Assembly: GCA_964385615.1 (NCBI GenBank)
Contig: CAYLPP010000013.1
Location: forward strand, 8,130 to 72,129
Length of the DNA: 64,000 nt
From: an uncultured bacterium
GTDB lineage: Bacteria > Omnitrophota > Omnitrophia > Omnitrophales > Aquincolibacteriaceae
Direction: 5' to 3'
In this document: positions 1-64,000 of the stretch, piece after piece
Position numbering within the stretch: position 1 is the stretch's first letter
How the letters are laid out: each line of letters begins with the position of its first letter
The notes under the pieces: generated by a model
Seen by the model: the letters and a program-made list of their open reading frames with translations, nothing else
Databases searched by the model: none
Told to the model about the DNA's origin: nothing
Made by a program: the position numbers and the translations under genes

Positions 1-290
1 CGACCGGCGGGGGCACTGTTTTAAGGCCTGAAAATGTTCAGAGGATGAAAAACAGCGGGAAGCTGTGTTATCTGGAAACTTCGCTGAATGTTTTATGGGA
101 CCGGGTTCGTAATAAAAAAGACCGGCCGCTTTTGAAAGGTCCTGAACCTTTCAAGAATCTGGAAACGATTTTTTTTAACCGCCGGTCCATTTATGAAAAG
201 AACGCGGATTTCAAAGTAAACACGGATGGAAAGACGGCGGAAGCGGTTGCTCAAATGATTTTGGATATTTTGAAAAAGGGAAACGGATAA
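1..290 (+). CDS. aroK: Shikimate kinase, 5'-truncated at the window edge (C-terminal part)
   Basis: The ORF frame is open from position 3 and reads ...TGGGTVLRPENV...GKLCYLETSLNVLWDRVRNKKDRPLL, the AroK C-terminal region (TGGG motif, RPLL). It is followed directly by aroB, the usual aroK-aroB order. Confidence 0.75.
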   Translation, partial: TGGGTVLRPENVQRMKNSGKLCYLETSLNVLWDRVRNKKDRPLLKGPEPFKNLETIFFNRRSIYEKNADFKVNTDGKTAEAVAQMILDILKKGNG

Positions 291-294
291 AACC

Positions 295-1395
295 TTGAAA
301 ATCACAGCGGTTAAAAGCCTCAGGGGCAATTATAAAATTGTGACGGGTTCCGGCTTGCTTGCGAAGTGCGGCGGTCTGATCGCGAATGCGGGTATTAAAG
401 GAAAAGTCCTGATTGTAACTCAGCGGAATATTGCCAAGTGGCACCTTCAGAAGGTTGAAGTTTCTCTGAGGAAAAGCGGTTTTGATTCAACGGTTTATTA
501 TTTGCCTGAAGGGGAAACCGCTAAATCCAGCGCGGAACTTTTCAAGCTTTACGGGTTCATGCTTGAAAAAGGTTTCGAGCGCCGGGATGCGGTTCTTGCG
601 CTGGGCGGCGGAGTTACTGGAGATCTTTCCGGGTTTGCTGCGGCAACTTATCTTCGCGGGGTTGCGTTCATTAATGCTCCCACGACTTTGCTGGCTCAGG
701 TGGATAGCGCGATTGGCGGAAAGACAGGAATTAATCTCAATGAGGGCAAGAACCTGATTGGGGCGTTTTATCCTCCCAAGGTTGTGATTTCGGATGTGGA
801 ACCGCTGAAAACCTTGCCGGTCCGGGAACTGACGGCTGCGCTTGCCGAGGTGGTTAAATACGGCGTGATCAGCGAGCCTAAGCTTTTTACGCTGTTGGAA
901 AAGTCCGCGGACAAAATTTTAAGCAAAGATCCGGATCTGTTAGAAACGATTGTCGAAGCGTCTTCAAGGATTAAAGCCGGCGTAGTCAGCCGGGATGAAT
1001 TTGAAACTTCCGGGGAACGCATGATTCTCAATTTTGGACATACCTTCGGGCATGGATTTGAAAAAGCTTTCGATTATAAGAAGCTTCTCCACGGCGAAGC
1101 GGTTTCGATCGGGATGGTTTGCGCTGGAAGAGCGGCTGTTGAGATGGGGCTTTTTGAGAAAACAGATTTTGTCCGGCTGGCTGCTCTTCTGAAAAACCTG
1201 GATTTGCCGGTGTCAGTTTCCGGACTTTCGGCGAAGGTCTCTGATGTGACCTCCGCCATGATGCATGATAAAAAGAAAAAAGCGGGCAAATTACGGTTTG
1301 TCCTTCCGGTTAAAATCGGAAAAGTAGTGGTGCGTGACGATGTTCCCGCGCGTCTGATTGAAAAAATAATTCTAGAGGCAGGTGCCAAAAAATGA
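295..1395 (+). CDS. aroB: 3-dehydroquinate synthase
   Basis: 366 aa with GGGVTGDLSGFAAATYLRGVAFINAPTTLLAQVDSAIGGKTGINL, the canonical AroB NAD/metal-binding motifs. It starts on TTG. Confidence 0.9.
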   Translation: MKITAVKSLRGNYKIVTGSGLLAKCGGLIANAGIKGKVLIVTQRNIAKWHLQKVEVSLRKSGFDSTVYYLPEGETAKSSAELFKLYGFMLEKGFERRDAVLALGGGVTGDLSGFAAATYLRGVAFINAPTTLLAQVDSAIGGKTGINLNEGKNLIGAFYPPKVVISDVEPLKTLPVRELTAALAEVVKYGVISEPKLFTLLEKSADKILSKDPDLLETIVEASSRIKAGVVSRDEFETSGERMILNFGHTFGHGFEKAFDYKKLLHGEAVSIGMVCAGRAAVEMGLFEKTDFVRLAALLKNLDLPVSVSGLSAKVSDVTSAMMHDKKKKAGKLRFVLPVKIGKVVVRDDVPARLIEKIILEAGAKK

Positions 1396-1502
1396 AAAGC
1401 GGATTTCTGACTTTCGCGACCGGTGTGATCATCGGGTATTGCGTCATTCAAGGCTTGGCTTTTTTTCAAAGCCATTATCTCTGGGCTATTTTCTACCGTT
1501 AA
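1392..1502 (+). CDS. Small ORF (36 aa) encoding a single-TM hydrophobic peptide, translationally coupled to aroB by an ATGA overlap
   Basis: Hand translation gives MKSGFLTFATGVIIGYCVIQGLAFFQSHYLWAIFYR*. The ATG overlaps the aroB TGA (aaATGAaa) and a hairpin plus T-tract follows immediately. It is below the 60-aa cutoff of the ORF track. Confidence 0.3.
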   Translation: MKSGFLTFATGVIIGYCVIQGLAFFQSHYLWAIFYR

Positions 1503-1535
1503 AAGTGCGGAAGGCGCACTTTTAGGTTTTTCCTT
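1503..1535 (+). terminator. Rho-independent terminator-like hairpin (agtgcg-gaagg-cgcact followed by tttaggttttt)
   Basis: A 6-bp GC-containing stem with a 5-nt loop and a T-rich tail, seen directly in the sequence after the aroB/small-ORF unit. Confidence 0.4.
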
Positions 1536-1581
1536 CTAAATTTTTCTCGCCCGAACTCTGCTTTTATGTCATAGATGCGGA

Positions 1582-2712
1582 GTGCCTCTTACTGTTAATG
1601 ACCTTCAAGCTCTTTTGGTTTTGAACCAGGCGGGGAGCGGGGTGTGCTCTTCGCTTATGGAAATTTTGAAAGACTGCGCCCCCTCGGTTCTCTTGAAAAG
1701 AATTCTCGAAGAAAACTTTATGGACCGGGCGCAAGGGGTCAAAGAAGCGCTTAAAATTTTTGATCCCTGCAGGGAGTTGGAGGCTTGCGGCCGATCAGGA
1801 ATTGAGGTTCTGACGTTTTGGGATGAGGATTATCCGGAAATATTGCGCCAGATTTTTGATCCGCCGGCGGTGCTGTATGTGGCGGGGCGTATTTTAAAAG
1901 AAGATTCAGCCGCTGTCGCGATTGTAGGTTCGCGTCATGCCAGTCTCTACGGGGCTTGCCAAAGCCGTAAAATTGCGTCGGGACTGGCTGAATCCGGGAT
2001 TACGGTCGTTTCCGGAATGGCGCAGGGAATTGATCTTAGCGCGCATGAAGGTGCTCTTTCAGTTTCTCACGGACGGACACTGGCGATACTCGGATGCGGA
2101 TTGCATACGGATTATCCACGGCACCGAAAAAAAATTCAGGAAAAAATTTGTGAGCGGGGAGCGGTTCTCAGCGAATATTCTTTAACCATGCCGCCGCTTC
2201 CTGAAAATTTTCCGAAACGGAACCGGTTGATTTCAGGATTGAGTCTTGGAGTGCTGGTGGTTGAAGCGCATCAAAAAAGCGGTTCTCTAATTACAGCGCA
2301 ACTGGCTCTTGATCAGGGGCGGGATGTTTTTGCCCTGCCCGGTTCGGTAGACGCCATGAATTCAAAAGGAACTCATCAGCTGATCAAACAAGGGGCTTAT
2401 CTCGCCGAAAACGCGCAGGATATTCTGGAGGTTTTGAAACTTGATTTGGACTGGGTTTCATTGAGAGACCAAAACCCGGAAAATATTCTTGAGAGAAATT
2501 CGTTGGAAAACAGAAGTCTGGAAGAAATGAAAATTCTCCAGTCACTTAAGGCCGGTCCCAGAACAAGAGAAGAAGTGATGGATACCCTTTCTTGTCATAG
2601 TCCGGGGCAGGGGGCGGTATTATTGACCTCTTTGGAGCTGAAAAGGGTCATCCGCCGGCGGTTAGACGGCCGTTATGAGTTGTTATCTTCTGCCTCAGGA
2701 ACGCTTCTTTAA
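1582..2712 (+). CDS. dprA: DNA processing protein A (DprA/Smf)
   Basis: AIVGSRHASLYG...VVSGMAQGIDLSAHEGAL and a Rossmann-like DprA core; 376 aa with a C-terminal winged-helix-like tail. Confidence 0.85.
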   Translation: MPLTVNDLQALLVLNQAGSGVCSSLMEILKDCAPSVLLKRILEENFMDRAQGVKEALKIFDPCRELEACGRSGIEVLTFWDEDYPEILRQIFDPPAVLYVAGRILKEDSAAVAIVGSRHASLYGACQSRKIASGLAESGITVVSGMAQGIDLSAHEGALSVSHGRTLAILGCGLHTDYPRHRKKIQEKICERGAVLSEYSLTMPPLPENFPKRNRLISGLSLGVLVVEAHQKSGSLITAQLALDQGRDVFALPGSVDAMNSKGTHQLIKQGAYLAENAQDILEVLKLDLDWVSLRDQNPENILERNSLENRSLEEMKILQSLKAGPRTREEVMDTLSCHSPGQGAVLLTSLELKRVIRRRLDGRYELLSSASGTLL

Positions 2713-2737
2713 GACTTTTGAAGGGGTATAAAGTTAC

Positions 2738-2766
2738 TTGCGGGGTATGCCGAAACAGGGCATAAT
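2738..2766 (+). promoter_or_regulatory. Putative sigma70-type promoter (TTGCGG, 17 nt, CATAAT) upstream of the RDD gene
   Basis: Hexamers and spacing read directly from the sequence; the AAAGGAG Shine-Dalgarno lies 9 nt before the ATG at 2817. Confidence 0.35.
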
Positions 2767-2798
2767 ACTTAAACAGTTATCGTTTACATTTCAAGCTC

Positions 2799-3224
2799 TT
2801 GAAAGGAGTTCAAAGTATGGAAAATTTTGGCGGATCCCTCGGTGGGGCTACGGCTCCCAAAGGCAGACGTTTTGCCGCGGGTGTGATTGATTTGATCATC
2901 ATTCCCATTATTCTCGGTTTGATCCTCGGTATTATCCTTCTGAATGTTCCCGAAGGGATTCGCAGTGTTATTCTGGTGCTTGTGAACATCCTCTGGCTTA
3001 TTGTCCGTGATGCTGTGTATTCTCCGGGCCGTGCCATGGTAGGTTTGAAGCTGATCAGCCTTGATGGTGCTAAAGTGACCTGGCTTCAGTCTTTAATCCG
3101 GAACGTTCTTTTGATCATCCCGTTTGTGCTGGTAGTGGGCTACATCGTTGAGATCGTGGCTTTGATTACCAAGGGTGAGCGTGTGGCGGATGGTTGGGCC
3201 AAGACGCGTGTGGTTCTTGCTTAA
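2799..3224 (+). CDS. RDD-family membrane protein (likely true start ATG 2817)
   Basis: RRFAAGVIDLIIIPIILGLILGIILL... and multi-TM composition typical of the RDD family; a strong AAAGGAG lies before ATG 2817. Confidence 0.6.
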   Translation: MKGVQSMENFGGSLGGATAPKGRRFAAGVIDLIIIPIILGLILGIILLNVPEGIRSVILVLVNILWLIVRDAVYSPGRAMVGLKLISLDGAKVTWLQSLIRNVLLIIPFVLVVGYIVEIVALITKGERVADGWAKTRVVLA

Positions 3225-3251
3225 AAATTGATCTAAAGCCTTATTCTAAAA

Positions 3252-3290
3252 GGCCTTCCCTGATTTTCAGGGGAGGCCTTTTTTATTTTA
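3252..3290 (+). terminator. Rho-independent terminator (ggccttccctg/caggggaggcc stem plus TTTTTTATTTTA)
   Basis: An 11-bp stem with one G-U wobble, a 6-nt loop and a U-tract, 28 nt after the RDD stop. Confidence 0.7.
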
Positions 3291-3296
3291 TTTGCG

Positions 3297-3314
3297 TCAT
3301 TCCTGCAGGAATGA
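3297..3314. promoter_or_regulatory. Perfect 18-bp palindrome TCATTCCTGCAGGAATGA (candidate operator for a dimeric regulator)
   Basis: An exact inverted repeat seen in the sequence, between the terminator and the start of the 3342 ORF. Confidence 0.35.
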
Positions 3315-3341
3315 TACCTTTTATACCAAGGACGTGAACTT

Positions 3342-3734
3342 GTGAAAAAGAAGAGCTCGAAAAAGAAAGAAACCGATTTTACCAATGCAGCCGGTTCGCT
3401 TGCGTTTCATACCGATATGGCGCATCTGAAAAAGCAGGTGCAGAAACTGCTTGAACAATCCACCAAGGCGGATGAGCGGATCCAGGACCTGGAAATTCAT
3501 GTTAATCTCTTAACCCGTTTACTTACAACTCTTTGCGTTGAGAAGTTCGGTATGCGGATTGGTGTCTTAAAGCGCATGATCAAGCGGATTGAAAAAGAAG
3601 CTATCCGCGACTCTCAGATTTCTCACCTTGAAGCACTCTACAAGCTTTCCGCATCAATGGATAAGAAAGGCCCGGATAAAGGTTCCGGCCCTTCAGCTTC
3701 CGGTAAAAACGACCCTTGGGAAGATATTTCCTAG
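3342..3734 (+). CDS. Hypothetical protein, Lys-rich N-terminus and predicted coiled coil
   Basis: 130-aa ORF with coding-like composition and no recognisable domain; the N-terminus reads MKKKSSKKKE. Confidence 0.45.
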   Translation: MKKKSSKKKETDFTNAAGSLAFHTDMAHLKKQVQKLLEQSTKADERIQDLEIHVNLLTRLLTTLCVEKFGMRIGVLKRMIKRIEKEAIRDSQISHLEALYKLSASMDKKGPDKGSGPSASGKNDPWEDIS

Positions 3735-3847
3735 CCCAGACGAACTTCAAGTTCGTTCTGGCTGTACCCGTGCTAATGAAGCGCGGGTGCTAAACCCTGC
3801 TTTAAAGCCCACTTAAGTATTCCAAAATACGTCCGATAAAACAACGT

Positions 3848-3875
3848 TTGCAAGTTTTGCCTTTTTCGGTACAAT
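3848..3875 (+). promoter_or_regulatory. Putative sigma70 promoter (TTGCAA, 16 nt, TACAAT) for the thiS-like/topA ORF
   Basis: Near-consensus hexamers about 40 nt upstream of ATG 3912, with AAGGAA before the ATG. Confidence 0.45.
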
Positions 3876-3911
3876 GGAACCCATCTTTTTCCAAAGAAGG
3901 AATGGATTAAT

Positions 3912-6344
3912 ATGAATCTTTTGATCAATGGTGAAACCCGCAGCATTCAGGCAGCTTCAAACTTAATTGCTCTTTTGAATGCTTTAGAGATCAATCCTCA
4001 GTCGGTTGTCGTTGAACATAATCAGAATGTGGTTTCCAGAACCCGTCTGGCAGATGTCCCACTTAAGGAAGGCGATCAGGTTGAAATTGTTCAGTTTGTA
4101 GGCGGGGGCGACGGCGAAGAAGCTCCTGCTGATCCGCCCGCTGCAGAGCCTTCCCCGGAGGCTGAACCCGCGGCCAAGCCCAAGGCGAAAAGAAAACCGG
4201 CGGTTAAAAAGACGGCAGTTAAAAAATCCCGCAAAACGGCATCCGATGATGGCCCAGTTGGTAAGGCTCGTAATCTGGTTATCGTAGAATCACCCGCCAA
4301 AGCTAAGACTATTAACAAGTTTTTGGGAGATGATTACCAGGTCGAGGCTTCTTTCGGGCATGTTCGGGACCTGCCCAAGAGTAAAATGGGCGTGGAAATC
4401 CAACAGGATTTTGAACCCAAATATATCGTGATTAAGAAAGCCATGAAAAATGTCAGCCATTTGCGCAAGCAGGCAAAAGGCAAGCGGACGATTTACCTGG
4501 CACCCGATCCTGACCGTGAAGGGGAGGCTATCAGCTGGCATTTAAATCACATTTTCCGTGAAGATAATCAGGAACAGGAAATCCGGCGCGTGGTTTTTAA
4601 CGAAATCACCAAAGACGCGGTTAAGGAAGCTTTTAAACACCCGCGTGATATCGCCATGAACCTCGTTAACGCTCAGCAAGCCCGCCGTATTCTCGACCGC
4701 ATTGTCGGCTACGAACTCAGCCCGCTTTTGTGGAAAAAAGTCGGCCGTGGTTTAAGCGCCGGCCGTGTGCAGTCGGTCGCGCTTCGCATGATCGTCGAGC
4801 GTGAACGCGAGATCCGCGGATTTGTACCGGAAGAATACTGGTCGCTGGAAGCCCGTCTTTTAAGTGATAAGAAAGAAAATGCGAACCGTCCGTTTATTGC
4901 CAAGCTTGATAAAATTAACGGAGAAAAAGCTGAGCTCAAGAACAGCGAACAAACCGAAAAAATTAAAGCGGAACTTTCTTCGCTTCCATTCAAGGTTGAA
5001 AAGGTTGAAAAGAAAGAACGCAGCCGCAATCCTCAAGCGCCTTATACCACGAGTAAACTTCAGCAGGAATCCTATAATCGTCTCGGATTTCCCGCCGCTA
5101 AAACCATGCGGGTCGCCCAGAAACTTTATGAAGGCGTGGATTTAGGCGAAGAAGGCACGGTCGGTTTAATCACTTATATGCGTACGGACTCCGTGAATAT
5201 TTCCGTGACGGCCCAGACGGAAGCAGCTCAGTACATCCGTAAAAAATTCGGCGATAAATACCTGCCGCCTTCACCGCCGGTTTATAAATCCAAAAAAGGC
5301 GCGCAGGAAGCGCATGAGGCTATTCGCCCCAGCTCCGTGCTTCGTGAGCCTGAAATGCTTCGTTCTTATCTGACGGATGAGGAATTCAAACTCTATGATT
5401 TGATCTGGAGAAAATTCACGTCTTCTCAAATGGTTCCCGCCGTGGATGAGAATATCGCAATCTCGATTTCAGCCGGCGACAAATATTCCTTCAAAACGAC
5501 CGGCCGGCGGAATATCTTCCCCGGATTCGGCCTGGTTTTCGGAACCGCTTCATCCGCGGCTGCCGATGAAAAAGAAAAAGAAGAAAGCGGGCAGGAAGAA
5601 AATCTCGAGCTCCCGAATCTGGAAGCTGGAGAGCTTTTAAAGCTTCTCGAACTGCTTGGGAATCAGCATTTTACAAAACCTCCCGCGCGTTTTAACGACG
5701 CGAGTTTGGTTAAAATTCTGGAGGAAAAAGGTATCGGCCGGCCCAGCACTTACGCGCCTACGATTTTTACACTGCTTTACCGCGAGTACGTTAACCGTAA
5801 GGGCGGCGCGCTCATGCCGACTGAGCTTGGCGAGACGGTGGCCGATCTTTTGATTAAGCATTTCCCGAATATCTTGGACACTCAGTTTACGGCCCGGATG
5901 GAAGAAGAGCTGGATAAAATTGAAGACGGTGAGCTGGAGTGGAAAAAAGTGCTGATCGATTTCTACAAGCCTTTTGAAGCCGATGTGGCGGTGGCGCGTG
6001 AAGAAATGAAAAATATGCGCCAGGAAGCGATCCCGACGGAATACAATTGTCCGGTTTGCGCTAAGGTCATGGTGATCAAGTGGGGCCGGTTCGGTAAGTT
6101 CATGGCTTGCTCCGGCTTTCCGGATTGTAAGACTGCCCGCCCGATTCCGACCGGCGTCAAATGCCCTGAACCGAATTGCGGCGGAGATATGATCAAGCGT
6201 CTCTCTAAAAAACGCCGTACTTTTTACGGCTGTTCGAATTATCCGAAATGCAATCACATCATGAATAAACTTCCAAAAGAAGGTGACGGATTGAGCGAAG
6301 ACGAGAAAGTTTCCGACACCGAAAAGGGAACTGTCGAACCCTGA
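3912..6344 (+). CDS. topA: DNA topoisomerase I with an in-frame N-terminal ThiS-like (ubiquitin-fold sulfur-carrier) domain and a Lys/Ala/Pro-rich linker
   Basis: Residues 1-66 (MNLLINGETRS...VEIVQFVGGG) resemble ThiS, including the terminal VGGG as in B. subtilis ThiS. No stop follows. Next comes AEPSPEAEPAAKPKAKRKPAVKKTAVKKSRK, then the TopA Toprim start NLVIVESPAKAKTINKFLGDDY, the catalytic domains and C-terminal C4 zinc ribbons (CPVCAK...CSGFPDC; CPEPNCGG...CSNYPKC). Confidence 0.85.
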   Translation: MNLLINGETRSIQAASNLIALLNALEINPQSVVVEHNQNVVSRTRLADVPLKEGDQVEIVQFVGGGDGEEAPADPPAAEPSPEAEPAAKPKAKRKPAVKKTAVKKSRKTASDDGPVGKARNLVIVESPAKAKTINKFLGDDYQVEASFGHVRDLPKSKMGVEIQQDFEPKYIVIKKAMKNVSHLRKQAKGKRTIYLAPDPDREGEAISWHLNHIFREDNQEQEIRRVVFNEITKDAVKEAFKHPRDIAMNLVNAQQARRILDRIVGYELSPLLWKKVGRGLSAGRVQSVALRMIVEREREIRGFVPEEYWSLEARLLSDKKENANRPFIAKLDKINGEKAELKNSEQTEKIKAELSSLPFKVEKVEKKERSRNPQAPYTTSKLQQESYNRLGFPAAKTMRVAQKLYEGVDLGEEGTVGLITYMRTDSVNISVTAQTEAAQYIRKKFGDKYLPPSPPVYKSKKGAQEAHEAIRPSSVLREPEMLRSYLTDEEFKLYDLIWRKFTSSQMVPAVDENIAISISAGDKYSFKTTGRRNIFPGFGLVFGTASSAAADEKEKEESGQEENLELPNLEAGELLKLLELLGNQHFTKPPARFNDASLVKILEEKGIGRPSTYAPTIFTLLYREYVNRKGGALMPTELGETVADLLIKHFPNILDTQFTARMEEELDKIEDGELEWKKVLIDFYKPFEADVAVAREEMKNMRQEAIPTEYNCPVCAKVMVIKWGRFGKFMACSGFPDCKTARPIPTGVKCPEPNCGGDMIKRLSKKRRTFYGCSNYPKCNHIMNKLPKEGDGLSEDEKVSDTEKGTVEP

Positions 6345-7222
6345 TGAATCCTCACGTTCAGAATTTTCTGAAATTCCTGGAAAGCGAAAAAAACGCTTCC
6401 TCGCACACGGTCAAGAATTACGCTATCGACTTGCGGGAATTTTCAGCCTTTCTGGATCAGAAGGGCGTGGAGTCCGTGGACTATATCGACATCCGTTCTT
6501 TCCTCGCGCTTTTGAAAGATAAGAATTATTCCAAGAGTTCAATTTCCAGAAAACTGGCCTGTATCCGTTCTTTTTTTAAATTTCTGGCCCGGGAAGAAGT
6601 GGTTAAAACCAATCCTTCGGCGGGTATTGCCACGCCGAAACGTGAAAAGAAACTCCCAAATTTTCTCGAGCGTGAAGAAGTGGTGCGGTTAATTGAATCG
6701 CCGGCGGCCGCAAGCTGGGAAGGCAAACGTGACCGGGCTATTCTGGAAACACTTTACAGCTCTGGTTTGCGCGTCAGTGAACTGGTTGGACTGAATCAAG
6801 ATGATTTGGATTTTTTCAGCGCCTTGGTGAGAGTGCGCGGAAAAGGCAAAAAAGAGCGGATTGTTCCTCTGGGGCAGGCGGCGCTAAAGGCTGTTCAGGA
6901 ATACACAGGGCACAAACCGCCTAAGATGCGCGATAACGGACAGAAAAAACCTCTTTATTTAAACCGCTCAGGCGGCCGTTTGACGGACCGCAGTGTGAGG
7001 CGCATGATTTTGAAATATTGCCGGGTAACCGGCCTCAAAAAAGAAGTTTCTCCCCACATGCTCAGGCATTCTTTTGCCACGCATATGCTGGACAACGGCG
7101 CGGATTTAAGAAGCGTGCAGGAGCTTTTGGGGCATGAGAATTTGTCTACGACGCAGATTTACACGCATGTGACGACCAAAAGGCTGAAAGAAGCCTATGA
7201 GGCCGCTCACCCTCGCGCGTAG
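6344..7222 (+). CDS. Tyrosine site-specific recombinase, XerC/XerD family
   Basis: The C-terminus reads RHSFATHMLDNGADLRSVQELLGHENLSTTQIYTHV (R..H..R..Y catalytic signature). A 1-nt overlap with the topA stop suggests a chromosomal dimer-resolution Xer rather than a phage integrase. Confidence 0.8.
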   Translation: MNPHVQNFLKFLESEKNASSHTVKNYAIDLREFSAFLDQKGVESVDYIDIRSFLALLKDKNYSKSSISRKLACIRSFFKFLAREEVVKTNPSAGIATPKREKKLPNFLEREEVVRLIESPAAASWEGKRDRAILETLYSSGLRVSELVGLNQDDLDFFSALVRVRGKGKKERIVPLGQAALKAVQEYTGHKPPKMRDNGQKKPLYLNRSGGRLTDRSVRRMILKYCRVTGLKKEVSPHMLRHSFATHMLDNGADLRSVQELLGHENLSTTQIYTHVTTKRLKEAYEAAHPRA

Positions 7223-7244
7223 CGCCGGGACTTAGAAGGTCAGG

Positions 7245-8588
7245 ATGATTTTTTTATACAATCTTTCATTTCTTGTTTTTGCGGTTTTTTATTTTCCGAT
7301 TTTTCTGGTGAAGCTGAGACAGGCGGCTGAACCCCGCAAGCTTCTGGCTGAGCGTTCCGGATTTTATAAAAAACCGAAAAATACAGGCAAAATTGTCTGG
7401 CTTCACACAGTGAGCGTGGGTGAAGTCATGGCGGTGCGCAGATTCATTAGCCTGTTCCTCGAAAAGTACCCCGGTTGGACAATTGTCCTGACGACCGTGA
7501 CTCCCACAGGTCAGAAAATCGCGGCGGCTCTCGCGGCTGAAACGGACTCTTCCCGTGTCCTTCCGCATTACTTTCCTTTTGATCTGAGCTGGGCCCAGCG
7601 GGCTTTTCTCAAAGCCTTCTCGCCTTCACTGATTCTTTTAGCCGAAACTGAAATTTGGCCGAATCTGCTGGTTGAAGCTTCCCGCGCCCGGATTCCTGTC
7701 GGGGTTATTAACGCGCGTCTTTCACCCCGTTCGGCGTCACGGTATCTGCGGTTTCGTTTTATTTTCCGCGGTCTGTTCGATAAGCTGGATTTTGTGCTGG
7801 CTCAGTCGGAGGAAGACGCGGCGCGCTTTAGAATGCTGGGTATTGAAGACGCTAAAGTTAAAGTGCTTGGGAATTTGAAGTTCGACAATCTTGCCGGACG
7901 GGAAGATGACGACGGCGACGCTTCGTGGAAAGGCCGGTGGGGAATTAAGTCGGGTGATCTGGTTTGGATCGCCGGCAGTACGCACCCCGGGGAAGAAGAA
8001 AAAATTTTGAAGGTTTTTTCGGCGGCCCGCCGGAAATTCCCGCAGCTGCGTCTGATTCTGGCGCCGCGGCACATTGAACGTTCCGGGCAGATTCTTGATT
8101 TTTTTAACAGTCATTCAGGGCTTCAAACGGTTCTGGCTTCCGGGCGGAAAGCCGACACCTACGATATTTTAATCCTGGATCAGCTGGGTATTCTCCGCCG
8201 TTTATATCAGCTGGCGGATGTGGTTTTCATGGGCGGCAGTCTTGTGCCGCACGGCGGACAAAACCCCATCGAACCGGCGAGTTTTAAAAAAGCAGTTTTG
8301 TACGGTCCGCACGTTTTTAATTTCCAGAAAGTTTACGAAACGTTGGCTCAAGAGGAAGGGGCCATTCAGGTGGCAGGGGAAGAAGCGCTGCAAATGTCGC
8401 TGGAAGACCTTCTCCGCAACGCCCAGGAGCGGCACCGCATCGGCCAGAATGCCTTTGCGTCAGTGCATCGGCTTCAAGGGGCTTCGCGCCGTCATTTGGA
8501 ATGGCTTGCCCGATTTTTGAGCCCAGAAGAAAGGAACAAGGGTGTTTTTCATGAGAGATTATTTCCGCAGACTGGCGGAAGGGTATGA
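7245..8588 (+). CDS. waaA: 3-deoxy-D-manno-octulosonic acid (Kdo) transferase
   Basis: WLHTVSVGEVMAVRRFISLFLEKYPGWTIVLTTVTPTG and overall GT30 WaaA/KdtA architecture. Confidence 0.85.
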   Translation: MIFLYNLSFLVFAVFYFPIFLVKLRQAAEPRKLLAERSGFYKKPKNTGKIVWLHTVSVGEVMAVRRFISLFLEKYPGWTIVLTTVTPTGQKIAAALAAETDSSRVLPHYFPFDLSWAQRAFLKAFSPSLILLAETEIWPNLLVEASRARIPVGVINARLSPRSASRYLRFRFIFRGLFDKLDFVLAQSEEDAARFRMLGIEDAKVKVLGNLKFDNLAGREDDDGDASWKGRWGIKSGDLVWIAGSTHPGEEEKILKVFSAARRKFPQLRLILAPRHIERSGQILDFFNSHSGLQTVLASGRKADTYDILILDQLGILRRLYQLADVVFMGGSLVPHGGQNPIEPASFKKAVLYGPHVFNFQKVYETLAQEEGAIQVAGEEALQMSLEDLLRNAQERHRIGQNAFASVHRLQGASRRHLEWLARFLSPEERNKGVFHERLFPQTGGRV

Positions 8589-9585
8589 GAACGGATTTGT
8601 TTCAAAAATGGTTCTGCCTTTGCTGGATGTCGCCTCAGGGATTTATGGGGTCGCGTCAGGAACCACGAGGAATTTTTACGAAAAAAGCATTTTAAAACCC
8701 AAACAGCTTCCTTTCCCGGTGATTAGCATCGGGAATCTGACTTGGGGCGGTACCGGGAAAACTCCGCTGGTGGAATATGTTGCGCGCCGGATCACGGAGC
8801 GTCAGCGCACGCCTTTGATTCTGACCCGCGGTTATGGGAAGGATGAAGTTGAGCAGTACCGTCAGCATATGCCCCGCGCCGTCATCGGTGTCGGAAAGAA
8901 CCGCGTGCAGGTGGCCGACGAAATTATTCAGAAGCAGAAAGTGGATGCCGCGATTCTGGATGACGGTATGCAGCACTGGCCGATCCGCCGTGATTTTGAA
9001 ATTGTCACCCTCAGCGCTTTAAATCCTTTTGGAAACGGCAAGCTGATTCCTCGCGGGATTCTGCGCGAACCGGTGGCTCAGCTGCGCCGGGCTTCCGCGG
9101 TGGTCATTACTCATTCCGACCTGATCGCGGTCAAGGAGCTTCATGAGCTGAAGGAAATGGTGCATCAGAAAGCCCCGGAAGCCGTGATCGCCGAAGCTTA
9201 TCTGGAGCCTTTGTTTTTTTACCGCGCCAAGAAAAAAGCGCGGGTTCCTATTACGAAGCTTCAAGGTCAGAAAGTGACGACTTTTTCGGGTTTGGGTTCT
9301 CCCCGGTCTTTCCGGCTCCTGCTTTCCAAAATGAAAATCAAGGCGGTCCGCAATTTCGAGTTCAGCGACCATCATGTTTTCACGGAAAAAGAATTGAAAG
9401 AGATTAAAGAAGTCAGCGATACGGCCTACATTGAAGAAATCGTAACCACGGAAAAAGATTTCTTTAGGAGTCCGGCCATGATTTCCGAAATTTTGAACCC
9501 TCTCATTCTGGCGGCGCGTATGCGCATTCACAGCGGTGAAGAGGAATTCAACCGACGCCTGCTTAAGGTGCTGGAGCGTTCGTGA
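8542..9585 (+). CDS. lpxK: Tetraacyldisaccharide 4'-kinase
   Basis: Carries the GNLTWGGTGKTP P-loop characteristic of LpxK. The 5' end overlaps the waaA tail; alternative ATGs exist at 8551 and beyond. Confidence 0.85.
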   Translation: MFFMRDYFRRLAEGYENGFVSKMVLPLLDVASGIYGVASGTTRNFYEKSILKPKQLPFPVISIGNLTWGGTGKTPLVEYVARRITERQRTPLILTRGYGKDEVEQYRQHMPRAVIGVGKNRVQVADEIIQKQKVDAAILDDGMQHWPIRRDFEIVTLSALNPFGNGKLIPRGILREPVAQLRRASAVVITHSDLIAVKELHELKEMVHQKAPEAVIAEAYLEPLFFYRAKKKARVPITKLQGQKVTTFSGLGSPRSFRLLLSKMKIKAVRNFEFSDHHVFTEKELKEIKEVSDTAYIEEIVTTEKDFFRSPAMISEILNPLILAARMRIHSGEEEFNRRLLKVLERS

Positions 9586-11528
9586 GAGATGTTCTGGACA
9601 GTCTCGGAGCGGCCGGGCTCAAGGCCGTTTCGGGATTTATAACCAGTCTTCCCAATGAAACATCCGCGGGGCTTGGAAGATTTTTGGGTTCCTGCGTGTT
9701 CCGGTTTCATTCCCGCCGGCGTGTAGCCTACGCGGATCTGAAAGCTGCTTTCGGCGCGAAGTTCACCGAAAAACAGCGCTGGGACATTGTTAAGAAGCAA
9801 TATCAGCATATTGTTCAGTCCGGCCTGGAAATTTTGAAACTCCCGGCCCTCGGGAAAATACCTCCGCGTGATCTTTTTGAAGTTCATACGTCGCAGGCTT
9901 TTTTTGATGAACTCAAAGAAAACCAGGGCGGGATTTATCTGACCGGGCATTTCGGGAACTGGGAAATGCTCCAGCTTTTCGCGCAAAGCGAGAACCGCTC
10001 CGTGGCCGTATTGGCGCGTGAACAAAAATTTCCGCGCATGAATGAAATCGTCAACCGTATCCGCGAAGCCGCGGGGTTTCATGTGATCAGCACGGGAATG
10101 GGAGTGCGCGGGCTTTTCCGCAGTCTCCGGCGCAAGGAATTGATCGGGCTTCTGGGGGATCAGGATGCCGGAAAAAACGGGGGGCTGATCCTTCCTTTTC
10201 TGGGGCGGAAAACCACAGTACCGACCGGCGCTTTTGAGTTGGCAGCGCGCGCGCAGGCAAGGCTTTACCCGATTTTCATGGTCCGGCGGGGTAATAAAAC
10301 CTTTTACGATATTTATGTTTACCCGGCTCTGAAATTTCAGTCGGACAGTGAACAGGAAATGACCGAAGGCGCGAAACGGTACCTGGCTCTTCTGGAAGAG
10401 CATCTTTCGAAAAATCCTGAACAATGGCTTTGGGGTGTGAAACGCTGGAAATACAGCTGGACTAAACGAATTCTGATTTTGTCGGATGGAAAACCCGGGC
10501 ACGTTAAACAGTCTGAAGGAATTGCCGCACAGTTTGAGCGCATTGATACTCAATACGGCCGGCCGGGCATGGAATATCCCGTGACTACACTTAAAGTCGA
10601 ATACCTTTCACGTCTCCACCGGGTTTTGTTTCCGGTGTTCGCGCTTTTTTTTCTTCCCTGGGCGCAAGGAAGAATGAGTGTTTTGAAGTATTTTTTTAAA
10701 AAGGAAACTGTGGAAGCTCTTGTTAATCTCAGCGCGGATTTTGTGATTTCAGCCGGCTCCGGTTTGGCTCCGCTCAATCTCTGCCTGGCCCGGGACTGCC
10801 GTGCCAAGAGCCTTGTGGCCATGAATCCCGCATTTCCTTTTAATCTTTTCCGCTACGATCTGGCGCTGGTACCCGCGCATGATCAAGGAATTCTTCCGGA
10901 AGGGACTCTGCGCACTTTGATTACGCCGGCCAGAATGGAAGCCGGTGAAATGGAAAACGCGGCCGGAAAACTCGCGGCTGGTATGCGGGCGCCTGAAAAA
11001 AACGGAGTTGCCGTTTTTTTAGGCGGTTCGACGCGGCACTTCTCTCTGCGCCTTAAAGATATTCAAAGTCTCTTTGAAATCCTTAACCGCGTTGCGGAAA
11101 AAACGGGCGATTATATGGTCACCACTTCCCGCCGTACTTCGGAAGACATCTGCGGTTATCTCAAACAATCGGTGGCCGGTCATGCCAATTGCCAGCTTTT
11201 AGTTATTGCCAAAGAAGACAGCCGGCCCGAAGTGGTTCCCGGGATGATGACTCTGGCGGATATTCTGATTGTGACCGAAGACAGTGTTTCCATGATTTCC
11301 GAAGCGCTTCGCTCCGGGAAGAAAGTGGTAGTTCTCAGCCTGGATTCGGAAGGGCTTCCCAAAAAACACCGGCGTTTTCACGATATCCTCGCAAGTGAAT
11401 CTGCCGTGATTTCAGCGGACCTCGGGAATCTGGAAGAAAAACTTTTAAACCTGAATCTTCACCCGGCTACGGATTTGGTCGCGCGTCAGGATCAGATGCT
11501 TAAAAAGAGATTGCAGGAGATTTTGTGA
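9582..11528 (+). CDS. Lipid A biosynthesis acyltransferase (LpxL/HtrB family) fused to a C-terminal ELM1/DUF1022-like domain
   Basis: The N-terminal ~290 aa carry the HFGNWE acyltransferase motif and an LpxL-like fold. The C-terminal ~350 aa begin ILILSDGKPGHVKQSEGIA, an ELM1-family signature I recall as a GT-B-like domain that often neighbours LPS genes. Confidence 0.65.
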   Translation: MRDVLDSLGAAGLKAVSGFITSLPNETSAGLGRFLGSCVFRFHSRRRVAYADLKAAFGAKFTEKQRWDIVKKQYQHIVQSGLEILKLPALGKIPPRDLFEVHTSQAFFDELKENQGGIYLTGHFGNWEMLQLFAQSENRSVAVLAREQKFPRMNEIVNRIREAAGFHVISTGMGVRGLFRSLRRKELIGLLGDQDAGKNGGLILPFLGRKTTVPTGAFELAARAQARLYPIFMVRRGNKTFYDIYVYPALKFQSDSEQEMTEGAKRYLALLEEHLSKNPEQWLWGVKRWKYSWTKRILILSDGKPGHVKQSEGIAAQFERIDTQYGRPGMEYPVTTLKVEYLSRLHRVLFPVFALFFLPWAQGRMSVLKYFFKKETVEALVNLSADFVISAGSGLAPLNLCLARDCRAKSLVAMNPAFPFNLFRYDLALVPAHDQGILPEGTLRTLITPARMEAGEMENAAGKLAAGMRAPEKNGVAVFLGGSTRHFSLRLKDIQSLFEILNRVAEKTGDYMVTTSRRTSEDICGYLKQSVAGHANCQLLVIAKEDSRPEVVPGMMTLADILIVTEDSVSMISEALRSGKKVVVLSLDSEGLPKKHRRFHDILASESAVISADLGNLEEKLLNLNLHPATDLVARQDQMLKKRLQEIL

Positions 11529-13642
11529 AAGTTCTTCAACTGCTTCCGTCCTTACATGTCGGCGGTGTCGAACGCGGAGTGGTAGACCTTGCCCGGGCCA
11601 TGAAAAAACGCGGGGAACACGCCGTTGTGGTTTCTTCCGGGGGGGAGCTTGTCGCGGAACTTCAAAAAATTGGAGTTCCGCACTACGCGCTTCCGGTTCA
11701 TAAAAAAAACCTGACGACACTGGCGATGGTTCCCAAGCTTGTTGAAATTATCCAGCGGGAGAGAATCGACATTGTTCACGGCCGGAGCCGTGTTCCTGCC
11801 TGGGCCGGCTGGCTGGCCGCGCGGAAAGCCGGAGTGCCTTTTGTCACGACCTGTCACGGTTATTATAAGGCCCATCCGCTCAGCCGTGTCATGGGCTGGG
11901 GAAAAAAAGTTATCGCTATTTCCCGCGTGATCGCGCGGCACATGATTGATGATTTTGGTGTTTCTCCCGACCGTATCCGCCTGGTTCACCGGGGCGTGGA
12001 TCTGAGCCAGTTTCCCGCCAGACCCGCGAAACGTGACCGCTCCGGTCCGCTGCGTATCGTCAATGTCGGCAGGCTTTCTCCGATCAAGGGGCAGGTGGAA
12101 TTTTTGAAATCCGTGCACAAAATGAAAAGCCGGCTGGAACAGCCGTTTGAAGTCTTACTTATTGGTTCTGAAGGAAAAGGTAAAACGAAATACACGGAGC
12201 TTCTCCAGAAAACGATTAAACAGCTGGAGCTGGAATCTTGCGTTCAGATGCTGGGAACCCGGCGTGATATCGCCGAACTGATTGCAAGTTCGGACCTCCT
12301 GGTGCTTTCAACGTTGGTGCCGGAAGCCTTTGGCCGGGTGATCATTGAAGCCGGGGCAGTGGGAACTCCCGTGCTGACGACCAAGCTTGGGGGGATTCTG
12401 GATATTATTGATCACGGTCAAAACGGACTTTTGGTTGAGCCGGGAGATATTGAGGGGATGGCTTCCGGAATGATGGAAATTTTAAATAATCCGGACCGCG
12501 CCGCGGAAATGGCGGCGAATTTACGCGCGAAAGTAGAGCGGGAATTTACGCTTGATCAGATGGTTGAAAAAACCCTGCAGGTTTACCGGGAAGCGCTTCC
12601 TGAAAAAAATATTTTGGTTATTAAACTCGGCGCGGTAGGGGACGTGATTCTGGCCGTGCCCAGTCTGCGTATGCTTCGTGAAAAATTTCCGCAGGCGCGG
12701 ATTCAAATGCTGGTGGATAAAAAAATAGCCGGTTTGGTTTCAAAAGCGCCCTATTTGAACGGAATCATTACCGTGGACCGTTCTAAAATTTCGAATTGGA
12801 CTTACCTGCGGAAATTGGCCGGGCGTCTTCGCCGGGAAGGTTTTGATGCTTCCGTGGATCTTCAAAATTCGAAGTGGACGCATTTATTGGCGTTTCTTTC
12901 AGGAATTCCGGAGCGCTACGGTTTTTCCAGAAAACCGTTCGGGTTTCTTTTGAACCGGGGCGAGCGGTACGCGGTAATTGCCGAACCGCCCGTGAAAAAT
13001 CAGTACCGTGTTCTTTCTAAAATGGGAATCCGTAATCTGGATGAAACGCTTGAACTCTGGTCGGATGATGAAAACCGCGCTAAAATTGAAAACCTGCTCG
13101 GAGAAGATGTGTTGAGACAGGGAGTTCCCCGTGTCGGTCTGGTGGTCGGCTCCAGCCCTAAATGGGAAACTAAAAGATGGCCGGCTTCTTATTTCCGCGA
13201 ACTGGCCGGACGGCTTTCCCGGGAGCTGAATTGTAAAATCGTGCTGATGGGTTCTTCGGACGATGAAGCGGCCGCGGTCTGGGCCACGGATTTTGACGCG
13301 GTCATTAATCTGGTTGGGAAAACGTCCCTTCGTGATCTGGTTCCGTTGATGCAGAAAATGGACGTAGTCGTCAGCGGAGATACCGCACCTTTGCATGTCG
13401 CCGCGGCCATGAAAACCCGGATCGTCGCGCTGTTCGGGCCGACGGACCCGAAACGGCATATGCCGCCTTCCAATCACGCGGCGGTGCTGAGCCGTAATCT
13501 TCCGTGTCAGCCGTGTTATCAGGGAACCTGCGCCATCGAAGACAAGCTGGCCTGCCTGAAAAAAATTTCAGTTGATGAAGTTTTTTTAGCGGTTAAAAGG
13601 CATTTAACCGCTTTGAACCGTTTTGAAAATGTGTCTCAATAA
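11525..13642 (+). CDS. Two-domain glycosyltransferase: N-terminal GT4 (GT-B) fused to a C-terminal GT9 heptosyltransferase-like domain
   Basis: The N-terminus (MKVLQLLPSLHVGGVERGVVDLA...EAFGRVIIEAGAVGTPVL) is GT4-like. The C-terminal half (ILVIKLGAVGDVILAVPSLRMLREKFP...GDTAPLHVAAAM) is GT9 (RfaF/WaaC/WaaQ-like). Confidence 0.7.
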   Translation: MKVLQLLPSLHVGGVERGVVDLARAMKKRGEHAVVVSSGGELVAELQKIGVPHYALPVHKKNLTTLAMVPKLVEIIQRERIDIVHGRSRVPAWAGWLAARKAGVPFVTTCHGYYKAHPLSRVMGWGKKVIAISRVIARHMIDDFGVSPDRIRLVHRGVDLSQFPARPAKRDRSGPLRIVNVGRLSPIKGQVEFLKSVHKMKSRLEQPFEVLLIGSEGKGKTKYTELLQKTIKQLELESCVQMLGTRRDIAELIASSDLLVLSTLVPEAFGRVIIEAGAVGTPVLTTKLGGILDIIDHGQNGLLVEPGDIEGMASGMMEILNNPDRAAEMAANLRAKVEREFTLDQMVEKTLQVYREALPEKNILVIKLGAVGDVILAVPSLRMLREKFPQARIQMLVDKKIAGLVSKAPYLNGIITVDRSKISNWTYLRKLAGRLRREGFDASVDLQNSKWTHLLAFLSGIPERYGFSRKPFGFLLNRGERYAVIAEPPVKNQYRVLSKMGIRNLDETLELWSDDENRAKIENLLGEDVLRQGVPRVGLVVGSSPKWETKRWPASYFRELAGRLSRELNCKIVLMGSSDDEAAAVWATDFDAVINLVGKTSLRDLVPLMQKMDVVVSGDTAPLHVAAAMKTRIVALFGPTDPKRHMPPSNHAAVLSRNLPCQPCYQGTCAIEDKLACLKKISVDEVFLAVKRHLTALNRFENVSQ

Positions 13643-13653
13643 CGGAAAATAAA

Positions 13654-15708
13654 ATGAAGAAAATTCTGGTCGTGACCAAAAACTGGCTGGGGGATATTCT
13701 TTTTGAGGTCCCCTCGATTCATCTGATCCGGGAAAAATTTCCCGAAGCCGAAATTGTGTGCATGGCCCCTCCGCGCTGCCGTGAGATTCTGGAGCGCAAT
13801 CCTGATATCAGCAGGGTTCTGGAGTTCGACGAGCGGGGAGCGCAAAAGTCTTTTTGGGCCCGGATTCAATTCATCCGAAAATTGCGCCGTGAAAAATTCG
13901 ACAAAGCTTTTTTATTCCACCGTTCGCGCACCCGTGCGTTTCTGCTTTTTCTGGGAGGGGTTAAAAAGCGGACGGGCTTCAAAACCAAATCCGGCTTTTT
14001 TCTTACGACGGCGGTTCCTGAGCCTTCTCATGATTTGCACCATGTGGATTATTTTATGGAACTGCTTAAAGCGGACGGATTTCAATGTCCAGCCGCGCCT
14101 TCCTATAAGTTTTATTTTTCAAAAGAAGATGGACAGCGGGCTTCAAGAATTCTTCAGCAGCATGGTGTCAGCGCGCCTTATATCTGCTTTCATCTGGGCG
14201 CGAATTGGGAGCATAAGCGCTGGCCTCTTGAGCATTTCGCGGCTTTAGCGGATCTGCTTTCTCAAAAAACAAAAGCGGCGGTTGTTCTGACCGGGTCGCG
14301 CGGTGACGGTAAATTGGCGCGCAAAATGCTTTCTTACACTCAGGCGTCACACCCCGTGGATATTACGGGCCGCACTTCGCTGGGAGAACTGGCTGGAGTT
14401 TTCAGTGGCGCTTCTTTTGTGGTATCCGCCGATTCCGGGCCCATGCATATTGCTTCCGGCGTGGGCGCGCGCGTGATGGCAATTTTTGGACCGACGGATC
14501 CCAAATTAACGGGGCCCCGGGGTACCGGCGATACAATTGTGCTGAGTCATATTCCCGAAGGGTATACCGTTCCCTGGTATGGGAAAAAACTTCCCGTGGA
14601 AGGATGGCTGTCTTTTATCACACCGGAACGTGTGATGACGGCGCTGGAAGAAAAAGGCTGGCTTCGCGGTTTTTCAGGGGAGCATCCGGCTTTTACCGGC
14701 CCCGCGGAAGCCGGCGTGGACAAAAAAGGAAACCTGCTGTTTGTCACACTGAGTAATATTGGAGATGTTATTTTAACCATGCCCGCGCTGACTGCGGCGG
14801 CCCGGCATTATCCAGGCGCTTCAGTGACGGTGGTTTGCGGGCCAAAAGCCGCGTCCCTGCTTACCGGAAGCCGGTGGGTAGACCGTCTTTTGATTTACGA
14901 TAAGAAAGCTTCCTGGAAAGAAAAACTTCAATTTTTGAAAGAACTGCGTAAAACACGCTACGATTGTGTGGTTGATTTGCGTAATTCCGCGATGCCTTTT
15001 CTTGTTTCCGCTAAAAAGCGCAGCCCGGTTTTTCGGCGTTTCCGTTCGGTGTCGATGCGCGAAAGGCACCTGGAAGTGCTTGAAAAGATGAGGCTTCAAG
15101 CGGAAACTCCGTCTGTTTTTGATTTTTTTAACGCGGAGGATGAACGCAGGCTTCTGCATAAGTTGAAATACAAAGGCGTCCGCGGGGATAAAGATTGGAT
15201 TGTGATCGCGCCGGTCGCGGCCAGCAGTGTCAAGACATGGCGTTTGGAAGGTTTTAGGGAAGTCATCCGCAGGCTTCTGGATGAACAAAATAAAGATATT
15301 ATTCTCGTGGGCGATTCCGGCGCCGTCGACGCTTGCCGTTCGCTGATAGGGGAAGACCGTCACCGGGTTTTTAGTTTAGCGGGTGAGACCCCATTGAGGG
15401 AATTAGCCGTGCTGGTTTCCCGCTCCGCGCTGGTTCTTGCTAATGACAGCGCCGTCATGCATCTAGCCCATGAAATGGACCGCGCGGTGGTCAGTTTGTT
15501 TGGCCCTACGAATCACGAAAAATACGGCCGTTCCGGTCCCCACTGGAGAATTGTCCGCGAAGGCGTGAAGTGTTCGCCGTGTGAAGCCGCGCAATGCCGT
15601 TTTGAACGTCAAAGCTGTTTCGAAGATTTAAGATCCGAAAAAGTTTTTCAGGCCTGCATGGAAGTCATGAACACTTTCAACGGCGGTTTTGAAAAGCGTT
15701 ATGGCTGA
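13654..15708 (+). CDS. Tandem double GT9 heptosyltransferase-family protein (two complete GT9 domains)
   Basis: Domain 1 reads MKKILVVTKNWLGDILFEVPSIHLIREKFP...DSGPMHIASGVG. Domain 2 reads LLFVTLSNIGDVILTMPALTAAARHYP...NDSAVMHLAHEM. Confidence 0.75.
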   Translation: MKKILVVTKNWLGDILFEVPSIHLIREKFPEAEIVCMAPPRCREILERNPDISRVLEFDERGAQKSFWARIQFIRKLRREKFDKAFLFHRSRTRAFLLFLGGVKKRTGFKTKSGFFLTTAVPEPSHDLHHVDYFMELLKADGFQCPAAPSYKFYFSKEDGQRASRILQQHGVSAPYICFHLGANWEHKRWPLEHFAALADLLSQKTKAAVVLTGSRGDGKLARKMLSYTQASHPVDITGRTSLGELAGVFSGASFVVSADSGPMHIASGVGARVMAIFGPTDPKLTGPRGTGDTIVLSHIPEGYTVPWYGKKLPVEGWLSFITPERVMTALEEKGWLRGFSGEHPAFTGPAEAGVDKKGNLLFVTLSNIGDVILTMPALTAAARHYPGASVTVVCGPKAASLLTGSRWVDRLLIYDKKASWKEKLQFLKELRKTRYDCVVDLRNSAMPFLVSAKKRSPVFRRFRSVSMRERHLEVLEKMRLQAETPSVFDFFNAEDERRLLHKLKYKGVRGDKDWIVIAPVAASSVKTWRLEGFREVIRRLLDEQNKDIILVGDSGAVDACRSLIGEDRHRVFSLAGETPLRELAVLVSRSALVLANDSAVMHLAHEMDRAVVSLFGPTNHEKYGRSGPHWRIVREGVKCSPCEAAQCRFERQSCFEDLRSEKVFQACMEVMNTFNGGFEKRYG

Positions 15709-16774
15709 AATTTCTCTTCCTGAAAATCCCCGAATTCTTGTGACGCGCGCCGACCGGATCGGCGATCTGGTTCTTTCCACCCCTGTTTTTCCGGAACTCC
15801 GCAAACGGTTTCCATCCGCCTATATCGCCGCCCTGACTTTTACTGAAAACCGGCAGGTGCTTGAAGGTAACCCTTATCTTGATGAGGTTATTCTTTACGA
15901 TAAAAAAGGCGCTCAGAAAAATTTTTCAGGCGTTCTCGCCTTTGCTTCTCAAATTTCAAAAAAGAAATTTGATGTTGTCATCCATCTGCACGCGACTAAC
16001 CGAATGCACCTCATGAGCCAGCTGGCCCGAATTCCGGTACGCGTCGGCTGGAACCGGCGCATGGCTTGGGCGCTGACGCATGCTTTTGACGATGTTAAAA
16101 AAGAAGGGAAAAAGCATGAGGTTGAATACAATTTTGATCTGCTGGCCCCGCTGGGAATTTCTTCTCCGGAAAAACCGGAGCTTTATTTCCCGGTCCCGGA
16201 AAATAAAGAAGAAAAAATCCGTGAACTTATAAAAGCGCGCGGAATTTCCGCGGACAGACCGCTTATTGTTTTCAGTCCCAGTGCCAGCTGTCCCTCTAAA
16301 AGATGGCCGGCAGAGCGTTTCGGCCGGCTGGCCGACTTGCTTGCCGTGAAGCGTCCGGCCTGGTTCGCGGCGATCGGTACGCCGGCTGACCAGCCGTTGA
16401 TCAAAAAGATTCAAGATCAGGCCAAGGTTCGGGTGGAAGATTTCTCGGGGCAGTTTAATCTGGCCGAACTGGGGGCATTTTTAAAAAGCGCGGTTCTGCT
16501 GGTGACGAATGATTCCGGCCCCGCGCATATCGCGGCCGCGGTCGGAACCCCTGTGGTTTCGGTTTTCGGGCGAAGACAGCCGGGTCTTTCTCCCAAACGC
16601 TGGAGACCGTTGGGGGATCAAAGCCGGTTTGTCTGGAAAGACGTGGGTTGTGACCCCTGCCTCGCTCATGAATGTCAGATTCATTTTTTATGCCTGGATG
16701 TTATTTCGGAAGAAGATGTTCTTTCCGCCATTGAAACGGTAGACGGCTCCAGGCGGGAAAGGTTCGTTGAATGA
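15689..16774 (+). CDS. GT9 ADP-heptose:LPS heptosyltransferase-family protein
   Basis: ILVTRADRIGDLVLSTPVFPELRKRFP...NDSGPAHIAAAVGTPVVSVFG. Confidence 0.75.
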   Translation: MKSVMAEISLPENPRILVTRADRIGDLVLSTPVFPELRKRFPSAYIAALTFTENRQVLEGNPYLDEVILYDKKGAQKNFSGVLAFASQISKKKFDVVIHLHATNRMHLMSQLARIPVRVGWNRRMAWALTHAFDDVKKEGKKHEVEYNFDLLAPLGISSPEKPELYFPVPENKEEKIRELIKARGISADRPLIVFSPSASCPSKRWPAERFGRLADLLAVKRPAWFAAIGTPADQPLIKKIQDQAKVRVEDFSGQFNLAELGAFLKSAVLLVTNDSGPAHIAAAVGTPVVSVFGRRQPGLSPKRWRPLGDQSRFVWKDVGCDPCLAHECQIHFLCLDVISEEDVLSAIETVDGSRRERFVE

Positions 16775-17844
16775 TCCGCAGGGTTTTAATTGTCCAGCCT
16801 TATGGAATTGGAGACCTCCTTTTTTTAACTCCGGTTTTCCGCGCGTTAAAAAAAATGCCGGGCATTGAGCGCGTGGATCTGCTTCTGGGTTCCCGCACGG
16901 AAGCCGTGGTTACGGGTAACCCCAATATTGACAGAATCGATTCGATCGACAAAGACGTCTGGCACCGCGAGGGAAATTTACGTGCTTTACGCGATCTTTG
17001 GAATTTGACCCGGAAATACCGGAAGGAAAAGTACGATCTGATGCTGGATTATTCTTTGAGGGGCGAATATGGGTTTATGGCCGCCTTTTTGTGGGGGATT
17101 CCGGTTCGGGCCGGGTTCGATTACAAACGGCGCGGATTTTTTCATAACGTAAAAACGGCTATTCCTTCAGGTTTCGAAAAGAAACATGTGACGGATTATT
17201 TTTGCGGGCTCGCGGAGAAATGCGGTATTCCAGTTGCGGATAAAGCGATGGAATATTTCGTGTCTCCGCGCGAAGATGCCGCCGCCGGGGAAATTTTAAA
17301 AAAAGAAAACGCGCAACGGTTTCTCGCGGTAACGGTAGGAGGCGGAGAATCCTGGGGAAAAGACGCGCATTTTAAACGCTGGCCGGCCCGTTATTTCGCG
17401 CGGCTGTCGGAAAAACTTATGAACCGTTACGGGTTGAGTCACGTTATTTTGCTCGGCAGTCCGGGGGAAAGGGAGTTGGCCGGCGATTTTTTAAAAAATT
17501 TTTCCGGTCCCGCTTTAAACCTTTGCGGAAAAACCAATCTTGGAATTTCAACGGCGCTGATTCAAAAAGCCGCGCTCTTTTTGGGTAACGACGGGGGGCT
17601 CATGCATCTGGCTCATGCCCTTAAAACACCGGTTGCCGCGCTGTTTGGCCCGGTCGATCCCGCTGTTTACGGGCCTTATCCTTCAAGCCCTCAGGCGGTT
17701 GTTTCGGTTAAAAAGGATCTGGCTTGCCGGCCGTGTTATCAGAAATTCCGCTATAACAGCGCGTGTGAACACCGTGACTGCCTTCAGAAATTGACTCCCG
17801 AAGAAGTTCTCGCCGCCATCGAAGAAAAAAATATACGGATTTGA
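16771..17844 (+). CDS. GT9 ADP-heptose:LPS heptosyltransferase-family protein
   Basis: VLIVQPYGIGDLLFLTPVFRALKK...NDGGLMHLAHALKTPVAALFGP. Confidence 0.75.
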   Translation: MIRRVLIVQPYGIGDLLFLTPVFRALKKMPGIERVDLLLGSRTEAVVTGNPNIDRIDSIDKDVWHREGNLRALRDLWNLTRKYRKEKYDLMLDYSLRGEYGFMAAFLWGIPVRAGFDYKRRGFFHNVKTAIPSGFEKKHVTDYFCGLAEKCGIPVADKAMEYFVSPREDAAAGEILKKENAQRFLAVTVGGGESWGKDAHFKRWPARYFARLSEKLMNRYGLSHVILLGSPGERELAGDFLKNFSGPALNLCGKTNLGISTALIQKAALFLGNDGGLMHLAHALKTPVAALFGPVDPAVYGPYPSSPQAVVSVKKDLACRPCYQKFRYNSACEHRDCLQKLTPEEVLAAIEEKNIRI

Positions 17845-18776
17845 AGATGCGAATGAGTTCCTGCAGAGGCAGCTCGAAAGCCGGATTTTCAATGGAATGG
17901 AAAATCCGTGTCTTTCGCGCAGTGAAGCCCTCTCAAACCGGCTTTCTTGCTGGAGGGGTGAACGGTGCCGCCGCAGGAACTCTGAGCAGCTTTAAATCTT
18001 TTTTCGTTAAATTTTGTTTTTTATTTCTTTTGTTTCAACTGCTTGCGTTTGCGGAAGAGCCGGTGTTTGAGGCGGTGGAGATTCCGGCTAAAAAGCTATT
18101 CGTGGGTGAGACGCTGGTTTACGGTGTGAACTATCTGGGAATTCCGGTAGGCGAAGGCCGGGCGGAAGTTAAAGAAAAAATGATGTATGAAGGCCGTCCC
18201 GTCTATCACATTATCGTTACGGTTAAATCCTACGGCGCGATTGATTGGGTTTACAAAGTGCGTGATGAGCACCATTCTTACGTGGACGCTGAAAAATTCC
18301 ACTCGCTTTTTTACAGCAAAAAAATCCGGGAAGGCCGGCGTCAGCAGGAAGAAAGCATGAAATACGATCAGGAAGCGCACAGGGCGGTTTTTAAATCCGG
18401 AAACGATGAGAAAATATTGGAAATTAAACCGGACACGCAAGATCAGCTTTCGTGCGGTTATTTTTTTAGAACACTGAAGCTCGAAAGGAATAAGCCGGTT
18501 TTTATCCCTGTCCAGGCAGACGAAAAAAACTGGAGCCTGGAAGTCCGTCTGCATGAGGTCAACCCTGTCACGATTGAAGGCGTTGGGAAGTTTCAGGCAC
18601 TGGAAGCAGAACCTCTCATGAACTTTCAGGGGATTTTTTTCAGGAAAGGCAAGATACGCGGCTGGATCAGTCTTGACAAGAGAAGGATTCCGCTCAAAAT
18701 GACGGTCGGTATTCCTGTTTTGGGCCGGGTGACGGCTGAGCTTAAGGAATATATTCCAGGAAAAGATGAGTCATGA
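17841..18776 (+). CDS. Secreted DUF3108-like protein (true start probably downstream, e.g. GTG 17958, giving signal peptide ...FFVKFCFLFLLFQLLAFA)
   Basis: A signal peptide followed by a beta-rich domain (YGVNYLGIPVGEGRAEVKE...GWISLDKRRIPLKMTVGIPVLGRVTAELKEY). It resembles DUF3108, which is frequently encoded near LPS/Lpt genes; the family assignment is from memory. Confidence 0.5.
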   Translation: MKMRMSSCRGSSKAGFSMEWKIRVFRAVKPSQTGFLAGGVNGAAAGTLSSFKSFFVKFCFLFLLFQLLAFAEEPVFEAVEIPAKKLFVGETLVYGVNYLGIPVGEGRAEVKEKMMYEGRPVYHIIVTVKSYGAIDWVYKVRDEHHSYVDAEKFHSLFYSKKIREGRRQQEESMKYDQEAHRAVFKSGNDEKILEIKPDTQDQLSCGYFFRTLKLERNKPVFIPVQADEKNWSLEVRLHEVNPVTIEGVGKFQALEAEPLMNFQGIFFRKGKIRGWISLDKRRIPLKMTVGIPVLGRVTAELKEYIPGKDES

Positions 18777-19582
18777 TTAAAAAAATTCTTTTTACGATGA
18801 CGGCGGGAATTTTAATTCTGTTCACCGCGGCGGTGTTTGTTTTTCCGCTTCCCGGGCAGGTTCCGGTTCTCATGTACCACTTTTTAGGGGCGGAGCAAAA
18901 CGCGCTGGAATCCAAGAATTACGTTACGGCTCGATCTTTTTCCCGCCAGATGGCGTTTCTTCACCTTCTGGGCTATCGGGTGATTTCTCTTGAAGATATG
19001 GAGGCGATTCATGCCGGGAAGCGGAAACCCAAAGGCCGTGAAATCGCGATTACTTTCGATGATGGGCATATCAGTTTTCTAAATGACGCTTATCCGGTTT
19101 TGAATAAATACCGGTTTCCGGTTACGTTATTTATTATCAGCGGGCAGGTTCGGTCGGGAGCCGCGGACCGGTTGAGCGAGAACGTCTTGCAAAGTCTGAA
19201 CCGGGAAAACTGGATCGACATTGAGAGCCACACGGTAACGCATCCGGTTCTTTCTGAACTTTCGACTGAGAAAATCCGGGAAGAACTTACAGTGTCAAAA
19301 ACGGAGCTGGAAAAAGATTTCCAAAAACCCATCCGTTATCTGGCTTATCCGGTGGGGAATATTGACGAGCGGGTGCTTCAGGAAGCTGAAAAGGCAGGAT
19401 ACCATCTTGCTTTTACGACCTCTTTCAAAAAACTGAAAAAACTGCCCGAAGGCCCGTTTTCAATGCCTCGGGTGAAAATCAGCAGAAGTTCCGATAATCC
19501 CCTGGTCTTCTGGTTTAAGATTTCCGGCTTCTATGAAAGCTTCAAGCGTTTCCGCCATACCCGCCTGGCAGCCGCCTCCTAG
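18773..19582 (+). CDS. Polysaccharide deacetylase (NodB homology domain, CE4)
   Basis: EIAITFDDGHISFLNDAYPVLNKYRFPVTLFIISGQV...HTVTHPVLSEL (the TFDDG and H-x-x-x-H motifs), with an N-terminal TM anchor. Confidence 0.75.
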   Translation: MIKKILFTMTAGILILFTAAVFVFPLPGQVPVLMYHFLGAEQNALESKNYVTARSFSRQMAFLHLLGYRVISLEDMEAIHAGKRKPKGREIAITFDDGHISFLNDAYPVLNKYRFPVTLFIISGQVRSGAADRLSENVLQSLNRENWIDIESHTVTHPVLSELSTEKIREELTVSKTELEKDFQKPIRYLAYPVGNIDERVLQEAEKAGYHLAFTTSFKKLKKLPEGPFSMPRVKISRSSDNPLVFWFKISGFYESFKRFRHTRLAAAS

Positions 19583-19626
19583 ACGTAACTCATTATCAAA
19601 AAACAACTTAGGCTTTACTCAATTCG

Positions 19627-19655
19627 TTGACAGGCCCTGCGGGGAATGATACACT
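19627..19655 (+). promoter_or_regulatory. Putative sigma70 promoter (TTGACA, 17 nt, TACACT)
   Basis: A consensus -35, 17-nt spacer and acceptable -10, sitting 45 nt after the deacetylase stop and 96 nt before the ATG at 19751. Confidence 0.45.
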
Positions 19656-19712
19656 AAACCCTGTTTTACGGCTTTTCTTAACCTCTTGAAACTAAACCAG
19701 TTGCGAAATTAT

Positions 19713-19750
19713 CAGAGTCCTCGCGTTTTGCAGGACTCTGTCGTTTTTTT
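19713..19750 (+). terminator. Intrinsic-terminator-like hairpin (cagagtcct/aggactctg) plus TCGTTTTTTT ending exactly at the start codon of the downstream kinase gene; terminator or leader attenuator
   Basis: A 9-bp perfect stem with a 10-nt loop and a 7-U tract. It lies downstream of the putative promoter at 19627, so it sits within a leader. Confidence 0.5.
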
Positions 19751-20794
19751 ATGAGCCAATCTTCAAAATCTTCGAAACAACCGGTATTACTGACGCCTTC
19801 AGAAAAGAAAAATTTTCTCGAGCTGATCGCTAAGTTCGGTAAAGTTAAAATCCTTGTCGTTGGTGATTTTATTCTCGACCGCTTTATTTGGGGCACTGTC
19901 GACCGGATTTCTCCGGAAGCTCCTGTTCCGGTCGTGCTGGTTAAAGATGAAAATTATATGCCCGGCGGTTCCCTGAATGTTGCTCATAATATTCATACCC
20001 TGGGAGGTACGGTTTATCCCAGCGGTGTGGTCGGGCGCGATTTGGAAGGACGCGCGCTCGTTAAAGTCATGCGCAGCCGCGGGATTGATACCGGCGGGAT
20101 TGTCTATGACGCCCACCGGCGTACGGCGCTGAAGACTCGGATTGTGGCCCATTCCCAGCAGGTGGTGCGTTTCGACCGTGAAAGCTCTGACGATGTCAGC
20201 CGTGAGACTCTGAAGAAAATCGTGAAATTTGTTCAGCAAAGGCTCCGCGGCGTGGATGTTCTGATCGTGGAAGATTACGGTAAGGGTGTGATTCAGCCCG
20301 CGCTTTTAAAAGAGATCGTGAAACAGGCTAAGAAGCTTCGTAAGCCTGTGCTGGTGGACCCGAAAGAAAAGAATTTTTCTTATTATTCCGGCGCAACCGT
20401 TGTTACGCCGAACCGCAAAGAAGCGCTTTCAGCCTTTTTGAGTTTGAATCACCGCAAGGCTTCTTCGCTTGAGGAAGCCGGCCGGGGATTGATCAAATCC
20501 TGGAAAGCCGATTCTTTGTTGATTACGCTGGGCGAAGACGGTATGGCGCTGTTTGAAAAAAATGGATCTGTAACGAGAATCCCCACCGCGGCGCAGGAAG
20601 TTTATGATGTTTCCGGCGCGGGGGACACCGTTATCGGCGTGCTTGCGATGGCGCTCGCGGCCGGCGCGAAAATGAAAGACGCGGCTAAAATCGCCAATGT
20701 GGCGGCAGGTATCGTGGTCGGCAAGCTCGGAACGGCGACACTTTCAGTCCAGGAATTGCGCGACGCGGTGGAAAGTTTCGCGGGCGGCAAGTGA
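19751..20794 (+). CDS. hldA: D-glycero-beta-D-manno-heptose-7-phosphate kinase (RfaE/HldE domain I only; pfkB ribokinase family)
   Basis: KILVVGDFILDRFIWGTVDRISPEAPVPVV...PGGSLNVAHN...DVSGAGDTVIGVLA. No fused adenylyltransferase domain is present. Confidence 0.8.
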   Translation: MSQSSKSSKQPVLLTPSEKKNFLELIAKFGKVKILVVGDFILDRFIWGTVDRISPEAPVPVVLVKDENYMPGGSLNVAHNIHTLGGTVYPSGVVGRDLEGRALVKVMRSRGIDTGGIVYDAHRRTALKTRIVAHSQQVVRFDRESSDDVSRETLKKIVKFVQQRLRGVDVLIVEDYGKGVIQPALLKEIVKQAKKLRKPVLVDPKEKNFSYYSGATVVTPNRKEALSAFLSLNHRKASSLEEAGRGLIKSWKADSLLITLGEDGMALFEKNGSVTRIPTAAQEVYDVSGAGDTVIGVLAMALAAGAKMKDAAKIANVAAGIVVGKLGTATLSVQELRDAVESFAGGK

Positions 20795-21525
20795 AAGTTG
20801 TCGGTGTTATTCCGGCCCGGCTGGGATCAACCCGCCTGCAGGAAAAAGTTTTAAAGCTGATTGACGGAAAGCCCATGATTCAGCGGGTTTGGGAGCGCGC
20901 GAAGCAGGCGCGCAAAATCCAGGACTTGATCGTGGCCTGCGATGATCAGCGGATTGCCGATTGCATTCAGAAGGCCGGCGGAAAAGCGATGCTGACCCGC
21001 GCGGATCACCCGAACGGAAGTTCCCGTGTCGCGGAAATTGCCGGGAAAATCAACGCGGATGTTTTGATCAATATTCAGGGCGATGAACCCATGATTGATC
21101 CTGGAGTGATTGACCAGCTCGCGGATTGTTTTGCGGATGCTTCGGTTGAGATTGCGACGCTGGCCGTTCGTAAGCGTTCGCGGGAAGAATACGAAAATCC
21201 GAATGTGGTCAAGGTTGTCTGTGATTCGCTTGGCAATGCGATATATTTCTCACGGTCTCCGCTGCCTTTTTACCGTGAAATGCCGGCGGATTTCTCTTTT
21301 TTAAAACATGTCGGGATTTACGGATACCGGAAAGAATTTCTTCTCCAGTTTGTGAGCTGGGGAGCCGGGGTTTTAGAAAATTCCGAAAAGTTGGAACAGC
21401 TGCGCGTTCTGGAAAAGGGCCGGAAAATCCGGGTTCTGGAAACGCGGCATGATTCAGTCAGTGTGGACACGGCCGAAGATCTGGCCGCGGTCGAATCTCA
21501 AATCAAACAGGCGAGAATCTCTTAG
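20791..21525 (+). CDS. kdsB: 3-deoxy-manno-octulosonate cytidylyltransferase (CMP-Kdo synthetase)
   Basis: MKVVGVIPARLGSTRLQEKVLKLIDGKPMIQRVWERA...NIQGDEPMI. Confidence 0.85.
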   Translation: MKVVGVIPARLGSTRLQEKVLKLIDGKPMIQRVWERAKQARKIQDLIVACDDQRIADCIQKAGGKAMLTRADHPNGSSRVAEIAGKINADVLINIQGDEPMIDPGVIDQLADCFADASVEIATLAVRKRSREEYENPNVVKVVCDSLGNAIYFSRSPLPFYREMPADFSFLKHVGIYGYRKEFLLQFVSWGAGVLENSEKLEQLRVLEKGRKIRVLETRHDSVSVDTAEDLAAVESQIKQARIS

Positions 21526-21553
21526 AAAAAGCCCTCGCCTGTGAAATGAATAA

Positions 21554-23260
<1,707 letters not shown>

Positions 23261-23266
23261 GCCCGC

Positions 23267-24112
23267 ATGCCTATCCACACGGTTGCAGTCACCCCTTCTA
23301 TTGTTTTTGGAGAGCCTAAAAGTCTCGTATTGATCGGCGGGCCGTGTGTGATTGAAAGTGAAGAGCACGCGATGCGCCACGCGGAAAAAATTTCCGCGAT
23401 CGCGTCTGAGCTTAAGGTCCCTTATATTTTTAAAGCCAGTTATGACAAAGCCAACCGTTCTTCCGGAAGGTCTTTCCGCGGGCCTGGGATTCAAAAAGGT
23501 CTGGCTATCCTGGCGAAAATTAAAAAAGAATTTAAACTTCCCGTCTTGACGGACGTGCACACGGAAGAAGAAATCAAACCGGCTGCTGAAGTCATTGATA
23601 TTCTCCAGATTCCCGCGTTTTTGTGCCGTCAGACGGATCTGATTTTTGCGGCGGGTAAAACCGGGCGTGTGGTAAACGTGAAAAAGGGCCAGTTCCTTTC
23701 TCCCTGGGACGCCAAGAATATCGTCGAAAAACTTGAAGAAGTCGGCTGTAAAAAAATCCTTCTGACTGAACGCGGAACCTCTTTCGGCTATCAGAATCTC
23801 GTGAATGATTTCCGTTCCATTCCGATTATGCGGGGTTTTGGCTACCCGGTTGTTTTTGACGCGACCCATTCGGTTCAGCTCCCGGGCGGAAAGGGAACGG
23901 CTTCCGGAGGCCTGGCGGAGTTCATTCCGACTCTGGCTAAGTGCGCTGTCGCTGCGGGCGCTGACGGTGTTTTTATGGAAATTCATGAAAATCCCGCGGA
24001 AGCGCTTTCGGACGGGCCTAATGCTCTGCATTTGCAGAAACTTAAACCGCTTCTGGAAATTCTGCTGGAACTGAAGAAAGTTGTTTCGGAGGATTCCCAG
24101 GTTCCGGTATGA
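23267..24112 (+). CDS. kdsA: 2-dehydro-3-deoxyphosphooctonate aldolase (Kdo-8-phosphate synthase)
   Basis: LVLIGGPCVIESEEHAMRHAEKI...YIFKASYDKANRSS... Confidence 0.85.
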   Translation: MPIHTVAVTPSIVFGEPKSLVLIGGPCVIESEEHAMRHAEKISAIASELKVPYIFKASYDKANRSSGRSFRGPGIQKGLAILAKIKKEFKLPVLTDVHTEEEIKPAAEVIDILQIPAFLCRQTDLIFAAGKTGRVVNVKKGQFLSPWDAKNIVEKLEEVGCKKILLTERGTSFGYQNLVNDFRSIPIMRGFGYPVVFDATHSVQLPGGKGTASGGLAEFIPTLAKCAVAAGADGVFMEIHENPAEALSDGPNALHLQKLKPLLEILLELKKVVSEDSQVPV

Positions 24113-25077
24113 GCAGGGATATTTTAAAAACAGCGCGCCGGATTTTGGAGACTGAGGCGAAAGCCATCCGCGGTCTGCTTCCCAAAATCGGGAAAAATTT
24201 TGAGAAGGCCGTAAAAGTGATGGCCTCTTGTCAAGGCCGTGTCATTGTGACCGGCATGGGAAAGCCGGGTTTTATCGCCCGTAAAATTGCGGCGACGCTG
24301 GCTTCGACCGGTACGCCCAGTCTTTTTGTGCATCCCGCGGAAGCCGTGCACGGCGACCTCGGGATGGTCACCGGTAAAGACGTTTTGATCGCGATTTCAC
24401 AGAGCGGTGAAACGGAAGAAATTGTCCGTATGATTTCGACGGTCAAAAAAACCGGAGTTCCGATGATTGCTTTGACCAGTAATCCGGTTTCAACGCTCGC
24501 CAAGCACGCGGACATTGTGCTGGATCTCGCGGTGACGCGGGAAGCGTGCCCTCTGAATTTAGCGCCGTCCGCTTCAACAACGGCGGCATTGGCCATGGGG
24601 GATGCTCTGGCGCTTTCGCTTTTGAAGCAAAAAGGTTTTCGCGCGGAAGATTTCGCGGAGCTTCACCCTGGCGGAAGTCTTGGGAAGAAACTTTTGAAAG
24701 TTAAAGATTTAATGCGTACGGGTAAAAGAAACCCGGTTGTTGAGGGGAAGACTTCCGTGCGTAAAGCTCTCCTGTCGATTACATCGGCGCGCGCGGGGAG
24801 CTGTTCGGTGGTTGACTCTAAAGGCAGGCTTCTGGGAATTTTTACGGACGGCGATTTGCGCCGTCACCTACGCCTGGACGGCGAAGCCGTTTTGAAAAAA
24901 ATGATTCGTGAAGTCGCGACCCGTAATCCGCTGGTCATCCGTGAAGAAAAACTCGCGGCCGAGGCGCTGCATCTGCTCAAAAGCCGTAAGATCGACGAGC
25001 TTCCGGTAGTAGACGCGAAGGGCAGGGCGGTCGGCCTTCTGGATGTTCAGGACTTATTGAAAGCGGGTTTTGTGTAG
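24109..25077 (+). CDS. kdsD: Arabinose-5-phosphate isomerase (SIS domain plus tandem CBS)
   Basis: GRVIVTGMGKPGFIARKIAATLASTGTPSLFVHPAEAVHGDLGMV, with C-terminal CBS pairs. Confidence 0.85.
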   Translation: MSRDILKTARRILETEAKAIRGLLPKIGKNFEKAVKVMASCQGRVIVTGMGKPGFIARKIAATLASTGTPSLFVHPAEAVHGDLGMVTGKDVLIAISQSGETEEIVRMISTVKKTGVPMIALTSNPVSTLAKHADIVLDLAVTREACPLNLAPSASTTAALAMGDALALSLLKQKGFRAEDFAELHPGGSLGKKLLKVKDLMRTGKRNPVVEGKTSVRKALLSITSARAGSCSVVDSKGRLLGIFTDGDLRRHLRLDGEAVLKKMIREVATRNPLVIREEKLAAEALHLLKSRKIDELPVVDAKGRAVGLLDVQDLLKAGFV

Positions 25078-26009
25078 TGGCTAAAAATAAGCCCTACCGT
25101 TTTGTTCTTTATCTGTTTGTCAGAGGGTGCGCGGGGTTGTTCACGCTTTTGCCCCGGAGCTGGGCCCTGCATCTCGCTAAGTTTTGCGGGGGGATGGCTT
25201 TTTTGATTGTCGGCAGGCAGCGTGAAAAAACGCTGGCGCATTTAAAGCTTGCGCTGGGAAGAGAAAAAAGCGAACTGGAAGTTAATTTAATCGCGCGCCA
25301 AGTTTTTGAAAATATGGCCGTGACCGGCGCGGAAATTTTGCAGTCTTCGAAGCTGACTCCTGAAAAAGCGGAGCGGTTTATTGATTCGGCCCGGGCGGTG
25401 GAAACTTACAACCGTCTTCTTGCTGAGGGAAAGGGGCTGATTTCAATGACGGCCCATATCGGCAATTGGGAATTGTTGGCCGGGATTTTCGGGCTTAAGG
25501 GTTATAAAGGCGCGGTGCTGGCACGGCGGATTTATTACGAGCCTTACAACCGCTGGATTGTCGGATTACGCCAGAAGATGAATGTTCCGACGCTTTACCG
25601 TGATGATTCAAGCCGTGAGATTCTTAAAAAGCTCGCGGCAGGGGAAATTATCGGGCTTCTGCCTGATCAGGATATTGACAGTTTGAAAGGAACTTTTGTT
25701 CCGTTTTTCGGTAAACCGGCTTACACGCCGGTCGCGCCTGCCAGAATCGCTTTGTCGACAGGCGCGCCGATGCTCCCGAACTTTCTGATTCGGGATGGCT
25801 TGACGCGGTACAAGCTTGTGGTGGGTGAAGTGATCCGCCCGGAGTCCGGGATGGATCGCGAAGCTGCAGTCCAGAGGATGACGGAAAACTGGATGGCTCA
25901 GTTTGAGAAAGTGATTCGGGAATATCCGGGGCAGTGGGCCTGGATGCATAACCGCTGGAAAACAAAACCCGAATCCAAAAAAGATTTGAAAAGGACGGTT
26001 ACTCAATGA
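25077..26009 (+). CDS. lpxL: Lipid A biosynthesis lauroyl/myristoyl acyltransferase (LpxL/LpxM family), second copy in the window
   Basis: HIGNWELLAG (the H..WE motif), an N-terminal TM anchor and 310 aa. Confidence 0.75.
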   Translation: MAKNKPYRFVLYLFVRGCAGLFTLLPRSWALHLAKFCGGMAFLIVGRQREKTLAHLKLALGREKSELEVNLIARQVFENMAVTGAEILQSSKLTPEKAERFIDSARAVETYNRLLAEGKGLISMTAHIGNWELLAGIFGLKGYKGAVLARRIYYEPYNRWIVGLRQKMNVPTLYRDDSSREILKKLAAGEIIGLLPDQDIDSLKGTFVPFFGKPAYTPVAPARIALSTGAPMLPNFLIRDGLTRYKLVVGEVIRPESGMDREAAVQRMTENWMAQFEKVIREYPGQWAWMHNRWKTKPESKKDLKRTVTQ

Positions 26010-26878
26010 TTAAAAAAATCGTATTTGCCTGTGCGCTTTTTATTCTGTTTTACGCCGGATTGATCTGGATGCAGGTTTTGATGACTGGTCAGCAGGCGGG
26101 AAACGGCGCGGATGAGGTTATCCAGGAAACCCCGCACAAGGTGTATTCCTTTTCTTTTTCCAAGTATACCCCCGAAGGTCAGAAGCAGATTGAAATTGAA
26201 GGGGATTCCGCCAATATTCTGGAAAAAACAGTTCTTCTGATCAACGTCATGGCTAAGGCTTATGCTGAAGAAACGCCGGTTACGATTACGGCTGACAAAG
26301 GCAAGTATGACAAGATTGAAAACAAGGTGAAACTGGAGAAGAACGTAGTGGCCACGACCGAAAACGGCACGCGCCTTCTAACAGAAGAGCTGGATATTCA
26401 TCCTGATGAACACCGCATGGAAACTGAGGTGCACGCGCAGGTTAAAAAAGACAACATTGACGTGGAAGGCATCGGCGCCAGCGGAGATTCAAATCTTAAG
26501 AAAGTGAAGTTTAAGAAAAATGTGACGGTGCTGGTGCAGGATCCCAAAGATCCAAACGCGGGCACGACAACCATCACCTGCGACGGCCCTCTGGTCATTG
26601 ATTATGATGAAAACGTGGCGCATTTTCACAAAAACGTGGTGGCTCAGGACAAGCGCGGGAAGCTCAGTTCTGATGATATGGATGTTTTTTATAACAAAGT
26701 AAGCAAGCAGGTTTCCAAGATTGTTGCGACCGGAAATGTAGCGATTGAAAACCCGGATGGAAACAAGACTTTCAGCGACAACGTTGTGTATCTGGCCGAA
26801 GAGGGCCGGATCATCCTCGGCGGTGATACCGAAGCCGTCTACAACAAAGACAGTAACACGGAGGCATTGTCACTGTAA
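26006..26878 (+). CDS. LPS export periplasmic protein, LptC/LptA (OstA-N) family
   Basis: An N-terminal TM anchor and a beta-jellyroll-like repeat composition; it lies immediately upstream of lptB in the canonical lptC-lptA-lptB order. Confidence 0.55.
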   Translation: MIKKIVFACALFILFYAGLIWMQVLMTGQQAGNGADEVIQETPHKVYSFSFSKYTPEGQKQIEIEGDSANILEKTVLLINVMAKAYAEETPVTITADKGKYDKIENKVKLEKNVVATTENGTRLLTEELDIHPDEHRMETEVHAQVKKDNIDVEGIGASGDSNLKKVKFKKNVTVLVQDPKDPNAGTTTITCDGPLVIDYDENVAHFHKNVVAQDKRGKLSSDDMDVFYNKVSKQVSKIVATGNVAIENPDGNKTFSDNVVYLAEEGRIILGGDTEAVYNKDSNTEALSL

Positions 26879-27603
26879 TGTACCTTCTCGAGACCAAGCA
26901 GTTACGCAAATCTTACAAGGGCCGTACTGTCGTTAATGGTGTGAGTATTAATATTCAGCGCGGGGAAATCGTCGGATTGCTCGGGCCTAACGGCGCGGGT
27001 AAAACCACGACCTTCTATATGGTGGTCGGCGTGATCAAGCCGGATGAAGGTCATATTTATTTTAGAGGCGAAGATATTACGGCGCTTCCTATGTACCAGC
27101 GCGCCCGGCTTGGGATCGGGTATCTTTCACAGGAGCCTTCTATTTTTCGTAAATTAACGGTTGAAGAAAACGTGATGGCGATTTTGGAAACGCTTGATAT
27201 CACGCAGGCGGAGCGTAAAAGAAGGCTGGAGCGGCTGCTTGAAGAGCTTGATATCGCGTATCTGGCCAAGAACAAGGCTTACACGCTTTCCGGCGGTGAG
27301 CGGCGGCGTCTCGAAATTACGCGCGCCTTGGTGACCAACCCTTCGCTGATCCTGCTCGACGAACCGTTCAGCGGTGTCGACCCGATCGCGGTTTTTGAAG
27401 TACAGAAAATCCTGCAGAAGCTTAAAGCCCAGGGCCTGAGCATTCTGCTGACGGATCACAGCGTCCGCGAAACGCTTTCGATCACCGACCGTTCGTACCT
27501 TTTATGCGACGGAAAGGTGGAGGTTTCGGGAACATCCAAGTTCCTGGCCTCGGACCCGAAAGCCCGGTCGCTTTATCTCGGAGAAAAATTCACTCTCGCT
27601 TAG
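26878..27603 (+). CDS. lptB: LPS export ABC transporter ATP-binding protein
   Basis: LLGPNGAGKTTTFYMVVG (Walker A), LSGGERRRLEI (signature) and ILLDEPFSGVDP (Walker B); 241 aa. Confidence 0.9.
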   Translation: MYLLETKQLRKSYKGRTVVNGVSINIQRGEIVGLLGPNGAGKTTTFYMVVGVIKPDEGHIYFRGEDITALPMYQRARLGIGYLSQEPSIFRKLTVEENVMAILETLDITQAERKRRLERLLEELDIAYLAKNKAYTLSGGERRRLEITRALVTNPSLILLDEPFSGVDPIAVFEVQKILQKLKAQGLSILLTDHSVRETLSITDRSYLLCDGKVEVSGTSKFLASDPKARSLYLGEKFTLA

Positions 27604-27621
27604 CAGCGGAAAGGAAACAAT

Positions 27622-28164
27622 ATGGATATTCGTTTTGTGGGAAAAAATTTAAAGCTTACGGAGGGAATGAAAGAGCATCTTCGTGACAAGGTTGGTAAGT
27701 TTGAGAAATATGATTCCCGGATTGTGGAGTCGCACGTCCTTTTAAAGAAAGAAAAATACCTCTTCGTTGCGGAAATTACTTTGCTTGCCAAGCATATGCG
27801 TGTTTACGGTGAAGGTTCCGCGAAAGAAAATATTTTTGCCGCAATCGACCAGGCTTACGCCAAGGTTGAAAAGCAGCTTAAGAAATTCCGCGAAAAAATC
27901 AAAGATCACCACAAAAGCGAACATGTTTTCGGGCCCGCGCTGAGAGCTGTCAGCCGGAACCGGAAGATGCAAGAGCAGGAAGAGCCCCGCGTCGTTAAGA
28001 CGAAGGACTTTGAGGCAAAACCCATGTCTGTCGAAGAGGCCAGCATGCAGCTCGGACTTTCAGAAAAACCGTTTTTAGTGTTTCAAAATTCTTCAACCCA
28101 GAAAATAAACGTTCTTTTCAAACGTGAAGATGGTCATCACGGATTGATCGAGCCCAATTTCTAA
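27622..28164 (+). CDS. hpf: Ribosome hibernation promoting factor (long HPF/RaiA)
   Basis: MDIRFVGKNLKLTEGMKEHLRDKVGKFEKY... plus a C-terminal dimerisation domain. Confidence 0.85.
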   Translation: MDIRFVGKNLKLTEGMKEHLRDKVGKFEKYDSRIVESHVLLKKEKYLFVAEITLLAKHMRVYGEGSAKENIFAAIDQAYAKVEKQLKKFREKIKDHHKSEHVFGPALRAVSRNRKMQEQEEPRVVKTKDFEAKPMSVEEASMQLGLSEKPFLVFQNSSTQKINVLFKREDGHHGLIEPNF

Positions 28165-28187
28165 TAGAGGTACGGAGGTATCCAGGC

Positions 28188-28652
28188 ATGAAGATTACGG
28201 AATTTTTGGACAAAAAAGGAATTAAAATCGGCGTTGACTCTGTTGAGAAGGAAGATTGTCTCAAAGAGCTTGTGGATGTGCTTGCCGGAGTTAAGGATAT
28301 TGGCGATAAGAAAGCCATCGTTAAAGCGCTGGTGGAACGTGAAAATCTCGGCTCGACCGGTATTGGCCAGGGGATTGCAATTCCTCATGGTAAAACCGAC
28401 CGGGTTGGCGAACTTGTAGCGGTGCTTGGCATCAGCCAGAAGGGCGTTAATTTTGAAGCGCTCGATGGAGAGCCTGTTTATATTTTCTTCCTTTTAGTGG
28501 CGCCCAAGGAAACCGCGGGCCCTCACTTGAAAGCTCTGGCTCAGATTTCCCGTATCCTCCGGGATTCGTATTTTTGCGAACTGCTCAAACGCTGTAAGAC
28601 TGCTGATGAAGTCTACGATTTGATCAAACGCGAAGAAGACAAGAAACACTAA
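28188..28652 (+). CDS. ptsN: PTS IIA-like nitrogen-regulatory protein (EIIA-Ntr)
   Basis: GIGQGIAIPHGKTDRV, the active-site His context of EIIA-Ntr/Fru. Confidence 0.85.
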   Translation: MKITEFLDKKGIKIGVDSVEKEDCLKELVDVLAGVKDIGDKKAIVKALVERENLGSTGIGQGIAIPHGKTDRVGELVAVLGISQKGVNFEALDGEPVYIFFLLVAPKETAGPHLKALAQISRILRDSYFCELLKRCKTADEVYDLIKREEDKKH

Positions 28653-28819
28653 TCAGGACATGTTTACCTTAAACATGCCTGATTGTACCGGCGCAAGGGC
28701 GCCGGTGGCTAAAAAGGCCGGTAAAGGTTATCTTAACCGTGACTTGCTGTACTTGCGCATGAGCGCAGGTGCTGATCAGAAAAAAATTTGAAAACCCAAA
28801 CAGGACTTCCCCTTAAACA

Positions 28820-30091
28820 ATGAAATTCTTCAAATGGCTTTATCCCGGTATTGGCGTTAAGCGCTGGATCGTGCTCTGCCTTCTTGGCTTGAGCCTGATC
28901 TCCGCCGTCGCTCTTGCCGCGATCAAGACTATTTCTCAGTCAAGCGTGCTGATGGCGGCGCTTGCCATGGCCCTTTTGATTTTCGGGATTTTTCTTGTTT
29001 ATACGTCTGTTAAAAATACGGTCCGGATTTTCGTGCGCGCGCTTATGCCCGCGCACCGCGACGGTCCATTGATCGATATTGTTTATCAGCGCCGTCAGGC
29101 GGAGTCGCTTGCCCGGGGCCCCCGTGTCGTAGCCGTTGGGGGAGGAACCGGATTGAGCACGCTTTTGAGCGGGCTTAAAATTTTCACCAACAATCTCACC
29201 GCGATTGTGACCGTGACGGATACCGGAGGAAGTTCCGGCCGTTTGCGCGAGGAAATGGATGTCCTGCCTCCTGGGGATATTCGTAACTGCCTAGTCGCGT
29301 TAGCGGACGCGGGGCCGCTGATTCGAGATCTTTTTCAATACCGTTTTGAAACCGGCGACGGTCTTAAGGGACACAGTTTCGGTAATCTTTTTATCACAGC
29401 GCTGTCAAAAGTTACGGGAGATTTTGAGAAAGCGATCGCGGAATCCAGCAAAGTATTGGCTATCCGCGGGCGCGTGATTCCTTCCACGCTCGAAAAAGTC
29501 ACGCTGGTCGGCGAATTCCTCGACGGCACTTTCGTGGAAGGTGAAACCCGGATTACGGATACTCAAAAACCTTTGCGCAATATCCGGCTGAAGCCGGATG
29601 ACTGCCATGCCCGGCCTGAAGCCATTGACGCCATTGAAAGCGCGGATTTAATTATTTTTGGCCCCGGAAGTCTTTACACGAGCATTCTTCCGAATCTTCT
29701 GATTCGGGATATTTATGACGCGATTTTAAAATCTGACGCGTACAAAATTTATATTTGTAACGTGATGACTCAGCCCGGGGAAACCGAAGGTTTCACGGCT
29801 TGGGATCATCTCCGCGTCCTGCTGGAACATACCGACCCGCGCATCGTTGACGCGTGTTTTGTCAATACCCAGACCATCCCGGAAAAGATGGTCGAGAAAT
29901 ACCGGGAAACAGGATCTGTTCCCGTTATTTTGGATCTGGATACCATCCGGCAAAAAGGGTATGAGATTATTGAAGGTGAAATTTTAAAAGCGGATGGGCA
30001 AGTTCGCCATGATTCTGAAGTCCTGGCGCGCATGATTTTTGAACATTATTTTAATGTCTCAAAGGCCGCGAAGGCTGCAGGTGTTCGGTGA
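28820..30091 (+). CDS. YvcK/CofD-like gluconeogenesis-factor-family protein (UPF0052) with a ~95-aa N-terminal membrane anchor
   Basis: VVAVGGGTGLSTLLSGLKIFTNNLTAIVTVTDTGGSSGRLREEMDVLPPGDIRNCL is preceded by two predicted TM helices. Confidence 0.75.
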   Translation: MKFFKWLYPGIGVKRWIVLCLLGLSLISAVALAAIKTISQSSVLMAALAMALLIFGIFLVYTSVKNTVRIFVRALMPAHRDGPLIDIVYQRRQAESLARGPRVVAVGGGTGLSTLLSGLKIFTNNLTAIVTVTDTGGSSGRLREEMDVLPPGDIRNCLVALADAGPLIRDLFQYRFETGDGLKGHSFGNLFITALSKVTGDFEKAIAESSKVLAIRGRVIPSTLEKVTLVGEFLDGTFVEGETRITDTQKPLRNIRLKPDDCHARPEAIDAIESADLIIFGPGSLYTSILPNLLIRDIYDAILKSDAYKIYICNVMTQPGETEGFTAWDHLRVLLEHTDPRIVDACFVNTQTIPEKMVEKYRETGSVPVILDLDTIRQKGYEIIEGEILKADGQVRHDSEVLARMIFEHYFNVSKAAKAAGVR

Positions 30092-30375
30092 ACGACGGTA
30101 TTAAAAAGAAATATTTAGAGAAAAAATTTACGATTCAGAATAAGCAGGGCCTGCATGCCCGCCCCGCGGCATTGCTTGTGCAGACTGCCAATAAGTTCAG
30201 GTGTGAAGTTGAAGTCATAAAAGGCCGCGAAAAAGTGAACGGCAAATCCATCATGGGAATTATGACGCTTGCGGCCGGTGCCGGTACGGCGATTACGGTG
30301 CGCACGGCCGGTGACGATGCTCAGGCCGCGCTTGATGAAATTTCGCGCTTAATCGAAGGAAATTTTGGTGAGTAA
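30088..30375 (+). CDS. ptsH: Phosphocarrier protein HPr/NPr
   Basis: GLHARPAALLVQTANKF (active-site His15 context) and a regulatory Ser in GKSIMGIMTL. Confidence 0.85.
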   Translation: MNDGIKKKYLEKKFTIQNKQGLHARPAALLVQTANKFRCEVEVIKGREKVNGKSIMGIMTLAAGAGTAITVRTAGDDAQAALDEISRLIEGNFGE

Positions 30376-32122
30376 AATGGAAATGCTTCAGGGAATACCT
30401 GTTTCACCTGGCGTGATTACGTCCACGGCTTTTGTACTCCATAGCGAGGTTTCTTTTAATATCGCCCAGGTTGAAATTAAGGGGGAGGATGTTTGGAAGG
30501 AAATCGCGCGGTTTGAAGACGCTCTGACCCGCACCCGCGCGGAAGTGCTTGGTATCCGTAAAAAAATCTCCAGCCAGATCGGCCGTGAAAACTCCGATAT
30601 TTTTAACGCCCACCTGATGATTCTCGAAGACCGCACTTTGATCGAAGATGTAATCGCTATCATTAAAGATAAAAAAGCGCAGGCGGAGCACGCGTTTGGT
30701 TCCGTGATTCAGCGGTATTTCGCGGCCTTTGCTCAGATTGACGACGATTACCTTAAGGAACGTATTGCGGACATTCGCGATATTGGTAAACGGATTCTTC
30801 ACAATCTGCATGGCCAGGAAGCGGATTTTCAGAAATTCGACAAAAAGGGAATCATTATCGCTCACGACCTTTCGCCGTCTGACACGGCCATGATGGATAA
30901 GGAAAAGGTTTTGGCTTTCGTCACGGAAATCGGCGGACCGACTTCGCATACGGCTATCCTTGGAAGGTCGATGGAAATTCCGGCAGTGGTCGGTATGGAC
31001 CAGGTAACTCACCGGGTTAAGACGGGCGATACGGTGATCGTGGATGGAACCCGCGGAATCCTGATCATTAATCCGGATCCCAAGACGATTGAAGAGTACC
31101 AGCAGAAAAGCCGGCGTTTTTCAGAGTTAACGACCGAGCTCGATAAATTGCGTGACCTTCCGGCTGAAACTAAGGACGGAAAGAAAATCGTGCTCGCCGC
31201 CAATATCGAATTTCATGACGAAATCCCGTCAGTGGTTTCACACGGCGCCGATGGTATCGGTCTTTACCGCACGGAATACCTTTATATGAACCGAACAGAC
31301 CTTCCGGATGAAGAGGAACAATACCGTGCCTATAATCAGGTCGCGGAGAAAATGGCGCCTCATCCGGTTATTGTCCGCACCCTCGATTTGGGCGGTGACA
31401 AATTTCTTTCCTCTCTGGATGTCCCCCGGGAAATGAACCCCTTTCTGGGCTGGCGCGCGATTCGGTTTTGTCTAACCCGCGTGGATGTTTTTAAGGCTCA
31501 ACTGCGCGCGATTCTGCGCGCGAGTGTTCATAAAAACCTGAAAGTCATGTACCCCATGATTTCCAATGTGGAAGAACTCCGTAAAGCTAACGCGATTCTT
31601 GAGGAGTGCCGTAAAGAACTTAAAAAAGAAGGCGTTCCTTTTGATCCGAATATGGAAGTCGGCGCGATGATTGAAATTCCGTCGGCGGCGATCATCAGCG
31701 ACATTCTGGCCCGTGAGGTCAACTTCTTTTCAATCGGAACCAACGACTTGATTCAGTACGCTCTGGCCGTTGACCGCGTGAATGAAAAAATAGCTTATCT
31801 TTACGAACCCACTCATCCGGCCATTCTTCATTTAATAAAACAGGTGGTTGAGGCGGGGCACCGGCACAACCGCTGGGTGGGAAGCTGCGGAGAAATGTCG
31901 GGTGATCCTTCGATCGCGGTTCTTTTAATGGGGCTGGATATTGATGAAATCAGCACCAGTCCGGTCGTTTTGCCTAAAGTCAAAAAAGCCATTCGTTCCA
32001 TCAACTATAAAGATGCTAAAAAGCTTGCGCAGGAAGCGCTTCAGTTCCATACCGGGGCTGAGGTTCGGGAATTTTTAGACGCTGAAATCCGGCGCTTGTG
32101 CAAAGATCTGATCGAGGACTGA
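30365..32122 (+). CDS. ptsI: Phosphoenolpyruvate-protein phosphotransferase (PTS Enzyme I)
   Basis: GGPTSHTAILGRSMEIPAVVG (His active site), a PEP-utilising C-terminal domain and 585 aa. Confidence 0.9.
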   Translation: MVSKMEMLQGIPVSPGVITSTAFVLHSEVSFNIAQVEIKGEDVWKEIARFEDALTRTRAEVLGIRKKISSQIGRENSDIFNAHLMILEDRTLIEDVIAIIKDKKAQAEHAFGSVIQRYFAAFAQIDDDYLKERIADIRDIGKRILHNLHGQEADFQKFDKKGIIIAHDLSPSDTAMMDKEKVLAFVTEIGGPTSHTAILGRSMEIPAVVGMDQVTHRVKTGDTVIVDGTRGILIINPDPKTIEEYQQKSRRFSELTTELDKLRDLPAETKDGKKIVLAANIEFHDEIPSVVSHGADGIGLYRTEYLYMNRTDLPDEEEQYRAYNQVAEKMAPHPVIVRTLDLGGDKFLSSLDVPREMNPFLGWRAIRFCLTRVDVFKAQLRAILRASVHKNLKVMYPMISNVEELRKANAILEECRKELKKEGVPFDPNMEVGAMIEIPSAAIISDILAREVNFFSIGTNDLIQYALAVDRVNEKIAYLYEPTHPAILHLIKQVVEAGHRHNRWVGSCGEMSGDPSIAVLLMGLDIDEISTSPVVLPKVKKAIRSINYKDAKKLAQEALQFHTGAEVREFLDAEIRRLCKDLIED

Positions 32123-32123
32123 G

Positions 32124-33098
32124 ATGAAGCATATTATTGAAAGCATGGATGTCCATATCCAAGAAGGGCTTGAAATCGGCGGTAAATTCATCGCGCCGGC
32201 CTGGGGTAAAAAAATTTCCAAGGTGTTGTTTTGCGGTATGGGCGGATCCGCGATCGGCGGAGATATCTTAAAGACTCTAACGAGTTTTGGGAAACCGCTG
32301 GTTTTTGAAGTCAACCGGACCGGCCGTTTCCCTCGCTGGGTGGATGCATCCACGCTGGTGATTCTTTCAAGCTATTCGGGCCAAACCCCCGAAACGCTTA
32401 ACCAGATCGCTCCGGCTTTGCGGGCGGGCGCGAAAATTCTGGCGTTAACTTCGGGAGGTCAGCTTGAAAAAACGGCTGCCCTGAAAAAAATCCCATGCAT
32501 TAAAGTTCCGGCAGGCCTTCCTCCGCGCTGTGCCATTGGGTATCTGACTTTTTCTTTGGTGCCGGTCTTCCATAAGTGGGGATGGCTAAGCTTTTCATCC
32601 GCTGACAGTGATGAAGTCCTCCGTACCGTTCGAGGAGTTTCGCGCTCTCAAGCCCGGGCGATTGCCAAAAAACTTTTCGGAAAGTCCGTTCACTTTTATG
32701 GATTTTCAGGTTTTTCAGAACCGGTTGTAACCCGTTGGCGCGCTCAGCTGGCTGAAAATTCCAAGATGCTGGCGTCGTTTCACCTGATTCCGGAAATGCT
32801 TCACAATGAAGTAGAAGCCTGGAGATTTCCCAAGGATATTGTCCGGAAATCCGCGGCCGTTTTTCTTTCTGATAAAACCGATCTGCCGGCGTTTACCCGT
32901 AAAATTAAAGCCGTGCAGGGACTGGTGCGCAAGGCCGGCGGGGATGCCATCGAGCTCCGCTCTAAAGGGCGTTCACCGGCTGCCCGGCTTTTCTCTCTGA
33001 TCATTCTCGCGGATTGGGTCAGTTACGAGTTGGCGGACATGAACGGAATTGATCCTGTGATTATTCCGAATATTAATCTGCTGAAAAAAATTAGCTGA
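32124..33098 (+). CDS. Bifunctional phosphoglucose/phosphomannose isomerase (double SIS)
   Basis: FCGMGGSAIGGDIL and two SIS repeats in 324 aa. Confidence 0.65.
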   Translation: MKHIIESMDVHIQEGLEIGGKFIAPAWGKKISKVLFCGMGGSAIGGDILKTLTSFGKPLVFEVNRTGRFPRWVDASTLVILSSYSGQTPETLNQIAPALRAGAKILALTSGGQLEKTAALKKIPCIKVPAGLPPRCAIGYLTFSLVPVFHKWGWLSFSSADSDEVLRTVRGVSRSQARAIAKKLFGKSVHFYGFSGFSEPVVTRWRAQLAENSKMLASFHLIPEMLHNEVEAWRFPKDIVRKSAAVFLSDKTDLPAFTRKIKAVQGLVRKAGGDAIELRSKGRSPAARLFSLIILADWVSYELADMNGIDPVIIPNINLLKKIS

Positions 33099-33109
33099 AA
33101 GGGATTTTT

Positions 33110-33856
33110 ATGAAAGTAGTAGTTCTTTGCGCGGGCTATGCCACGCGCCTTTATCCTTTGACTGAAAATACGCCCAAGCCGCTTCTGCTTGTGGGCGGGC
33201 GGCCGATTCTGGAATGGATCCTGGACCAGCTCAAGGAAATCAAAGAGCTGAAAGCGGTTTACTTAGTGACCAATGATAAATTTGCCGGACATTTTGATAA
33301 GTGGGTTAAAACAGTTTCGTATCCCTGGCCTGTCGAAGTTGTCAATGACGGCACTAAGTCTAATGACACCCGCCTTGGCGCGATCGGCGACCTGGCGCTG
33401 GTGATGAAGGTTAAAAAGGTAGGGGAAGAAGACGTTATGGTTTTAGCCGGCGATAACTTCTTTGATTCCAGTCTGCGTGAGTTCGCCGAATTTGGAAAAG
33501 CGAAACGGCCGGGCGCGGTTATCGCGGTTTATGACGTGAAAGACAAAGATCTCGCCAAGCAGTACGGACTTGTGGAAACTTCTCCGGACGGAAGAGTGAA
33601 AGCGTTTTATGAAAAGCCCGCTAATCCGCCTACCACACTGGCTTCCTGCGGTGTCTACTGGCTTCCTGCCGAGACAAGGCTTTTGCTTGACAGGTATTTA
33701 GCATCGGGCAATAATCCTGACCAGCCCGGGCATTATATGCGCTGGCTGGCCGAAACAGCCTCCCTCTACGCCACCCCCATTAAAGGAAAGTGGCTGGATA
33801 TTGGTGATTTAGCCTCCTACGAAAAGGCAAATTCGGTGTTCGGTTCTAAAAAATAA
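33110..33856 (+). CDS. Sugar-1-phosphate nucleotidyltransferase (RmlA/ManC/HddC-like)
   Basis: MKVVVLCAGYATRLYPLTENTPKPLL (the G-x-G-T-R-L NTP-transferase motif). Confidence 0.7.
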   Translation: MKVVVLCAGYATRLYPLTENTPKPLLLVGGRPILEWILDQLKEIKELKAVYLVTNDKFAGHFDKWVKTVSYPWPVEVVNDGTKSNDTRLGAIGDLALVMKVKKVGEEDVMVLAGDNFFDSSLREFAEFGKAKRPGAVIAVYDVKDKDLAKQYGLVETSPDGRVKAFYEKPANPPTTLASCGVYWLPAETRLLLDRYLASGNNPDQPGHYMRWLAETASLYATPIKGKWLDIGDLASYEKANSVFGSKK

Positions 33857-33905
33857 ATAGAACTCCCGCAGGGAGCGAGCTTGTGCTCGAAAGGAAAAAT
33901 TCAAA

Positions 33906-35081
33906 ATGAAAAAAGACCGTCATCTTTTTACTTCTGAATCCGTCAGTGAAGGTCATCCTGACAAAATGTGCGACCAGATTTCCGACGCGATCCTGGACGC
34001 CCTGATTTCGGAAGATCCCGCTTCCCGCGTGGCTTGCGAATGTTTGGTCACCACGGGTGCCGTCATGATCGCCGGCGAAATCACCAGCGAAGCTTATGTG
34101 GATATCCCGCAGCTTGTGCGCGGTGTCATCCGCGAAATTGGCTACACCAGCGCCGAATACGGTTTTGACTATAAAACCTGCGGTATCTGGACGGCTATTC
34201 AACAACAGTCTCCCGACATCGCCATGGGCGTTGACACAGGCGGCGCGGGCGACCAGGGCTTGATGTTTGGTTACGCCACGGACGAAACTCCTGAACTCAT
34301 GCCGCTTACGCTGACACTCGCTCAGCAGCTTGTGAAACGGGTTGCTGAAATCCGCAAAAAGGGCGAGCTTCCTTATCTTCGCCCGGATGCCAAGAGCCAG
34401 GTTACCGTGGAATATGAGAACGGCAATCCGGTCCGCATTGACGCGATCGTGATTTCCGCTCAGCATGACGCGGATGTGACGCTCAAGACTATCGAAAGAG
34501 ACCTCAAGAAGCTGGCGATCCAGAAAGTTATTCCGGCCAAGTGGATTGATGCTGACACCAAGATTTACATCAACCCGACAGGCCGTTTTGAAATCGGCGG
34601 TCCGCACGGGGATACCGGTTTGACCGGCCGCAAGATCATCGTGGACACTTACGGCGGTGTCGGCCGTCACGGCGGCGGCGCTTTTAGCGGTAAAGATCCT
34701 TCAAAGGTCGACCGTTCCGCGGCTTATTTCGCGCGGTATGTAGCCAAGAACCTTGTGGCTGCTGGCGTTGCCAAACGCTGTGAAATTCAGGTTGCCTACG
34801 CCATCGGCGTGGCTGAGCCTGTGTCGATTATGGTCAACACATTCGGCACAAGCCTTTTCTCCGACGAGCAGATCGTCGCGACTGTCCGCAACATTTTCGA
34901 CTTCACTCCCAATGGAATCATCAAGAAGCTGGACCTGCGCCGTCCGATTTACCGCAGGACCGCCGCTTACGGGCATTTCGGCCGTAACGAGGAAGGTTTC
35001 ACCTGGGAAAAAACAGATGCCGTTTCCAAGATCCGTAAGGAAATGAAGATCAAGGAATCCGGCGCAAAGGTGGCGGTGTAA
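33906..35081 (+). CDS. metK: S-adenosylmethionine synthetase
   Basis: [25 protein letters not shown]...[19 protein letters not shown]. Confidence 0.95.
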
Positions 35082-36340
35082 TGATGAAATACGACATTAA
35101 AAACGAAAAACTCGCGGATTCCGGACTGAAGCGCATTTTGTGGGCTGACCGCATGATGCCGGTGCTGACTTCTATCCGCAAGCGGTTCCAGAAAGAAAGA
35201 CCGCTGAAAGGTCTGCGTGTTTCAGCGTGTCTTCACGTCACGACCGAAACGGCAAATCTGATGCGCACTTTAAAAGAGGGCGGAGCGGATATCGTGCTTG
35301 CGGCTTCTAACCCGCTTTCCACGCAGGATGACACAGCGGCTTCTCTGGTCAAGGATTTTGGTATTCGTACTTTCGCGATCAAAGGCGAAGACCGGGCGAC
35401 GTACTACAAGCATATCAAGGCGGTTCTGATGCATGAATCCAACCTGACGATGGACGACGGCGCGGATCTTGTTTCTGAACTTCACGGCAAAATGCGCAGT
35501 CTGCTTCCGCATATTGTCGGCGGGACTGAAGAAACCACGACCGGCGTGATCCGTCTGCGCAGTCTGGAAGAAAAAGGTCTGCTCCAGTACCCGATCATCG
35601 CCGTCAACGATGCCAACACCAAGCATTTCTTTGACAACCGCTACGGTACCGGTCAGTCCACGATTGACGGTATTTTGCGCGCGACCAACGTTCTGCTTGC
35701 CGGTTCTGTTTTTGTGGTTGCAGGTTTCGGCTGGTGCGGACGCGGGCTCGCGAGCCGCGCTCGCGGTATGGGTGCTCATGTTATCGTTACGGAAATTGAT
35801 CCTCTGCGCGCCATTGAAGCGGTCATGGAAGGCTATGAAGTTCTTCCCATGTCCCAGGCTGCCGCGAAGGGAAATGTGTTTGTAACCGTAACGGGAAATT
35901 TGAATGTTATCCGCGGTGAACATTTCAGCAAAATGAAAGACGGCGCGATTGTTTGCAACTCCGGCCATTTCAACGCTGAGATTGATATTCCCGCGCTGAC
36001 CAAGCTTGCTTCCAAGAAGAAGATGGTTAAGGATTTCGTGGAGGAATACACGCTTTCAAACGGCCGACGGATTTATCTTCTGGCGGACGGCCGTCTGGTC
36101 AACCTTTCCACGGCCGAAGGCCATCCGGCTTCGGTGATGGATATGTCGTTTGCGAACCAGGCTCTTTCTGCCGAGTACATGGCTAAGAGCGCCAAGATGC
36201 TTGAACGCAAGGTTTACAGCGTTCCTCAGCAGATTGACGCGGAAGTAGCCCGGTTGAAGCTTCAATCCATGGGCATTCCGATCGACAAGCTGACTCCGGA
36301 ACAGAAGAAATACCTTGCTTCCTGGGAAGCCGGCACTTAA
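35081..36340 (+). CDS. ahcY: Adenosylhomocysteinase
   Basis: [20 protein letters not shown]..., the NAD-binding domain [10 protein letters not shown] and 419 aa. Confidence 0.9.
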
Positions 36341-36365
36341 GACTCGAAGGACAAATTAGAAGATT

Positions 36366-36402
36366 GAAAAAGCCCCTGTGAAAACAGGGGCTTTTTTATT
36401 TT
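36366..36402. terminator. Bidirectional rho-independent terminator (agcccctgt-gaaa-acaggggct flanked by A- and T-tracts)
   Basis: A 9-bp GC-rich stem with a tetraloop and TTTTTTATTTT, sitting between the convergent ahcY (+) and FIST (-) genes. Confidence 0.75.
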
Positions 36403-36414
36403 GCGGAGAAACGG

Positions 36415-37629
36415 TCAGCAGGAGACTAAAACCAGGACTCCGGAATGCTGGTGCATGTGGTTCACGTGGTCAAGCGGGGCGATTTCGCCGTAACCAAAAA
36501 AACCTGCAATAGGGACTTCGGGGAATTCGTCCCGAATCATTTGAATATCGTGGTTGGGTTCGCCGTAAAGCATGGCCCCGCGCGCGCAGCAATTGAAATA
36601 AAAGCCGAAAGAGGGTTTGCGGTCGACGAAGCGCAGGCTCATATCCTGAAGCATTTCCCGCAGGTCCTGCCGCGCGGCGATCCGGTCACGGACCGTGAAA
36701 GTTACAAAGTCTCCTTCTTCCACGGGAGAAACGCATGAAAGCATTCCTTTTTTAGCGTTAACTCCCAGGATGTTTCGAATCAGGTAATTGCTCGAAAAAT
36801 CCGTCTGAAAGCTTTTGGTCGGGACTCCAAGAAAGATCCTTTGAAAGAGCTGGCCCGGGTCGTCAAAATCAATATGGGAAATGGACTCGAGCAGAATATC
36901 GTAAGCGGGCCGGCCGTCGATTTCATAAATCATATTGCCTTCCGCGCGCGTGATTTTCAGAGGTTCTCCAAAAGGTTTGCAGGAGCGCGTCAGACCGATT
37001 TCGCAGTCAGCCCTCCCCGAAAAAACGACGCCGGCCGCGGCGTCAAATGAAGATCTTCCATCTCCAAATTGATAAGTTTTTTCTTCACTGCCGTCTTCAG
37101 AAGCGGCCGCGCCCGCGATAGGCAGATAACCGTAACCGCTCTCCAGGCCGTCGAAGAACAGAGGGCTTTGAAAGCTGAAGGGATCAGGGAAAAGAAGCAT
37201 CATCTTGGCAGGAGCAACATTTGCCCGCAGACTTTCACCAAGCTTTTCTCCCGCGCGGAAATTATTTTCCTGAAGATTGGGAATTAAAAAACAGGAGCTT
37301 TGACATCCGGGGGAATCCACAATGGCCATCGCGGCGATTCCCGCTTGTCTTTCCACTTCCATCTCGTCGGTCAGAACGCCGGCGGCGCTGGAGCCGGTGA
37401 TTTGTTTCGCCTGCGTGATTTCAGCGACGCGGTTCAATATTTTTTGATAATTTTTCCGGTGGTCTGAGGTCGCGAAGATAACGACGACGTCAGGCTGTCT
37501 TCCGCCCAGTTTTTTGAGGAGAGACTTCGCGACGTTTTCGGCCGCTTTTTCAGCGATCGGGATTTTAGAGTAAGCAGTCGCGGCAGCATTCATAGACCGG
37601 ATTATAGGTTTGAAATGCGGGGGAGACAA
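36415..37629 (-). CDS. FIST-domain sensory protein (FIST N plus C)
   Basis: 404 aa with a FIST-like architecture (VVIFATSDHRK..., GFFGYGEIAP...). The annotated start overlaps mutT by 15 nt; an internal start is likely. Confidence 0.5.
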   Translation of the reverse strand: MSPPHFKPIIRSMNAAATAYSKIPIAEKAAENVAKSLLKKLGGRQPDVVVIFATSDHRKNYQKILNRVAEITQAKQITGSSAAGVLTDEMEVERQAGIAAMAIVDSPGCQSSCFLIPNLQENNFRAGEKLGESLRANVAPAKMMLLFPDPFSFQSPLFFDGLESGYGYLPIAGAAASEDGSEEKTYQFGDGRSSFDAAAGVVFSGRADCEIGLTRSCKPFGEPLKITRAEGNMIYEIDGRPAYDILLESISHIDFDDPGQLFQRIFLGVPTKSFQTDFSSNYLIRNILGVNAKKGMLSCVSPVEEGDFVTFTVRDRIAARQDLREMLQDMSLRFVDRKPSFGFYFNCCARGAMLYGEPNHDIQMIRDEFPEVPIAGFFGYGEIAPLDHVNHMHQHSGVLVLVSC

Positions 37630-38079
37630 GGTAAAATGGCCGCGTTTATGAAAAATTCTCTTCCGGAAAAATTAATCGAAGTTGGATGCGCGATCATCCG
37701 TCATCAAGGCAGAATCCTGATCGCTCAGCGCAAAGCCGAATCTTATCTTGGCGGGTATTGGGAATTTCCGGGCGGTAAGCGGGAAGCCGGTGAAACGATC
37801 GAAGAATGTTTGATCCGGGAGGTTCGAGAAGAGCTGGGCGTTACGATAAGCCCCCATTCACTGCTGAAACAGGTCCGGCACACTTATCCGGAGAAAGACC
37901 TTCTCCTGGACTTCTGGTTTTGCGACTGGGTCAGCGGAGAACCCGCCCGCGTCGATTGCCAGGATTTCCGGTGGATTACACCAGAGAAATTGTCGGACTT
38001 TAAATTCCCCCCCGCTGATGACGACTTGATCCGCGATTTAATCCTTCATAAAAACAGCTACTTTTTAAAATCGAAATAG
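37615..38079 (+). CDS. mutT: NUDIX hydrolase (MutT-like 8-oxo-dGTP diphosphatase)
   Basis: GGYWEFPGGKREAGETIEECLIREVREELGV (Nudix box). Confidence 0.8.
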   Translation: MRGRQGKMAAFMKNSLPEKLIEVGCAIIRHQGRILIAQRKAESYLGGYWEFPGGKREAGETIEECLIREVREELGVTISPHSLLKQVRHTYPEKDLLLDFWFCDWVSGEPARVDCQDFRWITPEKLSDFKFPPADDDLIRDLILHKNSYFLKSK

Positions 38080-38237
38080 GAAGTTTTCCTATCTACAAAA
38101 GTCTTAGGCAGCCGTATTTTTGGAATCTTTCAGATAGCTAGTCTTTTCTAGCAATTAACAAACCGTTCTTGTTTTGATAGCGTAGACATAATATCTTCTA
38201 TTTAAGAACTTAATCTAGCCAAGAAAAGGGGTTCATC

Positions 38238-40355
38238 ATGAAAATCGAGAAGTTTCTATCCGTTCTTTTGAGTGTCTTTATGGTGACAGCCGGTATTCCA
38301 TACTCTTCGGGGTATGCTGATCTATCGGCACCTGATGCGGGGGGAGCCCCTGTTAATAATTTGGGACAAAACTCCGGAACGCCTGAAAAGCCACTTGCTG
38401 AGGAGGCTCAACAGGAAAAAGAAGAAGAAAAGCCCGCAGATGCAGGTTCTGATCCGTTTAGTAATGAATTTTTGATGAGCGGCGGTGTCAATTTGTCACA
38501 AAGCCAGCCGGTACAAACTTATACCGATACCGTTTCGCAAGCTGAATCCAAAGTTCCTCCCGTGACTCAGCCCGCGGTTAATGACACGCTTCAGTACGGA
38601 GAGATAAATTCTTCTGCCGGTGGAATGGTTCAAACCACGGAAAGCGTAAAAAATGAAAGAGATATTCAAAAAATCTCTTTAGCCAATTCTGAAGAAAGTG
38701 AAAAAGAACCGCAATCTTTTGTGAGTGGCTCAGAGCTTGAGAGGTCAATTCAAGCCACGGCCGAAGGTTTTTTGAATGTTCAGGCAGATTCTCTTGATGT
38801 TTTACCTGCAGTAGACAGCGTTTCTTCTTTGTCCTCAGCTGATTCTGAGGGAGAACTCATTAGTGATGAGACTGCGGACGAGGCTTATAGCTTTACTTCA
38901 GAAGAAAAAAGCGCTCTAAAATATATTGATTTTTTAGCCAATTATGACGGTAGTGAATTAACGCCTGAGATTTTTAAGGATAATCCTGAGTTTGCGCAGG
39001 TTCTGCTGGCGTTGACTTTGGTGATGCTTAACGGCGGCGGGGACGTTCCCGAAAGTTACGGCCCTCAGCTTAAGAAGATGATTGAAAATGGGTATGACCC
39101 AAATCAGATTGCAGTGCAGTTGATGCAGGTGCTTGATAAGGGGGTTTGGGACACTATCCGCAAGAAGGCCGCGAAGTTTAACCTGACGGAACTTGGAATC
39201 GATATCCATTCGGACGATTTCAAAACTTTCAGCGCGCTGGCTCAAAAAATCCGGGAAAAGCATGATCAGATGGTCAAGGATTACGCTGACGGTAAAATAA
39301 AACAAGAAAAAATTGATGCCGCGGAAACTCAGCTGGCCGTATTTGTTTCCATTCTTTATAGAGCGATGGCGTCGCCTAAAGGGGATCAGGCAGTGCCGAG
39401 TTTCAAAACCAAGGACGGTAAAACTTTTTGTGCGAATTGCGCGGGCGCCAATAGGATCGTAACTGTGCTTTTCGCATCCTTTGGAATGGCGGATCAGTAT
39501 TTTTTGGTTCATGGATTCGCGGATACCGGAAAGGGTGAGGCTGAAGCGCATGAATGGGGTTATTTAAAACTAACGGCTCAGGACGCGAAAGCGGAGGAGA
39601 AAGACACGAGGATTATCAATATCGATATGGGACTTCAGAAGTTGGCCGGCGGTTTGAAATTATCGGCTTTGACCGGACCAGGAAAAGTGGCCATTCCCCG
39701 AGGAAACCCGATTTTATACGTGCGGGCCAAAACGGTCATTTTGAGTAAAATTCCGGCGTATAAATATGAAGGCCTAGTCACCGCCGTTAAAATCGCTGAA
39801 GATGCGATGATTAAAGCCAATGAATTGATGACGAAAGCGAAAGATTTGGATGACCCGAAGGCAAAAAATGCCAAGGTAATTGAAGCCGTGAAAGAACTTG
39901 CCAAGGCTTTGGCTTATCTGAAGCTGGTGGAAAAGGCTTATCCCGGCCAGACGAGGTCGGAATTTTTGAGCACGCTCTGGCTTGGGAAGATGGTAAATCC
40001 TCTGGGGCAGAATGTGGATAAAATTTCTGATGCCATCAAGTTTCTTGAAAAAACAATTTCCACTGTTAACGAAAAGCTTCCGAAAGATCAAAAGATTGAA
40101 ATTCCGGAAACCAGCGGTGTTAAGATTGCGCTGGGGGTTAAGAGCCCTGATACCGAAACATCCCTGACGGCCGTGTCTTTGGAGCCTATTTCGGCGAATT
40201 TGACGCAGGTTCTGGCAGATTCATTCCCTGATGTGCAGAATTCCTCGATGATTTTTGTTAACGCGGTCAGCATTGAGACGAACACTGGGGAAGAATTGGC
40301 CGCATCTGACCTCCCGGCGGGATCCGATTCGGTTTCGGAAAATGAGCCGAATTAA
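38238..40355 (+). CDS. Large secreted hypothetical protein (705 aa) with a central transglutaminase-like (papain-fold Cys/His/Asp) core
   Basis: A signal peptide (MKIEKFLSVLLSVFMVTAG) and an acidic low-complexity N-terminus. GKTFCANCAGANRIVTVLFASFGMADQYFLVHGF, then EAHEWGYLKL, then RIINIDMG align by eye to the transglutaminase-core pattern (C...AR.LGIPAR.V.G / HAW.EV / D). Gene GC is lower than its neighbours and 158 nt of AT-rich DNA lie upstream. Confidence 0.5.
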   Translation: MKIEKFLSVLLSVFMVTAGIPYSSGYADLSAPDAGGAPVNNLGQNSGTPEKPLAEEAQQEKEEEKPADAGSDPFSNEFLMSGGVNLSQSQPVQTYTDTVSQAESKVPPVTQPAVNDTLQYGEINSSAGGMVQTTESVKNERDIQKISLANSEESEKEPQSFVSGSELERSIQATAEGFLNVQADSLDVLPAVDSVSSLSSADSEGELISDETADEAYSFTSEEKSALKYIDFLANYDGSELTPEIFKDNPEFAQVLLALTLVMLNGGGDVPESYGPQLKKMIENGYDPNQIAVQLMQVLDKGVWDTIRKKAAKFNLTELGIDIHSDDFKTFSALAQKIREKHDQMVKDYADGKIKQEKIDAAETQLAVFVSILYRAMASPKGDQAVPSFKTKDGKTFCANCAGANRIVTVLFASFGMADQYFLVHGFADTGKGEAEAHEWGYLKLTAQDAKAEEKDTRIINIDMGLQKLAGGLKLSALTGPGKVAIPRGNPILYVRAKTVILSKIPAYKYEGLVTAVKIAEDAMIKANELMTKAKDLDDPKAKNAKVIEAVKELAKALAYLKLVEKAYPGQTRSEFLSTLWLGKMVNPLGQNVDKISDAIKFLEKTISTVNEKLPKDQKIEIPETSGVKIALGVKSPDTETSLTAVSLEPISANLTQVLADSFPDVQNSSMIFVNAVSIETNTGEELAASDLPAGSDSVSENEPN

Positions 40356-40438
40356 ATATTTTAAGTTCGATTGAAGGGGGAGGAACCTGCTCAAAATATA
40401 AACTGCGGCAATCCTTTGAGAAGAAAAGAAACGTGGTG

Positions 40439-41161
40439 CTAGTCGTATTTCTCGAAGTGGATTTGTTCTTTGGTGAAGCCGATTTCAAGCGCGGTTTTGT
40501 TGACCTCGTTGATCATGTTGGTCAGACCGCAAATGTAGATGGATGTGTCCGCGGGGCTGGTTATGTATTTCTTCAGCATATTCTGCACGTATTCTGTTTC
40601 GCCGTTCCATTGACCCGGCTTGGGGCGTGAAACCGTGAAGACATTGTGAAGATTCGAATGTTTCTTCGCCAGCTCTTCAAATTCTTCCTTGTAAAGAATG
40701 TCTTCCACAAACCGGTTCCCGAAAATGTTCCAGATCTCCACGGGCGCGTTTTCTTTTAAAAGAACATGAATGGTTGAGCGGAAAGGCGCGATACCGGTTC
40801 CCGTTGAAATATAGACAATTTTTTTGGGCAGAGGTTTCGGGGCGGTGAATCGTCCCAAAGGTCCCTGAATTGTAAGTTTGTCGCCTTCTTTCAGGGTCCA
40901 AGCGTAACCCGTGCCGATTCCCCCAGGAACTAATTTAATGCAAAGGTCGAGATAACCCTTCCAGATAGGAGGGGATGCGATAGAATAGGCGCGTTTAAGC
41001 GCTTTGCGCTCGGGGGTTTCAGGAATGAGAATGTTGACGAATTGGCCGGCATCAAAATCAAAAACGGTGCCTGGTTCGAAGACAAGTTTGAAATGGCGTG
41101 TCTGTTGAACGCCCATTTCAGCAATTTTTTCTACAGTAGTAGTAAAGATTCCGGCTTTCAT
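40439..41161 (-). CDS. Ferredoxin-NADP reductase-like FAD/NAD(P)-binding oxidoreductase
   Basis: RAYSIASPP (R-x-Y-S FAD motif), GPLGRF and ISTGTGIAPFRS (NAD(P)-binding motif). Confidence 0.75.
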   Translation of the reverse strand: MKAGIFTTTVEKIAEMGVQQTRHFKLVFEPGTVFDFDAGQFVNILIPETPERKALKRAYSIASPPIWKGYLDLCIKLVPGGIGTGYAWTLKEGDKLTIQGPLGRFTAPKPLPKKIVYISTGTGIAPFRSTIHVLLKENAPVEIWNIFGNRFVEDILYKEEFEELAKKHSNLHNVFTVSRPKPGQWNGETEYVQNMLKKYITSPADTSIYICGLTNMINEVNKTALEIGFTKEQIHFEKYD

Positions 41162-41269
41162 AATCGTTATTTAAAGGAAGTCCTTCAGGGGCAAAGCCCC
41201 GGGTGTGTCTTTCGTAGGAAGATTATAGACATACGAAAGGTCATGTAAAGAGATGATTTATGAGGCGGT

Positions 41270-43117
41270 ATGACGGAAAAAGGTAAAGAGCTGACCAAGA
41301 AACTTTTGAAGTATCATAAAAAAGACCGCCCGTTCCGGATATCACTCCGCTACAAGCTGGCCTTCCCGGTGCTTGTGCTTGTTGCCTTACTGCTTCTTCT
41401 GTTGTTCCGCACAACTTTCCGAACCGTTCGCCTTCTGGTTCAAGAACACACCGAAAGCCGGCTTTTGTCGGTAGCGGAAGTGTTTGCTGAAACCGTGAAG
41501 GTTCCCTTGATCCTTAAAAACCAGCAAGTGCTTCTGGCTAACATTGAGTGGATGTCCAAACGTCCTGACGTGGCTGAAGTCCGGATTGAGGATTCCGAGG
41601 GCGTCATTGTTTCTCAGGCTAATAATGATCAAATGGCCAGTTATGTGACCCTGCCTCCCGGAATGGGAGACCGGAATTTTCTGGGCGTGAAAAGTGTCGG
41701 CCAGGATCTTTATCTGGGCTCCGTGCCTATCCGGGCTCACGACCGTATTTTGGGCCGGGTTTTAATTACGTTCAGTCAGCACGGTTTTGAAAATGAACTG
41801 CGTGAAATTTTTGAACAGCGTCTGATGGTGGCGTTCATCATGGCGTTTTTTCTGGCCCTTTTGATCGCGGGGGTGACTTGGCTGGCTATCCGCCCGCTTT
41901 TTACTCTGAAAAGAACAGCTCTGCAGATTTTAGCGGGAGATTTATCCGCGCGCGCGCTGGTCGATTCTTTTGACGAAATTCAGGATGTCGGAGAGGCTTT
42001 CAATGAAATGGTGTCGCGTCTGGCAACCAGCTTAGATCACTTGCGGTCGCGCACCGAAGCTTTGGAAGAGTCTGAGGAAAAGTACCGCCTGATCGTTGAA
42101 AACGCGAGTGATATTATTTTTATCATGAGCCCTGAAGGCGAAATCGCTCTTTTAAATAAAGATATTTCCGGATGCACGCAGGAAGAAATTATGATTGAAG
42201 GTCTGAAGCTGTTTCTGACCCTTAATGAAGAAGAATCCCGGGTAAAGTTTGAAGATGCACTTGAGCGGGTTTCCCAGACCAAAACCCCTGAGACTAATCT
42301 TCCCGCCACGCATTTGCACAAAACGACGCAGGCTGAGATCAGTTATCTGATCAATTTAACCCCCATGCTTGACCATGACGGTAACGTAAAATTCATTCAA
42401 TGCGTCATGCGTGACGTGACGGAACTTCGCCGTATCGAGATGATGAAAGATTCGCTGATCCGCGACGTGGCCCATGAACTAAAAACCCCTACGGCTAAAT
42501 TTGAAATGGCGGTGGGGTGGTTTGAAAAGGAATTGCAGAAAACCGGTGAGACCGAAAAGTATGTCCAGGTTCTAAGCATCTTAAAATCGAACACCGACCG
42601 CCTGATGCGCACGATTACCAGCATTATGGATTTAACCAAGATTGAATCCGGTATGCAGGAAGTAGTCCGGGCTCCGCTTAATTTAAATGATGTGCTCCAG
42701 CAGGTTTTTCAGGATCTCGAGCCTATTTGCAAAAACAAAGGCATCAAGTTGGAAAGCTCGCTTTCCAAGGAAAAACTTCCCATGCACGGCGACCGGGATA
42801 TGCTCTACCGTGTTTTTGTGAATCTGATTTCAAACTCAGCTAAATTCACGGAGCAGGGAAAAATCACTGTGACCAGCCGGAGAAATGGTGATAAAATTCT
42901 TGCGTCGGTAACGGATACCGGTATCGGAATTGAAAGAGAGTTTTTGGAGAAGATTTTTGACCGGTTTGTCCAGAAGACCGCTTCCAGCACCGGGATCGGA
43001 GTCGGCTTGACGATTTCACGTGATATTGTCGGTTTACATCACGGGAAAATCTGGGCTGAAAGCGAAGGGCTCGGCAAAGGCGCGGCTTTCAAAGTCGAGT
43101 TTCCGGTAAACTTGTAA
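41270..43117 (+). CDS. Sensor histidine kinase (TM, HAMP, PAS, HisKA, HATPase_c)
   Basis: H-box RDVAHELKTPTA, N-box FVNLISNSAKFT and G-boxes DTGIGIE...GIGVGLTISRDIV. Confidence 0.85.
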   Translation: MTEKGKELTKKLLKYHKKDRPFRISLRYKLAFPVLVLVALLLLLLFRTTFRTVRLLVQEHTESRLLSVAEVFAETVKVPLILKNQQVLLANIEWMSKRPDVAEVRIEDSEGVIVSQANNDQMASYVTLPPGMGDRNFLGVKSVGQDLYLGSVPIRAHDRILGRVLITFSQHGFENELREIFEQRLMVAFIMAFFLALLIAGVTWLAIRPLFTLKRTALQILAGDLSARALVDSFDEIQDVGEAFNEMVSRLATSLDHLRSRTEALEESEEKYRLIVENASDIIFIMSPEGEIALLNKDISGCTQEEIMIEGLKLFLTLNEEESRVKFEDALERVSQTKTPETNLPATHLHKTTQAEISYLINLTPMLDHDGNVKFIQCVMRDVTELRRIEMMKDSLIRDVAHELKTPTAKFEMAVGWFEKELQKTGETEKYVQVLSILKSNTDRLMRTITSIMDLTKIESGMQEVVRAPLNLNDVLQQVFQDLEPICKNKGIKLESSLSKEKLPMHGDRDMLYRVFVNLISNSAKFTEQGKITVTSRRNGDKILASVTDTGIGIEREFLEKIFDRFVQKTASSTGIGVGLTISRDIVGLHHGKIWAESEGLGKGAAFKVEFPVNL

Positions 43118-43131
43118 GTCAGGAGGGAAAA

Positions 43132-43449
43132 GTGGCTAGTAAGATTTTAATTGTGGATGACGATGAAGATCTGCACACGCTTTACAGTCTTTATTTAAAA
43201 GGGGAATCTTTCGAAATCGTCAAAGCGTTTAACGGCAAGCAGGGTTTGGAAGCCGTTGAAAAGGAAAAACCTGATTTAATCGTGCTGGATATGATTATGC
43301 CGGTTATGGACGGCGAAGAGTTCTTCACCAAATTGCGCGTTGAAAAAGGGATCAAGGATGTCCCCGTGATTATTGCCAGCGTGAACGAGAAAATTCCGCA
43401 GAAACTTTTCGACCTGGGCAATATTTACACGCCCCTTAAGCCCCCCTGA
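43132..43449 (+). CDS. Single-domain response regulator (CheY-like receiver), C-terminus apparently truncated after KPP
   Basis: ILIVDDDEDL...PDLIVLDMIMPVMDG...ASVNEK...PLKPP*. The receiver Asp lies in LDMIMP. The ORF ends inside a C6 tract, and a G8 tract follows 60 nt later. Confidence 0.75.
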   Translation: MASKILIVDDDEDLHTLYSLYLKGESFEIVKAFNGKQGLEAVEKEKPDLIVLDMIMPVMDGEEFFTKLRVEKGIKDVPVIIASVNEKIPQKLFDLGNIYTPLKPP

Positions 43450-43656
43450 ACGATTGAGACCTTCACCGCCACGACCCGCGCCGCTTTGGCAAACAAGTAG
43501 CGGCCGGGGGGGGTGCGGGGTTTTAATATTAACTTGCTTTTCCTTCGGGATTTTCTAAGATAAGCGCCGAAGCGGACGGGAACAGATACGGTCTTTACCG
43601 GAGTTTTACCCGTACTTTTCTTGCTTTTTTTGATGTGCCCTTTAACATACTAAGGA

Positions 43657-44346
43657 GTGATAAAAAAAGTGCAGCGACATTTTCATGATGAGTTGAAAAA
43701 AATTCGAGAGAAGGTTTTCAAGATGGGCCTTTTGGTTGAAAAGGCCATTGAAAATGCTTCAACCGCGCTTTTTGAGAGAGACTCCGCCAAAGCTCAGCTT
43801 GTTTTAAAGGGTGACCAGGAAATCAATCTTTACGAGATTGAAATTGATGAGCTTGGTCACGAGCTTATCGCTCTTTACCAGCCGACCGCCACAGACCTCC
43901 GCTTGATTACCATGGGTCTTAAAATCACCAATGATCTTGAGCGCATGGGGGATCAAGCGGTGAATATCGCTGAAAAAGCCCTGGCGATTAATCAGGAACC
44001 GCCTCTTAAGCCTTACCAGGACTTGCCCGTCATGGCTGCTGAAGCCCGCCGTATGGTTCGTGACGCACTGGACGCGTTTATTGAAAGCGATCCTGAAAAA
44101 GCCCGCGCTATTCTGGAGCGGGACGACATCGTGGATCATCTTAACGATAAGATTTATGATGAAATCCAGAATATTCTTGCCGAAAAGCCCGAATACATCC
44201 GCACGGGCGTCGGATTGATTATGGTAGCCCATAACCTTGAAAGAATCGGTGATTTGGCTACAAATATTGCCGAAGATGTGATCTATCTCAAGCGCGGGGT
44301 TGATGTTAGGCATCATATCCGCGAGCGCCGCGACGCCTCGTTTTAG
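43657..44346 (+). CDS. phoU: PhoU-family phosphate signalling regulator (start probably GTG 43669, after AAGGAG)
   Basis: Two PhoU repeats (ITNDLERMGDQAVNIAEKAL and NLERIGDLATNIAEDVIYL). Confidence 0.8.
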   Translation: MIKKVQRHFHDELKKIREKVFKMGLLVEKAIENASTALFERDSAKAQLVLKGDQEINLYEIEIDELGHELIALYQPTATDLRLITMGLKITNDLERMGDQAVNIAEKALAINQEPPLKPYQDLPVMAAEARRMVRDALDAFIESDPEKARAILERDDIVDHLNDKIYDEIQNILAEKPEYIRTGVGLIMVAHNLERIGDLATNIAEDVIYLKRGVDVRHHIRERRDASF

Positions 44347-44522
44347 CCTTATTTCATCTTTCCCTGAACTTACCCCGCTGTATCTGCGCAGGTGCTGGAC
44401 AAAGCAAAAACACCCGTGCTATTATAGGCCTTCCAAAAATTTATACCTTCCGGATCGGGCCTAACTACCCATGAAACCTGTAGATAGGCCGACGATTCTT
44501 CAAACCCGGAAATTGGGAAATC

Positions 44523-45509
44523 ATGGACGATAAAGACCGCCAGCTTCTGGGTTTTTTACGCAAAGGGATTCCGGTTTCCGCGCGCCCTTTTGAAGAAGCG
44601 GGGCGGAAAATCGGTGTCGCGGGAGCGGATGTTCTTCTGAGACTGACCCGTTTAAAAGAGCGGGGAGTGATCGGTTCGGTCACCGCGGTTTTGGAGCGCC
44701 GGAGTCTTGGCTATCAAAGTGTGGCGGTCGCCATGGAGCTTCCGGAAGAAGAAGTTGATTTTGAAATCGCGGCTTTGCGGGTCAACCGGCATCCGGGAGT
44801 TTTCAGGAGCTGCCGAAGACTGCATTCTTTTAATTTCTGGTTCACACTGATGCTTCCCGCGGGTGAATCTTTTGAAGAGCATTTGAATCATTTGAGCGAA
44901 ACCGCGGGCGGTGTTAAAACACTGAGTTTCCCGGTTTCAAAGCGTTTCCGGGCTGGAATACCGGAAAGCGCGGACGCGCAAAGGCCGTTTCAGATTTTTT
45001 CAGCCGAAGAAACGGAAGTCCTCCGGCTTTTACAGGAAGATTTCCCTCTGACGGATGAACCGTTCAGCCGGCTGGCTAAAACCTCCGGAGTGGACGAGGT
45101 TTTTTTTCTGGAAACGGTTAAGAAATTTGAAAAGCAGGGAGTGCTTCGCCGGCTGGCCGTGCTGTTCCCGGCTGAAGAAGAGCTTCCAGCACCGCAGGAT
45201 ATGGCGGTCTGGCAAGTGCCTGAAGAAAAGCAAGACGCCGCGGCCGTTTGCATCAGCAGAGTCCCCGGTGTGACGTATTGCGTGAAACGCAAAGCGCATC
45301 CCGAGTTTCCCTACGGGCTTGCCGCTTTTTTCGCGCCGGGCGCCGATGAAAAAGAAAAAACAGTTTTGGATCTTGAAGGTGAGATCGGAAAGTGGCCTTG
45401 GGTGAATCTGCCTGTTGTGGCAGTGCTTAAAAACCAGAGGCCCAAATATTTCCCCCGAGAGCTTGAAAAATGGGGGCGTAAAAATCAGCTTGCGTCAGCG
45501 AATCTTTAA
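44523..45509 (+). CDS. Fused two-repeat NirD/NirL/AhbA/AhbB-like protein (siroheme decarboxylase family, AsnC-like HTH)
   Basis: Repeat 1 reads RQLLGFLRKGIPVSARPFEEAGRKIGVAGADVLLRLTRLKERGVI. Repeat 2 reads LLQEDFPLTDEPFSRLAKTSGVDEVFFLETVKKFEKQGVLRR. Both carry the G(F/I)P...RPF signature. Confidence 0.55.
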   Translation: MDDKDRQLLGFLRKGIPVSARPFEEAGRKIGVAGADVLLRLTRLKERGVIGSVTAVLERRSLGYQSVAVAMELPEEEVDFEIAALRVNRHPGVFRSCRRLHSFNFWFTLMLPAGESFEEHLNHLSETAGGVKTLSFPVSKRFRAGIPESADAQRPFQIFSAEETEVLRLLQEDFPLTDEPFSRLAKTSGVDEVFFLETVKKFEKQGVLRRLAVLFPAEEELPAPQDMAVWQVPEEKQDAAAVCISRVPGVTYCVKRKAHPEFPYGLAAFFAPGADEKEKTVLDLEGEIGKWPWVNLPVVAVLKNQRPKYFPRELEKWGRKNQLASANL

Positions 45510-46976
<1,467 letters not shown>

Positions 46977-46987
46977 CTCCTTTTCAA

Positions 46988-47917
46988 ATGGCGAAACAAA
47001 TCTACAACAGTATTCAGGAAGAAATCGCGGCGCTGAAAAAAGAACGCAACGCGGTGATTCTGGCCCACAATTATCAGATTGGCGAGATTCAGGATATCGC
47101 GGATTTCACCGGCGATTCACTGCGTTTGGCGCAGGAAGCTAAAAAGACCAACGCGGATGTCATCCTTTTCTGCGGGGTGCATTTTATGGCTGAAACCGCC
47201 AGTATTCTCTGCCCGGACAAAAAAGTCCTGGTGCCTGACGTGGAAGCAGGCTGTTCGCTGGCGGATATGATCCGGCCTGAAGACGTGCGAGCCTGGAAGG
47301 AAAAGAATCCGGATGGCGTGGTGGTCTGCTACATTAACACCGCGGCCGCCGTGAAGGCTGAATGCGATTACTGCTGTACCTCTTCGAATGCCGAAAAAGT
47401 CGTGCGCGCGATTCCCGCGGATAAGAAAATTCTTTTTGTTCCTGATTTCTTCCTGGGAACTTTCGTGAAACAGCAGACAGGCCGTGAAAATATGGACCTG
47501 TGGCGCGGTTACTGCCCCACGCACGCGCTGATTCAATCCGCGGAAATCAATAAAATCAAAGCGGAGCATCCGGGGGCGGAATTTTTAATGCATCCTGAAT
47601 GCGGCTGCCTGACCAAGTCCATGCACCTTGCCGATAAAATCCTGTCGACGGAAGGCATGGTCCGCTACGCGAAAGAATCTTCGGCCAAGGAATTCATCGT
47701 GGCCACTGAAACGGGGATTCTTCACCGGATGCGTAAAGATAATCCTGAGAAAACGTTTATTCCCGCCAGCTCGCACGCGGTTTGCAGTTACATGAAAATG
47801 AATACCATGGAAAAAGTCGTGGAAGCGCTCGAGACCTTAAAGCCGGAAGTCAAAGTTCCGGAAGAATTGGCCAAGCGCGCCCATAAATGCATTGAAAGAA
47901 TGCTGGAGATTGTCTAA
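46988..47917 (+). CDS. nadA: Quinolinate synthase A
   Basis: AVILAHNYQIGEIQDIADFTGDSLRLAQ...ILFCGVHFMAET. Confidence 0.9.
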   Translation: MAKQIYNSIQEEIAALKKERNAVILAHNYQIGEIQDIADFTGDSLRLAQEAKKTNADVILFCGVHFMAETASILCPDKKVLVPDVEAGCSLADMIRPEDVRAWKEKNPDGVVVCYINTAAAVKAECDYCCTSSNAEKVVRAIPADKKILFVPDFFLGTFVKQQTGRENMDLWRGYCPTHALIQSAEINKIKAEHPGAEFLMHPECGCLTKSMHLADKILSTEGMVRYAKESSAKEFIVATETGILHRMRKDNPEKTFIPASSHAVCSYMKMNTMEKVVEALETLKPEVKVPEELAKRAHKCIERMLEIV

Positions 47918-49008
47918 TGCACGACACCAAGCCCCCCGTTAGAAGGCAGAGCCGGCAGGTTAATATCGGCGGTGTGACCGTCGGCGGTGACGCACCTGTG
48001 CGTATTCAGTCCATGTGCACGACGCATACCCGCGACGTGGAAGCCACGGTGGATCAGATTCACCAGCTGACGGAAGCCGGCTGTGAAATTGTGCGTGTGG
48101 CCTGCCCGACCGAAGCGGATGCCCGGTCGCTGGGCAAGATCAAATCCCGTATTAAAATTCCGCTGGTTGCCGACATTCATTTCAACCACCGTTTCGCGCT
48201 GATCGCGCTTGATGAAGGTGTCGATAAGCTTCGCCTGAATCCCGGCAATATCGGAAAAAAAGAACGTACCGTGGAAATCGTTCAAAAAGCCAAGGAACGG
48301 AAAGTTCCCATCCGCATCGGCGTTAACGGCGGTTCGCTGGAAAAAGATTTAATGGAAAAATTCGGCCCCACGCCTGAAGCGCTGGTTGAAAGCGCCAAAC
48401 GCCACGTTCAGATTCTCGAAGAACTGGATTTTCAGGACATTATCATTTCGCTGAAAGCTTCAGACGTGCCGACCATGGTTGCGGCTTACCGTTTGGCAGC
48501 CAAAACCTTCCCTTACGCTTTGCATCTGGGTGTCACTGAAGCCGGCACGCTTCTGCGTGGAAGTATCTATAACTCGATTGGCATTGGGATGCTTCTTTCC
48601 GAAGGTATCGGCGATACACTGCGTGTTTCTCTGACGGCGGAGTCCGTGGAAGAAATTAAAGTCGCGAAAATGATTCTGGAAGCGCTTGGTCTTCGTAAAG
48701 GGGTGCGCGTGATTTCATGCCCCAGCTGCGGTAGGGCGGAAGTGGATGTTTTCAAGCTTGCCAATGAAGTGGAGAGCCGGGCGCAGAATATTAAAGACCC
48801 GATGGTCATTTCCGTGCTGGGCTGTGTGGTTAACGGACCCGGCGAAGCGCATGAGTCCAACTTCGGTATTACCGGAGGCAAAGATAAAGGGATGATTTAT
48901 ATCGACGGCAAACAGCACCGTGTGGTCGATGAGCACGCCCTTGTGGATGAACTTTTCAAAGAAATCGAAACCCGCAAGAATAACCCCCATAATTGTGAAA
49001 ACAAATAA
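47917..49008 (+). CDS. ispG: 4-hydroxy-3-methylbut-2-en-1-yl diphosphate synthase (GcpE)
   Basis: VNIGGVTVGGDAPVRIQSMCTT...LVADIHFNHRFAL...ISCPSCGR. Confidence 0.9.
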   Translation: MHDTKPPVRRQSRQVNIGGVTVGGDAPVRIQSMCTTHTRDVEATVDQIHQLTEAGCEIVRVACPTEADARSLGKIKSRIKIPLVADIHFNHRFALIALDEGVDKLRLNPGNIGKKERTVEIVQKAKERKVPIRIGVNGGSLEKDLMEKFGPTPEALVESAKRHVQILEELDFQDIIISLKASDVPTMVAAYRLAAKTFPYALHLGVTEAGTLLRGSIYNSIGIGMLLSEGIGDTLRVSLTAESVEEIKVAKMILEALGLRKGVRVISCPSCGRAEVDVFKLANEVESRAQNIKDPMVISVLGCVVNGPGEAHESNFGITGGKDKGMIYIDGKQHRVVDEHALVDELFKEIETRKNNPHNCENK

Positions 49009-50093
49009 TGGCTGATTTCGGACCTTTGCAGGATATTTACGAAAAGATTCAGGCGGGTGAGCGTCTTTCATTTGAAGACGGCGTCCGGCTTTATAAATCC
49101 AATGATATGCCCGCGCTGGGCTCTCTCGCGCAGATTGTGCGCCGCCGGATGAACGGCAGCCGCGTTTTCTATTCCGTTAATCTTCATATGAATCACACGA
49201 ATGTCTGCACCCTGCGCTGTTTGTTCTGCGCGTTTTCACGCCGGCCGGGTGAAGAAGGCGGTTACACCTTTTCTCCGGAAGAGATTCAGCAGAAAGTCCA
49301 GGAGGCTCTGGCTAAGTGGCAGATTAACGAAGTCCACATCGTGGGCGGACACAATCCGGATCTGAAAATGGATTATTACATCAGGACTTTTCAGAAAATC
49401 CGCGAGGTTAACCCGACTCTTTATATCAAAGCGCTGACGGCGCCGGAAATTGACGATCTGGCCACCCGTTGCGGGCTTTCTTACCGTGAAGTGCTTGAAC
49501 AGCTGAAAGCCGCGGGTCTCGACGGGATGCCGGGCGGAGGCGCTGAAATTTTTCATCCCAAAACCCGCAAAAAAATTTGTAACGAAAAAATCAGCGCCGA
49601 TACATGGCTTGAGATTCATGAAATCGCGCACAGCCTCGGCCTTCGGACTAATGCCACCATGCTTTACGGCCACGTGGAAACTCACGAAGACCGGGTGGAT
49701 CACGTTCTGCGTCTTCGCGATCTGCAGGATAAAACAAAAGGTTTCTATTCTTTTATTCCGCTCGCTTACAACGCTGAAAATACGCCGATGCAAAAACTGG
49801 GCGAAGCCGGCGGTTACATGGATCTGAAAGTTTACGCGGTTTCACGCCTGCTTTTTGATAATATCCCGCACATCAAAGCGCATTGGATCACGACCGGTTT
49901 GAAAATGGGGCAGGTCGCGCTTTCTTTCGGCGTTGACGATCTGGGCGGAACCAATCTGAATGAGAAAATCGTGCATGATGCCGGTTCTGAAACTCCCATT
50001 GATCTTAGCCGCGCGGATCTCGAAGATTTAATCACGTCCGCGGGTTACGAACCCTGTCTTGTTGACAGTTCCTACCAGTACGTAGGGAAATGA
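49008..50093 (+). CDS. Radical SAM enzyme of the MqnC/MqnE/CofH family (futalosine-pathway menaquinone biosynthesis likely)
   Basis: NHTNVCTLRCLFCAFS (Cx3Cx2C followed by FCAF) and a C-terminal domain typical of this family. Confidence 0.65.
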   Translation: MADFGPLQDIYEKIQAGERLSFEDGVRLYKSNDMPALGSLAQIVRRRMNGSRVFYSVNLHMNHTNVCTLRCLFCAFSRRPGEEGGYTFSPEEIQQKVQEALAKWQINEVHIVGGHNPDLKMDYYIRTFQKIREVNPTLYIKALTAPEIDDLATRCGLSYREVLEQLKAAGLDGMPGGGAEIFHPKTRKKICNEKISADTWLEIHEIAHSLGLRTNATMLYGHVETHEDRVDHVLRLRDLQDKTKGFYSFIPLAYNAENTPMQKLGEAGGYMDLKVYAVSRLLFDNIPHIKAHWITTGLKMGQVALSFGVDDLGGTNLNEKIVHDAGSETPIDLSRADLEDLITSAGYEPCLVDSSYQYVGK

Positions 50094-50572
50094 GTGCGCA
50101 GTCAGCCTGGCATTTAATTCTCTGGATTCATTTTCTTTCAGCATCCCTCTGGACCGGAGGCCTTTTCTTTTCCGCGGTTGTGGCCGCGCCGGCGATTCAG
50201 CGCTCGATGGCTTCCCGCGCTTTAGTCACGCAGATTCTTTCCGGCTTATTTAAACGTCTTCACGCCGTTGAATTCGTGGCCTTTTCACTTTTGCTGATTA
50301 CCACGCTTTCTTCTTACCGGTTTATTCCTGAACAGAGTGAATCGGTCTGGAAAATTCTGGCCTGCGTGATTTTGATGGGCCTGATTTCCCTGACAGCCGG
50401 TCTCGGGGTAACCCGGAGGCTCGAGGCGCTTCAGGAAAGTGTTCCCGGCATGGCTCTGGATATGCCCGGGCGTTCAGAATTTGACCGTCTGCACCGGATT
50501 TACGTCGGGCTCCTCGCTTTAAATCAGGCCCTTGGAATCGTGCTAATTTACCAATCTGTGGTAATCTTTTAG
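50090..50572 (+). CDS. Small integral membrane protein (4 predicted TM; CopD/DUF4149-like), translationally coupled between the radical SAM and E1-like genes
   Basis: Hydrophobic profile, a 4-nt overlap upstream and a 2-nt gap downstream; no confident family assignment. Confidence 0.4.
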   Translation: MSAQSAWHLILWIHFLSASLWTGGLFFSAVVAAPAIQRSMASRALVTQILSGLFKRLHAVEFVAFSLLLITTLSSYRFIPEQSESVWKILACVILMGLISLTAGLGVTRRLEALQESVPGMALDMPGRSEFDRLHRIYVGLLALNQALGIVLIYQSVVIF

Positions 50573-50574
50573 TC

Positions 50575-51606
50575 ATGCAGGAATACGCCCGCTATTCTAG
50601 ACAGCTTGTTCTGAAGGAAATCGGCAGGGAAGGCCAGCGAAAGCTCGAGTCTGCCCGCGTGGCTGTGATTGGGATCGGAGCTCTTGGCTCCGTTTCCGCC
50701 AATCTTTTGGTCCGTGCCGGGGTCGGCACGGTCCGGTTGATCGACCGCGATTTTCTGGAAATTGACAATCTTCAGCGCCAGGTTCTTTATGATGAAAAAG
50801 ATCTCGCGGATAATCTCCCCAAGGCCATTGTCGCGAAAGCCAAGCTTGAAAAAGTCAATTCGGAAGTCCGCGTTGAAGCCGAAGTCGCGGATGTTAATCC
50901 GGCAACGATTCAGCTTTTACTGCGCGGGATGGATCTGGTTATTGACGGAACCGATAATTTTGAAACACGGTTTCTGATTAATGATTTTTGTCTTAAAAAT
51001 AAAATTCCCTGGATCTACGGCGGAGCGGTCCGCACGGAAGGAATGTCTTATGTGGTTCTCCCTGGAGAGGGCCCTTGCCTTCGCTGTCTTTTCGGCCAGG
51101 CGCCGGATATCGGCGCGGCCCAGACCTGTGACCAGGTTGGAATTCTGGCGCCGGTGGCCCATATGATTGCGTCCTTTCAGGCGATTGAAGCCATCAAGCT
51201 TTTAGCGGGTCACCGGGAAGCGGTAGACCGCAAACTCTGGAAAATGGATTTATGGAGCCGTCAGTTCAAGTCGATTTCCGTCGACAAGTTCCGCAAAGAG
51301 CCTTGCGCCGGGTGCAAATCCCAAGAATTTCCTTATTTGCAGAAAAAAAGCGCGACCCACGCGGTTTCGCTCTGCGGGCGTAACGCGGTGCAGATTTTCA
51401 GGCAGGAAGGCTCCGCGGAAATTAATTTCAAAAATCTTGCTTCAAGACTTGCTAATCTTGCCGAAGTACAGTTTAATGAGTACTTACTGCGCTGTAAGGC
51501 GGCGCCGTATGAAATCACTCTTTTTTCAAGCGGCAGGGCCATTATTAAAGGAACGGAAGATGCAGGGCAGGCCAGAAGTCTGTACGCCAAATACATAGGA
51601 ATTTAA
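50575..51606 (+). CDS. ThiF/MoeB/HesA-family E1-like adenylyltransferase with a ~90-aa C-terminal extension
   Basis: VAVIGIGALGSVSANLLVRAGVGTVRLIDRDFLEIDNLQRQ, zinc motifs CLRC...CAGC, and an extra C-terminal domain ...ITLFSSGRAIIKG... Confidence 0.75.
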   Translation: MQEYARYSRQLVLKEIGREGQRKLESARVAVIGIGALGSVSANLLVRAGVGTVRLIDRDFLEIDNLQRQVLYDEKDLADNLPKAIVAKAKLEKVNSEVRVEAEVADVNPATIQLLLRGMDLVIDGTDNFETRFLINDFCLKNKIPWIYGGAVRTEGMSYVVLPGEGPCLRCLFGQAPDIGAAQTCDQVGILAPVAHMIASFQAIEAIKLLAGHREAVDRKLWKMDLWSRQFKSISVDKFRKEPCAGCKSQEFPYLQKKSATHAVSLCGRNAVQIFRQEGSAEINFKNLASRLANLAEVQFNEYLLRCKAAPYEITLFSSGRAIIKGTEDAGQARSLYAKYIGI

Positions 51607-51627
51607 AAGTTAAAGAAGGAATAAAAC

Positions 51628-52104
51628 ATGGACCGCGTTATTTTGACCCGCGAAGGTTACGAAAAACTCGCCGAAGAACTTAATTTTCTCAAGACCAAGA
51701 AAAGACGCGAAGTGGCCAATCAGCTTGAGTTTGCCCGTTCGCTTGGGGATCTTCGGGAAAATTCCGAATATGAAACTGCCAAGGAAGCCAAGCACCAGCT
51801 GGAAATTCGGATCGGAAATCTTGAGGCTAAGCTGTCTAACGCCCAGATTGTCGACCCTAGAGATATGCCGGAAGGTAAGGTCTATATCGGAGTGACGATT
51901 GACGTGAAAAATCACGGAACGGGTAAAACCATCCGCTACACTCTTGTCGCTCAGGATGAAGCCGATTTGACCAAAGGGAAGATTTCAATTACTTCGCCCA
52001 TCGGCAGAGGCTTGCTTGGAAAAAGCGAAAAGGATGTGGTTGAGATTCAGGTGCCTGCCGGTAAGATCAAGCTGGAAGTTATTCAGATTCACAAAATGGC
52101 GTAA
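51628..52104 (+). CDS. greA: Transcription elongation factor GreA
   Basis: LTREGYEKLAEELNFLKTKKRREVANQLEFARSLGDLRENSEYETAKE. Confidence 0.9.
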   Translation: MDRVILTREGYEKLAEELNFLKTKKRREVANQLEFARSLGDLRENSEYETAKEAKHQLEIRIGNLEAKLSNAQIVDPRDMPEGKVYIGVTIDVKNHGTGKTIRYTLVAQDEADLTKGKISITSPIGRGLLGKSEKDVVEIQVPAGKIKLEVIQIHKMA

Positions 52105-52109
52105 CCCGG

Positions 52110-52985
52110 CTAATAAATTTCCGTCGAAGCTTTCCGCGTTCCCACCCAGGAAATTAGAATTCCCGATAAAATAATCAGCCCCGCGCCCGCCAGGGAGACA
52201 CGGCTGAGTTTGTCTCCGAAAAAAAGAAACCCGTAGAAAAAACTCGCCAGCGGAGTCAGATAAGAAAACGGGCTGGCCAGGGAGGCTGGAGCCCGCCTTA
52301 GAGCGATAGTCATCCACAGCTGACCGTAAAAAGAGCCGATTCCCACACAGATCAGAAGCAGCCATTCATGCCAATCCGGCCAGCGGAATCCAAAAGGCAA
52401 AAAGGTCAGTGACCCAAGGGTTGAAATTGCCGTGAAGTAAAAAATAATCGTCAGCGGAGATTCATGGTGCCCCAGTGCGCGGATGGAAACATAGACCATA
52501 CCGACAAAAACCGCTGAAAGCAGTCCCAAGCAAACCATCAGGTTCCAGGCGTCGATCCGGGCTCCCACCAGCATAAAAATCCCCGTGAAAGAAAGCAGAG
52601 TCAAAAGCCAGAGAATCAGGCCGGGTTTTTCCTTCAGAAAAATGACCGCGAACAGGGCCGCGAAAATCGGACCGGTGTAGTTCAGCATCACGGCCGTTCC
52701 CAGCGGAAGGTGGGCGATCGTGTAAAAGTGAAGTGATAACGCGATAAATCCCGTGACTCCCCGCAGAACCATCAGGAGCTTATATTTCCCGCCCGCGAAA
52801 GAAACTTTCTTGGCTTTCATGATTGCGGCCAGCATCAGCGTGCCGATCAGACTGCGAAAAAAAACAACTTCGAGACTGGGCAGAGTACGGCTGGTGATTT
52901 TGACACACAGGGCCATGAGCGAGAAGGCGAAAGCGGCCCTGACCATATAGAGAATGCCTGAGAGGTGACTGCGGGAGTGCGCCAT
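52110..52985 (-). CDS. EamA/DMT-superfamily transporter
   Basis: Ten predicted TM helices and duplicated EamA-like halves. Confidence 0.7.
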   Translation of the reverse strand: MAHSRSHLSGILYMVRAAFAFSLMALCVKITSRTLPSLEVVFFRSLIGTLMLAAIMKAKKVSFAGGKYKLLMVLRGVTGFIALSLHFYTIAHLPLGTAVMLNYTGPIFAALFAVIFLKEKPGLILWLLTLLSFTGIFMLVGARIDAWNLMVCLGLLSAVFVGMVYVSIRALGHHESPLTIIFYFTAISTLGSLTFLPFGFRWPDWHEWLLLICVGIGSFYGQLWMTIALRRAPASLASPFSYLTPLASFFYGFLFFGDKLSRVSLAGAGLIILSGILISWVGTRKASTEIY

Positions 52986-52998
52986 GGTTGACCGGGCT

Positions 52999-54072
52999 TT
53001 ACGGCGTCAGGATGATTTTCCCGAAATTGCCGCGGTTCTGCATACGTTCCAGAGCCTGCCTGGCTTCGCGCAGCGGGAAAACCTTGTCGACTACAGGGTG
53101 GAGCGCTTTTTTCTCAATCAGACGCACCACTTTTTTTAGTTCATGAAGTCCGCCCATGTAGCATCCGGCAATTGAAAGCTGGCGGGCAAAAACAAAGCGC
53201 AGTTCCAGCGGAGTCGTGGGACCGCTGGTCACACCGCAAGTCACGAGCCGGCCTTTTTTCGCGAGCGAGAAAAGGCTCTTGGAGAAAGTCGCCGGGCCGA
53301 TATGCTCCAGTACGACATCAACGCCCCGGCCATGAGTCCATTTTTTGACTTCTTCGGTGAAGTCTTTTTTCTGGTAATTAACGACTTCATCAGCGCCCAG
53401 AGCTTTGGCTTTTTTGACTTTTTCATCACTACCGACAGTCGTAATGACTTTGGCACCCAGGTATTTGGCGATTTGAATGGCCGCACTGCCCACACCGCTT
53501 CCCGCGGCGTGAATCAGAACTGTTTCGCCTTTCTTCAGGCGGGCACGCGTGACAAGCATATGCCATGCTGTCAGGAAAACCAGAGGAACCGCGGCCCATT
53601 CTTCATAACTGATTTTGGGTGAGACCGGAATGACATTTTTTTCCGGCACACAGACGAATTCCGCGTAACCGCCGTTCACCTGGAACCCCGTAATTTTATA
53701 ATGGTCACAAAGGCTGTCCCAGCCGCTTCTGCAGTGATCGCATTTTCCGCAGGAAATACCCGGGGCGGCAATCACCGGGCCCTTGATTTTTTTCGCGCGC
53801 GGCCCAACGGCAACGACTTCGCCCGCGACGTCACAGCCGAGAATGTGAGGCATACTGATCTTAACGCCGGGCATTCCGCGAAGAGTCCAGATGTCCAGGT
53901 GATTTAAAGCGCAGGCGCGCACTTTGATCAGCACTTCGCCCGGGCCGGGCTTCGGAGTGTTGACGTAGGTGTAAATAAGCTCATTCGCCGCGCCATGATT
54001 TTCAAAAATAATGGCGCGCATTTTATGCGACTGATGGGCGGTACTGATTCTTGGCAGTGCTTCAACTCTCAT
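52999..54072 (-). CDS. Zinc-containing alcohol dehydrogenase / MDR-family oxidoreductase (true start probably the internal MRAIIFENHG)
   Basis: GEVLIKVRACALNHLDIW...GCDVAGEV...HAAGSGVGSAAIQIAKYLGAKV. Confidence 0.75.
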   Translation of the reverse strand: MRVEALPRISTAHQSHKMRAIIFENHGAANELIYTYVNTPKPGPGEVLIKVRACALNHLDIWTLRGMPGVKISMPHILGCDVAGEVVAVGPRAKKIKGPVIAAPGISCGKCDHCRSGWDSLCDHYKITGFQVNGGYAEFVCVPEKNVIPVSPKISYEEWAAVPLVFLTAWHMLVTRARLKKGETVLIHAAGSGVGSAAIQIAKYLGAKVITTVGSDEKVKKAKALGADEVVNYQKKDFTEEVKKWTHGRGVDVVLEHIGPATFSKSLFSLAKKGRLVTCGVTSGPTTPLELRFVFARQLSIAGCYMGGLHELKKVVRLIEKKALHPVVDKVFPLREARQALERMQNRGNFGKIILTP

Positions 54073-54095
54073 AGGACTTCGATTATAATACGCGG

Positions 54096-54743
54096 GTGAA
54101 AGAAACCGTAGAGGAAAAAAAGAGCCGGATCAAAAAAATCATCCAGCGTCTCCGCAAAGCCTACCCGGACATCCGGTGTGAGCTGGATTTTACGACCCCG
54201 CTCCAGCTTCTGGTGGCTACGATTCTATCCGCTCAGTGCACGGACAAGCGGGTGAACATGGTCACTCCCGCGCTCTTTAAAAAATACCGCACAGTCCGGG
54301 ATTTTGCCGAGGCTGACCCCGCTGAAGTGGAGTCTTTAATCCGTTCGACCGGCTTCTATAAGAATAAGGCCAAAAGTATTCAGGGTGCGGCGCGGGAAAT
54401 CGAGGCGCGTTTTGGAGGGGAAGTGCCCAAGCGGATGGAAGACCTTTACGAGCTTCCAGGGGTGGGCAGGAAAACGGCCAATGTTATTTTAGGGAACGCG
54501 TTTGGAATTCCCGCTATTCCGGTGGATACTCACATGATCCGCATTAACAACCTGCTGAAAATTACCAAAAACACCGACCCGGTTAAAATTGAATACGATC
54601 TGATGCCCTTGGTGCCTGAAAAAGATTGGACAGATTATTCTCATCTAATTATCTGGCATGGAAGACGGCGATGCGCGGCTCGCCGGCCCGATTGCGGTCA
54701 CTGCGAAATCCGCGGATTATGCCCCTCCGCTAAGCCGTTATGA
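54096..54743 (+). CDS. nth: Endonuclease III
   Basis: LVATILSAQCTDKRVN...LPGVGRKTANVIL... and a C-terminal CAARRPDCGHCEIRGLC [4Fe-4S] loop. Confidence 0.9.
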   Translation: MKETVEEKKSRIKKIIQRLRKAYPDIRCELDFTTPLQLLVATILSAQCTDKRVNMVTPALFKKYRTVRDFAEADPAEVESLIRSTGFYKNKAKSIQGAAREIEARFGGEVPKRMEDLYELPGVGRKTANVILGNAFGIPAIPVDTHMIRINNLLKITKNTDPVKIEYDLMPLVPEKDWTDYSHLIIWHGRRRCAARRPDCGHCEIRGLCPSAKPL

Positions 54744-55870
54744 TTTCAGCTGAGAAAATCAAGGAACTGGCACGCGCCCGGGGATTTCACCAGTCAGGTA
54801 TCACTGGGCTGGCTGAGTTGGAGGAAGGTGAACGCGCCATTCGGGAATGGACGGACGCGGGGTTTCATGGCGGTATGAAATACCTGGAAGATTTTGAAGC
54901 CCGGAAGAAAAAATTTTTCGAAGATATGCCGGACGCTTCTTCGGTTCTGGTGCTTGGCGTCAACTATTTCGATTTTCAAAAAAAAGAAAGACCGGCCGGG
55001 GGATTGACCGGAAAAATCGCGCGTTACGCCTGGGGCCGGGATTACCATGAAATTATCCGGGCAAAGCATTTGGAACTGATCGAAGATATCCGGAAAACCG
55101 CCGGCCCGGCGTTCAAAGCCAAATCCTGCGTGGATATTCAGCCGGTACCCGAAAAATTCGCCGCGAGGCAGGCGGGGTTCGGGTTTGTCGGAAAAAACAG
55201 CCTTGTCCTGAGCAAAGAGTTCGGCCCCTGGATTTTCTTGTCCGAAATTGTCATGAACCTGGATTTGACAGCGGATACTCCCGCGGAGGGAAATTGCGGA
55301 ACCTGCCGTTCCTGTCAATCGGTGTGTCCGACCGGAGCGCTTAACACGGATTATCAAATCGATGCCCGTCTCTGTATCGCGTATTTGACCATTGAACATA
55401 AAGGGATTATTCCCCGGGAGCTTCGCCCTAAAATCAAAGATTGGGTTTTCGGCTGTGACGAATGTCTGGATATTTGCCCCTTTACGTCTAAATCCAAACA
55501 GACCGATTGCGGGGAGTTGACGGCGTCTTCCGGCTTCGGGCCGGAGCTTCAAATGGAAAAACTTTTCAGCCTGAGCACAAACGCGGAGTATGAAAAAGAA
55601 TTTTCAGGTACCGCGCTTCTCCGCGCTTCCCGCAAGCAAATGCTCCGTAATGCCTGCGTGGTGCTTGGAAACTCTGGAAGGCCGGAAGCTGTTTCCTATC
55701 TTCAAAAAGCGCTGGCCGACCCTGCCTGGCTGGTGCGTTTGCACGCGGTTTGGGGCCTCAGCCGTTTTGAGCCTGTCCGCTGGAGAGAACTCTTTAAGAA
55801 AAAACTGGAAACAGAGCCTGAGCCTGCCGTCAGGGAGGAGCTCGAATTCTGCTTAAAAGGTTTGTCATAG
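54740..55870 (+). CDS. queG: Epoxyqueuosine reductase
   Basis: CGTCRSCQSVCPTGAL...CDECLDICP ferredoxin motifs and C-terminal HEAT-like repeats. Confidence 0.8.
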   Translation: MISAEKIKELARARGFHQSGITGLAELEEGERAIREWTDAGFHGGMKYLEDFEARKKKFFEDMPDASSVLVLGVNYFDFQKKERPAGGLTGKIARYAWGRDYHEIIRAKHLELIEDIRKTAGPAFKAKSCVDIQPVPEKFAARQAGFGFVGKNSLVLSKEFGPWIFLSEIVMNLDLTADTPAEGNCGTCRSCQSVCPTGALNTDYQIDARLCIAYLTIEHKGIIPRELRPKIKDWVFGCDECLDICPFTSKSKQTDCGELTASSGFGPELQMEKLFSLSTNAEYEKEFSGTALLRASRKQMLRNACVVLGNSGRPEAVSYLQKALADPAWLVRLHAVWGLSRFEPVRWRELFKKKLETEPEPAVREELEFCLKGLS

Positions 55871-55933
55871 TGCCGATACTCTGTTAGAACTATGCAGTTC
55901 TTCGAAAAACCGGTTTTAAAACGGGAGAATCGA

Positions 55934-57358
55934 ATGAAAAAGATTTTTTCGGCTCAAGTGGTTGCCTGGGGGGTTCTTGCTCTGGCTGTTTCCCAGCTTC
56001 CGGCGCAGGCCGCGGAAGAAAATGACGCGCGCGTTATTGAAAGAGAAACCGCCGCTGAAAAGCAGGCGGTTGAGACCGCACGGAAGGCTCGTGAAAAAAA
56101 AGTTTTTGAACAAACCGGGAAAATCACGTTTGAACAGATTTTATCCCGTCCCGATGATATTGAGCTGAATTTTCAATTCGCCCAGCAGCAGGTTAAATCT
56201 GAGGACCTGCTCGGCGCGGCCGGCACCCTCGAACGCATTCTGATCACAAATCCCAATCTTCACGAAGTCCGGCTCTTTTACGCGGTAGTGCTTTTCCGTC
56301 TCGATAATTTGATCGATGCCCAAAATGAACTTAAGAAACTGGAAAACGCGCCTCTTCCGGAAAACCTGAAAAGCCAGGTAGGGCTTTATCAGAATGAAAT
56401 TAAAAAAAGAAAGCGTAAAACCCAATTTTCCGTAACTCAAAGTAACGGTTTTGAATTTGATAATAACCGTAACGCGTCGCCGTCGGATAAGCGCGTGCTC
56501 TTCGCGGGAACCCCGGTCAATACCAGCGGAACGTCACGCAGGCGCAAAGACACCAGTTTCCTGAATATTACAACCGTGGATGTCGCCCAGGACCTGGGAA
56601 CTCAAGCCGGGCATCAGCTTTTGGCGTCTTTTACGTATTTCCTTCAGGAGCAGACGCAGGTCGACAGTCTCGACCTTTCTTCCTTTCAATATGAAATCGG
56701 TCCGCTGATTAAAACGAAGTGGGCGGATGTGACCCCGTCTTTTACCGGAAGCCATGTTTTTCTCTCGCGTGAAAATTATTTACGCACACGGGGCGGAAAT
56801 ATTGACGTAAACCGCGCTTTGACCCCGAAATGGAATTTAAACGGGGGTTTTCGTTTTGAGCATCAAGACTATTTGCCTATTGAAGAAAACCAGACGGCTC
56901 GTGACCGCACGGGCTGGGAAGAAACCCTCACCGGCGGAACCAGTTACGCGCTTCCTTTTAATATGAGAGTGGGAACTAACCTTATTTTCGGTCATAAAAA
57001 CGCGCACCGGAAATATGAAACTTACAACCGTTTCGGTTTGAGACCTTATCACACCTGGCTTTTGGGAAAAGGGCAGTTCCTGATTAACTCCGTGGATGTC
57101 AATTTTGACCGCTATAAAGGAATTGATCCCGCGGTAGACGGACTTCACCGGCATGACAGCGCGTTTCGCTATCGTGTGACTTACGGGGCTCCTTTGTCCA
57201 CGCTTCTCATCGGGGTGGGCAAATACCTGCCGTCTTTTATTAAAGACGTGACGGCGACCGTCACTTACGAATATTACCGGTCGCTTTCCAATATCAGCAA
57301 TTTCACGTACACCAATCACAAGATTCAGGCCATGCTGACTAAAAAATGGGAGTTTTAA
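55934..57358 (+). CDS. Outer-membrane protein: signal peptide, TPR-like N-domain and C-terminal beta-barrel ending ...KKWEF (Slam/DUF560-like architecture)
   Basis: The ORF track starts at 55892, but GGGAG is followed by ATG 55934, giving MKKIFSAQVVAWGVLALAVSQLPAQA. A helical TPR-like region (LGAAGTLERILITNPNLHEVRLFYAVVLFRL) precedes alternating amphipathic beta-strands rich in Y/G/N/T and a C-terminal Phe. Confidence 0.55.
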   Translation: MKKIFSAQVVAWGVLALAVSQLPAQAAEENDARVIERETAAEKQAVETARKAREKKVFEQTGKITFEQILSRPDDIELNFQFAQQQVKSEDLLGAAGTLERILITNPNLHEVRLFYAVVLFRLDNLIDAQNELKKLENAPLPENLKSQVGLYQNEIKKRKRKTQFSVTQSNGFEFDNNRNASPSDKRVLFAGTPVNTSGTSRRRKDTSFLNITTVDVAQDLGTQAGHQLLASFTYFLQEQTQVDSLDLSSFQYEIGPLIKTKWADVTPSFTGSHVFLSRENYLRTRGGNIDVNRALTPKWNLNGGFRFEHQDYLPIEENQTARDRTGWEETLTGGTSYALPFNMRVGTNLIFGHKNAHRKYETYNRFGLRPYHTWLLGKGQFLINSVDVNFDRYKGIDPAVDGLHRHDSAFRYRVTYGAPLSTLLIGVGKYLPSFIKDVTATVTYEYYRSLSNISNFTYTNHKIQAMLTKKWEF

Positions 57359-58461
57359 TGAAACTCAAATTCCCGGTTTTAAGCAGTCTGTTTTTCTTCT
57401 TATTCAGCATTCCTGGCTTTTCAGCTCCGGTGACCGCGCCGGTTATTCCCGCGGTTGATGCTTCCAGAGTGGGGGTGATTGCGGCAGTCCGGGGAACCGT
57501 GAAAATGGACCGTAAAGGCCAGGCAGGAGTTATCGTTAAAAGCGGTCAGCCAGTCTATCTGAACGATGAAATTTCGACGGATGATAAAGGTAATCTGCAG
57601 GTGCTTCTTCTGGATGAAACGATTTTTACGATTGGTCCGAACAGCACTATCGTTATCGATCAATTTATTTATGATCCTTCAACGCAAAACGGTCAGATTA
57701 ACGCTAAAGTGGTCAAGGGAGCGTTCCGTTTCGTGACCGGAAAAATAGCGCGCAAAAAACCGGCAGACATGAAAGTGGAATTGCCTGCGGGCAGTATTGG
57801 CGTGCGGGGAACCATTGTCGCGGGCCATGCCGATGGAATGAAGTCCACTGTCGTCTTGCTGGGGCCCGGTTCAAAAAATAACAGCAATAGCCGTATCGGG
57901 CAGATTACGCTGAGTAATGAAGTCGGCGGAGAAAACAAACAAGTGACTGTAACCCGTCCGGGGTACGGTTCTGTTATTGATGGACCCGGTTCAGGGCCTT
58001 CACCCGCGTTTGAGATCCCGGCCGCGGAACTGGACAGTTTAATGGGCAGTTTGGGGCCGACGTCTTCGTCGGAAGATCAGGAAGGTGAAGAAGGCGGAAC
58101 TGGCGGCGGAGGCGATCCGACCCAAAGCGCTGGGCAGGATACGGCTGCTGGCGGAGATTCCGCGGATACCGTGGGAGGTACCGGATCCGACAACCGGATT
58201 ACGGCGCAGGTGTCTGGAGGAACTGTTGAGTACACGCTCAACGAACAGCCTTTCGGCGACAGCGGAGATCCCGCGGTTTTTTTCTTTGATGAAAGTCCCA
58301 GCGGCGGAAATTGTTCCATGTGCGGAAATGCGGATATTACCGTCGCGTTGATCAACAGCGGGGGAGAACCTGCCAGTTACGCCGCGCATAATATTGAATT
58401 TGACAATAATGGCGTGAATACAACCGGCTCCGGAATTTCTGACAAAAGAGATACCGCGTGA
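57358..58461 (+). CDS. Secreted FecR-domain protein, paralog 1 (signal peptide, FecR-like beta domain, Gly/Ser-rich linker, Cys-containing C-terminal domain)
   Basis: GQPVYLNDEISTDDKGNLQVLLLDETIFTIGPNSTIVID...VKGAFRFVTGK...MKVELPAGSIGVRGTIVAG matches the FecR (PF04773-type) pattern. The start has a TAATG overlap with the OMP gene. Confidence 0.6.
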   Translation: MKLKFPVLSSLFFFLFSIPGFSAPVTAPVIPAVDASRVGVIAAVRGTVKMDRKGQAGVIVKSGQPVYLNDEISTDDKGNLQVLLLDETIFTIGPNSTIVIDQFIYDPSTQNGQINAKVVKGAFRFVTGKIARKKPADMKVELPAGSIGVRGTIVAGHADGMKSTVVLLGPGSKNNSNSRIGQITLSNEVGGENKQVTVTRPGYGSVIDGPGSGPSPAFEIPAAELDSLMGSLGPTSSSEDQEGEEGGTGGGGDPTQSAGQDTAAGGDSADTVGGTGSDNRITAQVSGGTVEYTLNEQPFGDSGDPAVFFFDESPSGGNCSMCGNADITVALINSGGEPASYAAHNIEFDNNGVNTTGSGISDKRDTA

Positions 58462-59795
58462 ATTTCTATAAAAAGATCGCAGTATTTGTTCTTTGCGTTT
58501 CGGTTTTACCTCCCGCGTATTCCGCGCCTGCTCCAGGGCTTTTGAATGCTCCCGTGATTTCCTCAGATCTTTCCAAAATTGGCGTCGTGGCCGCCGTTAC
58601 GGGTTCCGTTAAAATTGAGAGCCAAGGCTTGGCCGGGCGGATGGCTCAAAGCGGGGAACCCGTTTACATTGGGGATACGGTTTCCACGGACTCAGAAGGC
58701 ACTCTGCAGATTCTGCTTCTTGATGAAACGGTTTTTACCATCGGTCCCAACAGCGCGATCATTATTGATAAATTTATTTATGACCCGGCTTCAGAGTCAG
58801 GACAGGTCAATGCCAAGGTCGTGAAAGGGGTTTTTCGTTTTGTGACCGGAAAAATCGCGCGCAAGAAACCTTCCGATATGAAAGTTGATCTGCCGGCCGG
58901 AAGTATCGGTGTCCGCGGAACGATTGTGGCCGGCGAAGTGGCGGGAAACAAATCCACGGTTATTCTGCTCGGCCCCGGAGCCCGGACCAACACAATTCAT
59001 CGGATCGGCCAGATTATTGTCAGTAATCAGGTTGGAGGTCAGGAGAAGCAGGTCACAGTTACACGTCCGGGTTTCGGCACGGTGATTGAAGGCAAAAACA
59101 CTGAACCTTTGGTGCCGTTTCTCATTCCTGAACAGGATCTTCAAAAAATTTCAAACGCGCTTGAAACTAAGACTTCCATCCGAAATGCGAAGCCCGGCCC
59201 TGAGGGTAAGGGGGCTGATCCTTCACGCCAGTCAGGCCAGGACCGCGCCAGAGCGCGTGAGCCTTTGCGCAATATTGACCGCACCGGGAAATTTCTGCAG
59301 AAGCTTGGCCGTGAATCAGATAAAGCCTCCCAGCTGGCGGTTTTGGGAGACAAGGTTCAAGACGGAATCTCACGGCTTCAGGAGTTAAGACGCATTCAAG
59401 ACGGCGTTTTTATGTATAGCCAGACAGGAACGACGCTGCTTAAGAATGGCGCTGACGCCGGAGATACTTACGATTTTCAGTATGAAATTAATTTTGGAAA
59501 CCGCACAGTGGGGGGAGCCGCGAATTCACATATCACGGCGACAACGGCCGGAGGAACCGCGACTTATCTTTTAGGGCAGAGGTCTTTTGACTTGGGAATT
59601 GGCGACGCGGAGTTTAAATATCCCACGGCGCCCAAAAGCGGCGGCTCTTGCACCGGCTGCAGTTCGACGGCTGATATTAATGTCAGGATTCAAAACCGGA
59701 ATGGTGTGATCGGGCAGACGACTCAGAACGACATTTCTTTTACGAACTCGTCAGACACTTATACCGGCCAAGGCGAAACCGGTCCCCGCAGCTAA
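58458..59795 (+). CDS. Secreted FecR-domain protein, paralog 2 (tandem duplicate of the previous gene with a longer divergent middle region)
   Basis: GEPVYIGDTVSTDSEGTLQILLLDETVFTIGPNSAIIIDKFIYDP...VKGVFRFVTGKIARKKPSDMKVDLPAGSIGVRGTIVAG. The C-terminal GGSCTGCSSTADINV region is homologous to GGNCSMCGNADITV in paralog 1. The start has a GTGA overlap with paralog 1. Confidence 0.6.
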   Translation: MNFYKKIAVFVLCVSVLPPAYSAPAPGLLNAPVISSDLSKIGVVAAVTGSVKIESQGLAGRMAQSGEPVYIGDTVSTDSEGTLQILLLDETVFTIGPNSAIIIDKFIYDPASESGQVNAKVVKGVFRFVTGKIARKKPSDMKVDLPAGSIGVRGTIVAGEVAGNKSTVILLGPGARTNTIHRIGQIIVSNQVGGQEKQVTVTRPGFGTVIEGKNTEPLVPFLIPEQDLQKISNALETKTSIRNAKPGPEGKGADPSRQSGQDRARAREPLRNIDRTGKFLQKLGRESDKASQLAVLGDKVQDGISRLQELRRIQDGVFMYSQTGTTLLKNGADAGDTYDFQYEINFGNRTVGGAANSHITATTAGGTATYLLGQRSFDLGIGDAEFKYPTAPKSGGSCTGCSSTADINVRIQNRNGVIGQTTQNDISFTNSSDTYTGQGETGPRS

Positions 59796-59797
59796 GG

Positions 59798-62002
59798 TTA
59801 CTTTGAATCGGCAATGAAAACTCCGTTCCAGCCTTGCGGAGGCGGAAAAGTCTGGTAGGACCGGGTTCTTTCCCGGAAAGTGCTCTTGAGTATGTCCGCC
59901 TTCAGGTAAGTAAAATCCCCTTTAAAAATATCTAAAACCGCTTCGGCTTCCTGCCAATGGCGTCCGCGGTATTTATCAAGGAATTTCAAAAAGAGAGAGA
60001 TAGCTTCCTGTTCCGTTCCGGGCGCGCCCGCTAACGCCAGCGCCCGCACCGGCTTGGTCTTTCCTTTAACCTGGATTAAATCCACTTCCACGAATTCAAA
60101 CTGATTTTTCACGGCCAGCGCCGTGCTTTCGCTGACTAAAATACTAGCGCCGTAAAATCCTGAAAGCCCTTGCAGGCGGGAAGCCAGATTGACTTCGTCA
60201 CCCAGCACGGAATAATCAAACCTCTGATCGGAACCCATGTTGCCGACACAGCATTTACCGGTGTTAATGCCAATGGCCAGTTCAATGGGCTGGAAACTTT
60301 TTGCCTGGTTCTTGGCTTCTTCCGCCATTTCAAGGTTCCAGAGTTTTAGGTGGTCCTGCATGGCCGCGGCCGCGCGGCAGGCGTTGACCGCGTGATCTTT
60401 ATCTTCCAGGGGAGCGTTCCAGAAAGCCATAATGCAATCGCCCATGTATTTATCGATTGTTCCTTTATTTTTCAAAATAATATCCGTCATGGGCGTCAGG
60501 AAACGATTCATGAAATGGGTCAGTTCCTGGGCGCTGTAACGTTCGGAAAAAGTCGTGAAACCGCGGATGTCGGCGAAAAGCACCGTCATTTCTTTCATTT
60601 CACCGCCGAGTTTCAGCTGGTCCGGCTTGTCTTCCAGCTGTTTGACGATTTCCGGCGCGAGGTAACGGCTGAAAGCTCCGCGGATATGACGGCGTTCATT
60701 TTCGGAGCGAAGATAATTGAGCAGGGAAGCCGCGAGATAAATGATCAGCGAAGCCAGAGACGGCACGACGGGGTCCAGAAGCAGGCGCCACGCAGTGAAC
60801 GCGTGCCATGAAAAGATAAAAGCTCCCGCGATAAATAAAATCGAAAGAACCGCGCAGGCAAGCGCACCCAGGCGGGGCAGAAGGAAGACCAGGATTAGGC
60901 CTAGCAAGAAAACGTAAACGGTTTCGGCGCCGGATGCCCAGTCAGGGCGGGAAAGAAAGTTTTGCTCCATGACTTGTTCAGCAAGCTGAACATGGATTTC
61001 CGTGCCAGCGCTGACGGGGTTCAGGGGGGTAGCGCGAAGATCTTTGAGCCCGCCCGCGCTGGACCCAATGAAAATAATTTTACCCTCCACCATTTTAGGG
61101 TCGAAATCTTTTTCAAGGACTTTCCAGGCCGGAATAAACCGCTCCGCTTTATGCCCGCTGTCGTACAGCCAGATTTTCCCCGTTCCATCGGTAGGAATGA
61201 TCATGTTTCCGGTCTTGATGGAAAGAATCCCGGTTTTTTCTCCGAACCCTGTTTCACCGCTGGCGCCTGAGCTTTTGAGAATCATGCCCGAAGCGCCTTG
61301 AGCGACGCGCAGAGATTCCATGACCAGCGAGGGAAAAAGCTTGTCTTGAATGCGGAACACAACCGGAACCCGTCTGATGATGCTGTCACGCTCCGCCAAA
61401 AAATTAAAACTTCCGTTACCGGCCGCGCTTTTTTCAATATTGGGAAGATTGACAACCGCGCCCTTGAAAGACGGCAGGAAATTTTTAGGATCATCTCCGG
61501 AATAAGCGAAGCCGGTTTTAAGTGCCGGAAGAACTCCGTTTTCTCCGGAAGTCAGAATAAAACCGGTGACAGCGGGCTTGCCTTCAAGGGCTTTGGCTAG
61601 ATTCGGGTCTTGGTCGGGCTGGGAAGCAAGACACTTCTTACCTTTTCCCGGGGCCTCCGGCAATAAGTGGGCAACCTGCCCGGGGCTGGTACGGTCGGGT
61701 TCCGCGAAGACAATATCAAAAACGACCGCGGCCGCGCCCGAATCCGTAAGCTTTGTAAAAAGCCGGGCAACCAGCGTGCGAGGCCAGGGCCATTGGCCCA
61801 GCTTGGTCAGACTCGCGTCATCAATATCCACCAGCGCGGCCGGTGTTTCCGGATTATAAACGCGGGGTTTGAGACGCTGAAATTGATCGAAGACTTTGAG
61901 AGAGAAACTTTCGAGCGGCTGAGCCAGAATGATTTTTAAAAAGACGATTCCGATTAGAACTAAAAGAGGAATCAGAGAGCCGGCTTTTTTAGTCAGGTTC
62001 AT
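59798..62002 (-). CDS. CHASE2 sensor domain fused to a class III adenylate/guanylate cyclase
   Basis: N-terminal TM plus the QWPWPR CHASE2 hallmark, further TM helices, then a cyclase domain (FADIRGFTTFSE...YMGDCIMAFWNAP...GINTGKCCVGNMGS...VLGDEVNLASRLQ). Confidence 0.8.
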   Translation of the reverse strand: MNLTKKAGSLIPLLVLIGIVFLKIILAQPLESFSLKVFDQFQRLKPRVYNPETPAALVDIDDASLTKLGQWPWPRTLVARLFTKLTDSGAAAVVFDIVFAEPDRTSPGQVAHLLPEAPGKGKKCLASQPDQDPNLAKALEGKPAVTGFILTSGENGVLPALKTGFAYSGDDPKNFLPSFKGAVVNLPNIEKSAAGNGSFNFLAERDSIIRRVPVVFRIQDKLFPSLVMESLRVAQGASGMILKSSGASGETGFGEKTGILSIKTGNMIIPTDGTGKIWLYDSGHKAERFIPAWKVLEKDFDPKMVEGKIIFIGSSAGGLKDLRATPLNPVSAGTEIHVQLAEQVMEQNFLSRPDWASGAETVYVFLLGLILVFLLPRLGALACAVLSILFIAGAFIFSWHAFTAWRLLLDPVVPSLASLIIYLAASLLNYLRSENERRHIRGAFSRYLAPEIVKQLEDKPDQLKLGGEMKEMTVLFADIRGFTTFSERYSAQELTHFMNRFLTPMTDIILKNKGTIDKYMGDCIMAFWNAPLEDKDHAVNACRAAAAMQDHLKLWNLEMAEEAKNQAKSFQPIELAIGINTGKCCVGNMGSDQRFDYSVLGDEVNLASRLQGLSGFYGASILVSESTALAVKNQFEFVEVDLIQVKGKTKPVRALALAGAPGTEQEAISLFLKFLDKYRGRHWQEAEAVLDIFKGDFTYLKADILKSTFRERTRSYQTFPPPQGWNGVFIADSK

Positions 62003-63264
62003 GGAATCCGGACGGCTAAAAGGGTTGTGTCGTCGTGCTGAGGCGCGTCTTTGGCGAAATTTTGCAGATCCGCGAGAACCGTTTCAGCGTAATCAGAAGC
62101 GCTCGCGCGGGGAGAAGATAGAATTTTCTTCAGACGGTCAATGCCGTATTCCTGCGATGAAGGGTTGCGGGCTTCAATAACACCATCGGTGTAAACAAAC
62201 AGGCTGTCTCCTTCCGCGCAGCTGAAGGAACCTTTCTGGTACTGGCTTCCATCGGCCAGGCCGACCGGCACCCCGCCAATATTTTCGAATTCCTCCAGAG
62301 TTCCGCCCGAGTTTTTTCTTAAAACCGGGTGATGCCCGGCGGAAACGTATTCGATTTTCTTTTCACGGTTATCGACGATCAAATAAAGAAGCGTGACAAA
62401 CATTCCAAACGGGCTGTTCTTGGCCAGGATGGCGTTGAGTTTCGTGACCAGCTCCGCGGGGCAGGCGCATTTCTGCACCAGGAAACGGTACTCCGACATG
62501 GTTCTTACCATATAAAGAGCCGCCGGCACGCCTTTGCCTGAAACATCGCCGATCACAATCCCGGTCCGGTGCTCGTCGATTTTGACGACATCATAAAAAT
62601 CTCCGCCTACGTCCCGGGCCGGCAGACTGCGCGCGGCCAATTCCACCGCGAATTGATTGCCGGAAAGGTCGGGTAAGAAATTCTGCTGAATTTCATGCGC
62701 GATTTTTAGTTCCTGACGGGTCTTTTCCTGGCGGAGCATTTCACCGTGCATACGAGCGTTTTCAACCGCGAGCGCGGCTTGATCGGCAAAAGCCTGAAAC
62801 AGCGAAAGATCATCGGCGTCGAATTCCTTGCGCCCTTTCGGGTTAATGGCTTCCAGAATGCCGATAATTTTGCCTTTCACGTGCATAGGCACACACAAGA
62901 TCGCCTGGCTTTTAAAGCCGGTCGACTGGTCGAAGCGCTTGGCGAAGCGTTTGTCTTTTTGCGTGTTGTTGACGATCAGAGCCTTGCGTGTTTTGGCGAC
63001 GGTTCCCGCGATGCCTTCACCGACATCGACTTGAAAATTTTCTTTGAGGGTGTTGGCTTTACAGCCCAGAGCGACTTTAAAAACAAGGTGATTGCCGGAA
63101 GGGTCGAGAAGCATGAGCGAAGCCGCGTGAGTGTTCACGACTTCCGCTGCGGTGTTCATAATAACGCCAAGAAGCTCCTCGAGGTTCAGAGTTGAGTTGA
63201 TCTTGGCGTTCAGGGCCAGGACTTTTTCCAGGTTCTGAATTTTCCTTTTTGAGGAGACGGTCAT
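61999..63264 (-). CDS. GAF domain plus PP2C-type (SpoIIE/RsbU-like) serine phosphatase (ORF track extends to 63432; start reassigned to the ATG in the ATGA overlap at 63264)
   Basis: A GAF region (ILCVPMHVKGKIIGILEAINP) and PP2C motifs (ARDVGGDFYDV...GIVIGDVSGKGVPAALYM...YTDGVIEA). Confidence 0.75.
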   Translation of the reverse strand: MTVSSKRKIQNLEKVLALNAKINSTLNLEELLGVIMNTAAEVVNTHAASLMLLDPSGNHLVFKVALGCKANTLKENFQVDVGEGIAGTVAKTRKALIVNNTQKDKRFAKRFDQSTGFKSQAILCVPMHVKGKIIGILEAINPKGRKEFDADDLSLFQAFADQAALAVENARMHGEMLRQEKTRQELKIAHEIQQNFLPDLSGNQFAVELAARSLPARDVGGDFYDVVKIDEHRTGIVIGDVSGKGVPAALYMVRTMSEYRFLVQKCACPAELVTKLNAILAKNSPFGMFVTLLYLIVDNREKKIEYVSAGHHPVLRKNSGGTLEEFENIGGVPVGLADGSQYQKGSFSCAEGDSLFVYTDGVIEARNPSSQEYGIDRLKKILSSPRASASDYAETVLADLQNFAKDAPQHDDTTLLAVRIP

Positions 63265-63971
63265 AATTTCACCCAGAAACCAAACACCCATCCCCAAAGC
63301 GCGGCATAAAAATAATTCAGAAAGAAATCCAGGCCGTTTTTCATGCGAGGAGATGTCAGACGAAAAGGCGCAGGTACAAATGAAAACGCGAGTCCGGCCA
63401 AAGATGGAGAAAGAAAACAAAAAGAGATCCACGGCCGTTCGATTAATCCCCAGCTCATTTCAAAGCTGGTGATGAAGTGATCAGGCCGGGAATTTTTGAA
63501 GAAAGTTTTACGCACGGAGTGCAGGGAGTAGCTGGCTTTAAAAGTAACGCTGATGAATAAAATGGCCAGCAAAGTCAGGTCCTGGTTCAGATAGATTTTG
63601 TCGACGGCCGGAATCCCGAAAGTTCTGGGTTGGGATTGCGCTTCGGGCAGAAAAAAGACGGCGGACAGAAATAGTAAATGAAAAATCTGGTCGACGGTGA
63701 AATACCAGAAAGTGTTTTTGGGGTCTTTGGCCTGCAGGGAGTATTTGATCTGGTCCTGAAGATAGTGAATCACTGTAATAGCGCAGACGAAAACGACAAC
63801 CCGGATATCGGTGATATAAGGGAACAGCAAAAGCAGGGTGACCAGGCCGTGTATCAGGGCGTGAAAGAAGTGGCCCAGCCAACTGCGGATTTTAAGCTGA
63901 TACAGTTCCTCAAACTGGAGGATGAAATCGGCAACCATGTGCGCCAGAATCAGTTTCAGGAATAAAAACAT
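63261..63971 (-). CDS. Polytopic membrane protein, DUF3307-like (HxxxDFxLQ motif)
   Basis: MFLFLKLILAHMVADFILQFEE... and a multi-TM profile; it is the first gene of the minus-strand operon, with 4-nt overlaps downstream. Confidence 0.45.
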   Translation of the reverse strand: MFLFLKLILAHMVADFILQFEELYQLKIRSWLGHFFHALIHGLVTLLLLFPYITDIRVVVFVCAITVIHYLQDQIKYSLQAKDPKNTFWYFTVDQIFHLLFLSAVFFLPEAQSQPRTFGIPAVDKIYLNQDLTLLAILFISVTFKASYSLHSVRKTFFKNSRPDHFITSFEMSWGLIERPWISFCFLSPSLAGLAFSFVPAPFRLTSPRMKNGLDFFLNYFYAALWGWVFGFWVKL

Positions 63972-64000
63972 AAGCGCATTATGCCATTACACTTACGGTA

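Follow-up and report, generated by a model that had tools for sequence, protein, structure and literature searches.

A single open reading frame (ORF) in the 64-kb stretch of Omnitrophota DNA analyzed here (the window) encodes both a bona fide ThiS domain and DNA topoisomerase I (TopA), and the two are joined by a genuine translational fusion (Table 1). As judged from homologous sequences, this fusion is a conserved gene arrangement in a large Omnitrophota clade, and it is undescribed so far, as far as our literature search shows: no description of a ThiS-TopA fusion was found, in a search in which the name ThiS collides with the word "this". Comparison of the sequences favors the reading that the 810-aa product serves as a precursor, from which cleavage after GGG would release ThiS and TopA, over a DNA-tethered ubiquitin-like (Ubl) module or an N-terminal extension of TopA. 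We put the probability of the precursor reading at about one half.

Table 1. Features of the fused ORF, its flanking genes and the thiamine-related genes of the window.
Feature	Coordinates	Strand	Remarks
Whole ThiS-linker-TopA ORF	3912..6344	+	810 aa; ATG start, TGA stop
ThiS (sulfur-carrier, β-grasp) domain	3912..4109	+	aa 1-66, ending FVGGG; PF02597 and TIGR01683 above curated cutoffs
Gly64-Gly65-Gly66, C-terminal tail of ThiS	4101..4109	+	proposed cleavage point after G66
Acidic Pro/Ala-rich first part of linker, DGEEAPADPPAAEPSPEAEP	4110..4169	+	net charge -7; pLDDT <50
Basic Lys-rich part of linker, AAKPKAKRKPAVKKTAVKKSRK + TASDDGPVGKARN	4170..4274	+	net charge +11; predicted disordered
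Toprim domain of TopA	4275..4607	+	aa 122-232; starts LVIVESP with Glu126; DPD at 199-201
Topoisom_bac core	4650..5954	+	aa 247-681; Tyr422 in GLITYMRTDS motif; Pfam and NCBIfam
Two C4 zinc ribbons	6045..6266	+	Cys713/716/733/739 and Cys751/756/774/780; PF01396 twice
Candidate sigma-70-like promoter, TTGCAA-16-TACAAT	3847..3875	+	upstream of fused ORF; consensus scan, pattern match only
Shine-Dalgarno-like purine-rich stretch, AAGAAGGAATGG	3894..3905	+	ends 6 nt before ATG at 3912
dprA, upstream synteny anchor	1582..2712	+	order dprA-(RDD-hyp)-thiS-topA-xerC
xerC-type recombinase, downstream synteny anchor	6344..7222	+	ATG overlaps topA stop codon
thiC (HMP-P synthase)	45552..46976	+	shows that at least the pyrimidine moiety of thiamine is synthesized
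ThiF/MoeB-type adenylyltransferase (E1)	50575..51606	+	probably activates free ThiS; listed for pathway context, unlinked to fusion

The ThiS domain is recognized by PF02597 at aa 4-66 (E = 4.8e-12 in the whole protein and 2.2e-14 for the domain alone; 46.7-54.2 bits against a cutoff of 22.5) and by the thiS equivalog TIGR01683 (62.2-69.1 bits against a cutoff of 37.45), which is covered over positions 2-64 of its 64. The TopA part is complete, with Toprim, Topoisom_bac and two Zn_ribbon_Top1 domains in Pfam, and matches TIGR01051 (topA_bact) with 791.5 bits against a cutoff of 456.4 over model positions 1-630 of 632. These matches bear out the preliminary description of this DNA, according to which a ThiS domain is fused in frame to TopA at 3912. 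In 62 homologues, E126, D199/D201, Y422, R424, T425, D426, S427 and the eight Cys residues are invariant; from knowledge of E. coli TopA, we take these residues (the Toprim Glu, the DxD, the active-site Tyr and the Cys4 zinc sites) to be catalytic. AlphaFold2 predicts a β-grasp fold for the ThiS domain, with elements in the order β-β-α-β-β-α-β and a pLDDT of 88-93 over residues 1-60, and its sequence matches in the PDB are ThiS chains only. In alignments with the solved ThiS chains 1tyg_B, 1f0z_A and 2cu3_A, G66 falls on their natural C-terminus, and a free C-terminal Gly-Gly is absent from the gene product, in which GGG (aa 64-66) is followed by 744 in-frame residues. A protein identical to the 810-aa product is present in a public collection (P0336).

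After VGGG, the 55-residue disordered linker reads DGEEAPADPPAAEPSPEAEPAAKPKAKRKPAVKKTAVKKSRKTASDDGPVGKARN and is followed by LVIVESP; the linker string given in the preliminary description is the middle portion of this sequence. Because residues 64-116 have a pLDDT below 50 in the AlphaFold2 model, the junction is probably exposed. The composition of the linker (K 18%, A 22%, P 16%) agrees with the previous label "histone-H1-like", but homology to histone H1 was rejected, because no linker-histone or H1-tail family of Pfam or NCBIfam matches the 810-aa protein. The first 20 linker residues are acidic and Pro-rich, and the Lys-rich half is similar to the basic tail at the N-terminus of Omnitrophota TopAs that are not fused, e.g., MAKAKKSVKAVKSSKSVKPAKTAKGPKY-LVIVESP; the TopA of Negativibacillus (L007) likewise has a Lys-rich tail, and actinobacterial TopAs carry C-terminal basic low-complexity tails. 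Independent translation of TopA from a canonical start codon inside the ORF was also rejected. As had been claimed, codons 41 to 121 include no in-frame ATG, GTG or TTG, and the linkers of homologues contain no conserved Met; CTG122 and ATC124 are the only near-cognate codons. The claim that a single-base slip in the G5 run at 4101-4109 yields no GG-stop end held for both changes tested, as deletion of one G gives FVGGATAKK with 69 more residues and addition of one G gives FVGGGRRRRSSC before a stop.

Among public sequences, 85 of the 120 closest homologues of TopA combine PF02597 with the TopA domains in this architecture. These fused homologues are 57-84% identical and 757-840 aa long, derive from NCBI, JGI, ENA and Logan assemblies, and, where named, are entered as Candidatus Omnitrophica/Omnitrophota; all 62 that were tested match the TIGR01683 equivalog. 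The long-linker form occurs in three independent DNA assemblies (the window, L005 and L040), and homologues with the same long linker are 84%, 77% and 76% identical. Long linkers are acidic in the first part and basic in the second, as in the window; in short-linker forms the ThiS domain lies 5-10 residues from the first Toprim strand. Across the fusions, the linker varies in length from 5 to 76 aa and drifts freely in sequence, and the residue that follows GGG is most commonly Ser (28) or Ala (27). The size of the family was revealed by a full-length search, not by a profile search for ThiS plus the N-terminal part of Toprim among 1.84 billion cluster representatives, which retrieved five fused clusters only, all of them fragments. 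The latter search made the family look too small, because full-length fusions evidently fall into the same clusters as ordinary TopAs. Public annotation names the fused proteins "type I DNA topoisomerase" only and leaves the ThiS domain unnamed, for which reason name-based pathway reconstruction could score thiS as missing.

The fused ORF is accompanied by dprA, genes for an RDD protein and a coiled-coil protein, xerC, waaA and lpxK. The dprA-anchored order is common to the related loci L002, L008, L009, L039 and L065-L068, and the order dprA-thiS-topA-xerC-waaA-lpxK is kept in other relatives with a separate thiS, which abuts topA, overlaps it or lies 43 nt upstream (the boundary is TAG-ATG in L002, TAATG in L068 and a 1-nt gap in L065). 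In L039, L066 and L067, thiS is absent from this locus with synteny kept, and the TopAs are 68% (over the part aligned), 65% and 70% identical to that of the window, respectively. In L037, a fused ORF has been re-split by a 208-nt insertion. Relatives with separate thiS and topA, which the preliminary description had regarded as a mark of an assembly artefact, do exist; however, the two genes are adjacent at the same locus and are fused in 85 of 120 homologues, so that no artefact is involved. Unfused loci contain nothing that corresponds to the 55-codon linker, which is open in frame. Because relatives hold the fused, separate and absent states at one locus, fusion and fission have occurred repeatedly, and the three states are scattered over the TopA tree. 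The ThiS domain is dispensable for TopA, because three relatives lack thiS here and others keep it separate.

Comparison of the fused homologues shows that the ThiS domain and its GG motif are under purifying selection. GG is invariant in 85 of 85 fusions and FVGGG is kept in 79; N6, G7, E35, N37 and E58 are invariant, and V32, G54 and D55 nearly so. The dN/dS of the domain is approximately 0.12-0.20, these being rough values with dS near saturation. Fused ThiS domains group next to P0121/P0122 and do not have the look of a divergent paralogue; P0121, a close free homologue, is located in a thiE-thiS-x-thiG operon. Free ThiS proteins encoded at the same locus end in GGGS (L002 and L065), GGGI (L068), GGGSS (L018) or GGGSLKPVNA (L009), and 33 of 68 free ThiS homologues extend 1-35 residues beyond GGG. 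From these sequences, we infer that the lineage trims residues after GGG from free ThiS. The invariance of GG could in part reflect the need for a flexible hinge.

Because GG is invariant, free orthologues are C-terminally extended and the junction is disordered, we infer cleavage after GG; the type of the protease and the use of the fused ThiS in thiamine synthesis are likewise proposals. In the proposed model, the cut after Gly66 would be made by an endopeptidase specific for Gly-Gly, whose gene would lie at another site of the genome and which would most likely belong to the JAMM/MPN+ type. One product would be a normal ThiS of 66 residues whose -GGG carboxylate is free and which a ThiF-type E1 would adenylate and thiocarboxylate for synthesis of the thiazole of thiamine; the other would be topoisomerase I with a disordered N-terminal tail, acidic and then basic. 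Trimming of free ThiS at GGG probably came first in the lineage; with it in place, two translationally coupled neighbors could have lost the stop codon that separated them at little cost. The fused, abutting and lost states would thereby be able to interconvert. Consistent with a precursor, ThiS-type constraints (GG, family residues and low dN/dS) persist while the linker drifts, and the presence of thiC and a ThiF-type E1 in the window, both far from the fusion, suggests that ThiS is needed. Processing of this kind has precedents in MoaX, the MoaD-MoaE fusion of Deinococcus, QbsE/QbsD and CxnE/CxnF (see below). On the other hand, TopA is no functional partner of ThiS, and their co-synthesis has no obvious benefit.

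Further points against a precursor are that thiG, thiE (tblastn with L001 proteins) and thiH were not found in the 64-kb window, and that neither the window nor 743 kb of related loci yielded a JAMM/MPN+ peptidase. A JAMM peptidase near the fusion was rejected, because no JAB or Prok-JAB family member was detected by Pfam among approximately 53 gene-like ORFs of at least 120 aa in the window, a set that leaves out ORFs lying inside larger genes, and the HxH-x7-S-xx-D motif occurs neither in the window nor in the 68 related loci. Similarly, no cluster of Ubl, E1, E2-like and JAB genes, as in prokaryotic ubiquitin-like conjugation operons, was encountered around the fused ORF. The sole E1 of the window lies 46 kb from the fused ORF, beside mqnE and greA, with ThiF (PF00899) at aa 7-241. 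The gene is real, as previously described, but its supposed extra C-terminal domain is that of the normal long form of MoeB/ThiF, and an unusual enzyme was rejected because the 338-aa MoeB/ThiF model PRK12475 is matched from end to end; the adjacent radical-SAM gene was rejected as thiH because it encodes MqnE. Control of thiS-topA or thiC by a TPP riboswitch was also rejected, because Rfam gave no match at gathering score over the whole window and none at E ≤ 1 in 3200-4000 and 44300-45700. Thiamine biosynthesis is encoded by >75% of Omnitrophota species representative genomes (PMC10066038), which likewise speaks for a need for ThiS.

Compared with canonical ThiS (TIGR01683; B. subtilis 1TYG chain B and E. 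coli 1F0Z), the fused domain has the same family, length, conserved residues and FVGGG tail, but its primary product lacks a free C-terminal carboxylate and its gene is beside topA, not in a thi operon, without a TPP riboswitch. In eukaryotes, UBA52 and RPS27A consist of a β-grasp Gly-Gly protein fused N-terminally to an abundant housekeeping ribosomal protein and freed by GG-specific proteases. ThiS-TopA is similar in that an N-terminal β-grasp Gly-Gly protein precedes a housekeeping protein of unrelated function; it is bacterial, however, its β-grasp part is a sulfur carrier rather than a protein modifier, and its processing is hypothetical. In the HcyS-Ala/HcyD system of Wolinella, a JAMM/MPN+ metalloprotease removes the residue that follows Gly-Gly in the carrier, which E1 can then activate. 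The MoaD-MoaE fusion of Deinococcus radiodurans is cut by DRJAMM (PMC8832034), and in the QbsE/QbsD and CxnE/CxnF systems a JAMM enzyme trims the residues after GG (PMC5925218). Free ThiS encoded at the locus analyzed here likewise has residues after Gly-Gly, of the kind removed in those systems before E1 activation; in the Qbs and Cxn systems, however, the JAMM gene is beside the carrier gene. The fused MoaD-MoaE molybdopterin synthase MoaX of Mycobacterium tuberculosis is active only after a cut between Gly82 and Ser83, by a protease that is unidentified (PMC4326299). MoaX and ThiS-TopA both join a carrier of the ThiS/MoaD family via Gly-Gly to a downstream-encoded protein, and the Ser of the MoaX site is matched by Ser, or Ala, as the commonest residue after GGG in the fusions. 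They differ in that MoaE is the carrier's own enzymatic partner, whereas TopA is an unrelated housekeeping enzyme, and in that ThiS-TopA has a disordered linker, at which cleavage is proposed.

A possible alternative, though in our estimate a doubtful one, is a permanent two-domain enzyme in which ThiS stays on TopA as an N-terminal accessory β-grasp module, serving for docking or regulation or as an E1-recognized handle that the basic linker tethers to DNA, while thiazole synthesis uses another ThiS or none. This would agree with the stability of the architecture over 85 diverged sequences, the lack of a peptidase nearby, and the short linkers that place the domain so close to Toprim; the promoter-like site of the fused gene and its lack of a TPP riboswitch also give it a housekeeping look. 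TopA accepts accessory fusions, as in the chlamydial TopA/SWI-domain fusion (NCBIfam NF004966), although that fusion is C-terminal; it and the basic tails of other TopAs are modules that bind DNA or chromatin, none of them a sulfur-carrier or Ubl domain. A TopA that needed the domain is difficult to reconcile with L039, L066 and L067, which do without it, or with L065 and L068, which keep thiS separate at the same spot. Moreover, the invariant residues are those of the ThiS family, including a terminal GGG that a domain without a carrier function would have no reason to keep, and the domain groups next to a thi-operon ThiS.

It is unlikely, although conceivable, that ThiS regulates topoisomerase I as a bacterial ubiquitin-like module, being neither simply discarded nor recycled for thiamine. 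In one variant, the domain would remain attached and be recognized by a ThiF-type E1 or other partners; in another, regulated cleavage at GGG would switch the activity or DNA binding of TopA by unmasking a basic tail that the acidic spacer neutralizes.

A somewhat more improbable explanation is a near-neutral accident, in which the stop codon between overlapping coupled genes was lost and ThiS is a non-functional passenger heading for deletion. Such an origin would fit L002, L065 and L068, in which a single mutation would fuse the separate genes, as well as the scattering of states over the TopA tree and the re-split L037. However, the ThiS equivalog matches in 62 of 62 homologues, the invariant GG and a dN/dS of 0.12-0.20 at 57-84% identity are unlike decay, and it is the linker of the same proteins that has the look of unconstrained sequence. 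Loss of a stop codon after GGG by an assembly or sequencing error in the window, for which the G5 homopolymer and the relatives with separate genes might speak, was rejected as extremely improbable, because one-base indels of the G-run yield no GG-stop end, 85 independent fused homologues come from many unrelated assemblies and include proteins with the same long linker, L005 and L040 are further DNA assemblies of that form, and the in-frame linker has no unfused counterpart.

Every intermediate of the arrangement survives in these lineages: spaced, abutting, overlapping, fused with short or long linkers, re-split by insertion, and lost. If TopA retains the domain, this would be the first case of a bacterial topoisomerase with a regulatory domain of the Ubl type, and as a regulatory module the domain would link control of DNA supercoiling to sulfur or thiamine status in Omnitrophota. 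If instead the product is a precursor, a whole clade would make its thiamine sulfur carrier as eukaryotes make ubiquitin. The locus would then provide a system for finding the bacterial GG-endopeptidase, which is unidentified also for MoaX, and for examining how Ubl-fusion genes arise from translationally coupled neighbors, and it would bear on how ubiquitin-type processing predates ubiquitin signaling.

The thiS and topA sequences of the window form one continuous ORF in which PF02597, the NCBIfam thiS equivalog and the TopA domains are all matched (table), which bears out the in-frame fusion proposed in the preliminary description. The N-terminus scores 62-69 bits against TIGR01683 (cutoff 37.45; model positions 2-64 of 64), and the remainder scores 791 bits against the NCBIfam model topA_bact (TIGR01051); it is an ordinary bacterial topoisomerase I in which no catalytic residue is missing. 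By sequence, residues 1-66 match ThiS chains and nothing else in the PDB, and Gly66 aligns to their natural C-termini (1tyg_B, 87/87; 1f0z_A, 66/66; 2cu3_A, 64/64). The domain is a ThiS by both sequence and fold, and the primary product of the fused ORF lacks the defining trait of the family, a free C-terminal GG. Downstream of FVGGG, 55 residues continue in frame to LVIVESPAKAKTI, the start of Toprim; the first part of this linker, DGEEAPADPPAAEPSPEAEP, has a net charge of -7 and the second, AAKPKAKRKPAVKKTAVKKSRKTASDDGPVGKARN, of +11. In AlphaFold2 (62-sequence alignment), residues 1-60 have the secondary structure of a beta-grasp at a pLDDT of ~90; the pLDDT drops under 50 over residues 64-116, and the TopA part is modelled with confidence. 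No ATG, GTG or TTG lies in frame in codons 41-121, and neither addition nor removal of one G in the G5 run at the junction yields a GG-stop ending, so that the reported lack of a canonical internal start and the unlikelihood of a simple homopolymer error both stand. The original observation holds in every checkable detail, although it quoted the linker only in part.

Features of the window and of related loci (L handles)
Feature	Location	Strand	Detail
thiS-topA ORF	3912..6344	+	single ORF, 810 aa (ORF listing)
ThiS, PF02597	aa 4-66 of fused protein		Pfam
Toprim	aa 122-232 of fused protein		Pfam
Topoisom_bac	aa 247-681 of fused protein		Pfam
Zn_ribbon_Top1, two copies	fused protein		Pfam
Sigma-70-like site	3847-3875		upstream of fused ORF's ATG
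Purine-rich stretch			precedes fused ORF's ATG
Lys-rich coiled-coil ORF	3342-3734		small, 130 aa, directly upstream of thiS/topA; no family match
topA-xerC overlap	6341-6346		xerC ATG overlaps topA stop codon (ATGA)
Lipid A acyltransferase + ELM1-like domain	9582-11528		fused LPS-core gene
GT4 + GT9 heptosyltransferase	11525-13642		fused LPS-core gene
Double GT9	13654-15708		fused LPS-core gene
ORF	38238-40355		705 aa; no Pfam family at E<=1e-4
Fused AhbAB	44523-45509		one ORF matching siroheme decarboxylase AhbA (aa 5-145) and AhbB (aa 166-296)
ThiC	45552		encoded in window
ThiF/MoeB-type E1	50575
ORF	55892-57358		488 aa; no Pfam family at E<=1e-4; precedes two FecR-domain proteins; near CHASE2 adenylate/guanylate cyclase and GAF-SpoIIE phosphatase
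Separate thiS	L002/L004 (Omnitrophica CG11)		ends GGGS-TAG; topA ATG immediately after
Separate thiS	L065		ends GGGS-TGA; 1 nt, then topA ATG
Separate thiS	L068		ends GGGI; overlapping TAATG with topA
Separate thiS	L008, L044		ends GGG*; LVIVESP 14-16 nt beyond GGG codons
Separate thiS	L009		ends GGGSLKPVNA*; 43 nt to topA
Separate thiS	L042		longer tail
Separate thiS	L018		ends GGGSS*; two unknown ORFs between thiS and topA
Two inserted ORFs	L018 5252-5966		184 and 56 aa; no Pfam match
Fused, short linker	L038 and many proteins		5-12 aa
Fused, long linker			up to 76 aa
No thiS at locus	L039, L066, L067		TopA starts with Lys-rich tail
Insert in fused thiS-topA ORF	L037 6215-6444		186 nt, hairpin-rich, splits the ORF; MFE -94.7 kcal/mol
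N-terminal TopA tail	L007 2550-2870		unrelated Negativibacillus MAG; long, Lys-rich (VKKTAVKKTAAKKTTAKK...)

The same architecture (PF02597, Toprim, Topoisom_bac and zinc ribbons) is found in 85 of the 120 best homologues of the full-length protein. These 85 have lengths of 757-840 aa and share 57-84% identity with the window protein; one further match (P0336) is 100% identical. The N-terminal 260 aa, used as a query, returned eight fragmentary proteins with ThiS joined directly to Toprim. TIGR01683 is matched by all 62 fused proteins scanned, and the long-linker form recurs at 67-70% identity in two further DNA assemblies, a GTDB species genome (L005) and Hainich groundwater (L040). The fused homologues come from NCBI, JGI, ENA and Logan assemblies. 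They are already in public records, under names that mention no more than topoisomerase I. Where a source name is given, it reads 'type I DNA topoisomerase [Candidatus Omnitrophica/Omnitrophota bacterium]', apart from a single 'hypothetical protein A2Z83_08525 [Omnitrophica bacterium GWA2_52_8]'. The literature searched yielded no account of a fusion between ThiS and TopA.

Gly-Gly is invariant in all 85 fusions and FVGGG is kept in 79, followed by Ser (28), Ala (27), Lys (16) or other residues. The invariant or nearly invariant positions of the fused ThiS (N6, G7, L18, L21, L22, V32, V33, E35, N37, V40, G54, D55, E58, V60 and F62-G66) coincide with those that mark the ThiS family. Mean pairwise identity across the fusions is 48% for the ThiS domain and 68% for the TopA core, and dN/dS between three long-linker DNA sequences, approximate because dS is near saturation, is 0.12-0.20 in ThiS, against 0.05-0.07 in Toprim. 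Linker length forms a continuum between 5 and 76 aa; long linkers contain 20% K, 16% A, 14% P and 10% E, and their first third carries a net charge of -3.6, the remainder one of +9.1. The linker had been called histone-H1-like, and it is indeed rich in Lys, Ala and Pro, but the fused protein has no Pfam match to a linker-histone family. All 34 unfused full-length TopAs in the hit list start with a Lys-rich tail (e.g., MAKAKKSVKAVKSSKSVKPAKTAKGPKY-LVIVESP), and the basic half therefore looks like a TopA feature; what sets the fusions apart is the acidic, Pro-rich spacer alone. The tail in L007 indicates that basic N-terminal TopA tails recur outside Omnitrophota.

A published survey reports thiamine biosynthesis in >75% of Omnitrophota species representatives (PMC10066038). 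Fused ThiS domains, and free ThiS proteins encoded next to topA, resemble P0121 (56% to the window's ThiS), a homologue whose gene sits in a thiE-thiS-x-thiG operon, about as closely as they resemble one another, and by this comparison give no sign of being a diverged paralogue. Neither thiG nor thiE was detected in the 64-kb window. Rfam matches at gathering score are absent across the 64 kb, and no TPP riboswitch was found upstream of thiS-topA or thiC, the thiC upstream region (44300-45700) being empty even at E<=1. The E1, to which an extra C-terminal domain had been attributed, is present, but PRK12475, a model of 338 aa, covers it over its full length, and its C-terminal part is therefore ordinary.

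A sulfur carrier requires a free Gly-Gly carboxylate, in agreement with the alignment of G66 to the ends of solved ThiS chains. We favour, at a probability of roughly 0.5, a precursor model in which the fused product would be cut after GGG to free this carboxylate. Cleavage is inferred from comparative sequence evidence, predicted disorder and precedents. Within the fusion, selection still acts on the GG motif and on the ThiS-family residues, the prediction shows a disordered, exposed junction, and TopA works without the ThiS domain in the three relatives that have no thiS at the locus. In addition, 33 of 68 free ThiS homologues (P0121-P0188), including ones from the same locus, carry 1-35 residues after GGG (A in 12 of them and S in 3, besides I, SS, SLKPVNA and longer tails), and the lineage therefore either trims ThiS or leaves it inactive; such extensions would imply trimming, or miscalled stop codons, across the free-ThiS group. 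Against the model counts the finding that the proposed JAMM/MPN peptidase, sought as the JAMM family or as an HxH-x7-S-xx-D motif, was found neither in the window nor in 743 kb of related loci.

The conserved gene order is aroB-dprA-RDD-hypothetical-[thiS]-topA-xerC-waaA-lpxK-lpxL/ELM1, within which relatives display all intermediates between separate, fused, re-split and lost thiS (table). The topA-xerC overlap is a tight coupling of the same kind as the thiS-topA junctions of relatives. At the position of the window's Lys-rich coiled-coil ORF, L039 and L065-L068 have ORFs of comparable size (120-143 aa), also with no firm Pfam match. The acyltransferase-ELM1 and GT4-GT9 fusions are both kept in L065 and L066, and the former also in L038 and L068. 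The ORFs inserted in L018 may form a small cassette of a mobile or toxin-antitoxin-like kind. The L037 insert is bordered by a perfect 22-nt direct repeat, GTAAACCCCCAGCTGTCCGGCC, and looks like a MITE/REP-like element with target duplication; its end supplies the topA ATG, and removal of 208 nt brings ...FVGGGSSGKKSKPPAVRPKKGALVIVESP back in frame. In a TopA-core tree, which is rough (neighbour-joining only), separate-gene loci (L018, then the L002/L008/L009/L042 group) lie outside one large clade holding all 85 fusions and several nested unfused groups. Together with L037, this rough tree shows that fusion, fission and loss each occurred more than once. The main alternative, that ThiS stays on TopA for good as an accessory or regulatory beta-grasp domain, is weakened by this repeated loss of the domain as well as by the retained carrier-specific tail, and seems doubtful. 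That the fused ThiS is a decaying passenger conflicts with its conservation and is improbable. Separate thiS and topA genes do exist in relatives, but the 85 fused homologues practically exclude the artefact that such genes had been thought to betray, and by sequence comparison the fusion defines a clade.

For the precursor model, MoaX, which becomes active only once a protease of unknown identity has cut it between Gly82 and Ser83 (PMC4326299), the Deinococcus MoaD-MoaE fusion cleaved by DRJAMM (PMC8832034), and QbsE and CxnE, thought to be trimmed after GG by QbsD and CxnF (PMC5925218), are direct precedents. In operation the fusion would come closest to MoaX and DrMoaD-MoaE, and eukaryotic ubiquitin-ribosomal-protein fusions bear a formal likeness; three points of difference are a partner of unrelated function, a long linker with patterned charge, and the lack of a linked peptidase. 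If ThiS was already trimmed, two coupled genes could have lost the stop codon that separates them at almost no selective cost. The ThiS-TopA fusion is real, conserved, unexplained and directly testable, and its likeliest mechanism has precedent.

What the first reader, a model, noticed from the sequence alone, without database searches (positions are those of the whole stretch)
38080..40355. Low-GC islet encoding a 705-aa secreted protein with a cryptic transglutaminase-like cysteine-peptidase core
A 158-nt AT-rich spacer (versus ~52% GC flanks) precedes a gene whose composition is visibly AT-shifted. The protein has a signal peptide, a long acidic low-complexity N-terminal region and, around aa 390-470, a C/H/D arrangement matching the transglutaminase-core pattern (FCANCAGANRIVTVLFASFGMADQYFLVHGF ... 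AHEWGYL ... IDMG). Secreted transglutaminase-like proteins include toxins/effectors and cell-envelope amidases. Composition suggests horizontal acquisition; no homolog is recognisable by eye.
Basis: partly seen in the sequence, partly recalled or inferred. Interest (0 to 1): 0.65.

Follow-up and report, generated by a model that had tools for sequence, protein, structure and literature searches.

The report
Orphan exported protein with lone conserved cysteine
This is a real gene for an exported, very fast-evolving protein known from only two uncultured bacteria; its proposed transglutaminase-like identity failed every test I could run, so it remains an ordinary orphan with one useful lead, a single conserved cysteine.

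Summary
The ORF (38238-40355, +, 705 aa), its signal peptide, acidic disordered tails and the AT-rich 158-nt upstream spacer are all present. The composition shift is real but modest: gene GC is 46.0% against 50.2% for the window, and GC3 is the lowest of 54 genes (z = -2.3).

The protein is a near-ORFan. Searches of 5.8 billion clusters and an exhaustive HMMER scan of 1.84 billion representatives returned only the protein itself.

One homolog was found by synteny in MAG contig CAZKMJ010000026.1 (locus L001). It is a 1010-aa exported protein at the same site, 26% identical over the roughly 395-aa core, while flanking genes are 71-92% identical. At least ten more distant relatives have the FNR-like and NUDIX genes directly adjacent. 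The gene is therefore an old insertion specific to this clade, not a recent islet.

The homolog's only cysteine aligns with C401, and H438 and D463 are also conserved.

The transglutaminase-core assignment is not supported. Pfam and a purpose-built PF01841 HMM give no hit. hhalign gives 0.2% probability, no better than shuffled columns, whereas human TG2 and PNGase controls score 96%. Single-sequence AlphaFold models were too poor to decide the fold.

My best guess is an extracytoplasmic thiol-dependent enzyme of an undescribed family. Interest is low to moderate.

The parts
38080..38237 (+). AT-rich intergenic region upstream of the gene (158 nt, 34.2% GC), presumed promoter and regulatory region. 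Blocks conserved with L001 include TTAACAAACCGTTCTTGTTT (38155-38174) and TTAAGAAC (38202-38209). There is a -10-like TAATAT at 38189-38194 and a Shine-Dalgarno-like AAGGGG at 38226-38231.
   Evidence: Composition. Alignment with L001:9365-9570(-). Motif coordinates. The sigma-70 consensus scan called no site inside the spacer, so the promoter is inferred only.
38238..40355 (+). Coding sequence of the 705-aa exported orphan protein (W705); stop codon TAA at 40353-40355.
   Evidence: ORF. Codon-position GC of 54/38/46%. Protein-level homolog at the syntenic site, 76.6 bits against 17.3 +/- 2.5 bits for locally shuffled controls.
38238..38318 (+). Type I (Sec) signal peptide, aa 1-27, with predicted cleavage after G-Y-A. 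There is no lipobox.
   Evidence: Sequence and hydrophobicity window. The two L001 proteins have the same design (SFA|Q, SYA|E). This is rule-based; no signal-peptide predictor was available.
38319..38912 (+). N-terminal acidic, Ser/Glu/Gln-rich region predicted to be disordered (aa 28-225, net charge -28). It cannot be aligned with the homolog.
   Evidence: It is the source of the weak PADLOC Cas12c match, which I judge non-specific.
38913..40097 (+). Conserved core (aa 226-620, net charge +4): a helical N-part, a strand-rich middle carrying the C/H/D residues, and a helical C-part. This is the only part shared with L001 LA1010.
   Evidence: BLASTP 26% identity over 418 aa, E 2e-19. Alignment A1. 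Secondary structure from the low-confidence models.
39438..39440 (+). Codon of Cys401 (motif N-C-x-G-A-x-R), the candidate nucleophile. It aligns with Cys352, the only Cys in the 1010-aa homolog.
39549..39551 (+). Codon of His438 (motif H-x-[WF]-G-[YI]-L), the only His conserved between the two homologs.
39624..39626 (+). Codon of Asp463 (motif I-x-I-D-x-G), the candidate third triad residue. D393 and D419 are also conserved, so the assignment is not unique.
40098..40352 (+). C-terminal acidic tail predicted to be disordered (aa 621-705, net charge -12). It contains a TSLTAVSLEP motif (about aa 641-650) resembling the TSLSYE motifs of both L001 proteins. No C-terminal sorting signal or transmembrane segment was seen.
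40326..40353 (+). Weak hairpin followed by an A/T-rich tract at the end of the gene, a possible terminator. The gene converges on the FNR-like gene (40439-41161, -).
   Evidence: Consensus scan, (10 pairs, 3 G-C). It is a consensus match only.

Best explanation
The window encodes a real, Sec-exported protein belonging to a two-member orphan family.

Shown:
- The gene was inserted between the FNR-like and MutT-type NUDIX genes in the common ancestor of the window organism and the MAG that carries L001.
- It has kept its AT-rich upstream region.
- It has since diverged far faster than its neighbours.
- It consists of a signal peptide, an acidic disordered spacer, a conserved core of about 395 aa, and a second acidic tail.

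Inferred:
- The core is a thiol-dependent enzyme (hydrolase or acyl-transferase type) that works outside the cytoplasm.
- Cys401 would be the nucleophile, His438 the general base, and a conserved Asp (D463, or alternatively D419 or D393) would orient the His.
- The order and spacing are those of papain-like Cys-His-Asp enzymes.

It is not a detectable member of the transglutaminase-core family or of any other described family. The substrate is unknown. The fast divergence and the variable partner gene suggest an exposed, conflict-driven or niche-specific role.
For: - Gene reality and homology: a 705-aa ORF. The syntenic homolog scores 76.6 bits, E 9e-20, against a maximum of 29.6 bits in 200 local shuffles.
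- Export: a canonical n/h/c signal peptide with small residues at -3 and -1 in all three proteins at the locus.
- Insertion: FNR and NUDIX are adjacent in at least 10 related loci but separated by these genes only in the window and L001. The upstream region has conserved blocks.
- Fast evolution: 26% identity against 71-92% for seven flanking genes.
- Thiol enzyme idea: LA1010 has exactly one Cys in 1010 aa, and it aligns with C401. Only one His is shared. Chance co-alignment of such rare residues in about 390 columns is roughly 2/390 for Cys and about 5% for His, by my own estimate.
- A lone Cys in an exported protein cannot form an intramolecular disulfide.
- The C-to-H spacing is 37 (window) and 35 (L001); the H-to-D spacing is 25 and 19.
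- The low-confidence cropped model starts a helix at C401, puts H438 in a strand, and puts D463 at the end of the next strand.
Against: - No fold evidence. The AlphaFold models have pLDDT 29-52 across the C/H/D segment. Foldseek returns nothing at E<=0.001.
- The helix after C401 is absent from the full-length model and is ambiguous by Chou-Fasman propensities.
- No HMM or profile similarity to any cysteine-enzyme family.
- Local conservation around His and Asp (about 20% in 30-residue windows) is no higher than elsewhere in the core. The best-conserved block is the N-terminal PE-FK-NPE motif, not the putative active site.
- With only two sequences, conservation of three residues is weak statistics.
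- Three Asp residues are conserved, so the triad was chosen after the fact.
Confidence: 0.4

Rival explanations
1. Non-catalytic exported protein. The core would be a structural, adhesive or ligand-binding module of the cell envelope or extracellular matrix, and the acidic tails would act as spacers or cation-binding regions. The lone Cys would be kept for an intermolecular disulfide, a covalent attachment or metal binding, not for catalysis.
For: - Most of the core is predicted helical, and the only confidently modelled parts are long helical hairpins (aa 507-567 and 596-613, pLDDT about 80).
- The best-conserved motifs lie outside the C/H/D segment.
- L001 pairs the homolog with a second exported, Cys-free, coiled-coil-like and Trp-rich protein that shares its N-terminus and a TSLSYE motif. 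That looks more like parts of an assembly than an enzyme plus partner.
- There is no enzyme-family signal anywhere.
Against: - The sole Cys of a 1010-aa protein aligning with C401, together with the only shared His, is hard to explain without a specific chemical role.
- The strand-rich middle segment with the conserved N-C-x-G-A-x-R, H-x-x-G-x-L and I-D-x-G motifs looks like a compact functional centre.
Confidence: 0.3
2. One reading: the core is a cryptic, highly diverged member of the transglutaminase-like (PF01841-type) superfamily, acting as a secreted protease, amidase or cross-linking effector.
For: - The C-to-H-to-D order and spacing fall in the range seen in the real members examined here: 3ISR C-to-H 34 and 6G49 C-to-H 44, with H-to-D 15-16, and TG2 58 and 23.
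- By eye, C-helix-G-[MI]-x-x-[QR]-Y and H-x-W resemble the family motifs.
- The best (non-significant) hhalign path does place H438 on the family His.
Against: - Pfam PF01841 gives no hit at E<=10, including on the isolated 105-120-aa fragments.
- An HMM of 120 PF01841 proteins plus two PDB segments gives no hit with filters off at E<=1000.
- hhalign gives probability 0.2% and score 9.6, against a column-shuffle mean of 10.6 +/- 2.7, with 56% of shuffles scoring as high or higher.
- The same profile finds human TG2 at 96% (E 5e-9) and a 33-residue PNGase fragment at 96.5%.
- The hhalign path omits the Cys altogether.
Confidence: 0.15
3. A recently acquired toxin or effector islet, delivered by a mobile element and perhaps paired with an immunity gene.
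For: - It has the lowest GC3 in the window and an AT-rich upstream spacer.
- It is absent from most relatives at this site.
- The same junction holds other accessory cargo in relatives, including a transposase plus an RHS/YD-repeat gene in L007.
Against: - It is shared, with its upstream region, by a genome whose core genes are only 71-92% identical, so the insertion is old.
- The homolog shows the same GC3 deficit in its own genome, 0.52 against 0.60-0.68.
- There is no integrase, transposase, tRNA or boundary repeat in the window locus.
- There is no small downstream immunity-like ORF, since the gene converges directly on the FNR-like gene.
- There are no hits in the phage, defence or viral collections beyond noise.
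Confidence: 0.07
4. Not a gene: a long chance ORF in AT-shifted DNA.
For: There is no homolog in the very large protein collections.
Against: - The ORF is 2.1 kb, with coding-type codon-position GC.
- A protein-level homolog in the same orientation sits at the same site in L001, far above shuffled controls.
- The signal-peptide design is conserved.
Confidence: 0.01

Closest known systems
Transglutaminase-like / papain-like Cys-His-Asp enzymes (Pfam PF01841 Transglut_core; examples 3ISR, TgpA 6G49, PNGase 2F4M, human TG2 6KZB)
   Same: Cys, then His, then Asp in that order, with comparable spacing. The Cys is followed by a long hydrophobic segment ending in Gly. His and Asp sit in hydrophobic, strand-like segments. 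Many bacterial members are exported.
   Different: There is no statistically detectable sequence or profile similarity, although controls as remote as animal TG2 are detected. The fold is undetermined. The core is much larger (about 395 aa) and has flanking helical parts not typical of the family.
Other clan CA cysteine peptidase/amidase families acting on the envelope (NlpC/P60, CHAP, C39, BTLCP)
   Same: They are extracytoplasmic, with a single catalytic Cys at the start of a hydrophobic helix and a downstream His plus a polar third residue. The 'N-C-x-G' and 'G-D-L' motifs in LA1010 recall 'D-C-S-G' and 'G-D-L-V-F' of NlpC/P60; this comparison is from memory and was not tested statistically.
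   Different: No Pfam or NCBIfam model of any of these families matches, even at E<=10. The C-to-H spacing (35-37) is shorter than I recall for NlpC/P60, CHAP or C39.
Lineage-specific, rapidly evolving exported ORFan genes at chromosomal variable spots
   Same: It is restricted to a narrow clade and sits at a junction that carries different accessory genes in relatives. Its GC3 is lower than its neighbours', it has long disordered acidic regions, and its divergence is extreme relative to the flanks.
   Different: It retains a sizeable conserved core with a lone conserved Cys and a conserved upstream region. This argues for a maintained, specific function rather than drifting or degenerating DNA.

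Membership tests
Transglutaminase-like core (Pfam PF01841) | Significant match to the family HMM | tested here: not met
   Pfam-A gives 0 families at E<=10 for the full protein, for LA1010 and for the isolated C/H/D fragments. An HMM built from 120 PF01841 proteins plus the 3ISR and 6G49 segments gives no hit with --max at E<=1000.
Transglutaminase-like core (Pfam PF01841) | Profile-profile similarity at the level shown by remote bona fide members | tested here: not met
   hhalign probability is 0.2%, P = 0.36, score 9.6. Of 200 column-shuffled controls, 56% score as high or higher. Positive controls: TG2 96.0%, PNGase fragment 96.5%, 6G49 99.0%, 3ISR 99.7%.
Transglutaminase-like core (Pfam PF01841) | Cys, His and Asp in that order with family-like spacing, and conserved among homologs | tested here: met
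   C401, H438 and D463 have spacings of 37 and 25. LA1010 C352, H387 and D406 have spacings of 35 and 19. All three residues are aligned and identical. Specificity is low: three Asp residues are conserved in the segment.
Transglutaminase-like core (Pfam PF01841) | Papain-like alpha+beta fold with Cys at a helix N-terminus facing His and Asp on adjacent strands | tested here: inconclusive
Transglutaminase-like core (Pfam PF01841) | Cys-dependent transamidase, protease or amidase activity | not testable with these tools
   Requires biochemistry.
Other papain-like families (NlpC/P60, CHAP, Peptidase_C39, BTLCP, YopT-like, arylamine N-acetyltransferase) | Match to the family HMM | tested here: not met
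   No Pfam-A or NCBIfam family at E<=10. No PDB sequence hit with the single sequence or the two-sequence profile.
Sec-exported protein with type I signal peptide | Basic n-region, 12-16-residue hydrophobic h-region, small residues at -3/-1, no lipobox Cys | tested here: met
   MKIEK / FLSVLLSVFMVTAGI / PYSSGYA|D, with Kyte-Doolittle windows above 1.4 only at aa 2-25 and 252-270. The pattern is the same in both L001 proteins. This is rule-based; no dedicated predictor was available.
Horizontally acquired genomic islet | Absent from the same site in related genomes | tested here: met
   FNR is directly followed by NUDIX in L003, L004, L005, L008, L012, L013, L014, L018, L019 and L021. The gene is present only in the window and L001.
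Horizontally acquired genomic islet | Composition outside the genome's range | tested here: inconclusive
   GC z = -2.2 and GC3 z = -2.3 (lowest of 54 genes), but codon-usage z is only -1.4. Downstream genes are also 46-48% GC. The homolog shows the same relative GC3 deficit in its own genome.
Horizontally acquired genomic islet | Mobility signatures (integrase or transposase, tRNA target, flanking direct repeats) or recent transfer | tested here: not met
   Neighbours are housekeeping genes. There is no tRNA or other Rfam hit in the 64 kb. Only short chance-level repeats occur. The locus and its upstream region are shared with a diverged genome.
Cas12c (PADLOC PDLC01665), considered only because of an unexpected hit | Match covering the conserved effector domains and shared by homologs | tested here: not met
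   The hit is 24 bits, E 1.8e-6, and is confined to aa 93-195 of the non-conserved disordered region (profile positions 184-287 of 1035). The same stretch also touches a Type III methyltransferase model. The conserved core and LA1010 give nothing. The protein also has a signal peptide.

The most novel reading that the evidence does not exclude
W705 and LA1010 found a previously undescribed family of exported thiol enzymes. The family has a lone catalytic Cys, a Cys-His-Asp centre embedded in a large helical scaffold, and no detectable relationship to known cysteine-enzyme families. It is confined to a narrow uncultured lineage and evolves several-fold faster than the surrounding genome, because it takes part in a molecular conflict or in surface remodelling.
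Probability: 0.2. Interest if true: 0.5.

Novelty: new variant of a known kind. Interest (0 to 1): 0.3.

Why it matters
If the thiol-enzyme reading holds, this would be a new sequence family, possibly a new fold variant, of extracytoplasmic cysteine enzymes from an uncultured lineage. It would also be a clean example of an accessory gene that has sat at one chromosomal junction while diverging to 26% identity as its neighbours stayed at 71-92%.

As things stand it is mainly a cautionary case. A convincing-looking C/H/D 'motif match' to transglutaminases does not survive calibrated profile tests. Orphan exported proteins with disordered acidic tails are common in metagenome-derived genomes, so the practical value is limited until more family members or a structure are available.

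Tried and rejected
Searches that found no relative or no match:
1. Homolog searches with the full protein, the exhaustive representative library, GTDB species genomes, a two-sequence core profile against the protein collection, metagenome contigs and viral contigs. Only the protein itself was found.
2. Exact-match lookups of the protein and of neighbours (FNR-like, MetK) to find sister strains. Nothing is on record; one lookup was mis-specified.
3. PDB sequence searches with the protein and with the profile. They returned only noise: a designed minibinder and a short-chain dehydrogenase.
4. A literature search for the MAG's study accession found no papers.

Structure attempts:
6. The full-length single-sequence model had pLDDT 40 and the cropped core 53. 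Both are unusable for the C/H/D segment.
8. Chou-Fasman propensities as an independent check of the post-Cys helix were ambiguous.

Method problems and rejected leads:
9. MAFFT on three transglutaminase segments misaligned the His strand (A2). I replaced that set with 120 harvested PF01841 proteins.
10. The PADLOC Cas12c hit was followed through shuffles and sub-fragments and rejected as non-specific.
11. The PHROGs hits are noise, all at E>=0.05.
12. The CXXC (C398-x-x-C401) as a redox or haem motif was rejected, because C398 is not conserved and no His follows.
13. An L,D-transpeptidase-like His-before-Cys arrangement was rejected, because no conserved His lies upstream of the Cys.
14. I looked for IS elements or boundary repeats around the gene and found none.
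Full report
**Observation.** The window contains an ATG-initiated ORF at 38238-40355 (+) encoding 705 aa. The 158-nt spacer upstream (38080-38237) is 34.2% GC. That is within the lowest 0.2% of all 158-nt windows and is the most AT-rich of 14 intergenic regions (mean 43.2%, sd 4.6). The gene is 46.0% GC against 50.2% for the window (z = -2.2 for gene-length windows). Its GC3 of 0.462 is the lowest of 54 genes (z = -2.3), but its codon-usage log-likelihood is only 1.4 sd below the mean. The composition shift is therefore real but modest.

**Protein anatomy.**
- aa 1-27 form a canonical type I signal peptide (MKIEK / FLSVLLSVFMVTAGI / PYSSGYA|D). It has no lipobox.
- aa 28-225 are acidic and Ser/Glu/Gln-rich (net charge -28) and are predicted to be unstructured.
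- aa 226-620 form a near-neutral core.
- aa 621-705 are a second acidic tail (net charge -12).
- The protein has only two Cys (398, 401) and four His.

**Homologs.**
- Pfam-A, NCBIfam and PDB sequences give nothing, even at E<=10.
- A word-indexed search of 5.8 billion protein clusters and an exhaustive phmmer scan of 1.84 billion representatives returned only the query itself. It is a singleton cluster from an NCBI contig of 75,871 bp.
- GTDB species genomes, metagenome contigs and viral contigs gave no relative, with either the protein or a core profile.

**Context and origin.**
- The neighbours are housekeeping genes: MetK, AhcY, a FIST protein, a MutT-type NUDIX, then this gene. It converges on an FNR-like reductase, followed by a PAS/HAMP histidine kinase, a response regulator, PhoU, a NirDL-like protein and ThiC.
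- Using the FIST gene as an anchor, I recovered one related genome fragment: L001, MAG contig CAZKMJ010000026.1. It is fully syntenic.
- Between NUDIX and FNR, L001 carries two tandem genes for exported proteins, LA1010 (1010 aa) and LB789 (789 aa).
- LA1010 is homologous to the window protein over its core only: 26% identity over 418 aa, E 2e-19. The score is 76.6 bits, against 17.3 +/- 2.5 (maximum 29.6) for 200 locally shuffled controls.
- The seven flanking genes are 71-92% identical. LB789 is unrelated to the window protein.
- The upstream intergenic regions share conserved blocks, and both are AT-rich (34% and 37% GC).
- Using the FNR-like gene as an anchor in metagenomes gave 21 more loci, with FNR 58-86% identical.
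- In L003, L004, L005, L008, L012, L013, L014, L018, L019 and L021 the FNR gene is followed directly by NUDIX, with no intervening gene. None of these loci encodes a relative by tblastn or by an HMM of the core.
- The gene is therefore an insertion shared by the window organism and the L001 lineage. It is old enough that the core genes have diverged by 8-29%, and it has evolved far faster than its surroundings.
- There is no integrase, tRNA, Rfam element or boundary repeat.
- LA1010 shows the same relative GC3 deficit in its own genome: 0.52 against 0.60-0.68. 'Islet' is right in the sense of clade-specific accessory DNA. 'Recent horizontal acquisition' is not supported.

**The C/H/D claim.**
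- The residues are there, and they are constrained.
- In the core alignment (A1), C401, H438 and D463 are identical in both proteins. They sit within the motifs N-C-x-G-A-x-R, H-x-[WF]-G-[YI]-L and I-x-I-D-x-G.
- LA1010 has a single Cys in 1010 residues, and it aligns with C401. Only one His is shared. For residues this rare, chance co-alignment is unlikely: roughly 0.5% for Cys and 5% for His, by my estimate.
- A lone Cys in an exported protein cannot form an internal disulfide.
- However, D393 and D419 are also conserved, so the 'triad' Asp is not unique.
- Local identity around His and Asp (about 20%) is no higher than elsewhere. The best-conserved block is an N-terminal PE-FK-NPE motif.

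**Is it transglutaminase-like?** I tested this directly.
- A generic consensus, used only as bait, retrieved real family members from the PDB: 3ISR, TgpA 6G49 and PNGase 2F4M. It also retrieved 120 proteins that all carry the precomputed PF01841 label.
- An HMM built from them finds nothing in W705, LA1010 or LB789 with all filters off at E<=1000.
- hhalign of the W705/LA1010 C/H/D alignment against the family core gives probability 0.2% and score 9.6.
- In a calibrated run, the same profile detects human TG2 residues 273-363 as a single sequence at 96.0% (E 5e-9). That sequence was verified against 6KZB. A 33-residue PNGase fragment scores 96.5%, 6G49 scores 99.0% and 3ISR scores 99.7%.
- In the same run, 200 column-shuffled versions of the W705/LA1010 alignment average 10.6 +/- 2.7, and 56% of them score at least as high as the real one.
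- The resemblance seen by eye is therefore not above chance. The protein is at least much more remote from the family than animal transglutaminases and PNGase are.
- No other papain-like Pfam family matches either.

**Structure.**
- The full-length model has mean pLDDT 40, and the cropped core has 53. The C/H/D segment has pLDDT 29-52 in both.
- The cropped model places a helix starting exactly at C401, H438 inside the second following strand, and D463 at the end of the third. This is the order expected for a papain-like centre.
- That helix is missing from the full-length model, and Chou-Fasman propensities are ambiguous.

**An unexpected hit.**
- PADLOC's Cas12c model matched aa 91-347 (E 1.8e-6). 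The hit survives for the native segment but not for the reversed version or eight shuffled versions.
- It maps entirely to aa 93-195 of the non-conserved disordered region. That stretch also touches a second Cas12c model and a Type III methyltransferase model.
- It is absent from the conserved core and from LA1010. I regard it as non-specific.

**Interpretation.**
- Shown: this is a real, Sec-exported, clade-restricted and rapidly diverging protein, inserted at a junction that is variable in relatives, with a conserved core of about 395 aa and a lone conserved Cys.
- Inferred, at about 40% confidence: the core is an extracytoplasmic thiol-dependent enzyme using C401 and H438 plus an Asp, of a family not yet described.
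- Rival, about 30%: it is a non-catalytic envelope or matrix protein in which the Cys serves another role. The largely helical prediction and the partnership in L001 with a second exported, Cys-free, repeat-rich protein sharing an N-terminus and a TSLSYE motif both fit this.
- The specific transglutaminase-superfamily reading keeps perhaps 15%, as a remote-fold possibility only.
- A recent toxin islet (about 7%) and a spurious ORF (about 1%) are unlikely.

**Verdict.** The headline interpretation, a cryptic transglutaminase core, is not supported by calibrated tests. The horizontal-acquisition idea needs restating as an old, clade-specific insertion. Orphan exported proteins of this type are common in uncultured bacteria. 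The lone conserved cysteine is the one feature worth following. Interest is 0.3.

Noticed in passing
L006:2161-2658(+); L007:1450-1914(-) and 2251-2775(+); L015/L016 (L016:1801-2736(+), 2789-3625(-)); L019:11218-12159(-): The junction next to the FNR-like gene holds different accessory genes in different relatives. L006 has a prepilin-like gene. L007 has a DDE-type transposase plus an RHS/YD-repeat gene. L015 and L016 have a membrane protein plus a lipoprotein-like gene. L019 has a 314-aa exported protein beyond NUDIX. The site behaves as a variable spot in this lineage. The gene identities are from reading the N-terminal sequences only.
   Followed up: partly
L001:3983-6352(-) (LB789), directly downstream of LA1010 with overlapping stop and start codons: A second exported protein is present only in L001. 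It has no Cys and 16 Trp. It carries three repeats of an acidic helical module ending in [SD]-G-W (for example 'LRQSGWYGLGW', 'LIKSGWDSGEF', 'LKKDGWQGWPP'). It shares 39% identity over its first 46 aa with LA1010. It has no Pfam family above noise.
   Followed up: partly
window aa 641-650 (about 40158-40187); L001 LA1010 aa 584; LB789 aa 584 and 648: A short motif, [TA]-S-L-[ST]-[YA]-[EV]-x-x-S, follows the core in all three exported proteins of the locus: TSLTAVSLEP in the window, TSLSYETTS and ASLSYEVVS / TSLSYEVVS in L001. It may be a shared processing, docking or sorting motif.
   Followed up: no
window 38511-38822 (aa 93-195 of the protein): This stretch gives a weak, order-dependent match to PADLOC Cas12c model PDLC01665 (18.7-24 bits). 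It also touches PDLC01662 and a Type III methyltransferase model. Reversed and shuffled versions give nothing. The region is not conserved in the homolog. It is probably non-specific, but I have not explained it.
   Followed up: yes
window 38155-38174 and 38202-38209; L001:9387-9550(-): The intergenic region has conserved blocks upstream of both homologs: TTnACAAACCnTnCTTGTTT and TTAAGAAC. In L001 the second block is part of a GTTCTT-N4-AAGAAC palindrome. GTTCTT also occurs in the first block, which may indicate a shared regulator binding site.
   Followed up: no
window 39806-39854: A 21-22-nt tandem repeat of 2.3 copies (78% matches) lies inside the helical C-part of the core. It encodes part of the K/A/D-rich stretch around aa 524-539.
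   Followed up: no
window 1-64000: No Rfam family reaches its gathering score anywhere in the 64 kb: no tRNA, and no TPP riboswitch ahead of thiC at 45552. 49 of 56 heuristically called genes lie on the + strand, and GC skew is positive throughout, consistent with a single replichore arm.
   Followed up: no
L003:1349-1650: The roughly 300-bp FNR-NUDIX spacer in L003 looks internally repetitive when translated, with recurring '...LTH..KG...' and 'RANT' strings in several frames. It may hold short interspersed repeats at the empty site.
   Followed up: no

Follow-up and report, generated by a model that had tools for sequence, protein, structure and literature searches.

A DUF560-related outer-membrane protein gene, FecR-barrel genes and a CHASE2 cyclase gene at one Omnitrophota locus: a candidate envelope-spanning sensory module

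Genes of the locus

The gene under study occupies positions 55934 to 57358 on the forward strand of a 64,000-nucleotide stretch of DNA from an uncultured member of the Omnitrophota, and it is this whole stretch that we call the window. Its open reading frame (55892/55934-57358), read from the start at 55934, encodes 474 residues with 100% identity to the protein deposited at NCBI (P0001). The N-terminus of this outer-membrane protein (OMP), MKKIFSAQVVAWGVLALAVSQLPAQA|AEEN, resembles a Sec signal peptide and holds the single hydrophobic segment of the protein (residues 4-22, by hydropathy), so 474 residues is the length of the precursor and the mature protein should comprise about 448, fewer than the approximately 475 that an earlier note on this DNA had given for the mature form. 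In the AF2 model (pLDDT 86.8), helices at residues 30-160 are followed by beta strands at 163-473, and DSSP assigns to the barrel 14 long strands across 163-473 along with a short first-loop hairpin (187-196); the chain ends in ...LTKKWEF. Together with matches to TPR_19 in 40 of 46 homologues, these results bear out the N-terminal TPR-like helical region and the C-terminal barrel with terminal Phe described in that note, as well as its expectation of 14 strands. A word index returned 179 matches, and no fewer than 534 representative clusters belong to the family at E≤1e-30; the gene is both real and conserved. The features of the locus are as follows.

55934-57358, forward strand: OMP precursor, 474 aa, with signal peptide, TPR region, DUF560/SlipAM-like barrel and terminal Phe
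55934-56011, forward strand: OMP signal peptide (aa 1-26)
~56021-56413, forward strand: OMP periplasmic helical/TPR region (aa ~30-160)
56420-57355, forward strand: OMP 14-strand DUF560/SlipAM-like barrel ending in Phe (aa 163-474)
57358-58461, forward strand: FecR-domain secreted protein 1, 367 aa counted from the ATG at 57358 (ORF listed from 57346)
~57460-58044, forward strand: FecR domain of protein 1, followed by a Gly/Asp-rich linker
~58165-58452, forward strand: C-terminal barrel of protein 1, N-terminally truncated (matches positions 45-144 of the 149 in the barrel profile)
58458-59795, forward strand: FecR-domain secreted protein 2, 445 aa, with signal peptide
58569-59156, forward strand: FecR domain of protein 2 (aa 38-233), followed on the same strand by a disordered linker with an SGQD motif and a helix (aa 234-304)
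59370-59792, forward strand: complete 8-strand Slam-cargo-like barrel of protein 2 (aa 305-445)
59798-62002, reverse strand: CHASE2 sensor with class III adenylate/guanylate cyclase, inner membrane, 734 aa (CHASE2 5.6e-54, Guanylate_cyc 2.3e-26)
61999-63432, reverse strand: GAF and SpoIIE/PP2C phosphatase, in the same direction as the cyclase gene and overlapping its end
63261-63971, reverse strand: DUF3307 membrane protein, which accompanies the GAF-PP2C gene in Omnitrophota loci

The placement of the OMP gene immediately upstream of secreted FecR-domain proteins, also reported in the earlier note, is correct: the two genes that follow both encode a FecR domain (PF04773, E ~1e-10) behind a signal peptide. 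Stop and start codons overlap as TAATG (57356-57360) between the OMP gene and the first FecR gene and as GTGA (58458-58461) between the first FecR gene and the second, and the two FecR genes are translationally coupled to the OMP gene. The database protein for FecR protein 1 is P0140 (367 aa, same contig). Hydropathy and inspection of the sequences give both proteins cleavable-type signal peptides (FSA|P and YSA|P) that lack a lipobox Cys at the cleavage site; this peptide is the sole hydrophobic segment, and there is no transmembrane helix. A reading of the two as anti-sigma regulators was rejected because they contain neither a transmembrane nor an anti-sigma portion and no gene for an ECF sigma factor lies nearby; a search of ORFs and Pfam matches within 50-64 kb found neither a sigma factor gene nor a TonB-dependent receptor gene. 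The cyclase gene is convergent with the FecR genes, and the hydropathy of its product shows a hydrophobic segment at the N-terminus and about three more in the central part, flanking a predicted periplasmic CHASE2 domain.

The arrangement was compared across 75 related loci from Omnitrophota, Elusimicrobia and Alpha- and Deltaproteobacteria. A FecR gene lies no more than 400 bp downstream of the OMP gene in 73 of the 75, and the first of the FecR genes carries a detected barrel in 53 of 69 loci, with none detected in the other 16. A CHASE2 cyclase gene is adjacent in 40 of the 45 loci with enough flanking sequence, the remaining 5 being without a nearby cyclase. The trio of OMP, FecR and CHASE2-cyclase genes is conserved across at least four phyla, and the cultivable Thalassospira carries all three (loci L068-L078). 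The GAF-PP2C gene keeps its position in about 18 Omnitrophota loci; its tie to the module is weaker and restricted to that phylum.

Family relations of the two barrels

Scanned directly against Pfam and NCBIfam, the window OMP gave sub-threshold matches only. Its match to SlipAM/DUF560 (PF04575) reaches 12.7 bits (E 0.09, residues 254-370) against a Pfam gathering threshold of 22 bits, so the argument for a DUF560 identity must be made through its homologues. SlipAM/DUF560 is matched by 24 of 46 homologues at E≤0.01 (best 6e-9), and about half of the homologues that are 40-75% identical to the window protein score above threshold, often across nearly the whole profile; those above it reach 26-38 bits and are 39-75% identical to the window protein. 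When 20 homologues were scored one by one, 13 exceeded the threshold: all 10 of a selected set (26-38 bits, reaching up to positions 5-279 of the 288 in the profile) and 3 of 10 unselected distant ones (29-38 bits, up to 5-288 of 288). The homologue P0119 is named 'DUF560 domain-containing protein' by NCBI. DUF2860 is also matched by 21 of the 46 homologues, more weakly than DUF560 in every case. TPR_Slam (PF24575) gives E 0.1 for the window OMP and matches 11 of the 46 homologues (best 3.8e-5, 24.5 bits), all below its threshold of 35.2 bits. A Foldseek search of the OMP barrel against the PDB found generic barrels, the best being the 14-strand OmpG and CymA (TM 0.56-0.67), and a search of PDB sequences with the OMP-family profile gave nothing but noise and no Slam structure. 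Judged from these profile matches, the OMP is probably a divergent member of the DUF560/Slam family of type 11 secretion systems (T11SS). The DUF560 assignment suggested in the earlier note therefore stands at the level of the homologues, and the window OMP taken by itself falls short of it.

The C-terminal domain of FecR protein 2 is modelled as 8 strands (AF2, pLDDT >93). A profile of this domain, searched against 177,635 PDB sequences, matched nothing but hemophilin (E 0.0097), LbpB (0.046) and two TbpB entries. Foldseek with the model of protein 2 found fHbp, including its isolated C-barrel 4ayn (TM 0.59), TbpB and LbpB; siderocalin is also among the fold matches. The top NCBIfam family for the barrel is 'Slam-dependent surface lipoprotein' (slam_lipo, 4 of 40 members, best 5e-5), and Pfam FHBP_C is matched by 2 of 54 members, while the Pfam TbpB barrel family is absent from the Pfam matches of the protein 2 family up to an E of 1. 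With a broader profile of 50 domains that included tandem repeats, the Slam-cargo matches in the PDB were lost and weak AbpX/TasA matches only were returned, so the sequence link depends on the alignment. Up-and-down barrels of 8 strands are, moreover, a common fold. We regard the FecR C-terminal domain as an 8-strand barrel that is probably of the type that marks Slam/T11SS cargo, with a sequence link that is marginal.

Versions of the protein in Elusimicrobia combine a FecR domain with 9-16 tandem barrels in 1,686-3,297 residues. At the other extreme, short FecR-only paralogues without a barrel lie between the long FecR gene and the cyclase gene in many loci. We also considered whether the 8-strand domain could be a transmembrane barrel like OmpA or PagP and rejected this, since it is rich in Gly, Thr and Ser, ends in ...GPRS rather than in an aromatic residue, and can be repeated in tandem as many as 16 times. 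The earlier note does not mention this probable cargo-type barrel, a type-11 signature, in the FecR proteins.

Possible functions of the conserved trio

CHASE2 is a widespread extracytoplasmic sensor domain for which we know of no ligand or activation mechanism, and to our knowledge direct contact between FecR and CHASE2 has never been demonstrated. The canonical FecR/PupR domain acts in the periplasm. The only functional clue to CHASE2 so far comes from Sinorhizobium meliloti, where the FecR-containing outer-membrane protein NsrA is reported to be needed for activation of the CHASE2 cyclase CyaK by an external protein signal. NsrA (1,190 aa) joins FecR, TPR and barrel in one polypeptide encoded directly upstream of cyaK, and its FecR domain is homologous to that of the window family (hhalign 92%). 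Elsewhere, a LysM-FecR gene of Burkholderia shares an operon with a CHASE2 histidine kinase (PMC5192318), and a cluster in Campylobacterota holds a CHASE2 cyclase, a FecR 'outer membrane protein', a TPR protein and a phosphodiesterase (PMC9239204). By analogy, FecR-CHASE2 coupling in these unrelated systems suggests that the FecR domain works in the periplasm, and if it does, export of the FecR proteins as free cargo probably accounts for only part of what the system does. Our literature search found no paper that joins DUF560 with FecR, or CHASE2 with DUF560, T11SS or Slam. The earlier reading of a Slam-like OMP with its probable cargo is partly upheld, by the family-level DUF560 relation, the 14 modelled strands and the probable cargo-type barrel described here, but it missed the conserved CHASE2 cyclase partner.

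On balance we lean slightly towards the view that the locus encodes an envelope-spanning sensory module composed of the Slam-like OMP, one or more FecR-linker-barrel proteins and the CHASE2 cyclase. Computation has established which domains the proteins contain, how the operon is built and that the trio is conserved. Building on these results, we infer that the Slam-like OMP would recognise the cargo-type barrel of the FecR protein and move it to, or dock it at, the cell surface, and that the FecR domain would contact the periplasmic CHASE2 domain and set the activity of the cyclase. An external cue unable to cross the outer membrane could in this way be converted into cAMP or cGMP, and in Omnitrophota the GAF-PP2C phosphatase encoded next to the cyclase, a possible cyclic-nucleotide reader, may sense that signal.

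For the topology of such a sensor we prefer, with low confidence, a tether, in which the folded FecR domain would stay in the periplasm like a LapA retention module, the linker would thread the OMP barrel and the 8-strand barrel or barrels would lie outside. A T11SS-like barrel would then retain its substrate threaded across the outer membrane, with the outer barrels serving as a surface antenna and FecR as a periplasmic plug touching CHASE2. We put this forward as a tentative and somewhat doubtful arrangement; known T11SS cargo is exported whole, and we know of no partially translocated cargo. If true, the tether would amount to a three-protein envelope-spanning receptor, would explain how CHASE2 perceives non-diffusible external cues, and would apply to Proteobacteria as much as to the uncultivated Omnitrophota and Elusimicrobia.

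It is rather unlikely, in our estimation, that a classical type 11 secretion pair is all that the locus encodes, with the whole FecR-barrel protein exported like hemophilin, to the cell surface or into the medium, and FecR serving outside the cell in binding or as an effector. The cyclase would in that case be merely co-regulated, or would detect the secreted protein, alone or loaded with ligand, from outside. The DUF560 relation of the OMP family and the cargo-type barrel of the FecR proteins fit such a pair, as do signal peptides without a lipobox, which soluble T11SS cargo also has, and multi-barrel T11SS cargo has already been described. The location of the FecR domain fits it less well: the canonical FecR/PupR domain is periplasmic, and in NsrA the FecR domain precedes a TPR arm, which a C-terminal barrel follows, an order that puts FecR in the periplasm too, provided that the TPR arm lies there. 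Furthermore, FecR is a constant partner of CHASE2 even where there is no outer-membrane exporter, as with the LysM-FecR protein of Burkholderia, and in many loci short barrel-less paralogues are found between the long FecR gene and the cyclase gene.

A purely periplasmic co-sensor seems to us less probable again. Here the 8-strand barrel would be a lipocalin-like ligand binder and the OMP a ligand channel or a scaffold holding the FecR protein with its TPR arm, with no translocation at all. The presence of siderocalin among the fold matches of FecR protein 2, the channels OmpG and CymA as the best structural matches of the OMP barrel and the weak sequence link of the 8-strand domain to Slam cargo are all compatible with this. 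The OMP barrel family, on the other hand, is DUF560 and not a porin family, every significant match of the 8-strand domain, by sequence or by profile, is to Slam cargo, and the giants with 9-16 barrels would be difficult to fit into the periplasm.

That the OMP is an exopolysaccharide-type exporter (TPR plus barrel, like PgaA, BcsC or PelB) or a generic porin, functionally unrelated to the FecR genes, is so improbable that we reject it: Foldseek matches to PelBC and BcsC, weak NCBIfam matches to BcsC, PgaA and PEP-CTERM outer-membrane proteins and the fact that PgaA homologues fall into PF04575 count in its favour, but the barrel has 14 strands instead of 16, no polysaccharide synthase genes were found nearby among the window ORFs and their Pfam matches, the NCBIfam matches include none to a barrel-specific family, and the FecR gene is nearly invariantly coupled to the OMP gene across phyla.

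Under the envelope-sensor reading that we favour, the window locus, along with the at least 534 representative clusters of the OMP family, would tie CHASE2 signalling to type 11 secretion. Should that connection hold, FecR-barrel proteins, some of which carry as many as 16 tandem barrels, would constitute a new cargo class, and T11SS-like machinery, so far described in Proteobacteria with nutrient-capture and adhesin cargo, would extend to Omnitrophota and Elusimicrobia. It would also provide a concrete, testable model for how signals enter CHASE2 sensors.

Comparison with known systems

The Slam/T11SS systems that we compared are Neisseria Slam1/2 with TbpB, LbpB and fHbp, the HsmA-HphA and HrpB-HrpC hemophilin systems, and NilB-NilC. 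They share with the window OMP a TPR-type region at the N-terminus, predicted to be periplasmic in the window protein, and a DUF560 or DUF560-like barrel of 14 strands, and in both cases the OMP gene lies beside the gene for a Sec-exported protein whose N-terminal domain varies and whose C-terminus forms an 8-strand barrel; T11SS cargo may be non-lipidated, and multi-barrel cargo architectures exist. The differences are considerable. The sequences are highly divergent, with the window OMP itself below the Pfam threshold, and the family is present in Omnitrophota and Elusimicrobia, whereas T11SS are described from Proteobacteria. A FecR N-terminal domain lies outside the approximately ten described T11SS cargo architectures, and in the window neither TonB nor TonB-dependent-receptor genes are neighbours; a conserved CHASE2 cyclase gene is found in their stead.

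With FecA-FecR-FecI and PupB-PupR the window shares the FecR fold (PupR C-terminal domain 6ovk, TM 0.50, rmsd 3.2) and a logic that runs from an outer-membrane protein through a FecR domain to an inner-membrane or cytoplasmic output. Unlike in those systems, its FecR proteins lack both a transmembrane helix and an anti-sigma domain, genes for an ECF sigma factor or a TonB-dependent transducer are absent from the surroundings, and the output is a cyclase. LapA/MpIBP adhesins resemble the window proteins in their layout, in which a Gly-rich linker joins a small N-terminal beta-domain to repeated domains of extracellular type, from one to many in number. The N-terminal FecR subdomain superimposes on the MpIBP/LapA retention module 5ix9 with a TM of 0.75 and 33% identity over 61 columns, and the NCBIfam model retention_LapA (NF033682) scores 20-23.5 bits on the FecR proteins (E 5e-4 to 5e-5), below its 50-bit cut-off. 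Those adhesins are secreted by a type 1 system (ABC/TolC-like) and tethered via its outer-membrane pore, whereas the window would rely on Sec and a DUF560 barrel, through which we infer an equivalent tethering.

The Campylobacterota and Burkholderia pairs, like the window, place a secreted FecR-domain protein beside a CHASE2 sensor, with a TPR protein in some; they were reported without a link to DUF560/T11SS or a Slam-cargo barrel, and their output and accessory (LysM) domains differ. The FecR domain is the sole element common to all CHASE2-linked systems. NsrA and the window alike bring FecR, TPR and an outer-membrane barrel together next to a CHASE2 cyclase gene, the window dividing them between two proteins, and the NsrA pathway of S. 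meliloti, which responds to a plant signal, also includes the cyclases CyaD1/D2. The NsrA barrel is TonB-dependent-receptor-like and not DUF560, no similarity to the window OMP barrel was detected, and NsrA lacks the 8-strand cargo-type barrel of FecR protein 2. With non-homologous barrels, NsrA was rejected as an orthologue and is kept as a functional analogue of the window module.

The outer-membrane protein and its barrel family

Three genes on the forward strand of the window form the core of the system considered here:

55934-57358, +, ORF (ORF call) for a 474-aa outer-membrane protein (OMP)
57358-58461, +, FecR1, 367 aa
58458-59795, +, FecR2, 445 aa

The OMP gene is real because its product has 179 word-index matches and a family of 534 representative clusters at E<=1e-30 in a full HMMER scan; the closest named relatives come from Candidatus Omnitrophota MAGs, which makes an origin of the window in this phylum very probable, and the sequence is identical to the NCBI-deposited protein P0001. 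A typical signal peptide (MKKIFSAQVVAWGVLALAVSQLPAQA, followed by AEEN), which is the sole hydrophobic segment, targets the protein to Sec, and its last residues are ...LTKKWEF. In the AlphaFold2 model (46 homologues, mean pLDDT 86.8), helices span residues 30-160 and residues 163-473 form 14 long beta strands, while residues 187-196 add a short hairpin within the first loop. The earlier note had described TPR-like helices, a barrel with a terminal Phe and a position upstream of secreted proteins, all of which are borne out by the model, the C-terminus and the neighbours, and the strand count that it proposed as a check comes to 14. Its mature length of about 475 aa needs correction, as 474 aa is the length of the precursor, signal peptide included.

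The same note had proposed a DUF560/Slam barrel, and by Pfam this stands for about half of the homologues of the OMP but not for the OMP itself, which gives sub-threshold matches to TPR_19 (E 0.017), SlipAM/PF04575 (E 0.09, 12.7 bits against a curated threshold of 22 bits) and TPR_Slam/PF24575 (E 0.1). Among 46 full-length homologues (39-75% identical to the OMP), 24 match SlipAM at E<=0.01 (best 6e-9) and 11 match TPR_Slam. Ten homologues picked for carrying a precomputed SlipAM annotation all score above threshold (26-38 bits), some over positions 5-279 or 7-281 of the 288-position profile. In a second, unselected set of ten among the lowest-scoring family members listed by exhaustive search, three exceed the threshold (one spanning 5-288), one lies just below it, and six have no SlipAM match at E<=0.001. 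The only other barrel family repeatedly matched by homologues, DUF2860, is weaker than SlipAM every time, and NCBI names one family member a "DUF560 domain-containing protein". An unrelated polysaccharide exporter or porin is highly improbable.

The FecR proteins and their eight-stranded domain

Overlapping stop and start codons couple the OMP, FecR1 and FecR2 genes in an operon (TAATG, 57356-57360; GTGA, 58458-58461). In both FecR products a signal peptide precedes the FecR domain (PF04773, E about 1e-10), in keeping with the earlier description of the downstream genes as secreted FecR-domain proteins. In the FecR2 model (54 homologues, pLDDT 85), residues 40-210 form the FecR beta-domain; then come a disordered linker, a helix (271-296) and, at the C-terminus, eight strands (317-440, pLDDT >93) that had escaped the earlier note.

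A profile of this 8-strand domain, built from 40 family members, gave four matches at E<=10 among 177,635 distinct PDB sequences: hemophilin (E 0.0097), lactoferrin-binding protein B (LbpB, 0.046) and two TbpB entries, with the alignments centred on the motif Y..G...F.(I/V)DFG.(R/K)T.GG. When the whole FecR2 model was searched with Foldseek, the FecR part matched PupR and a Bacteroidetes anti-sigma factor, and the remainder a long series of fHbp, TbpB and LbpB entries, including the isolated fHbp C-terminal barrel 4ayn (TM 0.59). The NCBIfam family that the largest number of domain members match is "Slam-dependent surface lipoprotein" (4/40, best 5e-5), and two members of the FecR2 family touch Pfam FHBP_C. 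The PDB matches to Slam cargo disappeared with a broader profile made up largely of tandem-repeat copies, and Pfam scans of the FecR proteins gave no match to Pfam's TbpB barrel family. Cargo of the type 11 secretion (Slam) system (T11SS) is published as a variable N-terminal domain followed by a C-terminal eight-stranded barrel, with or without lipidation and with several barrels in some cases; the FecR proteins fit this description, on lines of evidence that converge and are each weak.

The FecR1 copy of the domain is without the helix and first two strands, and FecR1 could be a paralogue in decay, or else a variant unfit to be handled like the full-length one. A motif, [ST]xx[SA]GQ[DG], is conserved amid the otherwise disordered linker of FecR-barrel proteins, in 30 of 66 long ones versus 0 of 40 proteins in which no barrel was detected. 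The sites are as follows:

58120-58150, +, linker motif of FecR1, from the alignment
58165-58452, +, partial 8-strand domain of FecR1, profile positions 45-144 of 149
59220-59250, +, linker motif of FecR2, aa about 256-265, from the alignment

Short FecR-only paralogues carry other conserved tails (...AAQD... or ...AAQGGMLTPPQP), and both the motif and the tails might serve to dock onto the TPR arm.

Conservation of the locus and its CHASE2 cyclase

Convergent with the FecR genes lies a cyclase gene, followed by two others:

59798-62002, -, CHASE2 cyclase (CHASE2 5.6e-54, cyclase 2.3e-26)
61999-63432, -, GAF and SpoIIE/PP2C phosphatase
63261-63971, -, DUF3307 membrane protein

The cyclase has Lys and Asp (DKYMGD, FDYSVLGDEVNLASR) at the class III positions that confer adenine specificity. 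The GAF-PP2C and DUF3307 pair recurs at about 18 Omnitrophota loci, and one might speculate that the GAF domain reads a cNMP.

A one-genome-per-species scan, analysed with our own ORF calling and HMMs, yielded 80 loci from Omnitrophota, Elusimicrobia, Alphaproteobacteria (including cultured Thalassospira) and Deltaproteobacteria, across which the trio of OMP, FecR protein and cyclase is conserved. A FecR gene follows the OMP gene within 400 bp on the same strand at 73 of the 75 loci with enough flank, and at 53 of 69 loci the 8-strand domain is present on this first FecR gene. At 40 of 45 loci there is a CHASE2 adenylate/guanylate cyclase within 10 kb, on the downstream side in Omnitrophota and Proteobacteria, and upstream with divergent orientation in Elusimicrobia. 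One or two extra FecR-only paralogues (about 300 aa) separate the long FecR gene from the cyclase at many Omnitrophota loci. At three Elusimicrobia loci, the gene directly downstream of the OMP gene encodes a giant protein with one N-terminal FecR domain and then tandem 8-strand domains:

L066:11486-21379, 3,297 aa, 16 barrel copies
L072:6222-12410, 2,062 aa, 11 barrel copies
L076:11391-16451, 1,686 aa, 9 barrel copies

In Thalassospira (L068-L071, L074, L075, L078), the OMP, one 475-aa FecR protein and the CHASE2 cyclase are consecutive on one strand, and the C-terminal domain of the FecR protein matches the barrel profile weakly (hhalign E 4e-4, first strands). In one Omnitrophota genome (contig CAYSSX010000004.1, L026 and L027), about 60 kb separate two OMP-FecR-barrel pairs, the first with CHASE2 cyclase, GAF-PP2C and DUF3307 and the second without a cyclase within 10 kb.

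A possible outer arm of CHASE2 signalling and its known counterparts

The TPR arm of the OMP would lie in the periplasm after insertion. The OMP probably recognises the FecR protein by its cargo-type barrel, in the way of Slam with its substrates. The OMP-FecR module would form the outer arm of CHASE2 signalling, a role that seems somewhat likely. More tentatively, the FecR domain might remain periplasmic, with the linker passing through the OMP barrel and one or more 8-strand domains displayed outside, an arrangement suggested by a likeness to retention modules, the Gly-rich linker after the FecR domain and the beads-on-a-string giants. The first FecR half (FecR2 58569-58800, aa about 40-115) resembles the retention module of the MpIBP/LapA adhesins (5ix9, TM 0.75, 33% identity over 61 columns, Foldseek), which are type-1-secreted, and NCBIfam retention_LapA matches the FecR domain at 5e-5, under the cut-off. 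This half also weakly matches the Leptospira FecR-domain proteins Lsa33 and LipL45 (surface adhesin and lipoprotein by NCBIfam name).

Secretion of the entire FecR protein as in hemophilin, with a cyclase that is merely co-regulated, is a rather doubtful reading. A wholly periplasmic complex with a channel-like OMP is unlikely. Both differ from the outer-arm model in topology only.

For that model, systems elsewhere are instructive. FecR-domain proteins go with CHASE2 sensors in systems that share nothing else. Burkholderia and Pseudomonas have a LysM-FecR protein alongside a CHASE2 histidine kinase (PMC5192318). On Ensifer plasmid NZ_CP070354.1, a 104-aa TPR protein and a FecR protein of 220 aa (L082:6770-7743) are encoded divergently from a CHASE2 cyclase, with an NHLP-type bacteriocin export system and a cyclic-nucleotide-binding protein as neighbours, and represent a minimal, barrel-less form of the set. 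Most can be learned from nsrA on S. meliloti pSymB. This gene lies immediately upstream of cyaK, which encodes a CHASE2 cyclase, and its 1,190-aa product combines a FecR domain (E 1.8e-15) and TPR repeats with a barrel at the C-terminus. The FecR domains of NsrA and the window proteins are homologous (hhalign 92%), whereas the NsrA barrel is TonB-dependent-receptor-like with no detected similarity to the OMP barrel, so the set of FecR, TPR, outer-membrane barrel and CHASE2 cyclase has come together two or more times, with barrels of different kinds. The FecR domain of NsrA precedes the TPR arm and barrel, and if that arm is periplasmic, as it is in other TPR-barrel proteins, then so is the FecR domain. 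From this domain order and the recurring FecR-CHASE2 sets, we infer that periplasmic coupling to CHASE2 is probably the conserved role of the FecR domain. An external protein signal reportedly needs NsrA in order to activate CyaK and CyaD1/D2 (PMC7529298, PMC13001267).

The T11SS literature describes ten Proteobacterial clusters, with cargo analysed for two only; in what we examined of it, FecR, CHASE2 and cyclases are nowhere mentioned, and a literature search found neither DUF560 together with FecR nor CHASE2 together with DUF560, T11SS or Slam. The mechanism of CHASE2 sensor input now becomes directly testable, for example in Thalassospira. The signalling side already has prior art in the CHASE2-FecR-TPR cluster of Campylobacterota (PMC9239204) and in NsrA; what is new is the identification of the TPR-barrel partner as DUF560-type and of the FecR partner as the bearer of a Slam-cargo-type barrel, and the reach of the system into Omnitrophota and Elusimicrobia.
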